Below are positions 1 through 64,000 of a stretch of 64,000 nt of DNA, in pieces. A program made the translations under genes and the position numbers. The DNA is from Gemmatimonadales bacterium. GTDB lineage: Bacteria > Gemmatimonadota > Gemmatimonadetes > Gemmatimonadales > GWC2-71-9. Position 1 is the first letter of the stretch; every line of letters begins with the position of its first letter. A model generated the notes under the pieces. It did not search any database and was not told the origin of the DNA. It worked only from the letters and a program-made list of their open reading frames with translations. The stretch spans positions 32,001 to 96,000 of the forward strand of contig JBFJCP010000001.1 in assembly GCA_041615815.1 (NCBI GenBank), given 5' to 3'.

Positions 1-1
1 C

Positions 2-532
2 CGGGAGACGGCACAAACGCATGTGGTGCTCGGGACCGACACCTTCGCGTTTCCCGACGCTCGCCGAGAAACGCTGATGCTGCTCAACAATGTTTTGGGT
101 GGAGGGATGTCGAGTCGGCTGTTCCAGCGTATTCGAGAAGAGCTGGGTTTGGCGTATGCGGTCTATAGCTTCCATTCGTTCTATCGCGCCGCGGGCGTGA
201 CGGGGGTCTACGTGGGCTCCCACCCGACCACAGCGGCGCAGGCGGTGGAGGCCATTCTCGAGGAGCTGCGTCGCCTGGCAGCCACAGGGCTTACCGAAGA
301 GGAACTGGCGGAGGCCAAACAACAGCTCAAGGGCCAGATCACGTTGTCCCTGGAGAGTCCGGCTGCGCGCATGTATCGTCTGGCGGCCGTACCCTTGTAC
401 GAGATACCCTACCGGACCATCGACCGGCTGCTGGAGGACGTGGACAAGATACAGCGCGACGATGTTGCCGGGGTGGCCGAGGAGTTTTTGGATCCCGACC
501 GTCAGACGGTTGTCTGGCTCGGTCCCAACTGA
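2..532 (+). CDS. M16 family (pitrilysin-like) peptidase, C-terminal part, 5'-truncated
   Basis: Frame is open from the window start; LNNVLGGGMSSRLFQRIREELGLAY motif typical of M16 C-terminal domains. Confidence 0.9.
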   Translation, partial: RETAQTHVVLGTDTFAFPDARRETLMLLNNVLGGGMSSRLFQRIREELGLAYAVYSFHSFYRAAGVTGVYVGSHPTTAAQAVEAILEELRRLAATGLTEEELAEAKQQLKGQITLSLESPAARMYRLAAVPLYEIPYRTIDRLLEDVDKIQRDDVAGVAEEFLDPDRQTVVWLGPN

Positions 533-559
533 GTTTTTGATCTCAACCAAGAACGCCAC

Positions 560-1672
560 ATGAAGATTGGTGTCCCGCAGGAGATCAAGACTGCCGAAAA
601 CCGGGTGGCATTAGTCCCCGGCGGGGCGGAAGCGCTCGTAGCCGACGGACATGCCGTTCTGGTGCAGGAAGGTGCCGGAGACGGGAGCGGCTTTTCCGAC
701 GCCGACTACGCCGCGGTGGGAGCGGAGATCGTCCCCGCGGCGGAGCAGGTGTGGGCCGAGGCCGAGATGATTCTCAAGGTCAAGGAGCCCATCGAGCCCG
801 AATGGTCCTGCATGCGTCCGGGGCAGGTGGTGTTCACGTACTTCCATTTTGCCGCCAGCGAGGCGCTGACGCGGGCCGTGATGGAGTCGCACTGTGTCGC
901 CATCGCGTACGAGACCGTGCAATTGGAATCCGGTGAGCTGCCGCTCCTCACGCCCATGAGCGAGGTGGCCGGCCGGATGGCGGTGCAAGAAGGAGCCAAG
1001 TATTTGGAGAAGTTTCACGGTGGACGCGGGGTCCTCTTGGGTGGGGTTCCGGGAGTGCTGCCCGCCGAGGTCGTGATTCTAGGTGGCGGTGTGGTGGGGA
1101 CGAATGCCGCGAAGATGGCGGCGGGCCTCGGTGCCCACGTCACGGTCTTGGACGTCAACCTCGATCGGCTGCGCTACCTCGCCGACGTGATGCCCGCGAA
1201 CGTGGATCTCCTCTACTCCAGCCGCCGCTACATCGTCGAGCAGATTCAGCGGGCCGATCTCCTGATCGGGGGGGTGTTGCTACCGGGCGCCAAGGCCCCG
1301 AAACTCGTGCTCCGCGAGGACCTCACCATGATGAAGCCCGGATCGGTCATCGTGGACGTCTCCGTGGATCAGGGCGGGTGCATCGAGACGATCCGTCCCA
1401 CGACCCACGACCAGCCGACGTATCTGGTCGATGGCGTGGTGCATTATGCCGTGGCCAATATGCCGGGTGGCGTTCCGCGAACCTCCACGCTCGCGCTCAC
1501 CAATGCCACGTTGCCATACGCCAGGCGGCTGGCGCGAGATGGCTGGCGCGCGGCCTGCGCGCGGGACCGGGCCCTCTACCTGGGCCTCAACGTTATCGAA
1601 GGGAGCGTAGTGTACCCCGGGGTGGCAGAGGCGTTCGATCTCGAGCTGGCCGACGCGGGCGTGCTCGTGTGA
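560..1672 (+). CDS. ald: Alanine dehydrogenase
   Basis: [18 protein letters not shown] start, [19 protein letters not shown] Rossmann fold, HYAVANMPG. Confidence 0.96.
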
Positions 1673-1703
1673 CGGGGGTTACCGAAGTGTCTAACCCGAT
1701 ACC

Positions 1704-1733
1704 TTGTGGTAATTTCGGCCCATCTGTTATGTT
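1704..1733 (+). promoter_or_regulatory. Putative sigma70 promoter of the mre operon
   Basis: TTGTGG-N18-TATGTT with an extended -10 TG, in the intergenic region. Confidence 0.45.
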
Positions 1734-1802
1734 GCGTGCTCTTGGCCGTCCCGGGCTCCGAGCGCCCGAGCCCACCCATCGTCTACCACGATAGCTGACC
1801 GG

Positions 1803-2840
1803 ATGCGGTGGCCCAAATTTAGCCTCGGCAGTTTTCTGCCTGCGAACGAGATCGCCGTCGATCTGGGGACGTCGAATACCCTCATCTACGTCCGCGGCGA
1901 GGGAATCGTCCTGAACGAGCCCTCGGTGGTGGCCGTGGAGAAGTCGAGCGGCAAGATCAAGGGTATCGGTCTCGAGGCCAAGCGGATGCTCGGACGGACC
2001 CCGGACGGCGTGGTGGCGGTCCGCCCCCTCAAAGACGGGGTGATCGCCGATTTCGATGTCACCGAGAAGATGCTTCGGTATTTTCTCTCGTCCATCATTC
2101 AAAAGCACGTGCTGCGCGTGAAACCCCGCGTGATCGTGTGCGTTCCGAGCGGGATCACAGAAGTCGAACGTCGCGCGGTCCGTGACAGCGCGCATTCGGC
2201 CGGCGCCAAAGAGGTATATATGGTGGACGAGCCGATGGCCGCCGCCATCGGGGTCGGGCTCCCCGTGGAAACGCCCACAGGCAACATGGTAATCGACATC
2301 GGCGGCGGGACCACGGAGATTGCCGTGATCGCCTTGTCCGGAATCGTGAGCAACACCTCCATCCGGACCGGTGGCGACGAGCTGGACCAGGCCATCGTGC
2401 AGTTCATGCGGAAGAACTACAACCTGCTGATTGGCGAGCCGACGGCCGAGGCCATCAAGATTCAGGTCGGCAGCGCCGTCCCTATCGGGGATGAGGGCGA
2501 AATGGAGGCCAAAGGACGCGACCTCGTATCGGGGATTCCCAAGGTGGTGAGCGTGCACGCCAGCGAGATCCGCGAGGCCATCCAGGAGCCGATTCAGCAA
2601 ATCGTCGATGCGGTCCGTCGCGCCCTCGAGATCACGCCGCCCGAGCTGGCAAGCGACATCGTCGACCGAGGCATCGTCATGGCCGGTGGGGGGTCGTTGA
2701 TTCGTGGCCTCGACGTCGCGCTGTCACAAGAGACGTCCCTGCCGATCCGCGTGGACGAAGATCCCCTCACCTGCGTCGTCCGCGGTACGGGACGCATCCT
2801 GGAGGATCCCGAGAAGTATCGCTCGGTCCTCGCTACCTGA
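1803..2840 (+). CDS. mreB: Rod shape-determining protein MreB
   Basis: IAVDLGTSNT, EPSVVA, RPLKDGVIADF, DIGGGTTE, TPPELASDI. Confidence 0.98.
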   Translation: MRWPKFSLGSFLPANEIAVDLGTSNTLIYVRGEGIVLNEPSVVAVEKSSGKIKGIGLEAKRMLGRTPDGVVAVRPLKDGVIADFDVTEKMLRYFLSSIIQKHVLRVKPRVIVCVPSGITEVERRAVRDSAHSAGAKEVYMVDEPMAAAIGVGLPVETPTGNMVIDIGGGTTEIAVIALSGIVSNTSIRTGGDELDQAIVQFMRKNYNLLIGEPTAEAIKIQVGSAVPIGDEGEMEAKGRDLVSGIPKVVSVHASEIREAIQEPIQQIVDAVRRALEITPPELASDIVDRGIVMAGGGSLIRGLDVALSQETSLPIRVDEDPLTCVVRGTGRILEDPEKYRSVLAT

Positions 2841-2846
2841 GGTCTC

Positions 2847-3695
2847 GTGGGCAGTACCTCGAACCGTTTCACTTCTCGACGCGATACGGTCGCGTTTGCA
2901 GTCTGTCTCCTGCTCGCCGTGGCGGCGCGGACCGCCCCGCCCAACGTGCAGCAGCCGCTGGCGTCGCTCATCCGCGGAACCGTTCTGGCGCCGCTCCTCG
3001 CCCTCCAACAGCAGGCGGAGCTGTTTCGCAACGCGAGGGTACGCTACGGGGCACTCGCCGCGCAACGCGACTCGGCCCTCGTCGCGGCGCAGTCGGTCCT
3101 CACCCTCCAGGAGGAGAACCAACGCCTCCGCGAGGTCCTCACGCTCAGCAGACGGCTGACCATCGAGCACGTGGCGGCGGAGGTCCTGCATCAGGCGACG
3201 CCCACCGATGGCTATACCTTCGTGTTGAGTGCCGGGGAAACGGATGGCGTGACGGCGATGGCGCCGGTCATCGCCCCGGGGGGGCTGGTGGGAATCGTGC
3301 GAAGTGTGGAGCGGAACACAGCGGTGGCCGCCGTCTGGACACATCCTGAATTCAGGGTGAGCGCGATGACGCTGGACGCTTCGGTATTCGGCATCGTTGC
3401 CCCGAGGGGCAGCGATGGTCCGGACCAAATGCTGTTGGAACTCCGGGGTGTACCCTATGGTGACGAGGTGGGACCCGGGACACCGATCTTCACGTCGGGG
3501 CTAGGAGGCAGCGGCGCACTGTATCCCCGTGGCATTCCCATCGGCGTCGTGCTCGGGGTGGCGGAGGAGCGTGAGGGCTGGTCGCGGACGTATTTCGTGC
3601 GGCCGGGGGTGCATCCTGCCGCGGTCTCTCACGTGGTGGTGCTGATCGAGCGGGGCATGGAGTTGGGATCCGCATTCGAGAGAGGGACCCCATGA
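2847..3695 (+). CDS. mreC: Rod shape-determining protein MreC
   Basis: N-terminal TM, coiled coil (LQEENQRLRE), GLVG, FTSGLGG..YPRGIPIG; position after mreB. Confidence 0.93.
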   Translation: MGSTSNRFTSRRDTVAFAVCLLLAVAARTAPPNVQQPLASLIRGTVLAPLLALQQQAELFRNARVRYGALAAQRDSALVAAQSVLTLQEENQRLREVLTLSRRLTIEHVAAEVLHQATPTDGYTFVLSAGETDGVTAMAPVIAPGGLVGIVRSVERNTAVAAVWTHPEFRVSAMTLDASVFGIVAPRGSDGPDQMLLELRGVPYGDEVGPGTPIFTSGLGGSGALYPRGIPIGVVLGVAEEREGWSRTYFVRPGVHPAAVSHVVVLIERGMELGSAFERGTP

Positions 3696-4189
3696 CGGGT
3701 CGGCGGGAGCCGTACCGGACAGCGGTGGTGATCAGCCTGTTGGTGCTGCTGCATTTCGTCTTGCGACCCTTCCTGGGCGACGCACGCCTGGCGCCCGACA
3801 TGTTGCTGCTGGCGCTGCTCGTGTACGCCATCGGGGCACGCCCGGGCGCGGCCGCCATTGCCGGCTTCGTCACCGGGCTCTTGGTGGACTCGCTCACCCC
3901 GGTGGCATTCGGAGCGAACGCCTTCGCGCATCTGGCAGTCGGCTACCTCGCGGCGTGGGGCAAAGCGGTGTTCTTCGCAGAAAACCTCGCGGTCAATGCC
4001 GGGTTCTTCTTCGTGGGGACCTGGGTGCGCGATCTGCTCGTCGTCGTGGCGGGGCAGCACGTGGATGGGAGTGCCGTCTTCTGGCAGCTCGCGGTCTGGT
4101 CCGTGCTCAAGGCGATCACCACGGCGGCCCTTGGCGTGGCGGTGTTGGCCACCTTCCGCCGGTGGTTGGCCGTCCGAGTCGTCGAATGA
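3692..4189 (+). CDS. mreD: Rod shape-determining protein MreD
   Basis: Hydrophobic 165 aa protein, PDMLL and GFVTGLLVD motifs, ATGA-coupled to mreC and mrdA. Confidence 0.9.
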   Translation: MTGRREPYRTAVVISLLVLLHFVLRPFLGDARLAPDMLLLALLVYAIGARPGAAAIAGFVTGLLVDSLTPVAFGANAFAHLAVGYLAAWGKAVFFAENLAVNAGFFFVGTWVRDLLVVVAGQHVDGSAVFWQLAVWSVLKAITTAALGVAVLATFRRWLAVRVVE

Positions 4190-6048
4190 ACTGGCACCAT
4201 CCCCACGCCGTGACTCGTCGAGGCGAACTTGGCCGCCTCCTCGTGGTCGTCGTCTTCGGATTCCTGATCTTGGCATTCTTCCGCGTCCAGGTGCTGAGCT
4301 CTTCCCGATATCGGCTGCAATCGGAGGAGAATCGGCTTCGGCCGGTCCGGATCCCCGCGCCTCGCGGTCAGATCACGGATCGGCACGGCACGGTGCTCGC
4401 GGAAAACGTCCCCGGGTACACCGTGGCGCTCATCGCCTCGTCCGGGGACTCCCTGCGCGCTACGCTCGGCCGGATCGCCGGGATTGCACGACTCGATTCC
4501 GCCCAAATCGCCCGGACGCTCGCGCGGTACCAGCGCCGCCCCTTCGATCCGGTGACGGTGTTGTCGGATGCCGAGTTCGAGATCGTCTCCACGCTCGAAG
4601 AGCGACGCGCGTGGATTCCCGGCCTCGTGATCCAAAGTGAGCCGAAGCGTCGGTACCCGTTCGGGGAGATCGCGGCGCATGTGGTGGGCTACGTGGGGGA
4701 GATCAGTGAGAGCGAGCTGAACAGCGACGCGTTCCGCGGTGCGCGCGCCGGAATGATCGTGGGACAGGACGGGCTCGAGCGAGCCTACGACAGCCTGATC
4801 CGAGGCGAGGAGGGGGTCCGGTTCGTCGAAGTGGACGCGTTGGGGCGAACCGTCCGAGAAGCCGGTGATGAGACGCGGTTGGAGGCGCAGCCGGGCAACA
4901 CAGTGCGCACGACGATCGATATCGGGCTCCAGCAGCATGTGGCCGAGGCGTTCCCGTTGGGCCGTCGCGGAGGCGTGGCCGTGATGGATCCACGCACGGG
5001 CGAGATGCTGGCCCTGTATTCTTCACCCACGTACGATCCCAATGGGTTCGTGGGAGGGCTGGATCCTGCCATTTGGCAGGTGTTGTCGCAGGCCGAAGAT
5101 TCGCCGCTGTTGAACCGCGTCGTGCAAGCACGCTATCCGCCGGCGTCGCCCTGGAAGCTGGTTGTCGCGTCGATGGCGATGAAGCGGGGACTCGTGGGAT
5201 TGGGAAGCCAGATGCCGATCCCGTGCACCGGCGGCATGCGGTACTACAACCGGTATTTCCGATGCTGGAGGGTACAGGGACACGGGGTGCTCAATCTCGC
5301 CGAAGCCATCCAGCACTCGTGCGACGTCTACTTCTACCAACTTGGCCTCCGGCTCCAACTGGCCAATATGCTGCATGACGTTGGAGAACTCGGTTTCCGT
5401 GATGTCAGTGGCATCGATCTGCCCAATGAGATTCAGCCCATCTTCCCGCCGTCCACCGAGTACTACAATCGGCGCTATGGACCACGAGGTTGGACGAATG
5501 CGGTCACGCTGAACCTGGCCATCGGACAAGGCGAGAACGCGCAGACGCTGATCGGCATGACGCGCTTCTACGCCATGATGGCGAATCCGGACGGGACCGC
5601 ACCCGAACCGTGGTTCGTGGAACCAGCGGACGTTCGGAATCGGCGGCGGGTCGGTCTTGATCCCGACGCGCTCGGCGGCCTGAGGGAGGCGCTGGTGGCG
5701 GTGGTTGCGCGGGGAACCGCAGCCGGGGCCCGAGTGGAAAACCTGCGGATCGCGGGAAAGACGGGCACGGCGCAGAATCCACACGGTCCCGACCACGGAT
5801 GGTTCATCGGATTCGCACCCGCGGAGGATCCGCAGGTGGTCGTTGGGGCGATAGTCGAGTTTGCGGAGCACGGCTCGGCCGTGGCTCCTCTGGTCACCCA
5901 GATCATCACCCGCCACCTCTACGGCGCACGTGGGGCGAGCCCGCGTGCGCTCGATGTGGATCTCGACGTACCCGCGGATTCGGCTCCCCAACCCCTCCCC
6001 ATCCTTCCCGATCCCACGACGCGCCGTGACCCGACGCGGCCTCGATAA
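4186..6048 (+). CDS. mrdA: Penicillin-binding protein 2
   Basis: Start taken at ATG 4186 (overlaps mreD stop); PAPRGQITDR, SPWK (SxxK), SCD, KTGTAQ. Confidence 0.95.
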   Translation: MNWHHPHAVTRRGELGRLLVVVVFGFLILAFFRVQVLSSSRYRLQSEENRLRPVRIPAPRGQITDRHGTVLAENVPGYTVALIASSGDSLRATLGRIAGIARLDSAQIARTLARYQRRPFDPVTVLSDAEFEIVSTLEERRAWIPGLVIQSEPKRRYPFGEIAAHVVGYVGEISESELNSDAFRGARAGMIVGQDGLERAYDSLIRGEEGVRFVEVDALGRTVREAGDETRLEAQPGNTVRTTIDIGLQQHVAEAFPLGRRGGVAVMDPRTGEMLALYSSPTYDPNGFVGGLDPAIWQVLSQAEDSPLLNRVVQARYPPASPWKLVVASMAMKRGLVGLGSQMPIPCTGGMRYYNRYFRCWRVQGHGVLNLAEAIQHSCDVYFYQLGLRLQLANMLHDVGELGFRDVSGIDLPNEIQPIFPPSTEYYNRRYGPRGWTNAVTLNLAIGQGENAQTLIGMTRFYAMMANPDGTAPEPWFVEPADVRNRRRVGLDPDALGGLREALVAVVARGTAAGARVENLRIAGKTGTAQNPHGPDHGWFIGFAPAEDPQVVVGAIVEFAEHGSAVAPLVTQIITRHLYGARGASPRALDVDLDVPADSAPQPLPILPDPTTRRDPTRPR

Positions 6049-7267
6049 ACCGCTGCTGGCCGCAACGGCGGGGCTGTTGGTGATCGGCCTAGCCACCCTC
6101 TACTCCGCCGGCCAGACCGACGCTCCCTCTGCCGCCGCGGAAATCTGGCGGAGCCAGGTCGTGTGGCTGTTGCTGGGCACGGGTGCCGCGATCCTGGCGT
6201 TCCGGGTATCCCCGAGAATCTTGGAATGGGTCACACCCTTCGTTTACGGATTCGCGCTCCTGTTGTTGGTGCTCACGTTGATCGTCGGCACCGGAGCCGG
6301 CACGGCGGCAGGCGCCAAATCGTGGCTCGCCATTGGCGGGGTCCGCATTGGACAGCCCGTCGAGCTCGCCAAGGTGGCCACCATCCTGTTCCTCGCCCGG
6401 CATCTTGGGGCGCGGCGCACCGCGCCCAACACGTTGTGGGAGCTGATGCCCGCCTGTGTCATCGTGGGCGTGCCTTTTGTCCTGGTGGGTCTGCAGCCCG
6501 ATTTGGGCAGCGCCATGGTCTTCCTCGGCGTGCTCTTCGCCATGCTGTTCTGGGTTGGCGTGCCGGCGTGGTTGTTGCTGCTGCTCGCCTCGCCCGTTAT
6601 CAGCCTGCTGCTGGCGTTTTCCACCGCAGCGTGGGGTGTCTGGATCGTCGCGTTGACCATCTTGCTCTTATGGATGCGACCGTATGTGGTGGAAGGATTG
6701 GTGGTGTGGCTCACGAACGTCACCATGGGCGTGATTGCCCTGGAGCTCTGGCGTAACCTCGCACCGTATCAGCAGAACCGGCTGCTCTCCTTTTTGAATC
6801 CCGAAATCGATCCCCGCGCTACCGGGTGGCACATCCTTCAGTCCAAGATCGCCATCGGGTCGGGAGGGTTGGCGGGGAAAGGATTCATCGAAGGGACGCA
6901 AAAGCGGTTGGCGTTCCTCCCGGCCCAGCACACCGATTTCATCTACTCGGTCCTGGGGGAGGAACTCGGGTTCCTGGGCGTGCTGGTGAGTCTGAGTCTG
7001 TTCGCGATGTTTCTGTTGGTGTTGGTGCGGATCGCGCGCCGCGCCACAGACCCGTTCTCTTCGATGGTCGTCTTTGGTATCGTGGGGCTTTTCCTCACCC
7101 ACATTGTGGTGAACGTCGGCATGACGGTCGGACTCATGCCCATCACGGGCATTCCGCTACCGTTCTTTTCGTACGGGGGATCCTTTCTCGTCACCTCCTG
7201 CGTCTGCATCGGGCTGGCCCTGCGGGTCGCCTGGGATTCCAGGCTTTCCGGGTATGCTGAGGCGTGA
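6026..7267 (+). CDS. rodA: Rod shape-determining protein RodA (SEDS family)
   Basis: QPVELAK, LQPDLG, QSKIAIGSGG, HTDFI, ITGIPLPFFSYGGS; GTG 6026 start inferred. Confidence 0.95.
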   Translation: MTRRGLDKPLLAATAGLLVIGLATLYSAGQTDAPSAAAEIWRSQVVWLLLGTGAAILAFRVSPRILEWVTPFVYGFALLLLVLTLIVGTGAGTAAGAKSWLAIGGVRIGQPVELAKVATILFLARHLGARRTAPNTLWELMPACVIVGVPFVLVGLQPDLGSAMVFLGVLFAMLFWVGVPAWLLLLLASPVISLLLAFSTAAWGVWIVALTILLLWMRPYVVEGLVVWLTNVTMGVIALELWRNLAPYQQNRLLSFLNPEIDPRATGWHILQSKIAIGSGGLAGKGFIEGTQKRLAFLPAQHTDFIYSVLGEELGFLGVLVSLSLFAMFLLVLVRIARRATDPFSSMVVFGIVGLFLTHIVVNVGMTVGLMPITGIPLPFFSYGGSFLVTSCVCIGLALRVAWDSRLSGYAEA

Positions 7268-7335
7268 GTGGGGGTGGCGCGCTGCGCGGCGGCCTGCCAG
7301 ATTGGCCCCCTTGATCTGGAGGATCGGGTAGCGCG

Positions 7336-8193
7336 ATGGCATGGTTCCGCAAGGATCGACGGCGGCAGCGGACCCAGCGCGAGCGGTTGGAGATTCCCGC
7401 CGACGCGTGGGACAAGTGTGACGAGTGCGGGCACGTCGACATCACGGAAAAGTTCGAGCGGGCGCTGCACGTCTGTCCGTCGTGCGGGTTTCACCGCCGC
7501 ATCGACGGACGGCGCTATGTGGAACTGCTGACGGATCCCGGCAGCTTCGTCGAGCTGGATGCGGAGCTCCGCTCCGTGGACGCGCTCGAGTTCGAAGGCT
7601 ATGCGGATCGCTTGCTGGCGGCACGCGAAAAAGCTGGCACCGGCGAAGCCATCATCACGGGGTATGGAACCCTCACGGGACTCGAAATCAACCTCGGCGC
7701 CATGCAGTTCCCCTTCATGGGTGGCTCCATGGGGTCGGTGGTGGGGGAAAAGATCGCACGGCTTACCGACCGCTCGATCGACCGCAAGGTGCCCATGATT
7801 CTCGTTTCGGCCTCCGGCGGCGCTCGGATGCAAGAGGGTGTGCTGAGCCTCATGCAAATGGCCAAGACCTCGGCACTGATGGCGCGGCTCCGCGACGCCG
7901 GCATCCCCTACATCTCGATTCTCACCAACCCCACCACTGGTGGTGTCTCCGCGTCGTTTGCCATGCAGGGCGACGCGAACATCGCCGAGCCCGGAGCGGT
8001 CATCGGGTTCGCCGGCCCACGCGTCATCAAGCAGACGATCGGGCAGGATCTGCCGGCAGGGTTCCAGACGGCCGAATTCCTGCTGGAGCATGGCATGGTC
8101 GATGCCGTCGTTCCCCGGGGAGAGCTGGCCGAGACGACCGCGCGTCTGCTGCGCATGATGACCGGCACAGAGGCGCTGGAGGCCTCGACCTGA
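7336..8193 (+). CDS. accD: Acetyl-CoA carboxylase carboxyltransferase beta subunit
   Basis: CxxC..CxxC zinc finger, FMGGSMGSVVGEKI, SGGARMQEG, GFAGPRVI. Confidence 0.97.
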   Translation: MAWFRKDRRRQRTQRERLEIPADAWDKCDECGHVDITEKFERALHVCPSCGFHRRIDGRRYVELLTDPGSFVELDAELRSVDALEFEGYADRLLAAREKAGTGEAIITGYGTLTGLEINLGAMQFPFMGGSMGSVVGEKIARLTDRSIDRKVPMILVSASGGARMQEGVLSLMQMAKTSALMARLRDAGIPYISILTNPTTGGVSASFAMQGDANIAEPGAVIGFAGPRVIKQTIGQDLPAGFQTAEFLLEHGMVDAVVPRGELAETTARLLRMMTGTEALEAST

Positions 8194-9395
8194 ACGTCGA
8201 TTTCGCCCAGGCCGTCGCCTATCTCACCCCCCGCCTGGGCCGCGGCACCAAGTACTCTCTCGAGCCGACCCGCAAGCTCCTCGATCTGATCGGACACCCT
8301 GAACGGGACTTCCACGCGCTGCATGTTGGCGGGACGAATGGGAAGGGATCGGTCGCCACACTCATCTACTCGGCGCTGCGACAATCGGGCCGCCGGGTGG
8401 CCCTGTATACGTCTCCCCATCTCGTCGACGTCCGAGAGCGTATGCTGGTGGACGGGTGCCCGATCTCTCAGGACGCGTTCGCCGCGTGGACCATGAGGCT
8501 GCGCGACGACATCGAACGGGTGGGCGCGAGTTTCTTCGAGGCCACCACCGTGATCGCGTTCGCCGACTTTGCGGCGCGTGGGGCCGAGGTGGCGGTAGTC
8601 GAGGTTGGGCTCGGGGGGCGGCTCGATAGTACCAACGTCCTGGACCCGCTGGTGAGTGGCGTGACACAGATCCGGCGGGAGCACACCGAATATCTGGGTC
8701 ACGCGCTGGCCCAGATTGCCTCCGAGAAGGCGGGCATCGCCAAGCCCGGGCGCCCGTTCGTGGTGGGGGAGGAGAATCCGGAACTCGTGGCTGTCATGAC
8801 CGCGGTCGCCACGCGAGCCGGCGCGCTCCTGGTGCCGGTGGCGCCGGAGCGCCGCTTTCACGGTGCCCTCGGGCTCCGTGGGTCCCACCAGCGGCGCAAT
8901 GCGGCGGTGGCCGAAGCCATGCTGGAGCAGCTTCCGCCCCGCTGGCGCCCCAACCCGGAAGCCCGCGCCCGTGGGTTTGCCCGTGCCCGACTTCCCGGCC
9001 GGTTCGACAGGCGTGGTAGATGGATCTTCGACGTGGCGCACAACGCCTCGGGGATCGATGCATTGGCCCGGGGGCTCGCTGAGGAAAAGCCTGAGCGTCC
9101 GCTCAACGTCTTGGTGGGGATCCTGGCGGACAAGGAATGGAAGGGCATGCTCGACCGCCTCGCGCCGCACGTAGACGCATTATGGGCGACGCAGCCGCCC
9201 AGTGCACCGGAAGGACGCCGCTGGCACCTGGGGCAGGTGGCGGAGTATTGCGGGCCCCGTGCCGTGGTGGAGCCCGACTTCGACAAGGCGCTGGCAGGGG
9301 TACAGGCCGATGCGGCGACCGTCCTCGTCACGGGCTCGTTTCATACCGTGGGAGACGCAATGGCCCGGTTGCCCGGGTTTGCGCCGCTCGGCTAG
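8190..9395 (+). CDS. folC: Folylpolyglutamate synthase / dihydrofolate synthase
   Basis: HVGGTNGKGS, YTSPHL, EVGLGGRLDSTN, EKAGI, DVAHN; start uncertain (CTG overlapping the accD stop). Confidence 0.93.
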   Translation: MNVDFAQAVAYLTPRLGRGTKYSLEPTRKLLDLIGHPERDFHALHVGGTNGKGSVATLIYSALRQSGRRVALYTSPHLVDVRERMLVDGCPISQDAFAAWTMRLRDDIERVGASFFEATTVIAFADFAARGAEVAVVEVGLGGRLDSTNVLDPLVSGVTQIRREHTEYLGHALAQIASEKAGIAKPGRPFVVGEENPELVAVMTAVATRAGALLVPVAPERRFHGALGLRGSHQRRNAAVAEAMLEQLPPRWRPNPEARARGFARARLPGRFDRRGRWIFDVAHNASGIDALARGLAEEKPERPLNVLVGILADKEWKGMLDRLAPHVDALWATQPPSAPEGRRWHLGQVAEYCGPRAVVEPDFDKALAGVQADAATVLVTGSFHTVGDAMARLPGFAPLG

Positions 9396-9403
9396 ATTGC
9401 TCC

Positions 9404-10702
9404 ATGCCAATCCAGGGTTTGCCCGGTTTTCGCGATTTTTACCCCGAAGACTTGGCTCTCCGAGAGCACATCGAAGGCGTGTGGCGAGCCGTTGCGACCC
9501 GGTACGGCTTTCAGGAGTACGACGGCCCACCGCTGGAGCCCCTCGAGCTCTACGTACAGAAGAGCGGCGAGGAGATCGTGGGCCAGTTGTATGAATTCCG
9601 GGACAAGGGGGGGCGGGAGGTGGCGCTGCGCCCGGAGATGACTCCCACCCTGGCCCGAATGGTGGCGGCTCGGGCCGACGCCCTCAAGAAACCGATCCGT
9701 TGGTTCTCGATCCCGCAGCTCTTTCGGTACGAGCGACAGCAACGTGGCCGATTGCGGGAGCACTTGCAGTTCAACATGGATCTGCTCGGTGAGCCCGGGC
9801 CCCTCGCAGATGCGGAGATCATTGCGGCCGCGCTGGACGTGATGCGCGCGCTCGGACTGGGCCCTGAAGACGTGCGAGTGCGCGTTTCCGACCGACGGGT
9901 TGTCCGCGCGTTGCTCTGCGCCAGCGGGGTGGCGGAAGAAGGTTTGCCACATGCCTACGCGGCAATGGACAAGATTGGGCGCGCACCGCGCGAAAAATTG
10001 GTGGCCGGCCTCGTCGATGTGCTGGGCGTGAGTACCGGCTCCGAGATTCCGGAGCGCGTGCTTTCGATCGCAGAAATCCGGGGCCTCGATAACGTCACGC
10101 GGCGGTTGGCCGATGGCGGTAATCGCGCCGCAGAGGTGGAGCCCCTCGTCGAGTGCGTTGAGGCCCTACAGCGCATGACCCTCGGTGCGTTCGTGGATGT
10201 GGATCTGTCAGTGGTACGTGGACTGGCGTATTACACCGGGATCGTCTTCGAATTGTTCGATGCTCGGGGCAGCCTGCGCGCCATCTGCGGCGGTGGGCGG
10301 TATGATGGTCTCCTGGCGGCGCTCGGCGGCAAGGATCTGCCCGCCGTCGGCTTTGGAATGGGCGATGTCGTCCTCGGTGAGCTCCTTCGAGAGGCCGAAC
10401 GCCTTCCGGTGCCCGCCGCACCCGTGGATGCCTTCTTGGTCGCGATCACGAGTGACGATCTGCCCGAGGTGCTCTCCTTGGCGCATCGTCTCAGAGACCG
10501 CGGCGTGCGGGTCGAGTTCGCGTTGAAGCAGCAGTCCATCAGCAAGCAGCTGAAACTCGCCGCGGCCCGCCCGGCGCAGCGGGCCGTGATGGTGGGCCCC
10601 GACGAGCGAAAAGCCGGCCGCGCGATTGTGAGGGACCTGGAAACGGGTCACGAAGAGAAGGTCGGCTTCGACCAGCTCGTGGATGCGTACGTCTGGACCT
10701 AG
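9404..10702 (+). CDS. hisS: Histidine--tRNA ligase
   Basis: GFRDFYP, LRPEMT, FRYERQQRGRLREH, RGLAYYTG, GGGRYD; start ATG 9404. Confidence 0.97.
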   Translation: MPIQGLPGFRDFYPEDLALREHIEGVWRAVATRYGFQEYDGPPLEPLELYVQKSGEEIVGQLYEFRDKGGREVALRPEMTPTLARMVAARADALKKPIRWFSIPQLFRYERQQRGRLREHLQFNMDLLGEPGPLADAEIIAAALDVMRALGLGPEDVRVRVSDRRVVRALLCASGVAEEGLPHAYAAMDKIGRAPREKLVAGLVDVLGVSTGSEIPERVLSIAEIRGLDNVTRRLADGGNRAAEVEPLVECVEALQRMTLGAFVDVDLSVVRGLAYYTGIVFELFDARGSLRAICGGGRYDGLLAALGGKDLPAVGFGMGDVVLGELLREAERLPVPAAPVDAFLVAITSDDLPEVLSLAHRLRDRGVRVEFALKQQSISKQLKLAAARPAQRAVMVGPDERKAGRAIVRDLETGHEEKVGFDQLVDAYVWT

Positions 10703-10750
10703 CAGGCCGCCGCTGCGTATGGCGGGGCGCGCCGCGATACAAGGAGAGGA

Positions 10751-12196
10751 ATGCGTAAGGAGCAGGGGATAACGTCGCGCGCCGACGATTTCAGTGCTTG
10801 GTACAATGACGTGATCATGCGCGCGGAGCTGGCGGACTATTCGCCCGTTCGTGGCTGCATGGTGATTCGGCCACGCGGGTACAAGATCTGGGAGCTGATG
10901 CAGCGGGCGCTCGACGATATGTTCGCCGCCACTGGCCATCAGAACGCCTACTTCCCTCTGTTCATCCCGCAGAGTTTTCTCGCCAAGGAGGCGGAGCACG
11001 TCGAGGGGTTTTCTCCCCAGACCGCCGTGGTGACCCACGGGGGGGGCAAGGAGCTCGAGGAGCCACTGGTCATTCGACCAACGTCCGAGACCATCATTTA
11101 CGCGATGTTATCGAAGTGGGTGCAGAGTCACCGAGATCTTCCAGTGTTGCTGAATCAGTGGAACAACGTCGTGCGCTGGGAGCTCCGCACGCGACTGTTC
11201 TTGCGAACCACGGAGTTTCTCTGGCAGGAGGGGCACACGGCCCACGCCACCTCCGCCGAGGCGGAGGCTGAAGCGCGGCAAATGTTGGCGATCTATCGAC
11301 GATTCATGGAAGAGTGGATGGCGCTGCCCGTCATCACCGGCATCAAGACCGAATCAGAAAAGTTCGCAGGCGCCATCCGCACCCACGCGCTCGAGGGACT
11401 GATGCAGGACAATAAGGCGTTGCAGGCGGGCACCTCGCACTTCCTGGGTCAGAATTTCGCCAAGGCATTCGACGTGCGCTATCAAACCGAGCAGGGAGAT
11501 CTCGAGTACGTATGGAGCACGTCGTGGGGAGTCTCCACGCGCCTCGTGGGAGGACTGATTCTGACGCACAGCGACGATCGAGGTCTCGTCTGTCCGCCGC
11601 GACTCGCGCCCACACACGTCGTGATCGTCCCCATCTGGAAGTCCGATGACCAGCGTGCCGTCGTTTTGCGAGAGTCGACGCGTCTCCAAGATGAACTCCG
11701 GAAGGGGGCCTTGCGGGTCGAGTTGGACGATCGGGACGGCATGAAGCCCGGCGCCAAGTACTACCATTGGGAGGCACGCGGGGTGCCGGTGAGGATCGAG
11801 ATCGGTCCCCGCGACGTGGAGAATGAGCAGGTCATGCTGGCCCGGCGGACGGGTGGCAAGGCTGCCACGCCCCGACGTGGAGTGGTGGAAGCGGTGACGG
11901 GCGCGTTGGAGGAGATTCAGTCGACTCTCTTCGAGGCTGCCCGAGCCCGACGAGATGCCAACTCGATCCGTGGGGTGGATCGGGACGCCCTGACAGCATT
12001 TCTGAATGGACCCGGAGGTTTCGCCTACGGCGGGTTTTGTGGCAGCACGTCGTGTGAGAACGCGGTCAAGGACGAGACCAAGGCAACGATTCGCGTGCTT
12101 CCTGACGAGGAGTTCCGCTCCGAAAGCTCGCCGTCGGCGTGCGCGTGGTGCGGGGCACCGCCGAGTGCCGAGGCGGTATGGGCCAAGGCGTACTGA
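10751..12196 (+). CDS. proS: Proline--tRNA ligase, archaeal/eukaryote-like type
   Basis: IRPTSET, FLRTTEFLWQEGHT, QAGTSHFLGQNF, C-terminal Cys cluster and terminal Tyr (WAKAY); AAGGAG RBS. Confidence 0.97.
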   Translation: MRKEQGITSRADDFSAWYNDVIMRAELADYSPVRGCMVIRPRGYKIWELMQRALDDMFAATGHQNAYFPLFIPQSFLAKEAEHVEGFSPQTAVVTHGGGKELEEPLVIRPTSETIIYAMLSKWVQSHRDLPVLLNQWNNVVRWELRTRLFLRTTEFLWQEGHTAHATSAEAEAEARQMLAIYRRFMEEWMALPVITGIKTESEKFAGAIRTHALEGLMQDNKALQAGTSHFLGQNFAKAFDVRYQTEQGDLEYVWSTSWGVSTRLVGGLILTHSDDRGLVCPPRLAPTHVVIVPIWKSDDQRAVVLRESTRLQDELRKGALRVELDDRDGMKPGAKYYHWEARGVPVRIEIGPRDVENEQVMLARRTGGKAATPRRGVVEAVTGALEEIQSTLFEAARARRDANSIRGVDRDALTAFLNGPGGFAYGGFCGSTSCENAVKDETKATIRVLPDEEFRSESSPSACAWCGAPPSAEAVWAKAY

Positions 12197-13434
12197 CGCG
12201 GGTGGACCTGCTCCAGCGTATTGCGGACGTCGTCGACACGCCGGTGTACGTGTACGACGCGGATGTGATTCGTCGTCGCTACCGCGAGTTGGAAGTTGCC
12301 TTTGCGGCGTTGCCGCACCGCATCTGCTACTCCATCAAGGCTAACAGCAACGGTGCGGTTCTCGCACTGCTCAAGGAACTGGGCGCGGGAGCTGACATCG
12401 TTTCCGGCGGGGAGCTGGCCCGCGCGCTCCGAGCAGGGTTTGCTCCCGAGAGCATTGTCTTCAGTGGTGTCGGCAAGCGCCCCCGGGAGCTCCGTGCAGC
12501 GCTGCATGCCGGGGTTGGCTTGATCAACATCGAATCGGCGGGAGAGCTCGACACGCTGCAAGATTTGGCAGAGCGATCCGGGCAAGTGGCTCGGTTTGGC
12601 ATCCGGGTGAACCCAGACGTCACGGCCGAGACGCATCCCTACACGCAGACCGCTGGTAGGGGGATCAAGTTCGGCGTTCCCTTGGATCAGGTGGTGCCGC
12701 TCGCTGTATGCAGTCGCAACAGCCAAAAGCTCCGATTGACCAGCATCGGCATGCATATCGGGTCCCAGATTTCGGATCCAGAACACTTCCGCCGGGGTGC
12801 CGAGACGATGGCCGAACTGGTGGAGACGATGCAAAGCGCGGGCATCGACGGTCTGGAGTCGGTGGATGTGGGTGGTGGGCTGGCGATTCAGTACGAAGAT
12901 GGACCGGCGCTGACGGCCACGGCGTTCGCCGACGCCGTCCGGCCGCTCGTCGAACGGACTGCGTTGCCGCTCGTGCTGGAACCCGGACGATTCTTGGTTG
13001 GCGCGGCCGGAGTTCTTCTCATGCGGTGCCTCTATCGAAAGCACTCGGGAGGGAAGGACCTCGCCGTTGTTGACGCCGGTATGAACGACTTACTGCGCCC
13101 GAGTCTCTACCAGGCGCGGCACGAGATCCGTGTCGTGGTGCCCGGCACTGCCGCAGAGGTGCATTCGGACGGCCCCGTGGACGTCGTGGGTCCGCTGTGC
13201 GAGTCGGGTGATTTCTTGGGGCGAGACCGCTACCTCCCAGGGCTCGAACCTGGGGCGCTCTTGGCAGTCCATGGGGCGGGGGCATACGGTTTCACCATGA
13301 GCTCCACGTACAATTCGCGCCCTCGACCGGCAGAGGTGCTCGTGGATGGTGGGCGGTGGGCAGTGGTCCGGTCCCGGGAATCCGTCGAGGATCTGTGGCG
13401 CGGCGAGCAGGACCAGCTCGAGTGGACCACATAA
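12178..13434 (+). CDS. lysA: Diaminopimelate decarboxylase
   Basis: TPVYVYD, YSIKAN, HIGSQI, EPGRFLV, GPLCESGD, GAYGFTMSSTYNSRPR. Confidence 0.96.
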   Translation: MGQGVLTRVDLLQRIADVVDTPVYVYDADVIRRRYRELEVAFAALPHRICYSIKANSNGAVLALLKELGAGADIVSGGELARALRAGFAPESIVFSGVGKRPRELRAALHAGVGLINIESAGELDTLQDLAERSGQVARFGIRVNPDVTAETHPYTQTAGRGIKFGVPLDQVVPLAVCSRNSQKLRLTSIGMHIGSQISDPEHFRRGAETMAELVETMQSAGIDGLESVDVGGGLAIQYEDGPALTATAFADAVRPLVERTALPLVLEPGRFLVGAAGVLLMRCLYRKHSGGKDLAVVDAGMNDLLRPSLYQARHEIRVVVPGTAAEVHSDGPVDVVGPLCESGDFLGRDRYLPGLEPGALLAVHGAGAYGFTMSSTYNSRPRPAEVLVDGGRWAVVRSRESVEDLWRGEQDQLEWTT

Positions 13435-13437
13435 GCC

Positions 13438-14994
13438 ATGAGCGATCTCCGCAGTGGGATTTTGATTCTCGACTACGGCAGTCAGTACACCCAGCTCATC
13501 GCGCGCCGGATTCGCGAAGCACACGTGTACAGCGAGATCCACCCACCGACGTGCAGGTCCGCGTGGATCGCCGCGCAGCGGCCGAAGGGAATCGTCTTGT
13601 CGGGCGGACCCGGCTCGGTGTACGACACGGATGCCCCCAAGCTCGATCCGGCAATCCTCGCGCTGGGTATTCCGGTCCTCGGCGTCTGTTACGGTATGCA
13701 GCTTATTGCCCAGCACACCGGTGGTCAGGTCGCGCGCACCGGCCTCCGCGAGTATGGCCGGGCGGAGGTTTGCGTGGCGGCCACCGATGGGCTCTTCGCG
13801 GGCTTCGACCCCGGCGAACGGGTGGCTGTCTGGATGAGCCACGGCGACAGCGTGCGGGAACTTGGTCCAGGATTCGAGATCATTGCCGCGAGCGAGAGCA
13901 GCCCCGTCGCGGCTTTCGCGCAGCCGGACCGGCAGCTGGTGGGCGTGCAGTTTCATCCCGAGGTGGTGCACACGCCACGGGGCACCGAGATCCTCGCCAA
14001 CTTCTTGTTTGGTGTTTGCCGCTGCGTCGCTGATTGGACGGCGGGACACTTCATCGAGGAACACGTCCGCGGCATCGCGGAGCAAGTGGGTGACGGCCGC
14101 GCCATTTGTGGCCTCTCGGGCGGCGTCGACTCTGCGGTTGCCGCGGTGCTCGTACACCGTGCGCTGGGCGATCGCTTGAGCTGCATCTTCGTGGACCATG
14201 GTCTGCTCCGATTGCACGAGCGCCAACAGGTGGAGCGTGTGTTTCGCGCGCATCTCAAGATGGACCTGCGAGTCGTGGATGCCGCAGACCGGTTTATCAG
14301 TCGCCTCGGCGGGATCGGGGATCCCGAGGAGAAGCGCCGTATCATTGGGCACACCTTCATCGACGTGTTCGAGGAAGCCGCGGCGGATGTGGGCAGGGAC
14401 GTCAAATACCTGGTGCAAGGCACGCTCTATCCGGACGTCATCGAGTCCGTCTCGCCACAGGGCGGACCCTCCGCCACGATCAAGACGCACCACAACGTCG
14501 GTGGCCTTAGGCCCGATCTCCCCTTCGAGCTCATTGAGCCACTGCGGGAGTTGTTCAAGGACGAGGTTCGGCAGGTGGGGCGCGAACTCGGGCTACCGGA
14601 GAGCATCGTGGGCCGACATCCATTTCCAGGACCAGGGCTAGCCATCCGCATCCTCGGGCCCGTGACCCGAGACGGCCTCGAGATGTTGCGCCAGGCTGAC
14701 GCGATCTACATCGAGGAGATTCAAGAGGCTGGGTTGTACGATGATATCTGGCAGGCGTTTGCGCTGCTGCTACCGGTCCGGGCCGTGGGCGTCATGGGGG
14801 ATGCTCGCACGTACGAGAACGTCGTGGCGTTGCGGGCCGTCACGAGCGTGGACGGGATGACGGCGGATTGGTTCTCCTTCCCGCACGACGTGTTGGGGCG
14901 TATGGCGAATCGCATCATCAACGAGGTCGCCGGGGTCAACCGCGTCGTGTACGACGTCAGCTCCAAGCCTCCCGCGACGATCGAATGGGAGTAA
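13438..14994 (+). CDS. guaA: GMP synthase (glutamine-hydrolysing)
   Basis: [43 protein letters not shown]. Confidence 0.98.
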
Positions 14995-15005
14995 TGGCGC
15001 AGAGG

Positions 15006-15458
15006 CTAGAGGTTCTTCTCTTCTAGAAGCTCGAGAAACTCCTCCGGTCGTTCCAGCTTGGTGAGGCGCTCCGGTACGTCCGGCTCCTTGGCGAACTGGG
15101 CGATCTTGCCGAGCACCGGAAGGTACTGATTGGAGACCTCCAGGGGCGGCGCGACAATCAGGAAGAAATGATGCACCGGCTTGTTGTCGATGGCTCGAAA
15201 ATCGAGCCCTTCGCGTTTCCGACCGAACGCGACCCGGAGCCGGTTCACCACCAGGGATCGGCAGTGGGGGATGGCGATGCCCCGTCCAATGCCGGTGGAC
15301 CCGAGGTTCTCGCGCCGTTTCACGATCTTGAAGAGGGTCTGCTCGGCGTCGGGACTGAGTGCGAGCAACGCGATGAGCTCTCGCAGAATCTCGTCCTTGG
15401 TCTCGCCCTCGAGTGCGACGCTAATGGCGTCCGGCGAAAAGAAATCTTTGAGGTGCAT
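15006..15458 (-). CDS. PTS IIA domain protein (PtsN/fructose-mannitol IIA family)
   Basis: RENLGSTGIGRGIAIPHCR phospho-His motif; start ATG 15458. Confidence 0.92.
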   Translation of the reverse strand: MHLKDFFSPDAISVALEGETKDEILRELIALLALSPDAEQTLFKIVKRRENLGSTGIGRGIAIPHCRSLVVNRLRVAFGRKREGLDFRAIDNKPVHHFFLIVAPPLEVSNQYLPVLGKIAQFAKEPDVPERLTKLERPEEFLELLEEKNL

Positions 15459-15489
15459 ATGGGAAGTCGAGTCGGTGTGAGCCGCGCGT

Positions 15490-15518
15490 AACGTAAAGAG
15501 CTCCCTCCCCACTGTCAA
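15490..15518 (-). promoter_or_regulatory. Putative sigma70 promoter of the PTS IIA gene
   Basis: TTGACA-N17-TACGTT on the minus strand. Confidence 0.6.
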
Positions 15519-15563
15519 ACGCCGGTTGCCCCCCACTGGGGGACCGGTTATATGTTCGCCACC

Positions 15564-16547
15564 ATGCGATTCCCGTATCCCGTCTCCCACCGGGTCCCCC
15601 TGTTCCTCGCGCCCATGGCTGGCGTGTCAGAGCCACCGTTCCGGCGGCTTTGTCGCGCGTTCGGTGCGGACGTGGTCGTGTCGGAGTTCCTGTCATGCGA
15701 GGGGCTCCGCCGCGGGATCAAGAGCGTGCACGACGGGGCGTACTTCACGCCGGAAGAACGGCCCATCGGGATCCAACTCTATGGAGCGGATCCCGTAGGC
15801 ATGGCCGAAGCCGCGGCACTGGTGACGGAGCATTACGCCCCCGATTTCGTGGACATCAACTTTGGGTGTCCTGTGAAGAAGGTCGTCAAGCGCAACGGCG
15901 GGTCCGGATGTCTCAGGGACCTGGATCTGGTCGCGCGGATCATCCGCGCCGTTCGGGGCGCCACGCATCTCCCGGTCACCGCGAAGATCAGGAGCGGCTG
16001 GGATGAATCGTTGCGTGATCCCGTCCAGATCGGGCTGCGGTGCCAGGACGCAGGGGCAGCGGTATTGACGCTCCATCCACGCACGCGCGCACAGATGTAT
16101 GCGGGGCGGGCGCAGTGGGACGAGATTGCCGCCGTCAAGGATGCACTGGACATTCCGGTGGTCGGCAATGGTGATGTGAAGACGGCGGACGACGCGGTAC
16201 GGCTGCAGCGAGAAACGGGCTGCGACGGCATCATGGTGGCCCGGGGTTCGTTTGGGAACCCCTGGATCTTCCAGCAGGCGAGAGCCGTGTTGGACGGTGC
16301 GATCCCGCGAGGGGAGCCGGGTCCAGCGGAGCGCTTTGCGGTTGCGCTGCACCACGCCAGACTGCAGGCGGCGATCCAAGGGGACACGCGGCGGACCGCC
16401 GTGGAATTTCGGAAGCATTTGGGGTGGTACGTGCGGGGCCTTCCCAGGGCGGCGGACCTGCGGCGTCGCCTGCACCAGGTAGAATCGATGGCCGAGGTTG
16501 AGCGGATCTTTCGCGATCACCTCGAGCCCGCCGCTGCGGTCGGGTGA
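15564..16547 (+). CDS. dusB: tRNA-dihydrouridine synthase B family
   Basis: LAPMAG, DINFGCP, KIRSGWD, LHPRTR, GNGDV, RKHLGWY. Confidence 0.94.
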   Translation: MRFPYPVSHRVPLFLAPMAGVSEPPFRRLCRAFGADVVVSEFLSCEGLRRGIKSVHDGAYFTPEERPIGIQLYGADPVGMAEAAALVTEHYAPDFVDINFGCPVKKVVKRNGGSGCLRDLDLVARIIRAVRGATHLPVTAKIRSGWDESLRDPVQIGLRCQDAGAAVLTLHPRTRAQMYAGRAQWDEIAAVKDALDIPVVGNGDVKTADDAVRLQRETGCDGIMVARGSFGNPWIFQQARAVLDGAIPRGEPGPAERFAVALHHARLQAAIQGDTRRTAVEFRKHLGWYVRGLPRAADLRRRLHQVESMAEVERIFRDHLEPAAAVG

Positions 16548-17299
16548 CCGAAGAGCGCCTCGCCGAACTCCTCCAGCAGGTCGCGAGCGGCGCCGTGCCC
16601 GCCCGTGCAGCCCTCGATCAACTACGTCGTTTTCCCGTGGAAGACCTCTCGTACGCCCAGATTGACCACGCGCGGTCGCTCATTCAAGGCTTTCCGGAGG
16701 TGGTGCTTTGCGATGGGAAGACCGTCGATCAGGTGGTGGGAATCTGCCAGGTGCTGGAGCGCTCCGGAGGGTCGTTTCTCGCCACGCGAGCGGGTCCACC
16801 CATCCAGGACGCGCTGCAGACAGCATTTCCAGCCGCAACGGTCAACGGGCTGGCGCGGACGGTCCATCTGGAGCCCGCCCCCGCTCCTGCGCCTACCGGT
16901 CGCGGAACCATCTTGGTGGTGAGTGCCGGGACCAGTGACCTGCCCGTGGCAGAAGAAGCGGTCGTCGTTGCTCGCGTCATGCGCAACGAGGTGTGTACGC
17001 TCTACGATGTGGGTGTCGCAGGCATTCACCGCCTGTTGCGGCAGACGGCGATGCTGGATCGAGCATCGGTGATCATCGTAGTAGCCGGCATGGACGGCGC
17101 ATTGGCGAGTGTTGTGGGAGGGATGGTGCGGGTACCAGTGATCGCGGTGCCCACGAGTGTGGGCTACGGCGCGGCGTTCGGGGGCGTATCCGCATTGTTG
17201 GCGATGCTCAATTCTTGTGCCTCGGGGATCACTGTCGTGAACATCGACAACGGATTCGGCGCAGCGGCGGCGGCGTCGCGAATCAACCACATGGGGTGA
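16544..17299 (+). CDS. larB: Nickel pincer cofactor biosynthesis protein LarB (PurE-like)
   Basis: GFPEVVLCDGKT, AGTSDLPVAEEA, DVGVAGIHRL, PTSVGYG, VVNIDNGFGA. Confidence 0.93.
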   Translation: MTEERLAELLQQVASGAVPARAALDQLRRFPVEDLSYAQIDHARSLIQGFPEVVLCDGKTVDQVVGICQVLERSGGSFLATRAGPPIQDALQTAFPAATVNGLARTVHLEPAPAPAPTGRGTILVVSAGTSDLPVAEEAVVVARVMRNEVCTLYDVGVAGIHRLLRQTAMLDRASVIIVVAGMDGALASVVGGMVRVPVIAVPTSVGYGAAFGGVSALLAMLNSCASGITVVNIDNGFGAAAAASRINHMG

Positions 17300-18732
17300 C
17301 TGGACTCCTCTGGCTCCTCGCGGGATTCCTCGGTGGCACCGGGACGACGCTCGCCGTGCGACGTTGGAAGTCACGTAGTGGGCGGATCACGCCGCCCCGT
17401 GAGTTTCCTGCCCATGCACCTCATGTGATCGACCTGCTGCGCCGCGCGCACGACGGGGCCGTCGCCTGCATTGTGCGCGCCGAAGCCGACCCGTTGGTGG
17501 CAAGACGAGAGGAACGCGCGGAGCCAGCGGTCGTCGAGCGGGTCGTGGCGGCGGCGAAGCTGGCGCTTGGCGATGGACGTGAGCACGTGCTTCGCAATGG
17601 GGACGTGGTCGTGGCGGTGGGCGACGGGGATTTGGGGGGCGCGCTCGGTTTCCCGAGCGCGGACGTGCATGCGGACCGCCTGCGGGCCGTGGGACGCGAA
17701 CTGCGACAACTGCTTGGCGAGCTCCGAGTCGGTAGGGCGGAACCCGGGGGCCTGCGAAGCGCGAATCGCCAAGTCTCGGATTGGTTGGCGGTGGCCCCCC
17801 ACACCGTGGCCGGCGTGGCGCACGCGCTGTGCGAAGCGGTGCAGGCCACCACCGGGCGCACGGCGGCCGTGGCGTTGCGAGATCAACTCACGCAAACCAC
17901 GATGGTCACAGCCGTGTCGCACGGGGGCGATCGGATGCTCTTTGGGCTCGCCGCCACCGCCGACTCGGCGGCGGGGCGCGCCTGTGCCGGGGATATCCCG
18001 GTGGTCGGCCCGACGTTACAGGACCTGTTCGGTCAGCGCCGGACCGATCGCCGAATGCGTCAAATGGGCGGCACGGCATTCCCGTTGCGTGACGGTCGCG
18101 AGGCGGTGGGGGCACTCGTGGTCTTCGGGATTGGGGCTGAGGGTCTCGATGCGGCCGTGATGGAGCGGCTCATGTGGCTCACCGTCGATGCCGGCCCTCG
18201 GCTCGCCAGCGCGCTGGCCGTCCGGGCCGCGGAGACCAAGGCGTTGACGGACGCGCTCACGGGCTTGCCCAATCGGCGAGCGTTGGACCACGCCATGGCC
18301 AAATGGGCCGGTGGCTCCGGCGCCTTACTGTGCGTCGACATCGATCATTTCAAGCAGTTCAACGATGGATACGGGCACGTCGCCGGGGACGCAGCCCTGA
18401 AACATGTGGCCCAGGTGTTCCGGCGCACCCTGCGGGAGCACGATCTTGCGGCCCGCGTCGGGGGCGAAGAGTTCGCGCTTTGGTTGCCCGACACTCCGCT
18501 CCACCGGGCCCTGGAGGTGGCCGAACGCGTGCGTCAACACGTGGCATCCGCGGCGCTGCACTGGAACGGCACGGACCTCAAAATCACGTGTTCGGTGGGT
18601 GTGGCGGCGATGCCGGACAGCGTGGCCCGACTCGAGAACCTCTACGGCGCGGCGGACGCAGCCCTCTATCAGGCGAAGCGAGGGGGACGAAACCGGGTCC
18701 AGGCGTCGCTCCGTCGCGGTGGTGCCAGTTGA
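17296..18732 (+). CDS. Diguanylate cyclase (N-terminal TM, GAF-like region, GGDEF)
   Basis: TDALTGLPNRR, DIDHFKQFNDGYGHVAGD, I-site REHD, GGEEF, ADAALYQAK; GTG 17296 overlaps the larB stop. Confidence 0.92.
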   Translation: MTGLLWLLAGFLGGTGTTLAVRRWKSRSGRITPPREFPAHAPHVIDLLRRAHDGAVACIVRAEADPLVARREERAEPAVVERVVAAAKLALGDGREHVLRNGDVVVAVGDGDLGGALGFPSADVHADRLRAVGRELRQLLGELRVGRAEPGGLRSANRQVSDWLAVAPHTVAGVAHALCEAVQATTGRTAAVALRDQLTQTTMVTAVSHGGDRMLFGLAATADSAAGRACAGDIPVVGPTLQDLFGQRRTDRRMRQMGGTAFPLRDGREAVGALVVFGIGAEGLDAAVMERLMWLTVDAGPRLASALAVRAAETKALTDALTGLPNRRALDHAMAKWAGGSGALLCVDIDHFKQFNDGYGHVAGDAALKHVAQVFRRTLREHDLAARVGGEEFALWLPDTPLHRALEVAERVRQHVASAALHWNGTDLKITCSVGVAAMPDSVARLENLYGAADAALYQAKRGGRNRVQASLRRGGAS

Positions 18733-18758
18733 CCGCCGAACGGGGTGGTCTCTATCTT
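18729..18758 (+). promoter_or_regulatory. Putative ssrA promoter
   Basis: TTGACC-N18-TATCTT ending 20 nt upstream of the tmRNA 5' end. Confidence 0.5.
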
Positions 18759-18778
18759 TCGGAGTGCCATATTGGATA

Positions 18779-19133
18779 GGGGGCGATTGGCTTCGACGGG
18801 TCTTGTGAGGATCCCGCAGCGTGCCCAGGTTCCCGGTTCCCTGGTGAAACCACTGGGAAAAACACACAACTGCCAACACTGAATTGGCTCTGGCTGCGTA
18901 AGCTTCGCGCTGCGCACCTGTTCGCGTGACTGCTCGCCCGAAGCGGGCCGCGGACATCGATAAGTCGGGCTAACGGACGGTGTCGCTTCCGCGCCGAACG
19001 TGAGCTGTCAGGAAGCTCATCCATCAGTTGGGCGGCTTCGCCCCTGCTGCTGGAGACATCAATGCGAAGCCTACGCACGTAGACGCGGTTTTGGATCGAG
19101 GTTCGGACCGGGGTTCGATTCCCCGCGCCTCCA
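18779..19133 (+). ncRNA. ssrA: tmRNA; tag reading frame (A)ANTELALAA* at 18872-18901
   Basis: GGGGGCG/CGCCTCC acceptor stem with G3-U wobble, 5' TTCGACGGG, T-arm GGGTTCGATTCCC, 355 nt long, tag ending LAA-stop. Confidence 0.97.
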
Positions 19134-19137
19134 TCAT

Positions 19138-19173
19138 GGGACCCGGGCGTTCACCACCCGGGTCTCAGTTTTT
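19138..19173 (+). terminator. Rho-independent terminator downstream of ssrA
   Basis: GGGACCCGGGCG-TTCAC-CACCCGGGTCTC hairpin followed by AGTTTTT; overlaps the stop codon of the convergent gene. Confidence 0.7.
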
Positions 19174-20013
19174 AAGGACCGGACGCCGCGTCCACACGAG
19201 GATGACGCCGCAACGGGCGTAGAGGCCACCAAACTCCGGAGGCACCTCGGTAGCACGGCGGTAGATCTCAATGCCCTCGATGTCGGTGGGTCCGACCTGA
19301 TCCAACACTTCGTCAGCCCGCCCAAACTTGATGCCATCCACATACAGAAGCGGCGAACACCGCAGGGGCGAGTCGCCGACGATCTGGTGCGCGCCGTCCT
19401 CACCAAGGCTGAGAGGCCCGACGTTCACCCGTGCGAGCTCGGTCCCAAACCGCACGGTGCTCTCGATATCGCTCCGACGGATCACACGCACGTCCGGAAG
19501 CCCGTGGAGCAGATCGCTGATCCGCCGCGCCCCCCGCTTCTGAATCTCGTCTCGCGTGAAGAAGATGCCCCACCCCCGGTCCAGCCGCTCATAGAACCCG
19601 GACAAGACCCCCGCCGGCGCCCCGGCCTCGCCCGCAATGGTCACGGCGGGGAGGGTGTAGATGCGTCGGGGAACATGGAGGTCCAGCTGGAGCGTCTGTC
19701 CGCGGGGCAGGGGAAACGGATCGGAGAGGAAGGGTCCGTACCCACCAGACTGGACCTGGAGCGTGTAAATACCCGCCACGGGCGCCAGCAGGGCGTAGGC
19801 GCCCGTGGAGTCGCTTACCCCCGCCCGGCTCACGGTGCCTGCCGTGTCGACCAGGAGCACGAACACGCCGGCCACGGGGGCCATGGGGGTGCCAGAGACC
19901 ACGAAACCCCGGACCGCCTGGGCCGGCAGCGGAGCCGGGAGCACGGCCAAGGCGACGACCAGAAGCGCTGGGGCCGTGCGCAGAAGTCCGGCGGGAAGAC
20001 GTCTCAAGTGCAT
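19165..20013 (-). CDS. Exported protein with a carboxypeptidase-regulatory-like domain and a TonB-receptor plug-like domain, no barrel
   Basis: Signal peptide (LPA-Q), VRGFVV..SDSTGAYAL..GIYTL, TRDEI..ISDLL, PLLYVDG, IEGIEIY, CGVILVWTR. Confidence 0.75.
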   Translation of the reverse strand: MHLRRLPAGLLRTAPALLVVALAVLPAPLPAQAVRGFVVSGTPMAPVAGVFVLLVDTAGTVSRAGVSDSTGAYALLAPVAGIYTLQVQSGGYGPFLSDPFPLPRGQTLQLDLHVPRRIYTLPAVTIAGEAGAPAGVLSGFYERLDRGWGIFFTRDEIQKRGARRISDLLHGLPDVRVIRRSDIESTVRFGTELARVNVGPLSLGEDGAHQIVGDSPLRCSPLLYVDGIKFGRADEVLDQVGPTDIEGIEIYRRATEVPPEFGGLYARCGVILVWTRRPVLKN

Positions 20014-20415
20014 AATCGGGTCGCCACGGACGAGTAGGAGCGGGGATGGCACTCGCCGGCGGACGCATAGGAATATAGGACGAGATACCGAGTGAAGCCC
20101 TCTTTTGTTTCTCGGTCGTGGCCGGCGGTCAGGGCAGCTGCAAGAATGGCCACGGAACCGATGCGCGCCTTCCAGAGAACCTCGGCTTCGCCAGCCCCGC
20201 TCGGTTAGCTGCCTTTCAACATGCAGTGTGGAGAAAGGTGCAGTCTGTAATACGTTTTCTTTGCGTTACTTGGAAGATCCACTTCAAGCGGTGCCTGAGA
20301 TCGGGGGGAAAACCGAGGCCAGGTGTGCGGGGTGCGCTCGCGACTCTGCTGGAATGCGTTCCGTCTGTCCCGATGGCAGGTGCCTGGGCGTTGCGGTTCG
20401 CGACGGGACGGTACC

Positions 20416-23067
20416 TTAGCCGTGGTCGTCCTCGCCTCTCGATTCCTCCTCGAGCGCCACATGGGCGGCGGCTAAGCGGGCGATGGGCACCCGAAAGGGC
20501 GAGCTCGATACGTAGTTGAGGTCCGCGTGGTGGCAGAACGCAACGGACCTGGGATCACCGCCGTGCTCCCCACAGATCCCGATTTTGAGATTTGGGCGTC
20601 GCTCCCGTCCCAGCCTGACCGCCATTTGGACCAGTTTCCCGACGCCGGCGTCCAGCGTCTGGAATGGGTCGTCGGTCAGGATCCCCGATTCGATATAGAA
20701 ATGCAGAAACCGCCCGGCATCGTCCCGGGACAGGCCGAACGTGGTCTGGGTGAGGTCATTGGTCCCAAAGGAGAAGAACTCGGCGACCTCTGCGATCTCG
20801 TCCGCCGTCACGGCTGCCCGTGGGAGTTCGATCATCGTCCCGACGAGGTAGGTCACTTCCTGCCCGGTCTGCTCGAACACGCGCGCCGCGGTCTGCCTAA
20901 CCAATTGCTCCTGACGGCGTAACTCCTCCACGTGGGCCACGAGGGGCACCATGATCTCCGGATAGACCTCCACACCATCGCTCATCACGCGACATGCAGC
21001 CTCAAAAATGGCCTGCGCCTGCATCTCGGTGATCTCGGGGTACGTGATTCCCAGGCGACAGCCTCGGTGCCCCAGCATGGGATTGGCTTCCGTGAGCGTC
21101 TCGATCGTTCGGCGCACGCGCTGGGGATCGACGCCCAGATCGTCGGCGACGCTGGCAATCTCGTCGGCCTCCTTGGGGAGAAACTCGTGCAGCGGAGGAT
21201 CGAGGAGCCGTATAGTCACCGGAAACCCCGCCATTGCCCGGAAGATGCCGATGAAGTCCTCTCGCTGCATCGGCAGCAGGGCATCGAGGGCGCGGCGACG
21301 GCCCGCCACATCGGTCGCGAGGATCATCTCGCGCATCTTGGTGATGCGATCGCCCTCGAAGAACATGTGCTCGGTCCGACAGAGCCCGATTCCCTCCGCC
21401 CCCAGCTCGCGGGCGCGCATCGCGTCCGCCGGCGTATCCGCGTTCGCTCGGACCCGGAGCCGCCGATTCTCATCCGCCCACTCCATGAGGCGCGTCAGGT
21501 GTTCGGTGGGACGGGGTTCGACGAGGTCCGCTGTTCCGACGAAGACGGAGCCCGAGGATCCGTCTACGGTGATCCAGTCGCCCTCCCGGACCACGCGGCT
21601 GTCGACGTGGAACTCGCCACTTCCTTCGTCTACCACGATATCCTTGGCACCCACCACGCAGCACTTTCCCATCCCCCGCGCCACCACCGCCGCATGGCTC
21701 GTCATCCCACCGCGGGCTGTGAGGATGGCCTGGGAGGCCACCATGCCGTGGAAATCGTCCGGACTGGTCTCTCGGCGCACGAGAATCACATCCTGCCCAC
21801 CGCTGCCGAGTTCCGCCGCCCGATCTGCGTCGAACACGACCTGACCGACGGCCGCGCCCGGGGACGCCGGAAGACCTCGCGTCAACTCTGCTAGGTCGGC
21901 CTTGGGATCGACCCTGGGATGTAGGAGTTGGTCCAACTGCTCCGGGTCGACGCGCCGCACGGCGACGCGCTGATCGATCAGACCTTCGTCGACCATCTCT
22001 ACCGCGATCCGCACCGCGGCCTGCGCCGTCCGTTTCCCCGTGCGCGTCTGCAGGATGTAGAGTTTGCCACGCTCCACGGTGAATTCGACGTCCTGCATGT
22101 CGCGATAGTGTTGCTCGAGAGTCCGGCAAATCTTCGCGAAGTCCCGGAATGCCGCCGGCAAGCGATCTGCCATTTCCGCAATGGGGAGGGGATCCCGAAT
22201 CCCGGCGACGACGTCTTCGCCCTGGGCATTCACGAGAAACTCGCCGAAGAGGATCGGTTCACCCGTCGCCGGATCTCTGGTGAACGCCACGCCCGTTCCC
22301 GAGTCATCTCCCTGGTTTCCGTAGACCATGGCCACCACGTTCACCGCGGTTCCCAGTGTGTCAGGAATGCGATGGACGCGGCGATAGTCGACAGCGCGTT
22401 TGGCGTACCAGCTCTGGAAGACGGCTTCGATGGCGCCCCACAATTGGTCCCACGGGCTCTCCGGGAATGCGGCTCCCACATGGCGTTGGAAGATCTCCTG
22501 ATACGTCGCCACCAGAGATCTGAGATCTTCGGCGTCGAGCTCGATATCTCCAGCCCGCCCCTGCGCGCGCTTCAGTTCGTCCAGCGCATCCTCAAACGGG
22601 CTGTGCCCATTCTGGTTCTTGATGCCGTGAACGACCTCACCGTACATCTGCACGAGCCGGCGATAGGAATCGAACGCGAACCGCTGGTTGTGCGCTTGTG
22701 TGGCCAATCCGACGGCCGTGCGCTCATTGAGGCCCAGATTCAGGATCGTGTCCATCATTCCCGGCATGGAGAACTTGCTACCGGAGCGCACCGAGACGAG
22801 GAGCGGATTCTCGGGATCCCCAAACCCTCGTCCGGTGGTTTGCTCGAGACGCCGCACGGCAGTTTGCACTTCTTCCCGGAGCGTATCGGGAATCGCGCGC
22901 TGCGCGAGGTACGTGATGCATTGATGGGTCGAGATGGTGAAGCCGGGAGGGACCGGAATCCCAATGTTCGTCATTTCGGCCAGGTTGGCACCCTTGCCAC
23001 CGAGAATGTCCCGCATGCCCGCGTTGCCGTCCGCCTCTCCGTCCCCGAACCAATACACGTCAGGCAT
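20416..23067 (-). CDS. ppdK: Pyruvate, phosphate dikinase
   Basis: LGGKGANLAEM, PGMMDT, GGMTSHAAVVARG, GLCRTEHMF, SFGTNDLTQ, CGEHGGDP. Confidence 0.98.
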   Translation of the reverse strand: MPDVYWFGDGEADGNAGMRDILGGKGANLAEMTNIGIPVPPGFTISTHQCITYLAQRAIPDTLREEVQTAVRRLEQTTGRGFGDPENPLLVSVRSGSKFSMPGMMDTILNLGLNERTAVGLATQAHNQRFAFDSYRRLVQMYGEVVHGIKNQNGHSPFEDALDELKRAQGRAGDIELDAEDLRSLVATYQEIFQRHVGAAFPESPWDQLWGAIEAVFQSWYAKRAVDYRRVHRIPDTLGTAVNVVAMVYGNQGDDSGTGVAFTRDPATGEPILFGEFLVNAQGEDVVAGIRDPLPIAEMADRLPAAFRDFAKICRTLEQHYRDMQDVEFTVERGKLYILQTRTGKRTAQAAVRIAVEMVDEGLIDQRVAVRRVDPEQLDQLLHPRVDPKADLAELTRGLPASPGAAVGQVVFDADRAAELGSGGQDVILVRRETSPDDFHGMVASQAILTARGGMTSHAAVVARGMGKCCVVGAKDIVVDEGSGEFHVDSRVVREGDWITVDGSSGSVFVGTADLVEPRPTEHLTRLMEWADENRRLRVRANADTPADAMRARELGAEGIGLCRTEHMFFEGDRITKMREMILATDVAGRRRALDALLPMQREDFIGIFRAMAGFPVTIRLLDPPLHEFLPKEADEIASVADDLGVDPQRVRRTIETLTEANPMLGHRGCRLGITYPEITEMQAQAIFEAACRVMSDGVEVYPEIMVPLVAHVEELRRQEQLVRQTAARVFEQTGQEVTYLVGTMIELPRAAVTADEIAEVAEFFSFGTNDLTQTTFGLSRDDAGRFLHFYIESGILTDDPFQTLDAGVGKLVQMAVRLGRERRPNLKIGICGEHGGDPRSVAFCHHADLNYVSSSPFRVPIARLAAAHVALEEESRGEDDHG

Positions 23068-23073
23068 GATCCC

Positions 23074-24474
23074 TCACTCCGCGATTACCGGAAGCACCGG
23101 CACGCCGGCGACGGCGTCGTCGGCGAAATCGTCCACCGTGGTCGGATAGGCCCCGGAGAAGCATGCGTGGCAAAAACGGTCTGGCTCGCCGCCGACCGCA
23201 TCCAGCGTCCCTTCAAGAGATAGATATCCCAAGGAGTCGACCGCGAGGTGCTGGCGAATCTCTTCGACCGAATGGGTAGCGGCGATCAGTTCGTTGCGCG
23301 TCGGCGTATCGATGCCATAGTAGCATGGGCCGGTGATGGGGGGTGAGGCTACTCGGAGATGCACCTCTCGGGCTCCCGCGTGGCGAATCAGTTGAATGAG
23401 TCCACGCGACGTGGTTCCGCGCACCAGGGAATCGTCCACGATCACGACTCGCTTCCCCTCGATGATGCCGCGGACTGGATTGAATTTGATCCGGACCTTC
23501 TCTGTTCGGTTGTGCTGCCCCGGATTGATGAATGTGCGACCCACGTAGTGGCTGCGGATCAGGCCGTGCTCCAACTTGATGCCGCCTTCCTCGGCATATC
23601 CCAGCGCCATCGCATTGGCGGAGTCGGGCACGGAGAACGCGCAGTCGGCACCCGGGGTGGGGTGTTCACGGGCGAGCTGCCGACCGAGAGCACGGCGCAC
23701 GCGGTCCACGGACCTGCCGAACACGATACTGTCGGGCCGTGAAAAGTAGATCAATTCGAAGACGCAGCGGCGATGCGGCTTGTGGGGCAGCGCAGGGAGA
23801 TCCACGACCTGACCATCCACGATCTTGAGCCACTCTCCTGGGCCAAGCTCGCGTACGGGGCGTGCCCGCAGGAGATCGAGCGCACAGGTCTCGGACGCGA
23901 GCATCCAGGCATCGTCGGTTCGTCCAAGGACCAGCGGGCGAAAGCCGCGGGGATCGACGATGGCGTACAGCGTGCGGCCCACGGTCATGAGCAACGAGTA
24001 CGCTCCCTCCACCCGCTCGAGCGCATCGAGAATCTGGTCTTCCGGCTCGCGCGCCTCCGAGCGCGCGATCAAGTGTATCAATACCTCCGAATCGGACGAC
24101 GACTGGAAGATCGATCCCTTGCGAACTAGGTCTTCCCGGAGTTGCCGGGCGTTCGTCAGGTTCCCATTGTGGGCCAGGCTGAGGGGGCCACCGTGATAGT
24201 TGACAACCACCGGCTGCACGTTGGCCGGTGAGGAGTCACCGGTCGTGGAATACCGAGTATGACCGATGGCCAGGCGGCCGGGCAGCGTGCGGAGACGAGC
24301 AGGAGGAAACACATCTTGGACGAGACCCATGCCGCGGACTGTGTGCGCCGTTCCGGCGTCGTCGACGCTGACGATGCCCGCCGACTCTTGTCCACGGTGC
24401 TGGAGCGCGTACAGCCCCTGGTAGGTGAGCTGGGCCGCCCCCGGCGCTCCCGTAATCCCAAAGATTCCGCACAT
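23074..24474 (-). CDS. purF: Amidophosphoribosyltransferase
   Basis: MCGIFG, LQHRGQESAG, GHTRYST, VDDSLVRGTT, PCYYGID, FCHACF. Confidence 0.98.
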   Translation of the reverse strand: MCGIFGITGAPGAAQLTYQGLYALQHRGQESAGIVSVDDAGTAHTVRGMGLVQDVFPPARLRTLPGRLAIGHTRYSTTGDSSPANVQPVVVNYHGGPLSLAHNGNLTNARQLREDLVRKGSIFQSSSDSEVLIHLIARSEAREPEDQILDALERVEGAYSLLMTVGRTLYAIVDPRGFRPLVLGRTDDAWMLASETCALDLLRARPVRELGPGEWLKIVDGQVVDLPALPHKPHRRCVFELIYFSRPDSIVFGRSVDRVRRALGRQLAREHPTPGADCAFSVPDSANAMALGYAEEGGIKLEHGLIRSHYVGRTFINPGQHNRTEKVRIKFNPVRGIIEGKRVVIVDDSLVRGTTSRGLIQLIRHAGAREVHLRVASPPITGPCYYGIDTPTRNELIAATHSVEEIRQHLAVDSLGYLSLEGTLDAVGGEPDRFCHACFSGAYPTTVDDFADDAVAGVPVLPVIAE

Positions 24475-24475
24475 G

Positions 24476-26794
24476 TCAGTTGGTGGTCTGGTGCTGGCCG
24501 TGGACCGCCATCCGGCGGGGGATCGCGTTCAGATAGCAGTCCCGAAGCTCCGACGTTGCCCACCGCAATATCGTGCTGCGCGTGCGAATCTCCAAGCTGG
24601 TGCCGGACCTCGTGACGGACCCCAGCGTGAGGGCCGGCACCCCGTGCTCGTGCGCCGCGGCCAGCACGCGCTTGACTCGCTCCGGGTCGACACTCAGTAA
24701 CGCCCGACCGTGGTCCTCACCGAAGAGGAGCTGGGGATCCGACATGCCGGCGCCAACAGGTGCGAGATCCAATGACGCGCCAAACGCGTGCCCCTGATAG
24801 GGGGAACCGATGCATGCCTCGGCCAGCGCGAGCACGAGGCCGCCGTCGCTCAGGTCATGCGCACTTCGCGCAAGGTCGAGATCTGCCAGCCGCACGAGAA
24901 GGTCAACCAGGCGTTTCTCGGCCTCGAGGTTCACCGGTGGGGGAGAACCAGCCACGGTATCCAACAGGTATTCCCAGTAGGCAGATCCACCCAAATGGCC
25001 CCGCGTCTCGCCCAGCAGGACGACCACGTCGCCGGCCTGACTGAAGAAGGCGGGTCGCGCCGCCGCCACGTTCGCTAGGAGTCCAACCATGCCGATGACC
25101 GGCGTGGGGTCTACGGCGCCCGCAGGGCTTTCATTATAAAAGGAGACGTTGCCACCGGTGACCGGGGTGCCGAGCGCCCGACACGCATCCCCGATGCCGC
25201 GACAAGCCTGCTGGAACTGAAAGAAGACGCCGGGCTTCTCGGGATTGCCAAAGTTGAGGCAGTTAGTGATCCCCAGCGGCCGGGCCCCAGTCACGGCCAC
25301 GTTTCGTGCGCACTCAGCAACTGCGGCCTTCCCCCCTTCATAGGGATCGAGGAGGACGTAACGATTATTCCCGTCGGTTGCGACGGCGATGCCAAGTGAC
25401 GTCTCTGGGATGCCGATCACGGCAGCATCGCCCCCGGGCCCGAGGACGGTAGAAGCCTGGACGGTGGAATCGTACTGCTCGAACACCCAGCGCTTGCTAG
25501 CGAGGTTCGGCTCGTCGAGCAGCCGGAGAAGCGCCTCATGCGGTCCCGGCGCGGTGCCGGAGGGGCTGGCGGCGCGGCGCCGCCCCGCGTCGGGAGACTC
25601 GTGAGCGTCGGGGTCGTAGACCGGGCAGTCATCGGTGAGACGCGCGCCCGGGATCTCCGCAACGATGCGTTCGCCGTGCCGCACGCGGTACATCCCGTCG
25701 TCCGTCACCTCACCGATGGGGGTGGCCTCCAACTCCCAAATGGCAGCAATGGCCTGGATCTCCGGAATACGATCCCGACGGGCTACCACCAGCATGCGTT
25801 CCTGTGACTCCGACAACAACATTTCGTACGGTGTCATGTCCGGCTCGCGGGTGGGCAGAGGCGCGAGATCGATTTCCACGCCCACACCCCCTCGCGCGGC
25901 CATTTCTGCCGAAGACGACGTGAGTCCGGCCGCACCCATATCCTGGATGGCCACGATGTGTCCCGAGGCGATCAACTCGAGGCTCGCCTCCAAGAGCAGC
26001 TTCTCGGTGAACGGATCGCCGACCTGGACTTGCGGACGCCGGGCCTCGCTCTCGGCTGTCAGTTCGCCCGACGCGAAGGAGGCCCCGTGGATGCCGTCTC
26101 GCCCTGTCCGCGCACCCACGGCGATGAGCGCGTTGCCCACACCGCTCGCCACTGCGCGAATGAGATCCTCCGCCCGCAGCACGCCGACACACATGGCATT
26201 GACCAGAGGATTACCGGAATAGGACTGGGCGAAGGCGACTTCCCCACCCAGGGTAGGCACGCCGACGCAGTTACCGTAGTCGCCGATGCCGCGCACGACA
26301 CCGCTCAGGAGGTATCGGTTACGGGCATCCTCGAGCGGGCCGAAGCGGAGACTGTTGAGCAACGCCACCGGCCGAGCGCCCATGGTGAAGACGTCGCGGA
26401 GAATGCCCCCGACTCCCGTGGCTGCACCCTGGTAGGGCTCGACCGCCGACGGGTGATTATGTGATTCGATCTTGAACGCGACTGCCCAGCCATCGCCCAG
26501 TCGGAGCACGCCGGCGTTCTCTCCCGGACCCTGTAGGACCTGCGCTCCCGACGTTGGGAATTGACCGAGCACACGTTTGGAATGCTTGTAGGAGCAGTGC
26601 TCACTCCACAGCGCTGAAAAGATGCCGAGTTCGGTGAACGTTGGTGCGCGTCCCAGCATCTTCTGAATGCGAGCGTATTCCTCGTCGGTCAGACCGTGTT
26701 CGCGGACGAGCTGAGGCGTGACGGGTGGGTCGCCGGGAAACGACTCGGCCCGCGTGGGGAGCGTCGCGCGGGCCCCGGGGGCGGGTTCAGTCAA
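24476..26794 (-). CDS. purL: Phosphoribosylformylglycinamidine synthase subunit PurL
   Basis: [47 protein letters not shown]. Confidence 0.98.
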
Positions 26795-27099
26795 GTGCTT
26801 CGCACACCTCGCATGATGGATCGGAAGAGACCAACGACTCCGGTGTCTTGCTTGATGACGCGCTCGGCCTCACCGGCGTCAAACCAGACGCCGTCGCATT
26901 CGGGACAGCGATCGACCTGTACGCCTTCGTAGTCTTGCGTCACGAGATCGGCCCCGCATTTGGGGCACTTCATGAAGTGCCTCTGGCGCTCCGCGTCGTT
27001 CTCCGCGCGAGCCAAGGCCTCGCGCCGCTTCTTGAGGAGCTCTGCTTCGCGCCTCGCAAAGTACTCTTCTTCGTTACGGCTCGGCTTGTCGGACATCAT
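26791..27099 (-). CDS. Small zf-TFIIB-type zinc ribbon protein
   Basis: [20 protein letters not shown]-terminal charged helix [19 protein letters not shown]-coupled. Confidence 0.85.
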
Positions 27100-27692
27100 G
27101 TGGCTCCATTGGGCTGCTCGAACATGCCGGGGGCGGTAAACTCGGCCGGACGACCCCGCGGCGATGAAGAAACCCCAGAGTAGATGTGTCCCGGCGCGCG
27201 TACGATCGCGTCCACTACCTGCCCGTCCTGGAGAAAGACCACATCGAACGTTCCGCAGGTCGCCTCGCACCCATTCCGGAAGTAGAGATACGTCCAGCCG
27301 CCGGTGCTGCGCTCGGCCACGGGCGGTCCCCATTGCGCGATGACTTCTTCCGCAGTCATGCCAGGATTCACGGTCCCCGTGAACCTCGGGGTCCACGGTT
27401 CATCGGTACGGACTGGCTGTGCGGCGGTTGTGCGCGCGGGCTGCGTGGGCGGCGTCGTCGCCTGCCGTCGCGTGGGCGGCGTGGTTCGGGGTTGCGCTGT
27501 GCGCTGCTGCGCAGGTTGGGTTTGTGCGGGGGTGGCCGCCGGTTGAGGGGCGGCTGGTTGCGCCTGAGCGGGTGCCGCGGCCGTATCCGCAGCCGTCGTA
27601 TCGCCCCCGCCCCCACCAAAGAACGGCAGGCGGTCACAGGCGGTGAGTCCGGGTGTGAGCGCGATCGTGAGCGCCAGCGCGGGCCATTTCAT
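27096..27692 (-). CDS. Lipoprotein with a P/A/T/Q-rich linker and a BamE/SmpA-like C-terminal domain
   Basis: Lipobox LTAC; GMTAEEVIAQWGPP...WTY...VFLQDGQV. Confidence 0.7.
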   Translation of the reverse strand: MKWPALALTIALTPGLTACDRLPFFGGGGGDTTAADTAAAPAQAQPAAPQPAATPAQTQPAQQRTAQPRTTPPTRRQATTPPTQPARTTAAQPVRTDEPWTPRFTGTVNPGMTAEEVIAQWGPPVAERSTGGWTYLYFRNGCEATCGTFDVVFLQDGQVVDAIVRAPGHIYSGVSSSPRGRPAEFTAPGMFEQPNGAT

Positions 27693-28375
27693 CGGGTCCC
27701 TCCCTGCAAGACTTGGTCGCGTTGCACCAATGATGCGAAGACTAGGGCGCCGGCCGTCTCCCCGAGAATCGTGGACGCCGCGCGTTCGGGGTGAGGCATC
27801 ATGCCGACCACGTTACGGCCATCATTCATCACCCCCGCAATGGCGTGCATCGATCCATTGGGGTTGTCATCCACATAGCGGAGCACCACCTGGCCCTCCG
27901 CCTCCAGCTGGTCCAACACCTCGGGCGGAGCCACATAGCGGCCCTGCCCATGGGCTATGGGCACCCGAAAGATAGCACCGGGCGCAAAGGCCGCGGTGAA
28001 GGGGGTCACCACGGACTCCACCCGCACGTCCACGGGCCGGGAAAGGAATGCGAGGTTGGCATTCGGAACCAGGGCTCCCGGCAAGAGGCCCGCCTCGCAC
28101 AGGACTTGAAACCCGTTGCAGATGCCGAGCACCGGCCCACCCTCGGCTGCGAACGCTTGCACGGCCGTGAGGACGGGACTGAACCGGGCAATGGCGCCAG
28201 CACGCAGGTAGTCGCCGTAGGCGAACCCACCGGGAATGATCACGGCGTCCGCTCCCGCAAGATCGCGGCTTCGGTGCCAGAGATAGAAGGCGTCGGCACC
28301 GGCGCCGCGTACGGCCCGCCACGTATCCGCATCACAGTTGGAGCCCGGGAAGCGGACGACGGCGACGCGCATCAT
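27689..28375 (-). CDS. purQ: FGAM synthase glutaminase subunit PurQ
   Basis: FPGSNCD, PGGFAYGDYLRAG, GICNGFQ, MMPHPER. Confidence 0.97.
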   Translation of the reverse strand: MMRVAVVRFPGSNCDADTWRAVRGAGADAFYLWHRSRDLAGADAVIIPGGFAYGDYLRAGAIARFSPVLTAVQAFAAEGGPVLGICNGFQVLCEAGLLPGALVPNANLAFLSRPVDVRVESVVTPFTAAFAPGAIFRVPIAHGQGRYVAPPEVLDQLEAEGQVVLRYVDDNPNGSMHAIAGVMNDGRNVVGMMPHPERAASTILGETAGALVFASLVQRDQVLQGGTR

Positions 28376-28629
28376 CCGGTCTCCTCGAGGGAGATGGTGA
28401 AGTCCTCCGTCACGGGATTCGCCAGCAACCGCTCACACATCTGTCGCACGCTTCGCTCCGCAGCCGTCCGATCGCCTGTGATATCGAGCTCGAACGTCAG
28501 AGCCCGGCCCACCCGCACCTTGGCGGTGCCGGCGAAACCGAGCGCATCCAGCGCATGCTCGACCGCTTGGCCCTGCGGATCGAGTAACGCAGGGCGGGGC
28601 ATCACCCTCACCTCGACGGTATAGCGCAC
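28372..28629 (-). CDS. purS: FGAM synthase subunit PurS
   Basis: LDPQG, VRVG, LLANPVTEDF; 85 aa. Confidence 0.96.
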   Translation of the reverse strand: MRYTVEVRVMPRPALLDPQGQAVEHALDALGFAGTAKVRVGRALTFELDITGDRTAAERSVRQMCERLLANPVTEDFTISLEETG

Positions 28630-28638
28630 GGCGCCGTC

Positions 28639-29490
28639 CTAGCCCCGCCGTCGCCGCCGCGATCGACGGGAGAGACGGCTCCCGTGAAGCGTGAACGGCG
28701 GGCCGTGAGCGCCCGATTCATCGACTGTTTCTGTTTCCTCGTCACCGCGTTCCAGAAAGCCCAACACCGCCGCCCGGACGACACCGTACGACACGTATGT
28801 GATGCCCAACGGGAAGAAGAAGATATCTCGAGACCAAATCGCGAAGCTGACGATGGTGAGATGAAAGACGAGGCCGAGAACGCCCCGCATAGTGCGGAAC
28901 CCGATACGCGGAACGCGAGCGTACTCCACTCCGCTCACCATCACCAGGGAGAGGATGATCGTCAAGAAGACAACGATCTGGTTCCAGGGTAGTTCGGCGA
29001 GTTGGGACTGGAAGAAGACCGTTTGGGTGAAGGGGTAATAGGTGGCGAGTGTCATCCCTGCTGCCGGCGATGGCAGACCCGAGAACGTGCCCCCTTTGCT
29101 CTCGACGCCCGAGCGGATGTTGTATCGAGCCAGGCGGAGCGCCACGCACACGGCAAACGCGTAGGAGAAGACCCAGGCAAACGGGCCCTGAGCGGAAAAC
29201 TGAATATGATAAATCAGGACGCCGGGGGCGATCCCGAAGCTCACCATGTCCACCAGGGAATCCAACTCGGCGCCAAACTGACTGCCCGTGCGACTGACGC
29301 GGGCAAACAGTCCGTCCAGCATGTCGAGGACACCGGCGATCACGATCCACCAACTCGCTCGGTAATAGTCTCCCTGGCTCGCCAGCACGATGGCCCAGAT
29401 ACCAAAGAACAGATTGGTCAGTGTGAACAGACTGGGCACCACGACGATGGCCCGGCGAACGCGTCGGCGTCTCTGACCTTGTCGACTCAT
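28639..29490 (-). CDS. pssA: CDP-diacylglycerol--serine O-phosphatidyltransferase
   Basis: DMLDGLFAR..FGAELDSLVDMVSFGIAP, LRLARYN, FSGLPSPAA; next to psd. Confidence 0.92.
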   Translation of the reverse strand: MSRQGQRRRRVRRAIVVVPSLFTLTNLFFGIWAIVLASQGDYYRASWWIVIAGVLDMLDGLFARVSRTGSQFGAELDSLVDMVSFGIAPGVLIYHIQFSAQGPFAWVFSYAFAVCVALRLARYNIRSGVESKGGTFSGLPSPAAGMTLATYYPFTQTVFFQSQLAELPWNQIVVFLTIILSLVMVSGVEYARVPRIGFRTMRGVLGLVFHLTIVSFAIWSRDIFFFPLGITYVSYGVVRAAVLGFLERGDEETETVDESGAHGPPFTLHGSRLSRRSRRRRRG

Positions 29491-30134
29491 GAGGGCCACA
29501 CTCCCAAAACAGTGATCCCGGCGGTGGTCCGATCACCGGGACGCACCTGAACGGTCACCTCGACCGGGACGAACGTATCGACTCGTGAGCCGAATCGGAT
29601 GAGACCGAGCCGCTCACCCTGTTGCACCGAGTCTCCCACGTCCGGGTCCGTGACAATGCGCCGCGCGATCAGGCCCGCGATTTGCCGTACCAGGATGGGG
29701 CCACGTGGGCCCACGATTCCGAGCGTCATCCGCTCGTTCTCTTCGCTGGCCTTGTCCAGCGTCGCGTTCACGAAGCTTCCAGGACGATAAACCCGGTAAT
29801 CTACTCGACCGGTGACCGGGTGCCGGTTGACGTGTACGTCGAAGACGTTCATGAAGATCGAGACCCGAACCGCAGGCCCGTCCATGAACTCGCGCTCGGT
29901 GATTTGCACGACCTCGGTCACCCTCCCGTCCGCCGGAGCCAAGATGAGTTCCTCACCCCGCGGTCCCAGACGCGGCGGGTCGCGAAAAAATGCGGGGACC
30001 CAGGCCGCGACCGGAATCCACACGGCGACCATGCCCCACCACCACCCACCGCGCCACCACGCCACGAGTCCGAGGGCGAGCAGCCCGAGTAACGCCAAAG
30101 CGATGAAGGGACGCCCTTCGGGTGCGAAACTCAA
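29487..30134 (-). CDS. psd: Phosphatidylserine decarboxylase proenzyme (short type)
   Basis: FFRDP, APADG, IFMNVFDVHVNR, QIAGLIARRI, IRFGSRVD. Confidence 0.94.
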   Translation of the reverse strand: MSFAPEGRPFIALALLGLLALGLVAWWRGGWWWGMVAVWIPVAAWVPAFFRDPPRLGPRGEELILAPADGRVTEVVQITEREFMDGPAVRVSIFMNVFDVHVNRHPVTGRVDYRVYRPGSFVNATLDKASEENERMTLGIVGPRGPILVRQIAGLIARRIVTDPDVGDSVQQGERLGLIRFGSRVDTFVPVEVTVQVRPGDRTTAGITVLGVWPS

Positions 30135-31057
30135 GATTCGGCGGTCAGGGGAGCGCCGGTGATGCGGAGATAGGCGTCACGGTACCGTACGCTGGTGGCC
30201 TGCACGATCTCGTGCGGGAGCGGCGGGGGTGGGGCGTTGCCGTCCCAGCCGCCCCGTTCACGTTGGCCAGCTAAATAATCGCGCAGCGGCTGCTTATCAA
30301 AGCTCGGCTGTGACCGTCCCGCGCGGTAGCGGTCCGCCGGCCAGAAGCGCGACGAATCGGGTGTGAGGAGTTCGTCGATGAGGAGCAGCTTCCCGTCGGT
30401 AGTGTGGCCGAACTCGAATTTCGTGTCCGCGACGATAATCCCACGCGTGCGCGCGCGAGCGGCGCCGGCGGCATAGAGCGCAAGGCTCCGCGCGCGCAGG
30501 TCCTCCGCGAGGTCCGTCCCGAGCGCCTCTTTCATGTGTGCGAAGGTGATGTTCTCGTCGTGACCAGCTTCGGCTTTGGTGGCCGGGGAGAAAATAGGAC
30601 CCGCCAACTGCTCACTCTCGACGAGGCCTGAAGGGAGCGGCTCGCCAGCTAGGGTGCCGGCACCTGCGTACTCGCGCCAGGCGGAACCCGAGAGGTACCC
30701 CCGCACCACGCACTCGAATGGGATCGGTTGGGTGCGACGCACGAGCATCGCTCGACCGGCCAACACCTCGGCGTGCGTTTCGAGGCCCGGTGCCCGCTCG
30801 AGAATCTCGCTGATGTCGGTGGTGAGAAAATGGCTGGGGGTGATGGAAGCGAGTTCGTGAAACCAGAACGCGCTCATCTGCGTCAATACGGCACCCTTGA
30901 AAGGAATCGGCTCGGCAAGGACGAAATCAAAGGCGCTCACGCGGTCGCTGGCGACGATCAGCAGCGCAGTCGGGTCCACTTCGTAGACCTCCCGGACCTT
31001 GCCTTTGCGCAGGAGCGGGAGGGGGAGCGCGGTTTCGGTAACTGTGGCGGCGTTCAT
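30131..31057 (-). CDS. purC: SAICAR synthase
   Basis: GKVREVY, SDRVSAFD, ECVVRGY, ADTKFEFG, DELLTPDSSRFW. Confidence 0.98.
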   Translation of the reverse strand: MNAATVTETALPLPLLRKGKVREVYEVDPTALLIVASDRVSAFDFVLAEPIPFKGAVLTQMSAFWFHELASITPSHFLTTDISEILERAPGLETHAEVLAGRAMLVRRTQPIPFECVVRGYLSGSAWREYAGAGTLAGEPLPSGLVESEQLAGPIFSPATKAEAGHDENITFAHMKEALGTDLAEDLRARSLALYAAGAARARTRGIIVADTKFEFGHTTDGKLLLIDELLTPDSSRFWPADRYRAGRSQPSFDKQPLRDYLAGQRERGGWDGNAPPPPLPHEIVQATSVRYRDAYLRITGAPLTAES

Positions 31058-32493
31058 ACGGTGACGGTAGCCTCGTCGGTGGCAGCGTAGGGTTTGAGGG
31101 TAGCGAGCAGCGGATCCACGTGCTGCTCCACGAATTCGATCACCTGTTGCGGCGCCCGCCCGACGTACCGGGCAGGATCGAGCTGGGCCTGCATCGCCGC
31201 CGTGTCAACGCCGGCGAAGCCGGGGTCGGCCGCCAAACGAGCCAAGAGATCGTTCGCGGCTCCTTCTGCCATGGCGTCGTTCACCGCCCGGCTGTGCCGG
31301 CGAATGACCTCGTGGAGCGCTTGGCGATCACCACCAGCGGCCACCCCCAACAAGAGCCAACGCTCGGTCGCCATGAAGGGCATCGCCTGGGCCACGTGAT
31401 GGCGGACGGCAGCTGGACGCACCTCGAGTCCCACACTCACGTTCGTACACAAAATCAAGATGGCGTCCGCAGCCAAAAAGGCTTCCGGCATCACGAGCCG
31501 ACGATTGGCGCTGTCGTCGAGCGTCCGTTCGAGCCATTGGGTGGCAGCAGTATAGGCCGTATTGTCGCGCAGTGCCAAGAGATACCGGGCGAGCGCACAA
31601 ACACGTTCGGCGCGTACGGGGTTGCGTTTGTACGGCATCGCGCTGGACCCGACTTGCTCGTCCTCGGTGGGCTCCAGGATTTCCCCTTCGTGTTGCAGGA
31701 GCCGCAGGTCCGTGGCGAACTTGGACGCACTTTGGGCCAGTCCGCTGAGCGTGTCCAGCACTCGGCTGTCGAGCTTGCGGGTGTAGGTCTGGCCCGTCAC
31801 GGGTACCACGGACTCGAAATCGAACGCGGCGGCTACCCGTCGATCCAATGCAATGACTTTGGCATGATCTCCTTCGAAGAGCTCGAGGTAGCTCGCCTGC
31901 GTGCCGGTGGTCCCTTTACATCCGCGGAAGGGAAGGGAGCCGAGTGTCTCGCGCAGCGTTTGGGCGTCGAGCAGAAAGTCGTGCAGCCACAGGGCACCCC
32001 GCTTGCCGACCGTGGTGAGCTGCGCAGGTTGGAAGTGCGTGTAGGCCAACGTCGCCACGTCACGGTGCCGCAGCGCAAAGGTGCGAAGCCCCTGCAGCAC
32101 GGCCACGAGGCGGCCCAGGAGCAAACGCAGCCCCTCGCGGAGCACGACGAGATCCGCGTTGTCCGTCACATAGGCGCTCGTGGCTCCCAGGTGGAGATAG
32201 GGACGCGCTGCCGGGGCCTGGTCTGCGAACGCGTGGATATGGGCCATCACGTCGTGCCGTACCCGCTGCTCGTAGCGACGGACCACGGCGAGGTCCACAT
32301 CATCCAGATGGCGCTCCATCTGCCGAAGCGCCTCCTCGGGAATGTCGAGGCCGAGCCGCCGCTGTTCGGTGGCGAGGGCGAGCCACAGCCGACGCCACAG
32401 TCGGGCGCGATGCTCGGCGCTCCAGAGCCGCAGCATCGCGGGCGAGGCGTATCGGGTGGCCAGCGCTGACTGATACCTCCCGGGGTCGGTCAT
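31054..32493 (-). CDS. purB: Adenylosuccinate lyase
   Basis: RHDVMAH, HLGATS, THFQPAQ, GSSAMPYKRNP. Confidence 0.97.
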   Translation of the reverse strand: MTDPGRYQSALATRYASPAMLRLWSAEHRARLWRRLWLALATEQRRLGLDIPEEALRQMERHLDDVDLAVVRRYEQRVRHDVMAHIHAFADQAPAARPYLHLGATSAYVTDNADLVVLREGLRLLLGRLVAVLQGLRTFALRHRDVATLAYTHFQPAQLTTVGKRGALWLHDFLLDAQTLRETLGSLPFRGCKGTTGTQASYLELFEGDHAKVIALDRRVAAAFDFESVVPVTGQTYTRKLDSRVLDTLSGLAQSASKFATDLRLLQHEGEILEPTEDEQVGSSAMPYKRNPVRAERVCALARYLLALRDNTAYTAATQWLERTLDDSANRRLVMPEAFLAADAILILCTNVSVGLEVRPAAVRHHVAQAMPFMATERWLLLGVAAGGDRQALHEVIRRHSRAVNDAMAEGAANDLLARLAADPGFAGVDTAAMQAQLDPARYVGRAPQQVIEFVEQHVDPLLATLKPYAATDEATVTV

Positions 32494-33908
32494 CGAATGC
32501 GAAAGTCGGTGAACCCGAGGGCAGCGGCACGTTCGAAGTAGACCCGGACGGCGCCACGGCCAGCCGCCGTCCGAAAGGCCTGCCGGGCCTCTTCGGCGGA
32601 CGTGATGGGCTCTCGGTTGATCTGGATGATTACGTCTCCTGAGCGAAGCCCCGTGTTGCGCTGAGTCTCCTCACCCACGTCGTAGATCAGGGCGCCGTGC
32701 TCTCGCCGGACGCCACGCTCCTGGCGGACGGCCGGCGTCAAGGTGACCAGACGAATATCTCCGAGCACCGTGAGTTTTTCGGCGACCGTACTGGGCAGCT
32801 CCTCCACCGTCAGCTGTGCGGGACGGTCCCGTCCATCTCGCTGCACGACGATGCTGAGCTGGTCCCCCGGGCCCACGTCCAACTTCACGGCCTCCCAGTC
32901 CAAGAATGTGCGAATGGGACGGCCTCCCGCGGAGACGAGGACGTCGTCCGGCCGAACACCCGCTCGGGCCGCGGGGCCATCCGGCGCGACCGACGTCACG
33001 GGAACGCCGCCGCGACGCTTCCAGTCGCGCCGATCGTCCATGCCGGCCACCTCCATTCCCACCCACGCGCGGCGCACGATGCCGTACTCCTCCAGCTCGC
33101 GGGCCACGCGGAGGGCGCGCTCCACCGGAATGGCGAATCCGATGCCAATCGAGCCCCCTCCTTGAGAGAAGATCGAGCTATTGACCCCTATCACCTCGCC
33201 GAGCGCGTTGATGAGTGGTCCGCCACTGTTCCCAGGATTGATGGCGGCATCTGTCTGGATCATCTGTACGTACACACGCCCATCGTCACCGGAAGGCAAC
33301 AGATTCCGTCCTACGGCGCTCACGACTCCCGCCGTGACTGATGGTTCGGTATTGCCCAAGAGGTAGCCATAGGGATTCCCGATGGCGACCACCCATTCTC
33401 CAATCATCAAGTCGGTACTGGTCCCAATGGGTGCTGTCGGAAACTCGTGTCCTTCGATTTTGAGCACCGCGATATCGGTGAGCGGATCTTCGCCCAGGAG
33501 TGCGGCCTCGTAGTCCGCCCCATCTCGGGTCGTGACGACGATCCGCTCGGCACCCGTCGTGACGTGTTGATTGGTCAGAATGAGACCGTCGGCAGACACG
33601 ATGAATCCCGATCCCAGTCCCTCGACCAAGCGCTCGTAGCCGCGAGGAATGAAAAAGAGATCCCACGCCGAGCGCGCCGTGCGACGTACCCGCCGCACGA
33701 CGTTGACACTCACGACCGTGGGAGCCACCCGGGCGGCCGCTTCCACAATGGCCGAATGGCGAGAGTTCGTGAGGCTGTCGGAGAGCGACTGCCGACGCTG
33801 GGTGTGCGCCGAGGAGTCCGCGGCCTGGATGGACCGAGCCGCGGCCTGTGGCGCCGCGTCCCCACAGGCGGCACTGACGGCGAGCGCCAGCGCCACAACA
33901 ATGGTCAA
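32490..33908 (-). CDS. HtrA/DegP-family serine protease with two PDZ-like domains, probable lipoprotein
   Basis: [27 protein letters not shown]; lipobox-like SAAC; TTG 33908 start inferred from overlap with the tal stop. Confidence 0.92.
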
Positions 33909-34573
33909 GCGCGGACCTTGGACCGCCCCGTCAGCTTGCTCCAATCGTTGAGGAATTGATCCAACCCTCGGTCGGTCAGCGGATGAAGGAGGAGCTTCTT
34001 CAAGGTGCTCGTGGGCATCGTCGCGACATCCGCCCCGATCATCGCCGCCTCGGCCACGTGGCGTGGGTGACGGATCGACGCAGCGAGAATGCGCGTCTCG
34101 ATACCATAATTGTCGTAGATCTGCCGTGTCTCTCGCACCACGTCCATTCCGTCGTGCCCAATGTCGTCCAGCCGGCCCAAAAACGGCGAGATGAACGTGG
34201 CCCCGGCCTTGGCGGCGATCAAACACTGAACGGAACTGAACGCCAGTGTGACGTTCACCTTGATGCCTTCGGAGACGAGTCGACGCACCGCGGCCATCCC
34301 GTCCTCGAGCATGGGAATCTTGATCACGATGTTGTCCGCCAGTTTCGCGAGCTCCCGTCCCTCCTGGTACATCCCTTCGGTATCGATCGCCACCACTTCG
34401 GCACTCACTGGTCCGTGAACGAGCGAACAAATCTCTTTGAGGACGTCGTTGGGTTCGAGATCACCCGCCACTTTGGACAGGAGCGTGGGATTCGTGGTGA
34501 CTCCGTCAATCAAACCCGCCTGAGACGCCCAGCGGATGTCGCTGAGATCAGCGGTGTCGAGAAAGAATTTCAT
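33905..34573 (-). CDS. tal: Transaldolase (FSA/TalC type)
   Basis: [39 protein letters not shown]. Confidence 0.93.
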
Positions 34574-35343
34574 TGGTCGATACCCTCGGCAAGTTGGGGG
34601 TAGCGTGCGCCCACAAAATACAGCCCCTGTGGTGGGGCCGGCGGGCTCGCGTCCCGGTTCGAATGGCTCTGAAGCAGGTGCGCAGCGTCTTGCACTGGTC
34701 GACGCCCACGCCCCACATCCACCATGACACCAATCAAAAACCGCACCATTCGGTGCAGGAAGCGATCCGCTTCGATCGTAAAGATAAAACCTTCCCCGTC
34801 CGGCCGCGCCTGCCACTCCGAGACCCCTACGCCACATCGATAGTGCTGTTTGGGCTGCCCCACGGCCGAATACCCTCGGAAGTCGTGTTCCCCCACAAAC
34901 AGGGCGGCGGTTTCGGACAAGGCCTCGGCATCGAGCGGTCCCCCGATCGCCCATTCATAGGGGCGGCGAAACGGGGAGAACGCCGCGGGATCGCACCCCA
35001 CGACATATCGATAGCGGCGAACGAGGGCGTCGCGACGGGCGTGGAACCCCACCGGCGCGTGCCCGAGGCGGGCAATCCAGATGTCGGGCGGGGTGAGCGC
35101 GCGCAACGCCCGAAGCAGACTGCCCAACTCCCACGGTTTGGGAGTCCGGAAGCTGACCACCTGGCCAAGTGCGTGGACCCCCGCGTCGGTGCGGCCGGCC
35201 GCGTTGGTGGCCACCCGCTCGCCAATGAGGCGCTCCAGAACGTTCTCGAACTCGCCCTGGGCCGTGCGATGCGCGGGTTGGCGCTGCCAACCGGCAAAAT
35301 CGCGCCCAAAGTACTGGACGACAGCATAGTAGTGCTCCGACAT
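34570..35343 (-). CDS. truA: tRNA pseudouridine(38-40) synthase
   Basis: [32 protein letters not shown]. Confidence 0.96.
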
Positions 35344-35351
35344 GCGGCGTG

Positions 35352-35380
35352 AAGATAGATGGCCACGGATGTAGCAGCAA
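35352..35380 (-). promoter_or_regulatory. Putative promoter of the truA...ppdK operon
   Basis: TTGCTG-N17-TATCTT, ending 8 nt before the truA ATG. Confidence 0.5.
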
Positions 35381-35401
35381 GCAGCACAAGCACTTGCCGC
35401 A

Positions 35402-35430
35402 TTGACAGCGGCCGACCGTCGCCCGAACCT
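35402..35430 (+). promoter_or_regulatory. Putative trpD promoter
   Basis: TTGACA-N17-GAACCT (weak -10). Confidence 0.4.
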
Positions 35431-35457
35431 TGCAGGCCCAATGAGCCAACACCTACG

Positions 35458-36510
35458 ATGACCGCACCCCTGAGCCCCGCACTGCTCGAAGCGCTGCGCG
35501 CGTTGGCGGACGGCAAATCCCCGGGCGAGCACTGCACCGCGCAGGCATTTGCGGCCGTCATGCGTGGGGAGGCCGTCCCGTCACAAATCGGCGGGCTGCT
35601 CCTGGGCCTTCGCGCCAAGGGGGAAACCGAGGAGGAGGTGCGCGGCATCGTGCGCGCCCTCCGCGACGCCATGATCCGGGTCGCCGTTCCCGATCCGTCG
35701 CGGCTCATCGATACCTGTGGCACCGGTGGGGGCACGATCTCCACGTTCAACATCTCGACGGTGGCGGCGTTTGTCGCCGCGGCGGCGGGCGCCGTCGTGG
35801 CGAAGCACGGGAACCGCTCGTATACGTCGCGCTGCGGATCCGCCGATCTCTTGGAAGCGCTGGGTGTGCGCATCATCGTGGACGCCCAACAGGCAGCGGC
35901 GCTCTTGCGGGACCACCGATTGGCCTTCCTGTTCGCGCCCGCGTTTCATCCAGCGATGCGCTCGGTCACCCCGGTCCGAAGAGAACTTGGTGTCCCCACG
36001 ATCATGAATCTCGTTGGCCCCATGGCCAACCCCGCTGGAGCACGCCGACAAGTGCTGGGGGTCTGGGACGTGTCGCGCGCGCCACTCGTGGCCCGCGTGC
36101 TGGCCCGTCTCGACGCCGAGCACGTCCTGGTGGTGCACGCGCGGATTGGGATGGACGAGATCGCTCCGGTTGGGATCACGGATGCCTGGGAGGTACGGAA
36201 CGGAGCGGTGCGCCAGCTCACGATCGATCCGGCTACGCATGGACTGGTACGTGACGACGTGGGTTTGTTGGCGGGCGGCACACCGACGGACAACGCGCAA
36301 CGGGTGGTGCGCCTCCTGGAAAACCCGCGCTCCGACGAAGACGGGCGTGCGGCGGTGGGCCTCAACGCGGGGGCAGCAATCATGGTCTCCGGCGTCACCG
36401 AGACGATGGAGCGGGGCGTCGAGTTGGCGTTGGAAACGCTCGATACCGGTGCGGGAGCGGAGTGGCTCGAGCGGCTTCGGCACGCAGCGCCGGCTAGTAC
36501 TTCCGAATGA
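35458..36510 (+). CDS. trpD: Anthranilate phosphoribosyltransferase
   Basis: DTCGTGG, FNIST, KHGNRS, GSADLLEALG, HPAM, GMDEI. Confidence 0.96.
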   Translation: MTAPLSPALLEALRALADGKSPGEHCTAQAFAAVMRGEAVPSQIGGLLLGLRAKGETEEEVRGIVRALRDAMIRVAVPDPSRLIDTCGTGGGTISTFNISTVAAFVAAAAGAVVAKHGNRSYTSRCGSADLLEALGVRIIVDAQQAAALLRDHRLAFLFAPAFHPAMRSVTPVRRELGVPTIMNLVGPMANPAGARRQVLGVWDVSRAPLVARVLARLDAEHVLVVHARIGMDEIAPVGITDAWEVRNGAVRQLTIDPATHGLVRDDVGLLAGGTPTDNAQRVVRLLENPRSDEDGRAAVGLNAGAAIMVSGVTETMERGVELALETLDTGAGAEWLERLRHAAPASTSE

Positions 36511-37102
36511 CTCCCACGACGATGCCCTGAATCAGGATGTTGTCTTCGTGAACGCGAAGCGGCGGGACTCGATCGTTCGCCGGTTGTAACCGGATCCACC
36601 CACCCGGTTCGCGAAACAGCCGTTTGACGGTTGCGGATGTCCCGTCCACCAGGGCGATCACCATTTCGCCGTTGTCCGCCGCCTCCCGCCCCTGGACGAC
36701 CACGTAGTCACCGTCCTGAATGTGCTCGTCGATCATCGACTCGCCGCGAACCCGAAGCACGTACGCGTGGCCCCGGCGGGGAAGGAGGTCGTTGGGCACC
36801 GGGATCGTCTCGGGGACCGTGACGGCTTCGATGGGCTCGCCGGCGGCCACTTCGCCGAGTAACGGGAGTTCCGTAGCCCCAGACTGGCCGGGTGGCGGCA
36901 CCAGCTCGATGGACCGACTCTCGTTGTACCCCCGCCGGATATAGCCTTTTCGCTGCAGGTTCGTGAGGTGCTCGTGAACCGTCGCGAGCGAGGCGAAGGA
37001 GAAGTGCTCCGCGATCTCCTCGAACGACGGCGCAAAGCCGTGATCCTGGATGTAGTTTTGGAGGTAGTCCAAAATCTGTTTTTGGCGGCGGGTGAGCGGC
37101 AT
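36494..37102 (-). CDS. lexA: SOS repressor LexA
   Basis: LTRRQKQILD, PSFEEIA, VAAGEP cleavage site, GESM catalytic Ser, TVKR catalytic Lys. Confidence 0.97.
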   Translation of the reverse strand: MPLTRRQKQILDYLQNYIQDHGFAPSFEEIAEHFSFASLATVHEHLTNLQRKGYIRRGYNESRSIELVPPPGQSGATELPLLGEVAAGEPIEAVTVPETIPVPNDLLPRRGHAYVLRVRGESMIDEHIQDGDYVVVQGREAADNGEMVIALVDGTSATVKRLFREPGGWIRLQPANDRVPPLRVHEDNILIQGIVVGVIRKY

Positions 37103-37122
37103 ATCCAGCCCCCGTTCCGTGA

Positions 37123-37171
37123 CCGAAGGTATTCCGAAGCTCAACATACCCGAACACAGCCCGAAACGCAA
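37123..37171 (-). promoter_or_regulatory. lexA promoter (TTGCGT-N17-TATGTT) overlapped by two TTCGG-N6-TTCGG direct repeats, candidate SOS boxes
   Basis: CCGAA on the + strand at 37123, 37134, 37150 and 37161; -35 at 37166-37171, -10 at 37143-37148. Confidence 0.65.
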
Positions 37172-37179
37172 GGAGAGCT

Positions 37180-37971
37180 TTGTCCGCCTCGGTCCTCGAC
37201 GCGCTCCTTGACGCCGCGAATCGGACCGTCCGGGAGTTGCGCTCTCGGCGCGCAGTGATCGAAGCCGCGGCATTGAGCGCTCCCGTCCCGGTATCATGGC
37301 GGGGTGTGCTCGCCCCAGCCACGGTGGCTGTCGTCGCGGAGGTCAAACGCCGATCGCCATCGTCGGGCGCCATTGCCCCGTCGTTGGACGCCGCCGCACA
37401 GGCTCGGGCGTACCAGGCGGGCGGTGCGGGGGCGGTCTCCGTCCTCACGGAACACGAGCATTTTGGCGGCTCTATCAGGGACCTAGAGATCGTGCGATCG
37501 TCGGTCGGCATCCCGATTCTCCGAAAGGACTTCATTATCGACCCTGTCCAAGTGGCGGAGTCGCGAGCGACGGGTGCGAGCGCGGTCCTCCTGATCGTTC
37601 GGGCGCTGGATTCCCTGCAAATGACGGATCTGGCCGCCTGTGCGCGTGATTGGGGGCTCGGACGTTTGATCGAAGTCCACGACGAGCGGGAACTGGAGCT
37701 TGCCTTGCAGCTGGCACCGGAGTCGGTGGGCGTGAATTCTCGTGATTTGGCAACCCTCGAGGTGCATCGGGGAGTTCACGAGCGGGTCATCCCTCTGGTG
37801 CCCTCGGGCATCGCGGTCGTGGCTGAGAGCGGTCTGCGCGATCGCGCAGACGTGGAACGGGTGGCTGGCTGGGGCGCGGACGCGGTCCTGGTCGGGACCG
37901 CGGTGTCGGCCGCCAGCCACCCGGAGTCCGCGGTTCGGGCCCTGACCGGGGTCGAGCGTCATGGCCGCTGA
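37180..37971 (+). CDS. trpC: Indole-3-glycerol phosphate synthase
   Basis: [38 protein letters not shown] start with AAGGAG RBS. Confidence 0.96.
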
Positions 37972-39178
37972 CGTGCGCGCGGGCGAGGCGGCGAGCGTGA
38001 CGGCACCGCCCGTCCGGTTTGGCCGTTACGGCGGCCGCTATGTTCCCGAGACGCTGATGCCGGCTCTCGAGGAATTGGCCGCGGCTTACGACCGTCTCGC
38101 CGAGGACGCGGAGTTCCAGGGCGAACTCGCCAACCTCCTTGCCACGTATGCGGGCCGCCCGACGCCGCTTTCGGAGGCTCCGCGTTTGTCCGAGCGGGTG
38201 GGTCGGCGCGTGCTCCTCAAGCGCGAGGATTTGGCGCACACGGGTGCGCACAAGATCAACAACACGCTCGGCCAGGTCTTGCTGGCCCGGCGGATCGGCA
38301 AGCGCCGGATCATCGCCGAGACCGGGGCCGGTCAACACGGGGTCGCGACGGCGACGGCCTGTGCGCGATTGGGGTTGGAGTGTGTGGTGTACATGGGTGC
38401 CGAAGACATGGATCGGCAGCGGCTCAATGTCTTTCGGATGGAGCTGCTCGGGGCCACCGTCGTGCCAGTCACGTCTGGCACGCGCACGCTCAAAGATGCC
38501 ACGAACGAGGCCCTGCGGGATTGGGTCGCCAGCGTCCGCACCACGCACTACGTGATTGGATCCGTGGTGGGACCCGATCCATTTCCCCGCCTTGTGCGGG
38601 ATTTTCAGCGGGTCATCGGCCGCGAGACGCGGGACCAGGTCGTCCAACGTACGGGCCAGTTGCCAGCCGCCGTCATCGCCTGCGTGGGTGGCGGGTCGAA
38701 TGCGCTCGGGATCTTTACTGCGTTCCTGGACGATGCCGGGGTCGTGCTGGTCGGCGTGGAGGCTGCCGGATTCGGAACCGATACTGGCAAGCATGCGGCG
38801 TCGCTGAGCTGCGGACGGCCGGGGATTCTCCACGGTAGCTTGAGTTATCTCTTGCAGGACGCCGATGGGCAGGTGCGTGCGGCCCATTCGATTTCCGCGG
38901 GTCTTGACTACCCCGGCGTGGGTCCCGAACATGCGTACTTGCGTGACTCCGGCCGCGTCCGTTACGAGACAGTGACGGACACCGCAGCTCTGGAGGCGTT
39001 CTACACGCTCGCTCGACTGGAGGGCATTCTACCGGCGCTCGAAAGCGCCCACGCCGTGGCATGGCTTCTGGAGACTCGGACGCTTGAGCGGGCAGAGGGG
39101 GTCGTGGTGGTGAACCTGAGTGGCCGCGGCGACAAAGACGTGGCGCAGATCGCTGCTTTGAGAGGGAAGGCCGGGTGA
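37961..39178 (+). CDS. trpB: Tryptophan synthase beta chain
   Basis: [44 protein letters not shown]. Confidence 0.98.
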
Positions 39179-40851
39179 CCGAACCGACCACCGCAGATAC
39201 TGCTCCCGACACGGCGGCCGTCTCGAATCTGCTGCAGGTCTTTTCCAAGGGACTGCGGGCGATCCAGCTCTATCTCCCCAACAATCCCGTCTATCAGAAG
39301 TCGATCGAGAACATCCGCACGTCGTTTCCAGCGGTGTGGGAAGAGTGCGCCGAACTCGAGCTGGAGGTCACCGAGACCGACCTCCGGTGGGAGGACCAGG
39401 TCGTCTACTCGCAGCCCAAGACGGACAGTCTGGCGTGGGTCATGTACAAGGACGGCGTCCGCGTTCTCACCCTGATCCCGGGCGTGGAGGATGAGGAGAT
39501 CGTCCGATTCCTGCACGTGATCAATACCGCCAAGCATCTAGCACCGGAGTCCAACGACGACCTCCTGACGCTGCTGTGGGAAGAGAACTTCGAGACGGTC
39601 AAGTACGATTACGTGGACCTATCCGCGGTTGACGTACACCCCATCACCGAATCGGATGCCAAACCCGAGGCGCTCGCGGAGGACGTGCGCCGCGAGGTGG
39701 AGGAGGAGCCCCCGCCCGATCGACCTCCCGGTCTGGTGGACATCGACGAGTTTGACTCCACGCTCTACTTCTTGGAGCCAAAGGAAATCGATTACTTGAA
39801 GGGCGAGGTGGACCGCGAGTACGCGCAGAATCTCCGCGCCAACGTGCTCGCGATGTTGTTCGACCTCCTCGAGCTCCAGACGTACGCGACCGTTCGTGCC
39901 GAACTCATCTCCATCGTCGAGAACTTCATTCCGTACCTGCTGGCCGCCGGCGATTATCAGTCGGTCGCCTACGTGCTCCGAGAAATCCGCGTCGTCATGC
40001 AGCGGGCGAGGGAGCTGCTGGACGAGCATCGGGGCACGTTGGAGGAACTGCCCGCCAAGATCTCACAACCCGAGTCGTTGTCGCAGCTGCTGCAGTCGCT
40101 GGACGAAGCCCACGTGCATCCGACCGAGGAGGAGCTGGCTGACCTTTTCCGGGAATTGCGGCCGGACGCGTTGGCGACGCTCCTGTCGTGGCTGCCGAAG
40201 CTGACGAATCAACGGGTGCGGGAGCTCCTCTCGCACGCGACGCGGCGGCTGGGAAGTGCGCATCCCGATCTCCTGGCTGCGGCGGTCCGGTCCGACGATG
40301 AGGCCATAGCGCTGGAGGCGATTCGCGTCGTCGGCCACGTGAAGCTCCCGCCCGTCATTCCAGCCCTCGGTGAGGCGCTCGAGCGCGAAATCCCCGCGCT
40401 GCGGCGGGCCGCCGTCACGGCGTTGGCGGCGATCGGGTCGCCGGGAGCCTTGCGTCACCTGGAAGTGGCGGTGGAGGACAACGACCGCGATGTTCGGATC
40501 GGTGCCGTGCGGGCGTTTGCCAACCGCGGCTATCGCGGTGGGTTTGCAAAGATCGAGTCGGTGGTCCTCGGCTCCGGGCTGCGCGACGCGGATCTCACGG
40601 AAAAGACCGCCTTCTTCGAGGCGTACGGCAAACTCGCGGGGCCCGCGGGAATCGGGAGGCTGCAGTCGATGCTGCGTGCCCGGGGGGGATTCATGAAGCG
40701 AAAGGAAGATCCCGAGACTCGCGCGTGCGCGGCGATGGCGCTGGGCAAGATCCGCACGCCCGAGGCCCGGCAGATTCTCGAAGACGCCGCCGAGGACAAA
40801 GACCCGCTGGTCCGTAATGCCGTGAACCGAGCGATGCGGGAGATGGGCTGA
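39175..40851 (+). CDS. HEAT-repeat (PBS-lyase-like) protein with an uncharacterised N-terminal domain
   Basis: C-terminal repeats [48 protein letters not shown]-coupled to trpB. Confidence 0.85.
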
Positions 40852-40853
40852 GC

Positions 40854-42335
40854 ATGACATCGGATGCGGCCGGACGGGAATCCCGGACGACACTGACCGA
40901 TGCGGTGGGGACGGCGGCGAGCGTCTTGCGGCACGCTGGACGCAGCTTCCTGGTGTCGTTCTACGCCGCCCTTCGAAGCCTCAAGCTCTACCCCGTCGAA
41001 AACGACCAGGTCCAGCGCGCCCTAGATGACCTGGCGACCTCGGGTCGGCAACTCCTGGATCTCGAAGACGAGCTCGAGGTCCGCATCGCCGGGGAGTTCA
41101 TCTTCGTCAACTCCACCCGCCTCCGGCTCGATCTGGACAACTACGCCTCTTTCAGCCACGTCCTCACGACCTTGCGCCAATGCGACATTGGTGTGCTCCG
41201 CGTCGATGATCGGATGGAGCGACGTGAGTGGCAGGTCTTGATCTCGCTGTTGCTGACATTCGCCGCGCGCGATACCGATCCCAACAAACTGTTCGAGCTC
41301 CAGCAGAAGCTCCTGCAGGGCGGGGTCACGCACGTCGTCGTCGAGCCCCAGGCAGAAAGTGAAGAGGACACGCAGGACGAGGAGAAACAGAAGGAGATTG
41401 CGAAGCGAACCTACGAGCGCTCCGTTGCCGTGACCAAGGAGGTCATCAATAGCGTGCGGATGGGGCGGACCGCGAGCGTCCGAAAGGTGAAACGCGCGGT
41501 GCAGGGCATCGTCGATCAGGTGCTGAAAAACGAGGTATCCCTCATTGGACTGACGACGATCCGAGACTACGACGAGTACACATTCACGCACTCGGTGAAC
41601 GTCTGCATTTTCAGTGTTTCCATCGGGAAACGGATTGGGCTTTCAAAGCTGCAGCTGTACGACTTGGGACTCGCGGCCCTGTTTCACGACGTGGGGAAAA
41701 GCCGGGTACCGATCGAGATTCTCAGCAAAGAAGGAGCTTTGACCGACGAAGAGTGGCGGATCATGCAGGCCCACCCGTGGCTGGGTGTGCTCACCCTGTT
41801 TGGACTGCGCGGATACGGGGAGATTCCCTATCGCGCCATGATCGCGGCGTACGAACATCACATGAAGGTGGATCTCACAGGATATCCGAAATCCGTGCGC
41901 GCGCGGAACCTGTCGGTCTTTTCCAAGATCGTCGCCGTCGCCGACGCGTTCGACGCCGCGACCACCCGTCGCAGTTATCAGACCGTGCCGCTGCAGCCCG
42001 ACGAAGTGCTCCGCGAGATGTGGGAGAATCCGCGCCGGGGCTTCGACCCCGTGGTGGTCAAAGCGTTGATCAATCTCGTGGGCGTGTATCCTGTGGGGAC
42101 CTGTGTGATTCTCGATACCTACGAGTTGGCCGTGGTGCACGCAGCCAACTCGGATGTCTCCCAGCTGCACCGCCCGGTGGTCCGCGTGATCAGTACTCCC
42201 GAGGGCGGCATGTTGCGCCCCGGGGTCGTCACCGAGTTGTCGGAGCGCACCGCCGATGGCGGGTTCAAACGCTCCATCGTGAAGGTGACCGACCCGGCAA
42301 AATACGGCATCAACCCCGGCGACTACTTTGTCTGA
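40854..42335 (+). CDS. HD-GYP cyclic-dinucleotide phosphodiesterase
   Basis: YTFTHSVNV, LFHDVGK, HP, EHH..TGYP, VADAFDA..RSYQ. Confidence 0.93.
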   Translation: MTSDAAGRESRTTLTDAVGTAASVLRHAGRSFLVSFYAALRSLKLYPVENDQVQRALDDLATSGRQLLDLEDELEVRIAGEFIFVNSTRLRLDLDNYASFSHVLTTLRQCDIGVLRVDDRMERREWQVLISLLLTFAARDTDPNKLFELQQKLLQGGVTHVVVEPQAESEEDTQDEEKQKEIAKRTYERSVAVTKEVINSVRMGRTASVRKVKRAVQGIVDQVLKNEVSLIGLTTIRDYDEYTFTHSVNVCIFSVSIGKRIGLSKLQLYDLGLAALFHDVGKSRVPIEILSKEGALTDEEWRIMQAHPWLGVLTLFGLRGYGEIPYRAMIAAYEHHMKVDLTGYPKSVRARNLSVFSKIVAVADAFDAATTRRSYQTVPLQPDEVLREMWENPRRGFDPVVVKALINLVGVYPVGTCVILDTYELAVVHAANSDVSQLHRPVVRVISTPEGGMLRPGVVTELSERTADGGFKRSIVKVTDPAKYGINPGDYFV

Positions 42336-43134
42336 CGCGTCACTCGAGGCGTGCTGGACGCGCCTCCGCCACACCCGCCGCCCTGCACTCATTCCTTACC
42401 TCACTGCTGGCTTCCCCTCGCCTGACGCATCGCGGGAGGCCTTGGCCATGGTGGCCGAGGCGGGAGCGGACGTCGTGGAGCTGGGCATGCCGTTCAGCGA
42501 TCCGGTGGCGGACGGTCCGGTGATCCAACGCGCCAACCAACAGGCACTCGACGCGGGCATGTCGATCGAGAAAACGCTCGCCATGGTGCAATCCGGCTCA
42601 AGCGACATCCCGATCGTCCTGTTTGGCTATGTAAACCCGATCCTGGCGTATGGACTCGCCCGCTTCGTCGAGGACGCCGCGGCAGCCGGCGCGGCGGGCC
42701 TGCTCGTGACGGATCTCCCCGCAGGAGCGGACGCGGAGATGGAGCAAACGCTCGACGCTCCCTCGCTGCCCCTGATTCGTCTGATCGCCCCCACCACGGA
42801 CGACGCTCGGTGCGCGCGCATCCTGCAGGGCGCCCGCGGCTTTGTCTACGTCATCGCGCGGTTGGGCGTCACCGGTGCGCGGACGGTCGTGGGTGACGAT
42901 CTAACGGAGATCGTGGCCCGCGTCCGGCGAGCCACACCCTTGCCGCTTGCCGTTGGGTTTGGGCTGCGGGATGCCGCCCAGGCCGCGGCGGTGGCCCAAG
43001 TGGCCGACGGCGTCGTGGTCGGGAGCGCCCTGCTCGAACGTCTGGCCGTGAGCATACCGGATGCCCACGCGTTTCTCGCGGAGCTGCGCGCCGCGCTTGA
43101 CGGGGTGTCACCCAGCCGGCGAGGTGCGGCATGA
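42328..43134 (+). CDS. trpA: Tryptophan synthase alpha chain
   Basis: [45 protein letters not shown]. Confidence 0.97.
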
Positions 43135-45227
43135 CGGCAAGGGTGGCACTGACGATGACGTTCTCGCGAGCACTCGTGTACATCGGGGCCACGCTGTTCA
43201 TCCTCGTCTTGGCGGTCGATCAAGCGTGGCTCGGGGAGTGGCAGGGGTTGCTCGTGCTGGCGCTTGCGGCGGTACCACTGCGCGCGTTTCACCTCGGGAT
43301 CGGCAAGTACTCCTACGCCACCCAGGTGGGCATCGCGTTGTTGGCGGGCGCGATCTTGTTCGGGCCGGGAACGACCGCGCTCGGCATGGCGCTCGGGCTC
43401 TTTCTCACGGACTGGATCTGGTTCCGCAAGGACCCGCGCGCCGCTCTCGTCAACGCCGCCCGCGAGGTGGTAGCGCTCGTTACGGCGTACGGATTCTATG
43501 CGGCAGCTCTCCGGATATCGGGTGTCAGTGGTCCTCGAGCGTACGAATCGATCTTCGCCATCACCCTGTTCGGGCTCAGCTACTTCGTCGTTTCCCGGAG
43601 CCTCTTCTACTACACGCTCATCGTCCGCAACAAGCTGCCACCCGATGAGCGGCTCTTCGTGCTACGCTACGAAGTCGTGGCGTACGGGATCACGCTGGTT
43701 GGTGCCGGGGTGGCCGTGCTCACCGTCGTCTCCCTGCCGCCCATTAGTTGGCCCTTCGTGGCAGTCCCCGTGCTGTTCAGCGGTTCGATCATCAAGCGGA
43801 TCCTCGAAGAGGCAATTCAGGCGGAAGAGCTCAACAAACTCCAGACGATGGAGCTCCTGATCACCAGCAACGTGAGCCTGGACCAGGCGCTCCACGGTAT
43901 CGAAGAGCTCGCCCATCAAATCCTGGACTGGCGTGACTACCGCGTGTACCGACGGACCACGGCGGGGTTCACCCTGCTCTATCGGGGTGACATGGGGACG
44001 TCGGACGACGACGCCCCCGGGGTGTTCGCGACGCTCCGGGAAGAAGCGTTTCACCAGCGGCAAACGCTCACGGTGCAGGATGCCGAGCGCGACGCGCGTA
44101 CGGTGGGCCTCCTGGGCTATGTCAAAAGCCTGGTGATCGTACCGCTGGTCTTCGGCGAGGAATTGATCGGAACGCTCGAACTGGATCATCACAAGCGCCG
44201 GCAATACGGTCGCCGCCAGCTCAGCCTCGTCGAAACGTGCGCCCGGCGCATTGCCACCGCCATTCACATCCACGACTTGCGCAAGCCGTTGCTGGATACG
44301 GTCGCGCGTATCAACCAGCAGGTTGCCACCCTGGGAACGCTGGCCGATGACCTCCGGACGGCGGCCGAAACGATGACCGGATCCATCGAGGCCATCGGTA
44401 CCGGACTCTCCCAGCAGGACCGCGAGGTCGTCAGTGGCCTGGAAGCGACCGGGGAGCTGAGCTCCGCCACCGAACGGGTCTCCCAGGACAGCGGTGACGC
44501 CGCCAAGGCCAGCGGAACCGCCAGTGATCTCGCGGAACGCCACCGGCAGACCATTGGAGGGGCCATCGAGCGCCTGATCACCCTCAAGACGTTTGTGGCG
44601 GAGAGCTCGGAGAAAGTGGGAGAACTCGGCACCGCCAGCCGACGGATCGTGAGGTTCCTCGCCTCCATCCGTGAGCTGGCCGACCTGACCCATTTGCTCG
44701 CGTTGAACGCCGCCATCGAGGCTGCCCGCGCCGGCACGCACGGGCGAGGATTTGCCGAAGTCGCCCGTGAGGTCCGAAGCTTGGCAGAGCAGAGCGTGTC
44801 CACGGCCGACGAAGCGGCGCAACTCGTCGAAGACATGCAGGACCGCCTGGGCGAAGTGGTCGAGCAGATGCGCCGCGGCCAGGTGGCGGTGGGCGGAGTC
44901 GAAGAACTCAGTACCGAAGGCCTGCAGGCACTCGAGACCATCACCAAGGCCACCGTGGAAGCGACCGAGCATGTCCGCCGCATTACGGAAACGGCGGAGC
45001 GACAGCACCATGTGTTCGCGCGGCTGCGCGAGCGCATCAACGGGTTCGCCGACATCTCCTCGCGCAACCGCAAGGACGCCGACACCGTGCTCGAGCGCGC
45101 CAAGGACGTGGCTTCGGGCGTCGAGGACATGGGGCGCGCCGCCCGGGAACTCAACGCGATCGCCGTCATGCTCTCCCAGATCACCGAGCAGGTGGCATCC
45201 GTCGACGGCCCCACGCCAGACCTTTGA
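43131..45227 (+). CDS. Methyl-accepting chemotaxis-like receptor with a multi-TM N-terminus and a GAF domain
   Basis: About 7-8 hydrophobic segments; GAF ([17 protein letters not shown]); hairpin tip [30 protein letters not shown]. Confidence 0.88.
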
Positions 45228-45258
45228 CTCCATTCGGCGACGTCGATACCGTACCACC

Positions 45259-45636
45259 GTGACCACCAACGACTGTATTACCCTGCGCGGCATGCGGTTT
45301 CACACCTGCGTCGGCTTGTTGCCACACGAGAAGTCGGTACCGCAACCACTGGATGTGGACCTCACCGTGTGGTTGTCGCTCCGACAGGTCGGGGAGACCG
45401 ACTCACCCCGCAGCCTCTTGGACTACCGCGACCTGTACGCCCTCGTCGCAGACACGGTCGGAACCAGCCATCACCGGCTCCTGGAAGCGCTGTGCGAGAA
45501 GATCGCGGGACGGGCGCTGGAGCTGGATCGCGTGGAACGGGTGCGGATCGCCGCGCGAAAGCCCCACGCCCCCATCCACGGGTTGCTGGATTACGTGGAG
45601 GTGGTGCTGGAGCGGGGCCGCGATGGTTCGGCGTGA
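45259..45636 (+). CDS. folB: Dihydroneopterin aldolase
   Basis: DCITLRGMRF..VG..EK..Q, LDY, LLEALCE, KPHAPI; GTG 45259 start. Confidence 0.92.
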   Translation: MTTNDCITLRGMRFHTCVGLLPHEKSVPQPLDVDLTVWLSLRQVGETDSPRSLLDYRDLYALVADTVGTSHHRLLEALCEKIAGRALELDRVERVRIAARKPHAPIHGLLDYVEVVLERGRDGSA

Positions 45637-46039
45637 GGATGCGTTCATCGCCCTGGGATCGAACGTGGGAGATCGCGAACGCCATCTGGCCCATGGTCGG
45701 GGTCGCCTGGCTGCCCTCCCCATGACGGAGGTGGCGGCGGTCAGCACGATCGAAGAAACCGAACCCATCGGTCCGGCCCAGCCGAGCTACCTGAACCAAA
45801 TGGTGCTGATCCGCACGGGACTGACCCCGCGGGTCTTACTCTCGGCCTGTCAGGCCATCGAGCGCGCGGCTGGGCGGACGCGAGACCGCCGCTGGGGACC
45901 GCGTACGCTCGACCTCGACATCGTGCGCTACGGAGACGTAGCCGTCAGCGAGCCGGACCTGACGATCCCTCATCCGGAGCTGCCGCACCGCCCGTTTTGG
46001 CAACGCGAGCTCGCAGAGCTCGAGGGACGGCTCCGGTGA
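45623..46039 (+). CDS. folK: 2-amino-4-hydroxy-6-hydroxymethyldihydropteridine diphosphokinase
   Basis: FIALGSNVG, YLN, RWGPRTLDLDI, LTIPHP. Confidence 0.95.
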   Translation: MVRREDAFIALGSNVGDRERHLAHGRGRLAALPMTEVAAVSTIEETEPIGPAQPSYLNQMVLIRTGLTPRVLLSACQAIERAAGRTRDRRWGPRTLDLDIVRYGDVAVSEPDLTIPHPELPHRPFWQRELAELEGRLR

Positions 46040-46602
46040 CGGCCACCCTCCCACCGTGGGCCCATGTCACTGCACCGCGCGTGGCACACATTCATCGGGT
46101 GACGGCGCTGCTGGAGGAGTGGGCACAGGCACTCGGTGTGGACGCGGGCGAGCGCGAGCGGTGGCTCCGCGCCGCCATCCTCCACGACGCGCTCAAAGAT
46201 GCCACACCCACGCTCCTGCGTGACATCGCACCCGACGCGTGGGACAACGACGCCCTGCGCCACGGTCCCGCCGCGGCGGTCATGGCGGCGCGACACGGCG
46301 AGACCGACCGCGGCGTGCTGGATGCCGTTCGCTATCATTCGGTCGGATTCGCCGGCTGGGACGACACCGGCCGGCTCCTCTACCTGGCCGATTATCTGGA
46401 GCCCGGCCGGCCCGACGAGGGTCACCGACGCCGCTGGGCCCGGGAGGTTACCGGCGACGTAGCGGGCTCCGTTCAGCGAGTGGCGCGGGCCAGGATCCAG
46501 CGCTCCGTCGCGCAGGGATTGCCACTGCTGGCCGAGACCGTGACGTTCTGGAATGCGCTGGTATGCGCCGCCCCACCCTCCTCGCGACACTCGCGCTCGT
46601 AG
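46036..46602 (+). CDS. YqeK-like HD-domain phosphohydrolase
   Basis: H..RV, AILHDALK, LRHGPAAA, VRYHSVG, LYLADYLEPGR. Confidence 0.85.
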   Translation: MTATLPPWAHVTAPRVAHIHRVTALLEEWAQALGVDAGERERWLRAAILHDALKDATPTLLRDIAPDAWDNDALRHGPAAAVMAARHGETDRGVLDAVRYHSVGFAGWDDTGRLLYLADYLEPGRPDEGHRRRWAREVTGDVAGSVQRVARARIQRSVAQGLPLLAETVTFWNALVCAAPPSSRHSRS

Positions 46603-46970
46603 CACTCGGGGCGTTCTTGGGCGCCGCGCTCGTGCTGCGGGGTCGGGAGTCCAGCCTTCCCATCCCCGGGGAGCGCCATCGCTTCGCCGTCGAGGTGCTG
46701 AATGGCACGAGCGTCGATGGGCTGGCTCGAGAAACCACCCGGCGACTCAGGCGCGCCGGGATCGACGTGGTCTACTTTGGGGACGCGTCCGAGGATGCTG
46801 CCCGGACGACGCGAATTCTGATTCGGCGGGGCGACTCGAGCGCCGCGGTGGTCGTGCGCGACGTCCTGGGCACCGGAGACATCATCTCCGCACCAAACGC
46901 ACGACTCCTAGTCGACGTGTCGGTGATCCTGGGTCGCGACCTCGCGCCTGGCGTCGATCTCGATCCGTAG
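46563..46970 (+). CDS. LytR C-terminal domain protein with an N-terminal membrane anchor
   Basis: VEVLNGTSVDGLA, DVSVILGRD. Confidence 0.85.
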   Translation: MRRPTLLATLALVALGAFLGAALVLRGRESSLPIPGERHRFAVEVLNGTSVDGLARETTRRLRRAGIDVVYFGDASEDAARTTRILIRRGDSSAAVVVRDVLGTGDIISAPNARLLVDVSVILGRDLAPGVDLDP

Positions 46971-47969
46971 CTGTCCACACGCCGCGCTGATGTCGAGGCC
47001 GCGGCTCCGACGCACCGTCGCGGCGACCCCCCGTTTGCCGAGGTGCTGGGCAAATCGCTGAATGGCCTCAGGCGGCGTCGCCTCGAGTCCCGGAGCGCCC
47101 CCAGGGTGAAGCGGCAAGAGATTCACGTGGGCGCTGAGCGGCCGCGCCAGTGTGGCGAGGCGCTCTGCGTGGTCCAACCCATCGTTCACTCCGCGAATCA
47201 TCACGTACTCCAAGGTCACGCGGCGTCGGAAGGACCTCACCGCGTCCATGACGTCTCGAAGGGCGTACTTGGTCTCGATGGGCATGAGACGCGCCCTCGT
47301 CGCGCTGTCGGCGGCGTGCAAGGAGACGGCCAACCGAAACTGTTCCGGCCGCTGCGCCAGTTTGGCGAGGTTGGGAACGATGCCAATGGTGCTGACCGTG
47401 ATGTGACGGGCACCGATCCCGAGGCCCTCGGGATCGTTCAGAATCGTCAGCGCGCGATCCACGTTGTTCCAATTGTGCAGCGGCTCACCCATGCCCATGA
47501 ACACCACGTGCGACGGTCGCATGGGCTCGGCGCAGAGCAGGAGCTCCCGGACCTGAGCCGCGATCTCCCATGCCTCGAGGTGCCGCCGGAATCCCATCCT
47601 GCCCGTTGCGCAGAACGTGCATCCGTAGGCGCAGCCCGCTTGGGAGGAAACGCACAACGTTCGACGCTTTCCGTCCGGGATCAGTACCGATTCCACAGCC
47701 TCGCCGTCGCCAAAGCCCCAGAGAAATTTGATCGTGCCGTCCTCGGACACCTGACGGGACACGAGCTGGGGTCGAGGGAGCGGAGCCGTGGTCTCGAGGG
47801 CATCGCGCAGTCGCGCGGGCAGCTCGGTCGCCGCCGCCCACGCCGTCACCGGCTGGCGCCACAGCCGGCGATGGATCTGGCGCGCCCGATACGCAGCCTC
47901 CCCGCGATCCGCCACCCACGGCGCCAGAGCTTCGAGGGCATCGGACGGGGTCAAATCCAGCAAGTTCAT
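46908..47969 (-). CDS. rlmN: 23S rRNA/tRNA adenine C2-methyltransferase RlmN
   Basis: CVSSQAGCAYGCTFC, MGMGEP, SLHA, RGLDISAACGQL; 63-bp convergent overlap with the LytR_C gene. Confidence 0.96.
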   Translation of the reverse strand: MNLLDLTPSDALEALAPWVADRGEAAYRARQIHRRLWRQPVTAWAAATELPARLRDALETTAPLPRPQLVSRQVSEDGTIKFLWGFGDGEAVESVLIPDGKRRTLCVSSQAGCAYGCTFCATGRMGFRRHLEAWEIAAQVRELLLCAEPMRPSHVVFMGMGEPLHNWNNVDRALTILNDPEGLGIGARHITVSTIGIVPNLAKLAQRPEQFRLAVSLHAADSATRARLMPIETKYALRDVMDAVRSFRRRVTLEYVMIRGVNDGLDHAERLATLARPLSAHVNLLPLHPGGAPGLEATPPEAIQRFAQHLGKRGVAATVRRSRGLDISAACGQLRIEIDARREVATQDHRHVD

Positions 47970-48862
47970 CGAATGAACACCACGTCGATGCCGAGGCGGA
48001 AGGTGCCGCCCACATCGTTGATGCCCTGACTGCGGGCGAACGTGATGGCATAGCGACCCACGGCGATCTCGAGGCCGAATCCGGGCCGCCACGCCGCGTC
48101 GTCAAACGCGGTCTCACGCACCAACACGGCGTCCACCCGCACCGCGTCTTCGAACACCGCGCCGGCGCCAACGCCGTGTTCGAGATCTCCCGACGGACGC
48201 CAGCTGAGGCCGTAACGCCCTGTGAATCGCGTCCTGAGCCCGGCCACGGACACGCTGGGCGTGATGAGATATTCGACCGCGGCGAAGTAGTCGGTGTTCT
48301 CCCGCTCGCTCAAGTTGACCGGAAGGAAATGGGTGGCGACGGCGACGAGCACCCGCGGGTGCGGGTTCGCCCGGGCCCCCAGGTCCACGGTGACCCCACC
48401 TTCGCGTATGAAATCGAACCGGGCATCGTGAAATCGGATGAGCGCACCGACGTCGAGACGGGGCAGACGGGCCCGGAGATGGGCGCCAAACATCTGATCG
48501 TAGACCGGGATCGAACCGAGCGTCGCCGTGGGGGAACTTCCGGTCCGCACGAGGTCTCGCACATCCATCCGTGCCACGACGGCCCCCACCTGCGCGCGGG
48601 GTCCCAAGGACTTGGTGACGCCGGCCAGAATGCCGGTGAGCCCGAGGACATTGGAGGTCTGCACCACCTGGATCCCGGCTGCCAGATCGTCCCAGTCGCT
48701 GGCCGCGGGATTCCAGAAGGGTCCAGTGGCCCCTCCGGCGAGCGCCGCCGGGGTCGTGAGGGATGCGGCGGCCACACGCCAGACGCTCGCGGACGGGGGG
48801 GCCTGGGCGGGCGCCGGCACGGGGACCAGGGCGAGGAACGCAGCCCAGCTAAGTGCGCGCAC
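47966..48862 (-). CDS. Exported, probable outer-membrane beta-barrel protein (PorV/FadL-like)
   Basis: Signal peptide (APA-Q), FWNPAA motif, alternating amphipathic strands, aromatic residue near the C-terminus; GTG 48862 start inferred. Confidence 0.55.
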   Translation of the reverse strand: MRALSWAAFLALVPVPAPAQAPPSASVWRVAAASLTTPAALAGGATGPFWNPAASDWDDLAAGIQVVQTSNVLGLTGILAGVTKSLGPRAQVGAVVARMDVRDLVRTGSSPTATLGSIPVYDQMFGAHLRARLPRLDVGALIRFHDARFDFIREGGVTVDLGARANPHPRVLVAVATHFLPVNLSERENTDYFAAVEYLITPSVSVAGLRTRFTGRYGLSWRPSGDLEHGVGAGAVFEDAVRVDAVLVRETAFDDAAWRPGFGLEIAVGRYAITFARSQGINDVGGTFRLGIDVVFIR

Positions 48863-48868
48863 GGCCGA

Positions 48869-48934
48869 AGGTTGATGGGTCCCCCCGGGGGTGTCAAGCG
48901 GCCGCTTGCTGCCCCATTGGAGGCCCATTATGTT
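48869..48934. promoter_or_regulatory. Divergent promoter pair
   Basis: Minus: TTGACA(48897-48892)-N17-CAACCT; plus: TTGCTG(48906)-N17-TATGTT(48929). Confidence 0.5.
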
Positions 48935-48997
48935 GATGTTTTGCCGGGACTTGGCTATTTCGGGTCCCCCGAGGTCGAAACGAGTGCAACTGCAAGC

Positions 48998-49010
48998 CAA
49001 CGCGTTGATA
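48998..49010 (-). promoter_or_regulatory. IHF-consensus site
   Basis: TATCAACGCGTTG matches WATCAANNNNTTR exactly, in an intergenic region. Confidence 0.4.
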
Positions 49011-49110
49011 CCCCATCGGACGCCGCCCGCCGTCCGCCCACCACGCCTGGGCGGCAGCGCGCCGCACCCGTTGTCGCCTCATTTCGCGAGCGTCTAACCT
49101 GACCGAACAC

Positions 49111-50886
49111 GTGGCCGCGACGGCGATGCGTACGCACCGCTGTGGGGCTCTCCGGGCGTCCCACGTCGGCGCCACCGTCCGATTGGGCGGGTGGGTGCAC
49201 CGCATACGGAATCTGGGCGGGCTCGTCTTCTTCGACCTCCGCGACCGCGAGGGCATCGTACAAGTGGCGTTTGGCCCGGACTGGGCCACCGCCGCGGTGC
49301 TCGCCCAGGCTGGTGACGTCAGCCCCGAATCCGTCGTGGTGGTGCAAGGGGTGGTGCAGGCTCGGCCTGCCGACGCGCGCAACCCGGAGATGAAGACGGG
49401 GGAGGTCGAGGTGCGGGCATCCACGCTCGACGTGGTGGGGCCAGCTGAGCCTGCGGCATTGCCCATCCCGGTGTGGCGGGCCAAGGGTGAGGACCTACCG
49501 GCGGAGGAGCATCGGCTCGAGCATCGCCATTTGGACCTCAGGCGTCCGGAACTGCAGCGCAACTTCGAGCTCCGACACCGCCTCTTGCAGCGGGCTCGGC
49601 ACGCACTCAGCGCCCTCGACTTCTTCGAGGTCGAAACGCCGATCCTGACCAAGCCGACGCCGGAAGGCGCCCGGGATTACCTCGTGCCGTCGCGGGTCCA
49701 CCGCGGACAGTTTTACGCGCTTCCCCAGTCGCCCCAGATCTACAAGCAGATTCTCATGATGTCGGGGTTCGACCGATATTTTCAGATTGCGCGATGCTTT
49801 CGGGATGAAGACTTGCGAGCGGATCGGCAGCCAGAGTTCACGCAGATCGATCTCGAGGCGTCGTTCGTGACGTGCGACGACGTGTATCACGTGATCGAAG
49901 CGGTGTTCGTGCATCTGTGGGACGAGGCGGGTCACACCATTGCGGCGCCGTTCGAACGCCTCTCGTACCGCGACGCGATGGAGCGCTTTGGCACCGACAA
50001 GCCCGATCTCCGTTTTCCCCTCGAGCTCGAGGACCTCGGCGACGTGCTGGGTGGGAGAGGCTTTCGGGCGTTTGATGCCGTGCTTGGCGATGGCGGCCGG
50101 GTACGCGGCCTCAAGGTTCCCGGGGGCGCGGGGCTCTCACGAAAGGAGATCGATACCCTTACGGCGGCGGCGAAGGCGGCCGGCGCCGGCGGACTCGCCA
50201 CGCTCAAGCGCAAGGGCGAGGCTCTGTCAGGACCGCTTGCGAGTCTCGACGGCATGAGTGCCGAGCTGGTGGGTCTCGAAGATGGGGCGCTCCTCCTCGC
50301 CACGGCGGGTGCCGACGCCGTCACTTCGGCGGCGCTCGATCGTGTGCGCCTCGCTGTCATTCGGCGTCTGCGCCTGCCCCCGAGCCGCTCCCATGCATTT
50401 TGCTGGATCGCGGACTTCCCTCTGTTCGAGCACGACGCCGCAGCGGGCCAATGGATGTTCGCGCACCATCCGTTCACCGCGCCGCATCCAGACGATGTCA
50501 CCCGTGTGCTGCAGGGGGATGTGGAGGGGGTGCGGGCGCTGCACTACGACCTGGTGTACAACGGCAACGAGCTGGGAAGCGGGTCGATCCGGATCACCAA
50601 CGCGGACCTGCAGTTGCACATCTTGGGGCTTCTCGGGATGCCGGAGGCCGACGCCCATCGACGGTTCGGTTTTCTCCTCCGCGCGCTCCGGGCTGGCGCC
50701 CCCCCGCATGGCGGCTTCGCGGTGGGATTTGATCGTGTCGCGATGCTGCTGGCGGGCGCCTCGAGCCTGCGGGACGTCATCGCCTTTCCCAAGACGACCG
50801 CGGCCCGCGCGCTGTTCGAGGATGCGCCGGCACCGCTGGATCCCGCGGAACTTCGCGAGCTCGCGCTCAGGGTCGACGCGTCGTGA
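49111..50886 (+). CDS. aspS: Aspartate--tRNA ligase
   Basis: RTHRCG, TPEGARDYLVPSR, LPQSPQ, FRDEDLRADRQPEF, PPHGG, DVIAFPKT. Confidence 0.97.
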   Translation: MAATAMRTHRCGALRASHVGATVRLGGWVHRIRNLGGLVFFDLRDREGIVQVAFGPDWATAAVLAQAGDVSPESVVVVQGVVQARPADARNPEMKTGEVEVRASTLDVVGPAEPAALPIPVWRAKGEDLPAEEHRLEHRHLDLRRPELQRNFELRHRLLQRARHALSALDFFEVETPILTKPTPEGARDYLVPSRVHRGQFYALPQSPQIYKQILMMSGFDRYFQIARCFRDEDLRADRQPEFTQIDLEASFVTCDDVYHVIEAVFVHLWDEAGHTIAAPFERLSYRDAMERFGTDKPDLRFPLELEDLGDVLGGRGFRAFDAVLGDGGRVRGLKVPGGAGLSRKEIDTLTAAAKAAGAGGLATLKRKGEALSGPLASLDGMSAELVGLEDGALLLATAGADAVTSAALDRVRLAVIRRLRLPPSRSHAFCWIADFPLFEHDAAAGQWMFAHHPFTAPHPDDVTRVLQGDVEGVRALHYDLVYNGNELGSGSIRITNADLQLHILGLLGMPEADAHRRFGFLLRALRAGAPPHGGFAVGFDRVAMLLAGASSLRDVIAFPKTTAARALFEDAPAPLDPAELRELALRVDAS

Positions 50887-51836
50887 AGTCCGGGGACGTG
50901 ACGCACCGCCTGTCCGCCGAGGGGGCTGACCCTCTCGCGCTCGCCGGCGTCAACGATGGGAACCTGCTGGAGCTCGAGCGCGCCACGGGTGTGCGGGCGT
51001 CGTTGCGCGGCGACCAAGTCACGATCGCCGGAGGTCTCGAAGCCGTCGAGCGCGCCACGCGCGTGGCGGCTGCCATGATCGACCTGGCGCGCATTGGCGA
51101 GGCCGTGAGCCCGGAGCAAGTCCGCCAATTGGCGGATGAGGATGGGGAGGGTCTAATCGTCAATGGGGACCCGGATCTCAAAATCGTGTTGCCCGGCATC
51201 CGCCGCGCGATTCAACCGCGCAGCGCAGGACAGCGCGAGTACCTCCGAGCACTCCGCGACAACGACATCGTCATCGGCATCGGTCCCGCGGGTACAGGTA
51301 AGACGTACCTGGCCGTGGCGGCGGGTGCGGAAGCGTTGGCCCGCAAGCGGGTCCGACGATTGGTCTTGGCACGCCCGGCCGTCGAAGCTGGAGAGCGCCT
51401 GGGATTCCTCCCGGGTGACATGCAGGCGAAGGTGGATCCCTATCTCCGTCCGCTCTACGACGCGCTCGAAGACATGATGCCGTTCGATCGCATCCAGAAG
51501 GCGCTGGAGACCCGCACGATCGAGATCGCACCGCTGGCGTACATGCGAGGGCGGACCCTCGCGGACGCGTTTGTGATCCTTGACGAGGCGCAGAACGTCA
51601 CCGGGATGCAGATGAAAATGTTTCTGACGCGCCTCGGGTTGAATTCCCGCGCCGTGATCGTCGGCGACAAGACGCAGATCGACCTGCCCCTCAGAGAGGA
51701 GTCCGGACTGATCCAGGTGGAGCGCATCCTCCCGGGCATCGACGGCGTGGCGTTTTGCTATCTGGACGAACGCGACGTCGTGCGACATCGCCTCGTACGG
51801 GAGATCGTGCGCGCGTACGCGGAGGATCAAAGCTGA
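50883..51836 (+). CDS. PhoH-family ATPase (YbeZ-like)
   Basis: GPAGTGKT, RPAVEAGERLGFLPG, APLAYMRGRT, LDEAQN, VVRH. Confidence 0.95.
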   Translation: MKSGDVTHRLSAEGADPLALAGVNDGNLLELERATGVRASLRGDQVTIAGGLEAVERATRVAAAMIDLARIGEAVSPEQVRQLADEDGEGLIVNGDPDLKIVLPGIRRAIQPRSAGQREYLRALRDNDIVIGIGPAGTGKTYLAVAAGAEALARKRVRRLVLARPAVEAGERLGFLPGDMQAKVDPYLRPLYDALEDMMPFDRIQKALETRTIEIAPLAYMRGRTLADAFVILDEAQNVTGMQMKMFLTRLGLNSRAVIVGDKTQIDLPLREESGLIQVERILPGIDGVAFCYLDERDVVRHRLVREIVRAYAEDQS

Positions 51837-54043
51837 TGAACCCCGCGGATCGCCGCTCGCTGCAGCTCGATCTCGAACCAAGCAAGCTCCCTCGAGCGGT
51901 GGCATATCACGGCGCCCGGTGGGGCCTGTTGCTCGGTTTGGCGCTGCTCACGTACGTGTTGTTCCCCGTCGCCGGCGGGTTTGACGTGCCCCTGCCCGCG
52001 GTGGGAGAGGTGGCCCCGACCGAGGTTATTGCGCCCTTCGACCTCATCGTTCGAAAATCATCCACCGAGCTCGAACGCGAGCGCGCCACGTTGGCCGCCA
52101 CGGTGCCCCCGGTATACGACTACCAGGCCGCGATTCGGGACTCGGTGTTGGCCCGGACCGATGCGCTGTTTGCCGCATTGGATAGTGCCCGGACCCCGGA
52201 TGCGCTGACCGCGGCTGCCCAAGGCTTCGGGATTCGCCTGAACTCGGACGAATCCCAGTATCTGACGGCCCCGAACCGGCTCGCGCGCTTCCGCAGCGCG
52301 GTCCGCACCACGCTCCGGCGCGAGCTGAGCCGAGGCGTGCCGGCGACGGGGACGGTGGAGTCCGAGCAACACACCACGATCGTGGTACGCCGGGGCGATA
52401 GTGAACGGGTCATCGCCCGCGACTCGATCCGAAGCTATCAAGGGTTCCTGGAGAGCGGGGCGCAGCAACACCCCGACCCGAACTCGACGGTGGGGAACGG
52501 GCTCTATGTGAAACTCCTCGCCGGGCTGTTTCAGCCCACCCTCGCGCCGAACGTCGCGCTCACGAATCAGCTTCGGGCCGACCTCCAGGCCAGCGTGGAC
52601 TCGGTGAAGGATCGGGTGCGGGCGAACGAGCGCATCGTGGATGCCAACGAGCTGGTCACGCCTCAGATCCGGGATCGGCTCCTCGCGTTGCGCGGGGAAC
52701 AGTTGCAGCGGGGTGGCGGGGCTGAGCGCAGCTTCCTGGGCATTGTGGCCCAGGTCCTCACCAATGCGCTGATTCTCGCGGCGTTCTGGCTCTTGCTGAT
52801 GCTGTACCGGGCGCACACGTACGCGAATCTGCGGCACATGTCCGTGTTCGCGGTCCTGTTCGCCATCGCGATTGCCGGCGCGTGGTTCAATCGCGGGCTG
52901 ATCTCGGAAGCCCCAGAGCTCATCCCTATTCCATTTGCGGCGATGCTCATCACCGTGCTGTTCAGCGGGCGGGTAGCGATCGTCGCGGCGCTGGTGCTCG
53001 CGATCTTGATTGGGACGCAGGCCGTGTACGAGGGGGCGGACGCACTGTTTGTCGCGTTCGTGGGAGGCGTGTCCGCCGCGCTCGGTGTCCGCGTGATCAG
53101 GCGCCGGACACAGCTCTTGGTCTCCGTGGCTGTGGTGGCGGGCGCCTATCTGTTGGCGGACGTGGTGGTGGGGCTGCGCAGCGGGGTTGCGGTGGCCGAT
53201 ATCGGTCTGAACGTGTTCGCAGGCGGGATGAACGCCCTGGTGTCCGGGGCGCTCGTCCTGATCGGCCTCCCGATCTTCGAGTCGATGGCCAAAGTCACCA
53301 CGGACCTGACGCTGCTGGAGCTCTCGGATCCGAGTCGCCCGTTGCTCCGCCGCTTGGCCACCGAGGCGCCCGGCACGTACGCCCATTCCATCGCCATGGC
53401 GAACCTGTGCGAGGCCGCGTGTAACGCCATTGGGGCCGACGGGCTCCTCGCACGGGTCGGGTGCTACTACCACGATGTGGGAAAGCTCAAGAAGCCGCAG
53501 TTCTTCGTCGAGAATCAGCTCCCGGGCAGTAACCCCCACGATAAGCTGAAGCCGGACGTGTCCGCCGCGATCATCCGCAATCACGTCCGGGAGGGTTTGG
53601 CCCTCGCGGACGACCACAAGCTGCCCAACGCCGTCAAGTCATTCATCCCGGAACATCACGGGACGATGGAGATCAGCTATTTCCTGGACCGGGCACGCGC
53701 CCGCAACTCCGGACCCGAGATCAAGCCCGAGGAGTATCGGTATCCAGGCCCGCGACCCCAATCGGTGGAAACGGCCGTGACGATGCTCGCCGATGGGGTC
53801 GAGGCGGCGGTCCGGGTACTCGACGATCCTACCCCTGAAAAGGTCAGCGAAGCCATCGATCACATCGTTCAGCGACGCATCCAAGCGGGCCAGCTCGACG
53901 ATGCCCCCATCACCCTGTCCCAGCTCAATCGGACCAAACAAGAGTTCGCGCGCGTGTTGGGCGGGGTGTATCACAACCGCATCGACTACCCAAGCTCCGT
54001 CGGTGGGATCTCGGCAGACTGGCAGCCAGCGTCCACCGCATGA
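51836..54043 (+). CDS. 7TM-HD phosphohydrolase (PgpH-like)
   Basis: Large extracytoplasmic domain, 7TM region, APGTYAHS, YYHDVGK, FFVENQ, EHHGT, YRYPGP, MLAD. Confidence 0.92.
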   Translation: MNPADRRSLQLDLEPSKLPRAVAYHGARWGLLLGLALLTYVLFPVAGGFDVPLPAVGEVAPTEVIAPFDLIVRKSSTELERERATLAATVPPVYDYQAAIRDSVLARTDALFAALDSARTPDALTAAAQGFGIRLNSDESQYLTAPNRLARFRSAVRTTLRRELSRGVPATGTVESEQHTTIVVRRGDSERVIARDSIRSYQGFLESGAQQHPDPNSTVGNGLYVKLLAGLFQPTLAPNVALTNQLRADLQASVDSVKDRVRANERIVDANELVTPQIRDRLLALRGEQLQRGGGAERSFLGIVAQVLTNALILAAFWLLLMLYRAHTYANLRHMSVFAVLFAIAIAGAWFNRGLISEAPELIPIPFAAMLITVLFSGRVAIVAALVLAILIGTQAVYEGADALFVAFVGGVSAALGVRVIRRRTQLLVSVAVVAGAYLLADVVVGLRSGVAVADIGLNVFAGGMNALVSGALVLIGLPIFESMAKVTTDLTLLELSDPSRPLLRRLATEAPGTYAHSIAMANLCEAACNAIGADGLLARVGCYYHDVGKLKKPQFFVENQLPGSNPHDKLKPDVSAAIIRNHVREGLALADDHKLPNAVKSFIPEHHGTMEISYFLDRARARNSGPEIKPEEYRYPGPRPQSVETAVTMLADGVEAAVRVLDDPTPEKVSEAIDHIVQRRIQAGQLDDAPITLSQLNRTKQEFARVLGGVYHNRIDYPSSVGGISADWQPASTA

Positions 54044-54467
54044 GATCCGGATTGCGGATCCCGATGGGCTGGCACCGGTGGCCCCGGCGAGCGTGCGGCG
54101 CGCCGTGCGCGCCGTGCTGCATGGCGAGGGCGTGGCCGCAGCGGCCATGAGTGTCACGTTTCTCAATGGTCGCAGGATGCGGGGGCTCAATCGGCGCACC
54201 TTCGGCCGGGACTGCGCGACGGATGTCATCGCCCTGCAGCTCGCCCACCCCGGAATGGCGGTCGGTGATATCTACATCTGTCCGTCCGTCGCTCGCCGCC
54301 GGCGCGAGCGTGGCGTCGAGGAGCGAGAAGAGATCATTCGGTTGGTGGTCCACGGAACACTGCATGCCCTGGGGTACGAGCATCCCGAGCGCGGCGATCG
54401 GGCGCGGTCGACCATGTGGCAGCGCCAGGAGCGATACGTTCAGTCGCTCGTTGCTCCACGGCAATGA
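54003..54467 (+). CDS. ybeY: rRNA maturation endoribonuclease YbeY
   Basis: LNR..TDVI, GDIYI, HGTLHALGYEH; start uncertain (GTG 54003 or 54078). Confidence 0.92.
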   Translation: MGSRQTGSQRPPHEIRIADPDGLAPVAPASVRRAVRAVLHGEGVAAAAMSVTFLNGRRMRGLNRRTFGRDCATDVIALQLAHPGMAVGDIYICPSVARRRRERGVEEREEIIRLVVHGTLHALGYEHPERGDRARSTMWQRQERYVQSLVAPRQ

Positions 54468-55657
54468 GTGAGAGCGGTGTGACCGTCTTGTTGCTTGGCG
54501 TGGGGGCTGCCAGCGCGGTGTGGGTGGCCCTCTTGGTCCTGGCGGAGGAGGCACCCACCAGTCGGAGCCTTCATGGCCGGGGCCACACCGGCCCGTTCCG
54601 CACCGCGCCGATCGCCCGCTTGACCCTCCTCTTGATTGGCGGACTGTGCGCCGCCGCGGCGGTCGAGTGGTGGCAGCGCCCCCCCATGGAGGCCGCGGTC
54701 AGCGTCCTCTTGGCCACGGGATCGCTGTTCCTGCTGGCCGAGGGAATCCCGCGGGCGTTGGGTATTCTGATGCCCGGTCTGGCCGCAACGATCGTTCGCG
54801 TCGTCGAGCACACCCTCCCACCCTTCACCCTGCTGGCCGCTTTGCTGAAGCGCGTCGAACGACGCATGGGGCGTCTGCTGCCGCCGGCGCCGCGGGAGCG
54901 CAGTGCGTTCGGCCTGGGGCAGCGGGACATGCTGCTGGGCCTGCTGTCGCTGCGTGACCGGACGGTCGATGAGGCGATGACGCCCAGACTCGACATCGTA
55001 GCCCTCGACACCAAGGCGAGTGCACGGGAAGTCGTCGACCTGCTCCGGCGTACGGAACACGCTCGCATCCCGATCTACGGCGAGGATCTCGACAACATCA
55101 TCGGCGTGCTTTACGCCAAAGACCTGACGCCGGCCGCAGCCGGGATCGCCGACCCTCCGGCCAACTGGCACGAGCTCGTGCGCCCGCCGCAGTTCGTACC
55201 GGAGTCGAAGTCGCTGGCGGCACAGCTGCGAGAGTTCCAGCAGGGCCCGTCCCATCTGGCGATCGTGGTGGACGAGTTCGGCGGTACCTCGGGCCTCGTG
55301 ACGCTCGAGGACATCTTGGAAGAAGTCGTGGGAGAGATCTACGACGAGTCCGATGTGGATGAAGAGCCCGCCATCGAGCAAGAGGGCACGGATCGGTTCT
55401 GGGTGGATGGACGCCTCACCCTGGACGACCTGGAAGCGCGACTCGGCGCTGCGTTCGGAGATGAGGACATCGCAACGGTAGGGGGTCTGGTATACGCCGA
55501 GCTGGGACGCGTGCCGCAGCCGGGTGAGGAGCTCAGAATCGGTGAGTTTCGCGTCGTGGTGGAGCAGGTGGTGCGACGACGTGTGCGCCGGGTCTACTTC
55601 GAGCGGTTGGGGGCCGATGTGCACGTCGAAGCCGCGTCTGAGGACGAGGGTCGATGA
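54464..55657 (+). CDS. CNNM/CorC (hemolysin-family) protein with a CBS pair and CorC domain
   Basis: EGIPR, MTPRLDI, ARIPIY, AIVVDEFGGTSGLVTLEDILEEVVGEI, TVGG. Confidence 0.9.
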   Translation: MSESGVTVLLLGVGAASAVWVALLVLAEEAPTSRSLHGRGHTGPFRTAPIARLTLLLIGGLCAAAAVEWWQRPPMEAAVSVLLATGSLFLLAEGIPRALGILMPGLAATIVRVVEHTLPPFTLLAALLKRVERRMGRLLPPAPRERSAFGLGQRDMLLGLLSLRDRTVDEAMTPRLDIVALDTKASAREVVDLLRRTEHARIPIYGEDLDNIIGVLYAKDLTPAAAGIADPPANWHELVRPPQFVPESKSLAAQLREFQQGPSHLAIVVDEFGGTSGLVTLEDILEEVVGEIYDESDVDEEPAIEQEGTDRFWVDGRLTLDDLEARLGAAFGDEDIATVGGLVYAELGRVPQPGEELRIGEFRVVVEQVVRRRVRRVYFERLGADVHVEAASEDEGR

Positions 55658-56841
55658 TGGTGTGGGCGTTGATCGTCGTGGGAAGCTTCATCGCCGCCCT
55701 CGGCATGACCCTCGCCGTGGGGGCCGGGACGGTGAGCCGGGTCGAGCTGTACCGCTGGATCTCCACTCGGCTTCCACAAGCCGGCGCGGCCGGTGCCCTG
55801 CTCACTGTGCCGGCGCGTCTCGTCGGATCCGCCAATGGGATAGCCGCGGTGGGAACGATCCTCGCGGCTTTCGGCGTCATGGCCCTGGTGGCCCCCCTCC
55901 CCGTCTGGATCGGCACGGTCACCATTCTCGTGATCGTGGTTCCGCTCATGGGGTCGCTCACGTATGCGATCCCGCGTGCCGTGGGTCAACGCTGGGCAGA
56001 GGAGATCGTAAAGGCCGCGGTCCCGTGGCTCAACCGTCTCTCCACCATCGTGGCGCCGTTCACCCCCGGGGGTCGGGATGGACGGCCGCGCGCGGCGTTG
56101 GCTGCCGTACTCGAGTCGGACGAGGAGGCGCTCGGGACGCACGAGCTCGTGCCCGTACTCTTAGGAGTGTTGAGCTTTACGGAACGTCCGGTGCGCGAGA
56201 TCATGACCCCGCGCACCGAGATCGTGGCCGTTCGCGAGGGCGCGGCGTTGGAGGAGGTCGGACAAATCTTCGCCGAGTCCGGATACTCGCGCATTCCGGT
56301 CTACCGCGAGACCCTCGACAACATCGTGGGGATGATCTACGCCCTCGATCTCCTCAGGGTCCTGCCCGCCGAGGAGCTTCCGGTGCGGCCCGTCACGGTG
56401 GCGCCGGCGTCCAAGCGGTGTGCAGATCTGCTGTTCGAGATGCAACGCGATCGCCGACACCTCGCCGTGGTCCTCGACGAGTTCGGCGGCACGGCCGGCA
56501 TCGCGACGTTTCAGGACCTCTTGGAGGAGCTCGTGGCTGAGGTGTTTGCCGATACCGATGCCCGCGCTGGCGCCGCCTCCGCCGCCGTGGAGATCGTGGA
56601 GGTCACCGGGACCACGCCCTGCGACGAGCTGTCTGCCCAGTTTGGGGTCGCCCTGCCGGCCGATGCCGAAACGGTGGGCGGGCTCTTAGCGCGGGCCGCC
56701 GGCCGTATTCCCCAGACCGGCGAGCGTTACGTGGTGGCCGGTCTGGAATTCGACGTCTTACAGGCCACGCCCACGCGGGTGGAGCGTATTGTGGTCCGGC
56801 GCAGCCCGGTCCCCTTGGCCTATTTGGGAGGCGCTCCGTGA
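55654..56841 (+). CDS. Second CNNM/CorC-family CBS protein
   Basis: MTPRTEI, YSRIPVY, VVLDEFGGTAG, ETVGG. Confidence 0.9.
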   Translation: MMVWALIVVGSFIAALGMTLAVGAGTVSRVELYRWISTRLPQAGAAGALLTVPARLVGSANGIAAVGTILAAFGVMALVAPLPVWIGTVTILVIVVPLMGSLTYAIPRAVGQRWAEEIVKAAVPWLNRLSTIVAPFTPGGRDGRPRAALAAVLESDEEALGTHELVPVLLGVLSFTERPVREIMTPRTEIVAVREGAALEEVGQIFAESGYSRIPVYRETLDNIVGMIYALDLLRVLPAEELPVRPVTVAPASKRCADLLFEMQRDRRHLAVVLDEFGGTAGIATFQDLLEELVAEVFADTDARAGAASAAVEIVEVTGTTPCDELSAQFGVALPADAETVGGLLARAAGRIPQTGERYVVAGLEFDVLQATPTRVERIVVRRSPVPLAYLGGAP

Positions 56842-57491
56842 GCACCGTTGGCCGCCGGTTTCGCCGGTATTTCTTCGTGGGCTTGGTCGTGATCGCGCCC
56901 GTCGGGCTCACAATCTTCGTCCTCCGGTGGATCTTCGAGACGCTCGACGCCATCCTCGGCAATCCACTTCGGGCTGCCCTTGGCGTGCGCATCCCCGGGC
57001 TTGGCTTCGTCCTCCTCACCGTTTTCGTCGTGATCGTGGGGTGGATCGTGCACCGGGCCGCCGGCCGTCAACTGCTCCACTGGTGGAACGAGGCGCTCGT
57101 CCGTTTCCCGCTCACCGGTCGCATATACAACGCCGTCAGCCAGATCATCCAGTCGATGGTGGGGGAGCAGCGGAAGCTCTTTCGCCGCACGGTGCTGATT
57201 CCGTATCCCACCGAGGGACTCTGGGCGATCGCGTTCGTGACCAACGAAGACGCCCCCATGATGTCGCGCATCGTGGGTGAACCCTGCCTCAACGTGTTCG
57301 TCCCATCCACGCCGAACCCGACCACCGGGTTCATGCTCGTCGTGCCGCGCACGCGCGTCCGCGACACAGCCATCACGGTGGAGGATGCGATGAAGCTCAT
57401 TCTCTCAGGTGGAGCCGTGAGTCCGAGCGAAACCCCTTCGGTGCGCCAGCGCCGGGGTCTCGACCTCGATTCCCTCTTGCGAGACAACTGA
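56838..57491 (+). CDS. DUF502 family membrane protein
   Basis: FFVGLVVIAP, IPGLG, VLIPYP, VFVPSTPNPTTGF. Confidence 0.88.
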   Translation: MSTVGRRFRRYFFVGLVVIAPVGLTIFVLRWIFETLDAILGNPLRAALGVRIPGLGFVLLTVFVVIVGWIVHRAAGRQLLHWWNEALVRFPLTGRIYNAVSQIIQSMVGEQRKLFRRTVLIPYPTEGLWAIAFVTNEDAPMMSRIVGEPCLNVFVPSTPNPTTGFMLVVPRTRVRDTAITVEDAMKLILSGGAVSPSETPSVRQRRGLDLDSLLRDN

Positions 57492-58840
57492 TGGTGGACC
57501 CGGTGACACCGGATTACGCGGAACTCCGGCATCTCGCCGAAGCCGGTGAGATCGGGCAGTTCCTCGCGGCGGCAAGAGGGCTTCACGCGTCGGACCTGTC
57601 CGACGTGCTCGCGAGGCTCGAGCCCGACGTCCGACTCCGCATCGTTCGGGAGCTCCCCCCGGAGCTGGTCTCGGACGCGCTGGCCGAGATGGAGGAGGAA
57701 GAGCATCCGGAAGAAGTGCTGGCGGCACTGCTTCCCGACCAAGCGGCCCACATCGTGGAGGAGTTGGAGGTCGACGACGCCGTCGACCTGATCGGGGATC
57801 TGCCACCGGAGAGCGTCGCGCCGATCCTGAGCCGGGTGGCCGATCGAGCCGAGATCGAGCGACTGCTCGGTTACGACGAGGACACGGCGGGCGGCCGGAT
57901 GAACGCAGCGGTCCTCGCGGTGGAGGAGTCGGCGACGGCGCAGGAGGCCATTGACGAGATCCGGCGCCAGGCCGAGGAGATCGGCGAGTTCTACCAAGTG
58001 TACTGCGTCGACGATCGCTTTCGGCTCGTCGGAGTCCTCCCGCTGCAACGAGTGGTCATTGCGCCACCATCCACACGCGTCAAGGCACTGATGGAGGCAC
58101 CGGTGGCCGTCGCCACACCGGACCAAGACCAGGAAGAGGTCGCACGCCTCATGGGCCGATACAACGTGCCGGCCCTCCCGGTGGTGAGCGCCGACGGGAA
58201 ACTGATTGGGCGCGTCACCTTCGACGATGTGATGGACGTCGTGGAAGCCGAGACGACCGAAGACATCTTGAAGTTCGGTGGCGTGCCGGGCGACGAGCAG
58301 TTGGGTGGCGACTGGCGTCAGGCTGTCCGCAGTCGGCTGCCATGGCTCTCGCTCAACATGTTCACCGCATTCCTCGGTGCCGTGGTGGTGTATTTCTTTC
58401 AGCATGCCATTGAAGGGGTGCTCGCGCTCGCCATGCTGATGCCGGTGATCGCCGGCCTGGGTGGAAACGCCGGTACGCAGGCGCTCGCCGTGACGGTGCG
58501 CCGAATTGCCGTGGGCGGAATCGCGCCGGGACAGGGATGGCGTCTCGTCGGAAAGGAACTCGTGGTCGGCTTGGTGAACGGGTTTGCCGTGGGCGTGATG
58601 GTGGCCGCCGTGACCGGCTTGGTGGGGCTCGGGTGGGAGTTGGGACTCGTGGTGTTGCTGGCAATGTGGGGGAATCTGATTCTGGCAACCTTCTTTGGCG
58701 CCACCGTTCCCCTCATCCTCGAGCGTCTGGGCGCAGACCCGGCGGTCGCAAGCTCGACCTTCGTGACGGCGTTCACGGACGTCTTTGGATTCCTGCTGCT
58801 GCTCGGACTCGCCGCGGCGGTGCTATTACCGGTCGGGTAG
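57491..58840 (+). CDS. mgtE: Magnesium transporter MgtE
   Basis: MgtE-N, YDEDTAGG, CBS pair, RLPWL, GGNAGTQ, DPAVAS..VTAFTD. Confidence 0.96.
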   Translation: MVDPVTPDYAELRHLAEAGEIGQFLAAARGLHASDLSDVLARLEPDVRLRIVRELPPELVSDALAEMEEEEHPEEVLAALLPDQAAHIVEELEVDDAVDLIGDLPPESVAPILSRVADRAEIERLLGYDEDTAGGRMNAAVLAVEESATAQEAIDEIRRQAEEIGEFYQVYCVDDRFRLVGVLPLQRVVIAPPSTRVKALMEAPVAVATPDQDQEEVARLMGRYNVPALPVVSADGKLIGRVTFDDVMDVVEAETTEDILKFGGVPGDEQLGGDWRQAVRSRLPWLSLNMFTAFLGAVVVYFFQHAIEGVLALAMLMPVIAGLGGNAGTQALAVTVRRIAVGGIAPGQGWRLVGKELVVGLVNGFAVGVMVAAVTGLVGLGWELGLVVLLAMWGNLILATFFGATVPLILERLGADPAVASSTFVTAFTDVFGFLLLLGLAAAVLLPVG

Positions 58841-58869
58841 GGGACCGTCGGGTTGCCAGAAGGCTAGGT

Positions 58870-59908
<1,039 letters not shown>

Positions 59909-59919
<11 letters not shown>

Positions 59920-61552
59920 CAGTGGGCGAGAGCGATGGACCAAGCGCTACGACGAAGGACGCAAGCGCGATATCGATTTCGTGACCCAGAGCTCCGCCCC
60001 GGTCGATCCCCTCTACACCCCACGGGCCGTGGAGGGATTCGACTATGACCGCGACCTCGGATACCCTGGGGAGTTTCCCTTCACGCGCGGTATCCATCCC
60101 ACCATGTATCGTGGCCGGTTATGGACCATGCGTCAGTTCGCCGGCTTCGGAACTGCCGAGGACACGAACGAGCGATACAAGTACCTGCTAGAGCATGGTC
60201 AAACGGGTCTGTCCGTCGCCTTCGACTTTCCCACGCTCATGGGCTATGACTCCGACCATGCTCGGGCCGAAGGCGAAGTAGGGAAATGCGGTGTTGCGAT
60301 CTCGTCCCTCGCGGACATGGAAACGCTCTTTGATGGGATTCCGCTCGATCAGGTGTCGACGTCGATGACGATCAACGGACCGGCGGCGTTGCTGTTCTGT
60401 TTTTACGTCGCGGCGGCCGAGCGACAGGGAGTCGACCTCGCGCAACTCCGGGGTACCGTCCAGAATGACATTCTGAAAGAGTACATGGCGCAGCACGCCT
60501 GGATCTTTCCCGCGGAGCCGGCGCTGAAGATCATCGTGGATATGTTCGAGTGGGCAACCGAGCATACGCCCATGTGGAATACGATTTCCATCAGCGGCTA
60601 TCATATCCGCGAGGCAGGAGCCACAGCAGTTCAAGAGCTGGCGTTCACGCTGGCCAATGGGTTCGAGTACGTCGAGCGGGGGATTGCTCGTGGCCTAGCT
60701 GTGGACGCGTTCACACCTCGGCTCTCGTTCTTTTGGGATGTGCACAACGATTTCTTCGAGGAGATCGCGAAAATGCGGGCGGCGCGGCGCATCTGGGCGC
60801 GTCACCTCCGCGACCGATACGGTGCGCAGTCCGAACGCGCGTGGACCATGCGGTTTCACTGCCAAACGGCCGGCGTGTCGCTGACCGCCCAACAACCGAT
60901 GAACAACGTGGTACGGGTGGCGTACCAGGCGATGGCGGCGGCGCTGGGTGGGGCACAGTCGCTGCACACCAACTCCCTGGATGAGACCTATGCCCTGCCG
61001 ACGGAAGAAAGTGTCACGCTGGCGCTGCGAACACAGCAGATCCTCGCCTACGAAACCGGCGTCGCCAATGTGATCGACCCGCTGGGCGGGTCGTATTTCC
61101 TCGAGGCCCTGACGGATCGGATGGAACGCGAGGCCGAGTCGCTCTTTGCGGAAATCGCAGCCCAAGGTGGTGTGGTGCCAGGCATCGAATCCGGCTGGTT
61201 CCAACGCCAGATTCATCAAAGCGCCATGCGGTTTCAGCGAGAGGTGGAAGACAGACGGAGGCTCGTGGTGGGCGTCAACGCGTTCCGCGATGGCTCGGGG
61301 AGCGATCTGGAGATCCTCAAGGTGAGTGACGAGCCGGCGCGGGTGCAGCGTCGTCGCCTGCAAGCGCTCCGAGCACAGCGGGATAACGCCCAAGTCGAGC
61401 GCGCGCTCACGGCCCTTCGCACGGCCGCCGAGCGCGATGACAACGTAATTCCAGCCATGTTGGACTGTGCGCGTGCCTATTGCACGCTGTTCGAGATCCG
61501 GCATGCGCTAGAGGAGGTGTATGGTGCCTACCGCGAGCCGGTCATCTTCTGA
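59909..61552 (+). CDS. AdoCbl-dependent acyl-CoA mutase large (substrate-binding) subunit, isobutyryl-CoA mutase-type residues
   Basis: [46 protein letters not shown]; no B12-binding domain. Confidence 0.92.
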
Positions 61553-62786
61553 GCGCGACGTCATCGAGCGGGGAGCGAACCGTTCCTCGGATACATCGGG
61601 AGCGGGTGTACGCGAGCTGCGGCCGTTGGTGGAGTGGCTCACCGCCCTGGGCGCCCAGGAACAGGAGTGGGTCGTCTCCTGCTACCTGAAGCTGGAGCCG
61701 CGGGACCGCAGCCGAGGCAAATACCTGATCAAGCTGAAGAATCGAGTCAAGGAGCGGCTGGACTGGTTGGAGCGTCGTGGCGTCAGCCGAGACACTCGGG
61801 AAGCCGTGGGACGCGATTTGGCACGGGTACGGGGGTATTTGGAGCATCCCACGAACCTGCCACCGGGCCGCGGAATCGCGATATTCGCGTCCGAAGCCTT
61901 AAACCTCTTCGAGACCATTCCTCTTCCGCGAGTGTTCCGATCCCGCCTGTCGGTGGACCGCTCGCCTCTGGTGCGTGAGCTGGCGGCCCTGGACGACGAG
62001 TTCGGCCTGGTGCTGTGCGCGCTGTACGATCGGACGACGGCGCGATTCTTCCAGGTAACCGCCTCCGACGTGGAAGAGCTCACAGGCATGCCGGCGGGCG
62101 ACGCCACACGGGGCGGCAAGTTCCGTCGCGGCCGTTCGGTCCCTGGTCGCGGCACCGGCTTAGCCGGCGCAGGCGAGCACAACTACCACCAACGCATTCA
62201 GGAAGAGAAACAGCGCCATTATGCCCAGATCGCACAACGGCTGTTCGAGCTGGCGCGGGGGGATGCGGTCCGCGGCATCGTCCTGGCGGGGACGGGCGCC
62301 GAAGCCGATGCGGTCCGCTCCCATCTGCATCCTTACGTCGAGAAGCGTTTGATGAGCGCCGTACGCTTGAACCCCAAGTCCGCGACTCCGCAAGAGGTGA
62401 TGGAGGCGGTCCTGGAAGCGCGACGGGAGCAAGAGCGCCAGTGGGAGGTGCAGGCGATTGAGACGATGGCGGAAGGCCTCGGGACGGGGTGGGCCGTGAA
62501 CGGCGCGGAACCGACGCTCACCGCTCTGGCGCGCGGCCAGGTGCGTACGCTGCTCGTGGACCCGATGGCGGAGCTCGGCGGCTACCGGTGTCATGATTCC
62601 GGACGCCTGACGACCGTACAAGACCACTGTGAGGGCGAGGGTGTTCCGGAACCGATGCCCGACATCATCGACGAAGCCATCGAGGACGCGCTACGCCAAG
62701 GCAGCCATGTCGAGGTGCTGGAAGACCAATCCGCCAGGAACCAGGTGGACGCACTCGCGGCGCTTCTGCGCTTCAAACACCGGTGA
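61521..62786 (+). CDS. Bacterial aeRF1/Pelota-like (baeRF) protein
   Basis: VVSCYL..GIAIFAS..PLP (N domain); [13 protein letters not shown] (middle domain); [20 protein letters not shown] (eRF1 domain 3); start uncertain. Confidence 0.8.
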
Positions 62787-62832
62787 CGATCTGCTTGTCA
62801 CCTCCAATCGCCATTACTAGGTTGCGCGCACA

Positions 62833-63276
62833 ATGAGCGGCCAGGCAACTTCTCGGACGCCCTCGGACAGCCAGGCGCGACCCATTCGGATCTTGGTGGG
62901 AAAGCCTGGGCTCGACGGCCATGACCGTGGTGCGAAAGTCGTGGCGGCAGCCCTGCGGGATGCCGGCATGGAAGTCATCTACACTGGGCTTCACCAAACA
63001 CCGGAGATGATCGCGACGGCCGCGGTGCAGGAAGACGTGGACGTGGTGGGGTTGTCCATTCTCTCCGGTGCGCACATGACGCTCTTCCCACGAGTCCGGG
63101 CCCTGCTGGCCGACGCCGGACGCGACGACGTCCTGCTCATTGGCGGCGGGATCATCCCGCATGAGGATATCGAGCGGCTCGAGCGGGAAGGTGTGGCGAA
63201 ACTCTTCACGCCGGGGACGACCACCAGCGACATCATCGATTTCATTCACACGTGGGCGGCGAGTCGCGCCGAGTGA
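62833..63276 (+). CDS. Cobalamin-binding small subunit of acyl-CoA mutase
   Basis: [10 protein letters not shown] (DxHxxG), [19 protein letters not shown]. Confidence 0.95.
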
Positions 63277-64000
63277 GCGGAACGTCCACTGGCCACCGAA
63301 GCCGGCTTCGGGAGCTGACCGAGGCGTACCGCGAACTCGCGGTGCGGTTGTCGCAGGGTGGTGGCCCCGACCGCATCGCCCGCCAGCACCAGCAGGGGAA
63401 GCTGACCGCGCGCGAGCGCGTGCAGCAACTGCGCGATGCAGACACGCCCTGGATCGAGATCGGACTGCTCGTGGCGTATGACCGTTACGAGGGCCAAGCG
63501 CCGGGTGCGGGGGTCGTCACGGGCGTGGGGATCGTGGCGGACCACCATTGTGTGGTCGTGGCAAACGACGCCACGGTCAAGGCAGGGTCGTGGTGGCCCG
63601 AAACGATCAAGAAGATGCTGCGCGCGCAGGAAATCGCGATGCGGCAGCGTATACCGATCATCTATCTCGTCGATTCGGCTGGCGTGAATCTCCCCTACCA
63701 GGGTGGCGTGTTTCCGGGACAGTACGGGGCGGCCCGACTGTTCTACTACAACTCGATCATGCGGCGCTATCTCCACGTGCCCCAAATCAGCGCCGTGATG
63801 GGCCAGTGCGTTGCCGGGGGTGCGTATCTGCCGGCGCTTTCCGATGTCATTTTCATGGTAGAAGGCACGTCGTTCATGGGACTGGGTGGGCCCAATCTGG
63901 TGCAAGGCGCCACCGGGCAGCGCGTCGATGCCGAGACGCTCGGCGGGGCGGTCACGCACACCACCAAGAGCGGCGTCGCCCACTACCGGGCACGGAACGA
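63273..64000 (+). CDS. Acyl-CoA carboxylase carboxyltransferase (MCC/PCC beta-like), 3'-truncated
   Basis: Not in the ORF track because it has no stop in the window; translated from GTG 63273: [34 protein letters not shown]. Confidence 0.9.

Follow-up and report, generated by a model that had tools for sequence, protein, structure and literature searches.

Housekeeping signalling by cGAMP in bacteria is established mainly in lineages of the deltaproteobacterial type (Hypr GGDEFs) and in Vibrio. Gemmatimonadota are a common phylum of soil bacteria in which few isolates have been studied. In HD-GYP proteins of the RpfG type, the GYP region serves as the contact site for partner proteins, and trpB and trpA normally form a coupled gene pair.

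The rule by which cGAMP-preferring HD-GYP enzymes are recognized comes from PmxA (MXAN_2061 of Myxococcus xanthus), a Cache-TM-HAMP-HD-GYP protein that yielded mononucleotides and in which the Q518R substitution switches the preference from cGAMP to c-di-GMP, as reported in the preprint of Wright et al. (10.1101/600031). The same preprint proposes that Rx(x)Q/N HD-GYPs are cGAMP phosphodiesterases, a proposal repeated in the preprint of Galperin and Chou (10.1101/2021.11.05.467447), and gives 539 candidates. Deletion of pmxA raises cGAMP in vivo without raising c-di-GMP, and in vitro PmxA cleaves c-di-GMP too (PMC8844925). In the screen of six Rxx(Q/N) enzymes reported by Wright et al. (10.1101/600031), three seemed to be selective for cGAMP, two acted on both nucleotides and one showed no activity; the cGAMP activity of Bd2325 was confirmed in vitro. 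An RxxS enzyme was still able to cleave c-di-GMP according to the Galperin and Chou preprint (10.1101/2021.11.05.467447). A preliminary description of the DNA analyzed here had taken Gln or Asn in this position as the signature of cGAMP-preferring enzymes; the rule is indeed in print, with PmxA Q518R behind it, but it is an imperfect predictor, given that three of the six screened enzymes seemed to be selective. The RxxQ/N signature is not decisive for cGAMP specificity.

The window (the whole 64 kb stretch of DNA that was analyzed) encodes an HD-GYP protein with this signature in a run of co-directional genes, and a GGDEF protein apart from that run. The relevant features are as follows.

16993 to 18732, forward strand: canonical GGDEF diguanylate cyclase (GGDEF, 1.2e-42) with GHVAGD, an RxxD I-site and GGEEF; start codon uncertain
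37180 to 37971, forward strand: trpC (IGPS, 8e-70), which opens the co-directional run and is divergent from lexA
37961 to 39178, forward strand: trpB (PALP, 1.2e-43), its stop and the GTG start of the next gene (HEAT) overlapping in GTGA
39175 to 40851, forward strand: gene for the HEAT-repeat partner, 558 aa (Pfam HEAT_2, 1.2e-23)
40854 to 42335, forward strand: HD-GYP phosphodiesterase gene, 493 aa (ORF, Pfam, PDB matches, AF2 model, Foldseek)
40854 to 41357, forward strand: N-terminal domain of the HD-GYP protein, residues 1-168 (AF2 secondary structure; no covering Pfam family)
41562 to 42080, forward strand: HD-GYP catalytic domain, residues 237-409, with H246, H278, D279, H307, H335, H336, D364, G343-Y344-P345 and K292
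41970 to 41981, forward strand: RSYQ, in which the RxY[K/R] base-recognition motif takes the form RxxQ (R373, Q376; codons cgc agt tat cag)
42081 to 42332, forward strand: C-terminal beta-strand domain, residues 410-493 (strands 417-479 in the AF2 model)
42328 to 43134, forward strand: trpA (Trp_syntA, 1.7e-82), which begins with TTG inside the HD-GYP gene, an overlap of 8 nt
43131 to 45227, forward strand: gene for a membrane protein with GAF and MCP-signal domains (MCPsignal 9e-29, GAF 3e-10), its ATG overlapping the trpA stop

The HD-GYP ORF has a coding-type composition (GC3 0.80 vs GC2 0.40), and the minus-strand ORFs that lie over it (41022-41591 and 41643-42392) failed the coding-composition filter. 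The product matches HD_5 (PF13487, residues 237-401, E 1.4e-20) and HD (PF01966, 2.2e-11) in Pfam, and a HMMER/phmmer search of solved structures retrieved V-cGAP3 (7e-26) and PmGH (5e-21). Both the AF2 model (pLDDT 92) and the Foldseek search started with it, which matched PmGH, DvhD, Bd1817 and PA4781 (probability 1.00 to 4mcw, 9rbz, 3tm8 and 4r8z), show the all-alpha HD-GYP fold. The closest structure by Foldseek (E 2e-7), PmGH from Persephonella marina (4MCW/4MDZ), shares the fold and the metal ligands but has a GAF N-terminal domain, a trinuclear site (E185) and RxxK, where the window protein has Tyr242 and RxxQ. The best sequence match among solved structures, V-cGAP3 (VCA0931, 5Z7C), is a cGAMP-degrading HD-GYP according to its deposited name; since it retains RxxR and carries tandem HD-GYP domains, this likeness is uninformative on specificity.

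Outside the catalytic domain, the N-terminal domain follows the order alpha-alpha-beta-beta-beta-alpha-beta-alpha-alpha-beta in the AF2 model. A match to DUF3391 (PF11871) scores 17.5-18.9 bits (E 0.0022-0.006), short of the Pfam cut-off of 27.8 bits, and is confined to profile positions 90-135, on the helix after this domain. The Bd1817 family (DUF3391-HD-GYP, including PA4108, VC2497 and BB_0374) has a comparable layout of a cytoplasmic N-terminal alpha/beta domain, long helices and HD-GYP, and Foldseek aligns Bd1817 with the window protein over 340 columns (TM 0.33/0.50). The window protein differs from that family in the two extra leading helices of its N-terminal domain and in the DUF3391 match, which covers the helix only; furthermore, Bd1817 is degenerate, which the window protein is not. 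In the Galperin and Chou preprint, the Bd1817 family is described as having two parts, DUF3391 and HD-GYP, to which the C-terminal beta domain of the window protein is an addition. This domain is common to the wider family of the window protein, with G410, P413, G415, L420, V428, P441 and L462 at least 90% conserved among 127 sequences, and gave no Pfam match at E values up to 1; a PilZ-like identity was dropped because by eye the RxxxR and DxSxxG motifs are missing and the Pfam search was empty. The protein is a member of a large, poorly described subfamily defined by an N-terminal domain, HD-GYP, a C-terminal beta domain and Tyr in place of the third-metal Glu.

The translation contains DEYTFTHSVNV (H246), FHDVGK (H278, D279) and AHPW (H307), followed by EHHMKVDLTGYP, which holds H335, H336 and G343-Y344-P345. 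Together with D364, the His and Asp residues named here make up seven ligands, which align to the PmGH metal ligands (HMMER), in agreement with the preliminary description, which had called the metal-binding motifs intact. Among 117 family representatives, the ligands are conserved in 117 (H246), 115 (H278), 116 (D279), 116 (H307), 115 (H335), 114 (H336) and 111 (D364) sequences, and the GYP residues in 116 (G343), 112 (Y344) and 115 (P345). Using an alignment of closer homologs as the query, we retrieved 80 related loci, all of them from different species of Gemmatimonadota; all seven ligands are intact in 78 of these, and ligand loss is confined to the other two (D364N with R373P and Y242Q). 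The median identities to the window proteins over these loci are 74% for TrpB, 70-71% for HD-GYP, 68% for LexA, 58% for TrpD, 56% for HEAT, 55-56% for TrpA and 52-53% for TrpC. By this comparison, the HD-GYP protein is better conserved than TrpA, TrpC and TrpD and, as far as identities across species indicate, is under strong constraint.

Several consensus positions are altered. HHExxDGxGYP reads HHMKVDLTGYP (E to M, G to L; the L is the commonest residue at this position in the subfamily, 59/117) and KPG reads KEG. The Glu or Asp that a trinuclear, PmGH-type site carries in the N-terminal loop is absent, Tyr242 aligning to the third-metal ligand E185 of PmGH; Tyr occupies this position in 107 of the 117 representatives. 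Enzymes with this Tyr mostly fail at pGpG cleavage according to the preprint of Galperin and Chou (10.1101/2021.11.05.467447). Because the third-metal ligand is lacking, hydrolysis by the window enzyme probably ends at the linear dinucleotide; PmxA, which yielded mononucleotides in the preprint of Wright et al., would differ from it in this respect. The changes in the HHE and DG residues might also indicate a protein without catalysis that serves as a nucleotide receptor or as a scaffold and passes its signal on via the HEAT protein, in the manner of degenerate HD-GYPs such as Bd1817 and DvhD. HD-GYP domains can serve as c-di-GMP receptors, as described for DvhD (PMC13090378), the DvhD structure 9rbz is among both the sequence and the Foldseek matches, and a protein partner is predicted (see below); nevertheless, with the seven metal ligands and the GYP Tyr intact and conserved and ligand loss confined to two of the 80 orthologs, we regard a receptor without catalysis as very improbable.

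The base-recognition motif was located at 41970-41981 in the preliminary description, and the codons bear this out. It departs from the guanine-recognition motif RxY[K/R] in its fourth residue, which is Gln, with Arg and Tyr kept. The segment ADAFDAATTRRSYQ, which holds D364, R373 and Q376, aligns without gaps (HMMER) over SDVFDALTSDRPYK of PmGH (4mcw), ADIFDALSAERPYR of V-cGAP3 (5z7c), ANAFCAMVRPRSYR of DvhD (9rbz) and ADRYDELTSRHAYR of PA4781 (4r8z). The chain index of 4mcw equals the published PmGH numbering plus 6, as checked against residues named in the Galperin and Chou preprint: E185 has the chain index 191, and K235 and G237, from the KPG motif, have 241 and 243. Given the gap-free alignment and the verified offset, R373/Q376 correspond to PmGH R314/K317, residue for residue, so that the Gln does lie at the specificity position, as had been proposed. 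Wright et al. (preprint 10.1101/600031) equate PmGH R314/K317 with PmxA R515/Q518; the equivalence of Q376 to PmxA Q518 follows from the PmGH numbering and that statement rather than from a direct alignment with PmxA. The protein accordingly carries the signature of the PmxA-type "GAP" HD-GYPs (e.g., Bd2325 and Gmet_3476), which keep the Arg and have Gln or Asn where PmGH has K317, although its architecture is unlike that of PmxA: the window protein is soluble, its N-terminal domain is unrelated, and it carries the extra C-terminal beta domain.

Q376 is kept in 76 of the 80 orthologous loci (95%), each from a different species, the remaining four having K, H or T; the residue is accordingly under selection in Gemmatimonadota. 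A motif search over the 120 closest proteins matched 119, and in the 20 commonest patterns, which cover 118, the fourth residue is Q in 114 and K in 4. Q376 is therefore not indispensable, as K, H or T replaces it in 4/80 orthologs and K in 4/118 close homologs. In the wider subfamily, the 117 representatives have R (55), Q (29), N (6), S (5), H (5) or K (4), with T and I also occurring, and the residue flips between close clusters as well as within them (average-linkage clustering on identity, without root or support values).

This lability suggests that the fourth motif residue is no strict determinant in the subfamily and that the protein is an ordinary c-di-GMP phosphodiesterase in which Gln is tolerated, a reading to which we give somewhat less than an even chance. 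The existence of orthologs with K, H and T, the cleavage of c-di-GMP by the RxxS enzyme and, in vitro, by PmxA, and the source annotation of the orthologs as c-di-GMP phosphodiesterase class II are all consistent with it, and the DUF3391-type HD-GYPs PA4108, VC2497 and BB_0374 cleave c-di-GMP as stated in the Galperin and Chou preprint. However, if the residue were neutral, the drift seen in the wider family would be expected among Gemmatimonadota too, and the PmxA mutant shows that this residue controls preference.

The persistence of Gln across species, which argues for the importance of the residue, could instead reflect a dedicated 3',3'-cGAMP phosphodiesterase in a phylum-wide cGAMP pathway, the synthase of which (a Hypr-type GGDEF or a CD-NTase) would be encoded elsewhere in the genome. 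The confirmed RxxQ register, the Q518R switch, the selective half of the screened enzymes together with Bd2325, and the rise of cGAMP on pmxA deletion point in this direction. Against it stand the two signature enzymes in the screen that degraded both nucleotides, the variability of residue 376, the architectural difference from PmxA, and the failure to find a cGAMP synthase: the 64 kb window has a single GGDEF gene, which is canonical, and no GGDEF genes were found in the 80 related loci. The canonical character of this GGDEF had already been claimed and is confirmed by its GHVAGD and GGEEF motifs, the Asp of the former lying 24 residues before the latter, which is the spacing from D344 to G368 of PleD; PleD matches the protein at 9e-27. 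Such a canonical diguanylate cyclase in the same window also fits the c-di-GMP reading. A scan of the window at gathering thresholds detected tmRNA but neither a cGAMP nor a c-di-GMP riboswitch, and a literature search by title and abstract returned no relevant paper linking Gemmatimonadota with cGAMP. Altogether, we consider a dedicated cGAMP phosphodiesterase possible but unlikely.

The most constant companion of the HD-GYP gene is the HEAT gene, which lies directly upstream in all 77 loci with upstream DNA; the gap is 2 nt in the window, and across the loci the two genes nearly or actually overlap. The AF2 model of the HEAT monomer shows an N-terminal domain, a disordered linker and helical repeats, and Foldseek matched the protein to HEAT, armadillo and alphaRep folds only. 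By hhalign (probability 87.8%, E 3.3e-6), its N-terminal domain and the one in the HD-GYP protein are homologous, and the secondary-structure elements follow an identical order in the two AF2 models. The predicted complex of the two proteins scores 0.79, a measure of model confidence, compared to 0.00 for the best of three controls; among 157 solved complexes 116 attain the mark for this score, and among 215 mismatched pairs 2 do so, counts that are approximate because our own alignments were used. At least 74% of the contacts are common to the runs, and the partner pLDDT is at least 79. Confident predicted contacts involve HD-GYP residues 184-493, including 345-352 directly after GYP, and HEAT residues 125-254; segments 326-330 and 349-356 of the HD-GYP protein and 207-230 of the HEAT protein belong to the predicted contact. 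The HEAT protein is thus predicted to bind the catalytic domain of the HD-GYP protein. Pairing via the common N-terminal domains was discarded, as the confident predicted contacts leave these domains out. The predicted contact next to GYP resembles that of RpfG-type proteins, from which the pair differs in having a HEAT-repeat protein as the predicted partner where they have a GGDEF protein, and in lacking a REC domain. Two apparent HEAT/HD-GYP fusions (P0392 and P0393) were set aside as evidence: they are single sequences, one with a low-complexity joint and a lost ligand, and may be gene-calling artefacts.

The HD-GYP gene had been described as lying inside the trp operon. This holds for the window and for 63 of the 80 loci, where the HEAT and HD-GYP genes are embedded between trpB and trpA, but in at least 10 loci no trpA follows the HD-GYP gene, while the HEAT neighbor is kept. 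With the trp context dispensable and the HEAT neighbor constant, the functional unit would be the HEAT and HD-GYP proteins, not the trp genes. The GAF/MCP-signal protein is a frequent downstream neighbor, with a match over at least 70% of the protein in 55 of the 80 loci. A promoter and terminator scan of 36400-47000 was uninformative (no promoter-like sites; two weak terminator-like sites against 5.4 expected).

Taken together, these observations make it probable, if by no means certain, that the HD-GYP protein is a catalytically competent two-metal cyclic-dinucleotide phosphodiesterase and that, with the HEAT protein, it makes up a two-protein module, inherited vertically throughout Gemmatimonadota, in which it is the catalytic subunit. 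In this putative module, the replacement of Lys or Arg by Gln would remove a positive hydrogen-bond donor and relax or shift base recognition, such that the enzyme would take 3',3'-cGAMP no less readily than c-di-GMP; the HEAT protein would contact the catalytic and C-terminal domains beside the GYP loop and control or localize the activity, and the N-terminal domain of both proteins might take in one common input. With respect to the substrate, c-di-GMP is a plausible candidate that does not quite reach even chances, cGAMP is a tentative one, activity on both or on another dinucleotide is more doubtful still, and there is little room for a protein that is not an enzyme. A bolder version, which we rate as rather unlikely, is an ancient, vertically inherited module of Gemmatimonadota, and perhaps of Acidobacteriota, Myxococcota, Nitrospirota and Thermodesulfobacteriota, in which a non-guanine-specific RxxQ eraser works in complex with a HEAT protein that has the same sensor domain. 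Its substrate would be 3',3'-cGAMP or a further dinucleotide other than c-di-GMP, supplied by an unrecognized synthase, and the placement between trpB and trpA would tie expression to tryptophan supply.

If the cGAMP assignment is correct, a phylum-wide eraser with the cGAMP signature and the conservation of a core enzyme would point to an unrecognized synthase and pathway in Gemmatimonadota. Whatever the substrate, the HEAT pairing provides a concrete model for the regulation of HD-GYP enzymes by partner proteins. A literature search for HD-GYP with HEAT repeat returned no such pair by title or abstract, and neither "HEAT" nor "Gemmatimon" occurs in the text of the Galperin and Chou survey; the constant HEAT pairing with a common N-terminal domain appears to be undescribed in the literature searched, as do the strong complex prediction and the split of trpB-trpA by two signalling genes.

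Apparent look-alikes of the HEAT and HD-GYP proteins were also seen in Acidobacteriota, Myxococcota, Nitrospirota and Thermodesulfobacteriota, and these are noted here as leads.

The open reading frame at 40854-42335 (+), located among chromosomal housekeeping genes in a window of 65.5% G+C, encodes 493 residues and shows a coding-type codon composition (GC3 0.80, GC2 0.40). Pfam search of the product identified HD_5 (E = 1.4e-20 over residues 237-401) and HD (2.2e-11), and the sole NCBIfam match is sub-threshold, to the response-regulator c-di-GMP phosphodiesterase model. All HD-GYP motifs named in the preliminary description are present, with RSYQ encoded at 41970-41981. The closest solved structures by sequence are V-cGAP3 (5z7c, 7e-26), PmGH (4mcw, 5e-21), DvhD (9rbz/9rc0), PA4781 (4r8z) and Bd1817 (3tm8), and every alignment printed for these structures sets ADAFDAATTRRSYQ against xDxFDALxxxRxY(K/R) with no gap. 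The PmGH chain index equals the published numbering plus 6; because this offset holds at E185 and at K235/G237 of KPG, landmarks named by Galperin and Chou (10.1101/2021.11.05.467447), the gap-free alignment equates R373/Q376 of the query with PmGH R314/K317 and thus confirms the motif register. In sequence terms, the active site is complete and of the two-metal type, with Gln replacing Lys/Arg in the base-contacting pair.

According to the Wright/Hammond preprint (10.1101/600031), PmxA R515/Q518 stand where PmGH has R314/K317; PmxA breaks down cGAMP but very little c-di-GMP, a preference reversed by Q518R; Rxx(Q/N) occurs in 539 of 11,504 aligned HD-GYP domains (4.69%; 343 Q, 196 N) from 215 species; and five of six screened Rxx(Q/N) enzymes degraded cGAMP, three apparently selectively and two taking both nucleotides, the sixth being inactive. 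In vivo, deletion of pmxA raises cGAMP and not c-di-GMP (PMC8844925). Galperin and Chou restate the rule; they also report an RxxS enzyme with remaining activity on c-di-GMP, and that a Tyr in place of E185 mostly goes with an inability to cut pGpG further. The rule on Gln/Asn given in the preliminary description agrees with both preprints, and is an already-published predictor of moderate strength rather than a new idea.

The best 120 matches in a set of 5.8 billion proteins are 70-100% identical to the HD-GYP protein, and those that are named come from Gemmatimonadota, Gemmatimonadales or Gemmatimonadetes. Among species-representative genomes, at least 564 stretches encode a relative; the best 80 of these all belong to Gemmatimonadota MAGs, the closest at 90% identity. 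In tblastn alignments of these 80 loci, residue 376 is Q in 76, K in two, H in one and T in one, and 78 retain the complete set of seven ligands. Two divergent copies (L069 and one more) combine D364N, R373P and Y242Q; by sequence, they look degenerate and are possibly non-catalytic.

Median identity to the window's copy over the 80 loci
TrpB: 74%
HD-GYP: 70-71%
LexA: 68%
RlmN-like: 63%
TrpD: 58%
HEAT protein: 56%
TrpA: 55-56%
TrpC: 52-53%
GAF-MCP: 47%

Conservation almost like that of TrpB is unusual for a signalling phosphodiesterase and points to a role under constraint, probably one with several partners.

The AlphaFold model, built from a 127-row alignment (mean pLDDT 92, pTM 0.73), is divided into four parts: an alpha/beta domain at the N-terminus (residues ~14-165), a pair of long helices (170-233), the HD-GYP domain (242-409) and a small C-terminal beta domain (417-479). 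Foldseek confirms the HD-GYP fold, with matches to PmGH (2e-7), DvhD, Bd1817 (340 columns) and PA4781, and weaker ones to PgpH and V-cGAP3. For the N- and C-terminal domains, Pfam search detected no family, the sole match being a sub-threshold one to DUF3391 over the helix. When 1.84 billion cluster representatives were searched exhaustively with HMMER, 98,757 proteins matched at E <=1e-3 and 2,543 at E <=1e-30; the 150 matches listed include 116 look-alikes over the full length (440-530 residues), with identity down to ~29%. Once the window protein is aligned with these 116 (n = 117), the seven metal ligands are almost invariant, position 242 (PmGH E185) is Tyr in 107, HH is directly followed by L/M/I and not E, and the Gly of 'DG' is replaced by Leu in 59. 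The eight commonest residues at position 376 are R (55), Q (29), N (6), S (5), H (5), K (4), T (3) and I (3), and several close clusters, defined by identity, are mixed at this position. The near-invariant ligands and Tyr242, together with the varied residue 376 and its flips within close clusters, indicate that the protein belongs to a distinct, large subfamily of the two-metal type with an unusually labile specificity position.

This lability bears on the earlier reading of the protein as a 3',3'-cGAMP phosphodiesterase. As a hypothesis that reading was reasonable, but it is not the best-supported statement. In favor of cGAMP, Gln376 is selected for in Gemmatimonadota and there is experimental precedent; on the other side, residue 376 varies across the subfamily, orthologs with K, H or T exist and no cGAMP synthase is known. 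A dedicated cGAMP-degrading enzyme is less likely than not. The literature searched contained no link of Gemmatimonadota to cGAMP.

The gene order in the window is trpD, lexA (-), then trpC-trpB-HEAT-HD-GYP-trpA-GAF/MCP (+):

36494-37297 (-), lexA, between trpD and trpC, its 3' end overlapping the end of trpD; the true start of this long ORF is probably ~65 codons downstream, at MPLTRRQK
37961-43134, span in which the usually coupled trpB and trpA are split by 3.2 kb with two signalling genes
39175-40851 (+), HEAT-repeat protein
40854-42335 (+), HD-GYP protein
43131-45227 (+), GAF/MCP protein, starting on the trpA stop codon; a hydrophobic N-terminal stretch (~250 residues) accompanies its GAF and MCP signalling domains

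Gene junctions in the window
trpB / HEAT gene: overlap of 4 nt
HEAT gene / HD-GYP gene: gap of 2 nt
HD-GYP gene / trpA: overlap of 8 nt
trpA / GAF/MCP gene: overlap of 4 nt

No convincing terminator was found around the cluster in the window, and trpE, trpG and trpF are absent from this trp cluster; a transaldolase and an HtrA-type protease are encoded upstream of trpD on the opposite strand. Of the 80 loci, 77 include upstream DNA, and in every one of these the HD-GYP gene is directly preceded by the HEAT gene, the odd scoring of L018, L074 and L077 being due only to a split HEAT match; this partner gene is always adjacent, nearly or actually overlapping. The order trpB-HEAT-HD-GYP-trpA is found in 63 of the 80 loci, so that the placement inside the trp operon proposed earlier holds for the window and for these, but not for at least eight loci (L003, L033, L043, L044, L046, L049, L054, L079) where the pair lies between lexA and folB/folK or a GAF/MCP gene, without trp genes. 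In two truncated loci (L062, L066), GAF/MCP rather than trpA is 3' of the pair, and in L057 the pair occupies another context. Since the HEAT adjacency persists while the trp neighbors vary, the invariant unit is the HEAT/HD-GYP gene pair. The position of lexA is retained in nearly all related loci, and in 55 of 80 the next gene product matches the GAF/MCP protein over at least 70% of its length, though at just 37-79% identity.

The HEAT protein (558 aa; Pfam HEAT_2, 1.2e-23) is 55-78% conserved within the phylum. Profile-profile comparison of the two families (hhalign) gave a probability of 87.8% (E = 3.3e-6), the confident part aligning HD-GYP 31-135 with HEAT 18-118; single-sequence BLASTP yielded just E = 0.016. 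In the HEAT AlphaFold model (pLDDT 82), the first 150 residues match the element order of the HD-GYP protein (two helices, three strands, helix, strand, two helices, strand), followed by a segment disordered in the monomer (152-200) and helical repeats; Foldseek retrieved only HEAT, armadillo and alphaRep folds. A homologous N-terminal domain of ~110-150 residues, without a Pfam family, is thus common to the HEAT protein (39175-40851) and the HD-GYP protein, where it is encoded at 40854-41357. Two single long database sequences, P0392 (866 aa) and P0393 (934 aa), contain a HEAT-like and an HD-GYP part in the order of the gene pair; the joint is low-complexity in one, and read-through or faulty gene calling, not true fusion, may account for them.

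Complex prediction for the full HD-GYP protein with HEAT residues 1-360 scored 0.79, against 0.00 for the best of three controls; 116 of 157 solved complexes score this high, as do 2 of 215 mismatched pairs, counts that are only approximate because own alignments were used. Contact agreement between runs is at least 74% and partner pLDDT at least 79. The confident contacts in the model involve HEAT residues 125-254, including the linker disordered in the monomer, and HD-GYP helices 184-217, catalytic segments 309-358 and 400-411 (including the residues right after GYP) and C-terminal 419-493; R373, Q376, K292 and both N-domains are outside the predicted contacts. The model supports binding of the two proteins, short of showing it. 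We know of no comparable solved complex, and the literature searched contained no description of a HEAT partner for HD-GYP. The RxxQ class is already published; what appears new, against the literature searched, is the phylum, the architecture and the apparently obligatory HEAT partner.

We propose that the substrate of the HD-GYP protein is a 3',3'-cyclic dinucleotide, which it probably opens to the linear form. The pocket is expected to admit adenine at the Gua1 site, which would make cGAMP a good substrate. The HEAT protein, if bound as predicted, would sit beside the GYP loop, modulating or localising activity; the N-domain present in both proteins would provide them with a common input, and the location between trpB and trpA would make expression track that operon in most species.

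The GGDEF protein of the window keeps the canonical Asp, as described previously, at the spacing equivalent to PleD D344, and has an RxxD I-site and GGEEF; judging from these motifs, the source organism certainly makes c-di-GMP. The tmRNA gene (18779-19136, +; Rfam RF00023, 150.6 bits) is directly 3' of the GGDEF gene. A 7TMR-HDED/7TM/HD protein of the PgpH type is encoded at 51755-54043, after PhoH (50883-51836). In Listeria, PgpH degrades c-di-AMP as a phosphodiesterase, and PgpH (PDB 4s1b) is among the fold matches; by analogy, the presence of the PgpH-type protein suggests that the organism may use c-di-AMP as well. Elsewhere in the window, a bacterial archaeo-eukaryotic release-factor-like domain protein (61521-62786, +; baeRF family 10, E = 2e-14) is encoded between the large and the B12-binding subunits of methylmalonyl-CoA mutase.
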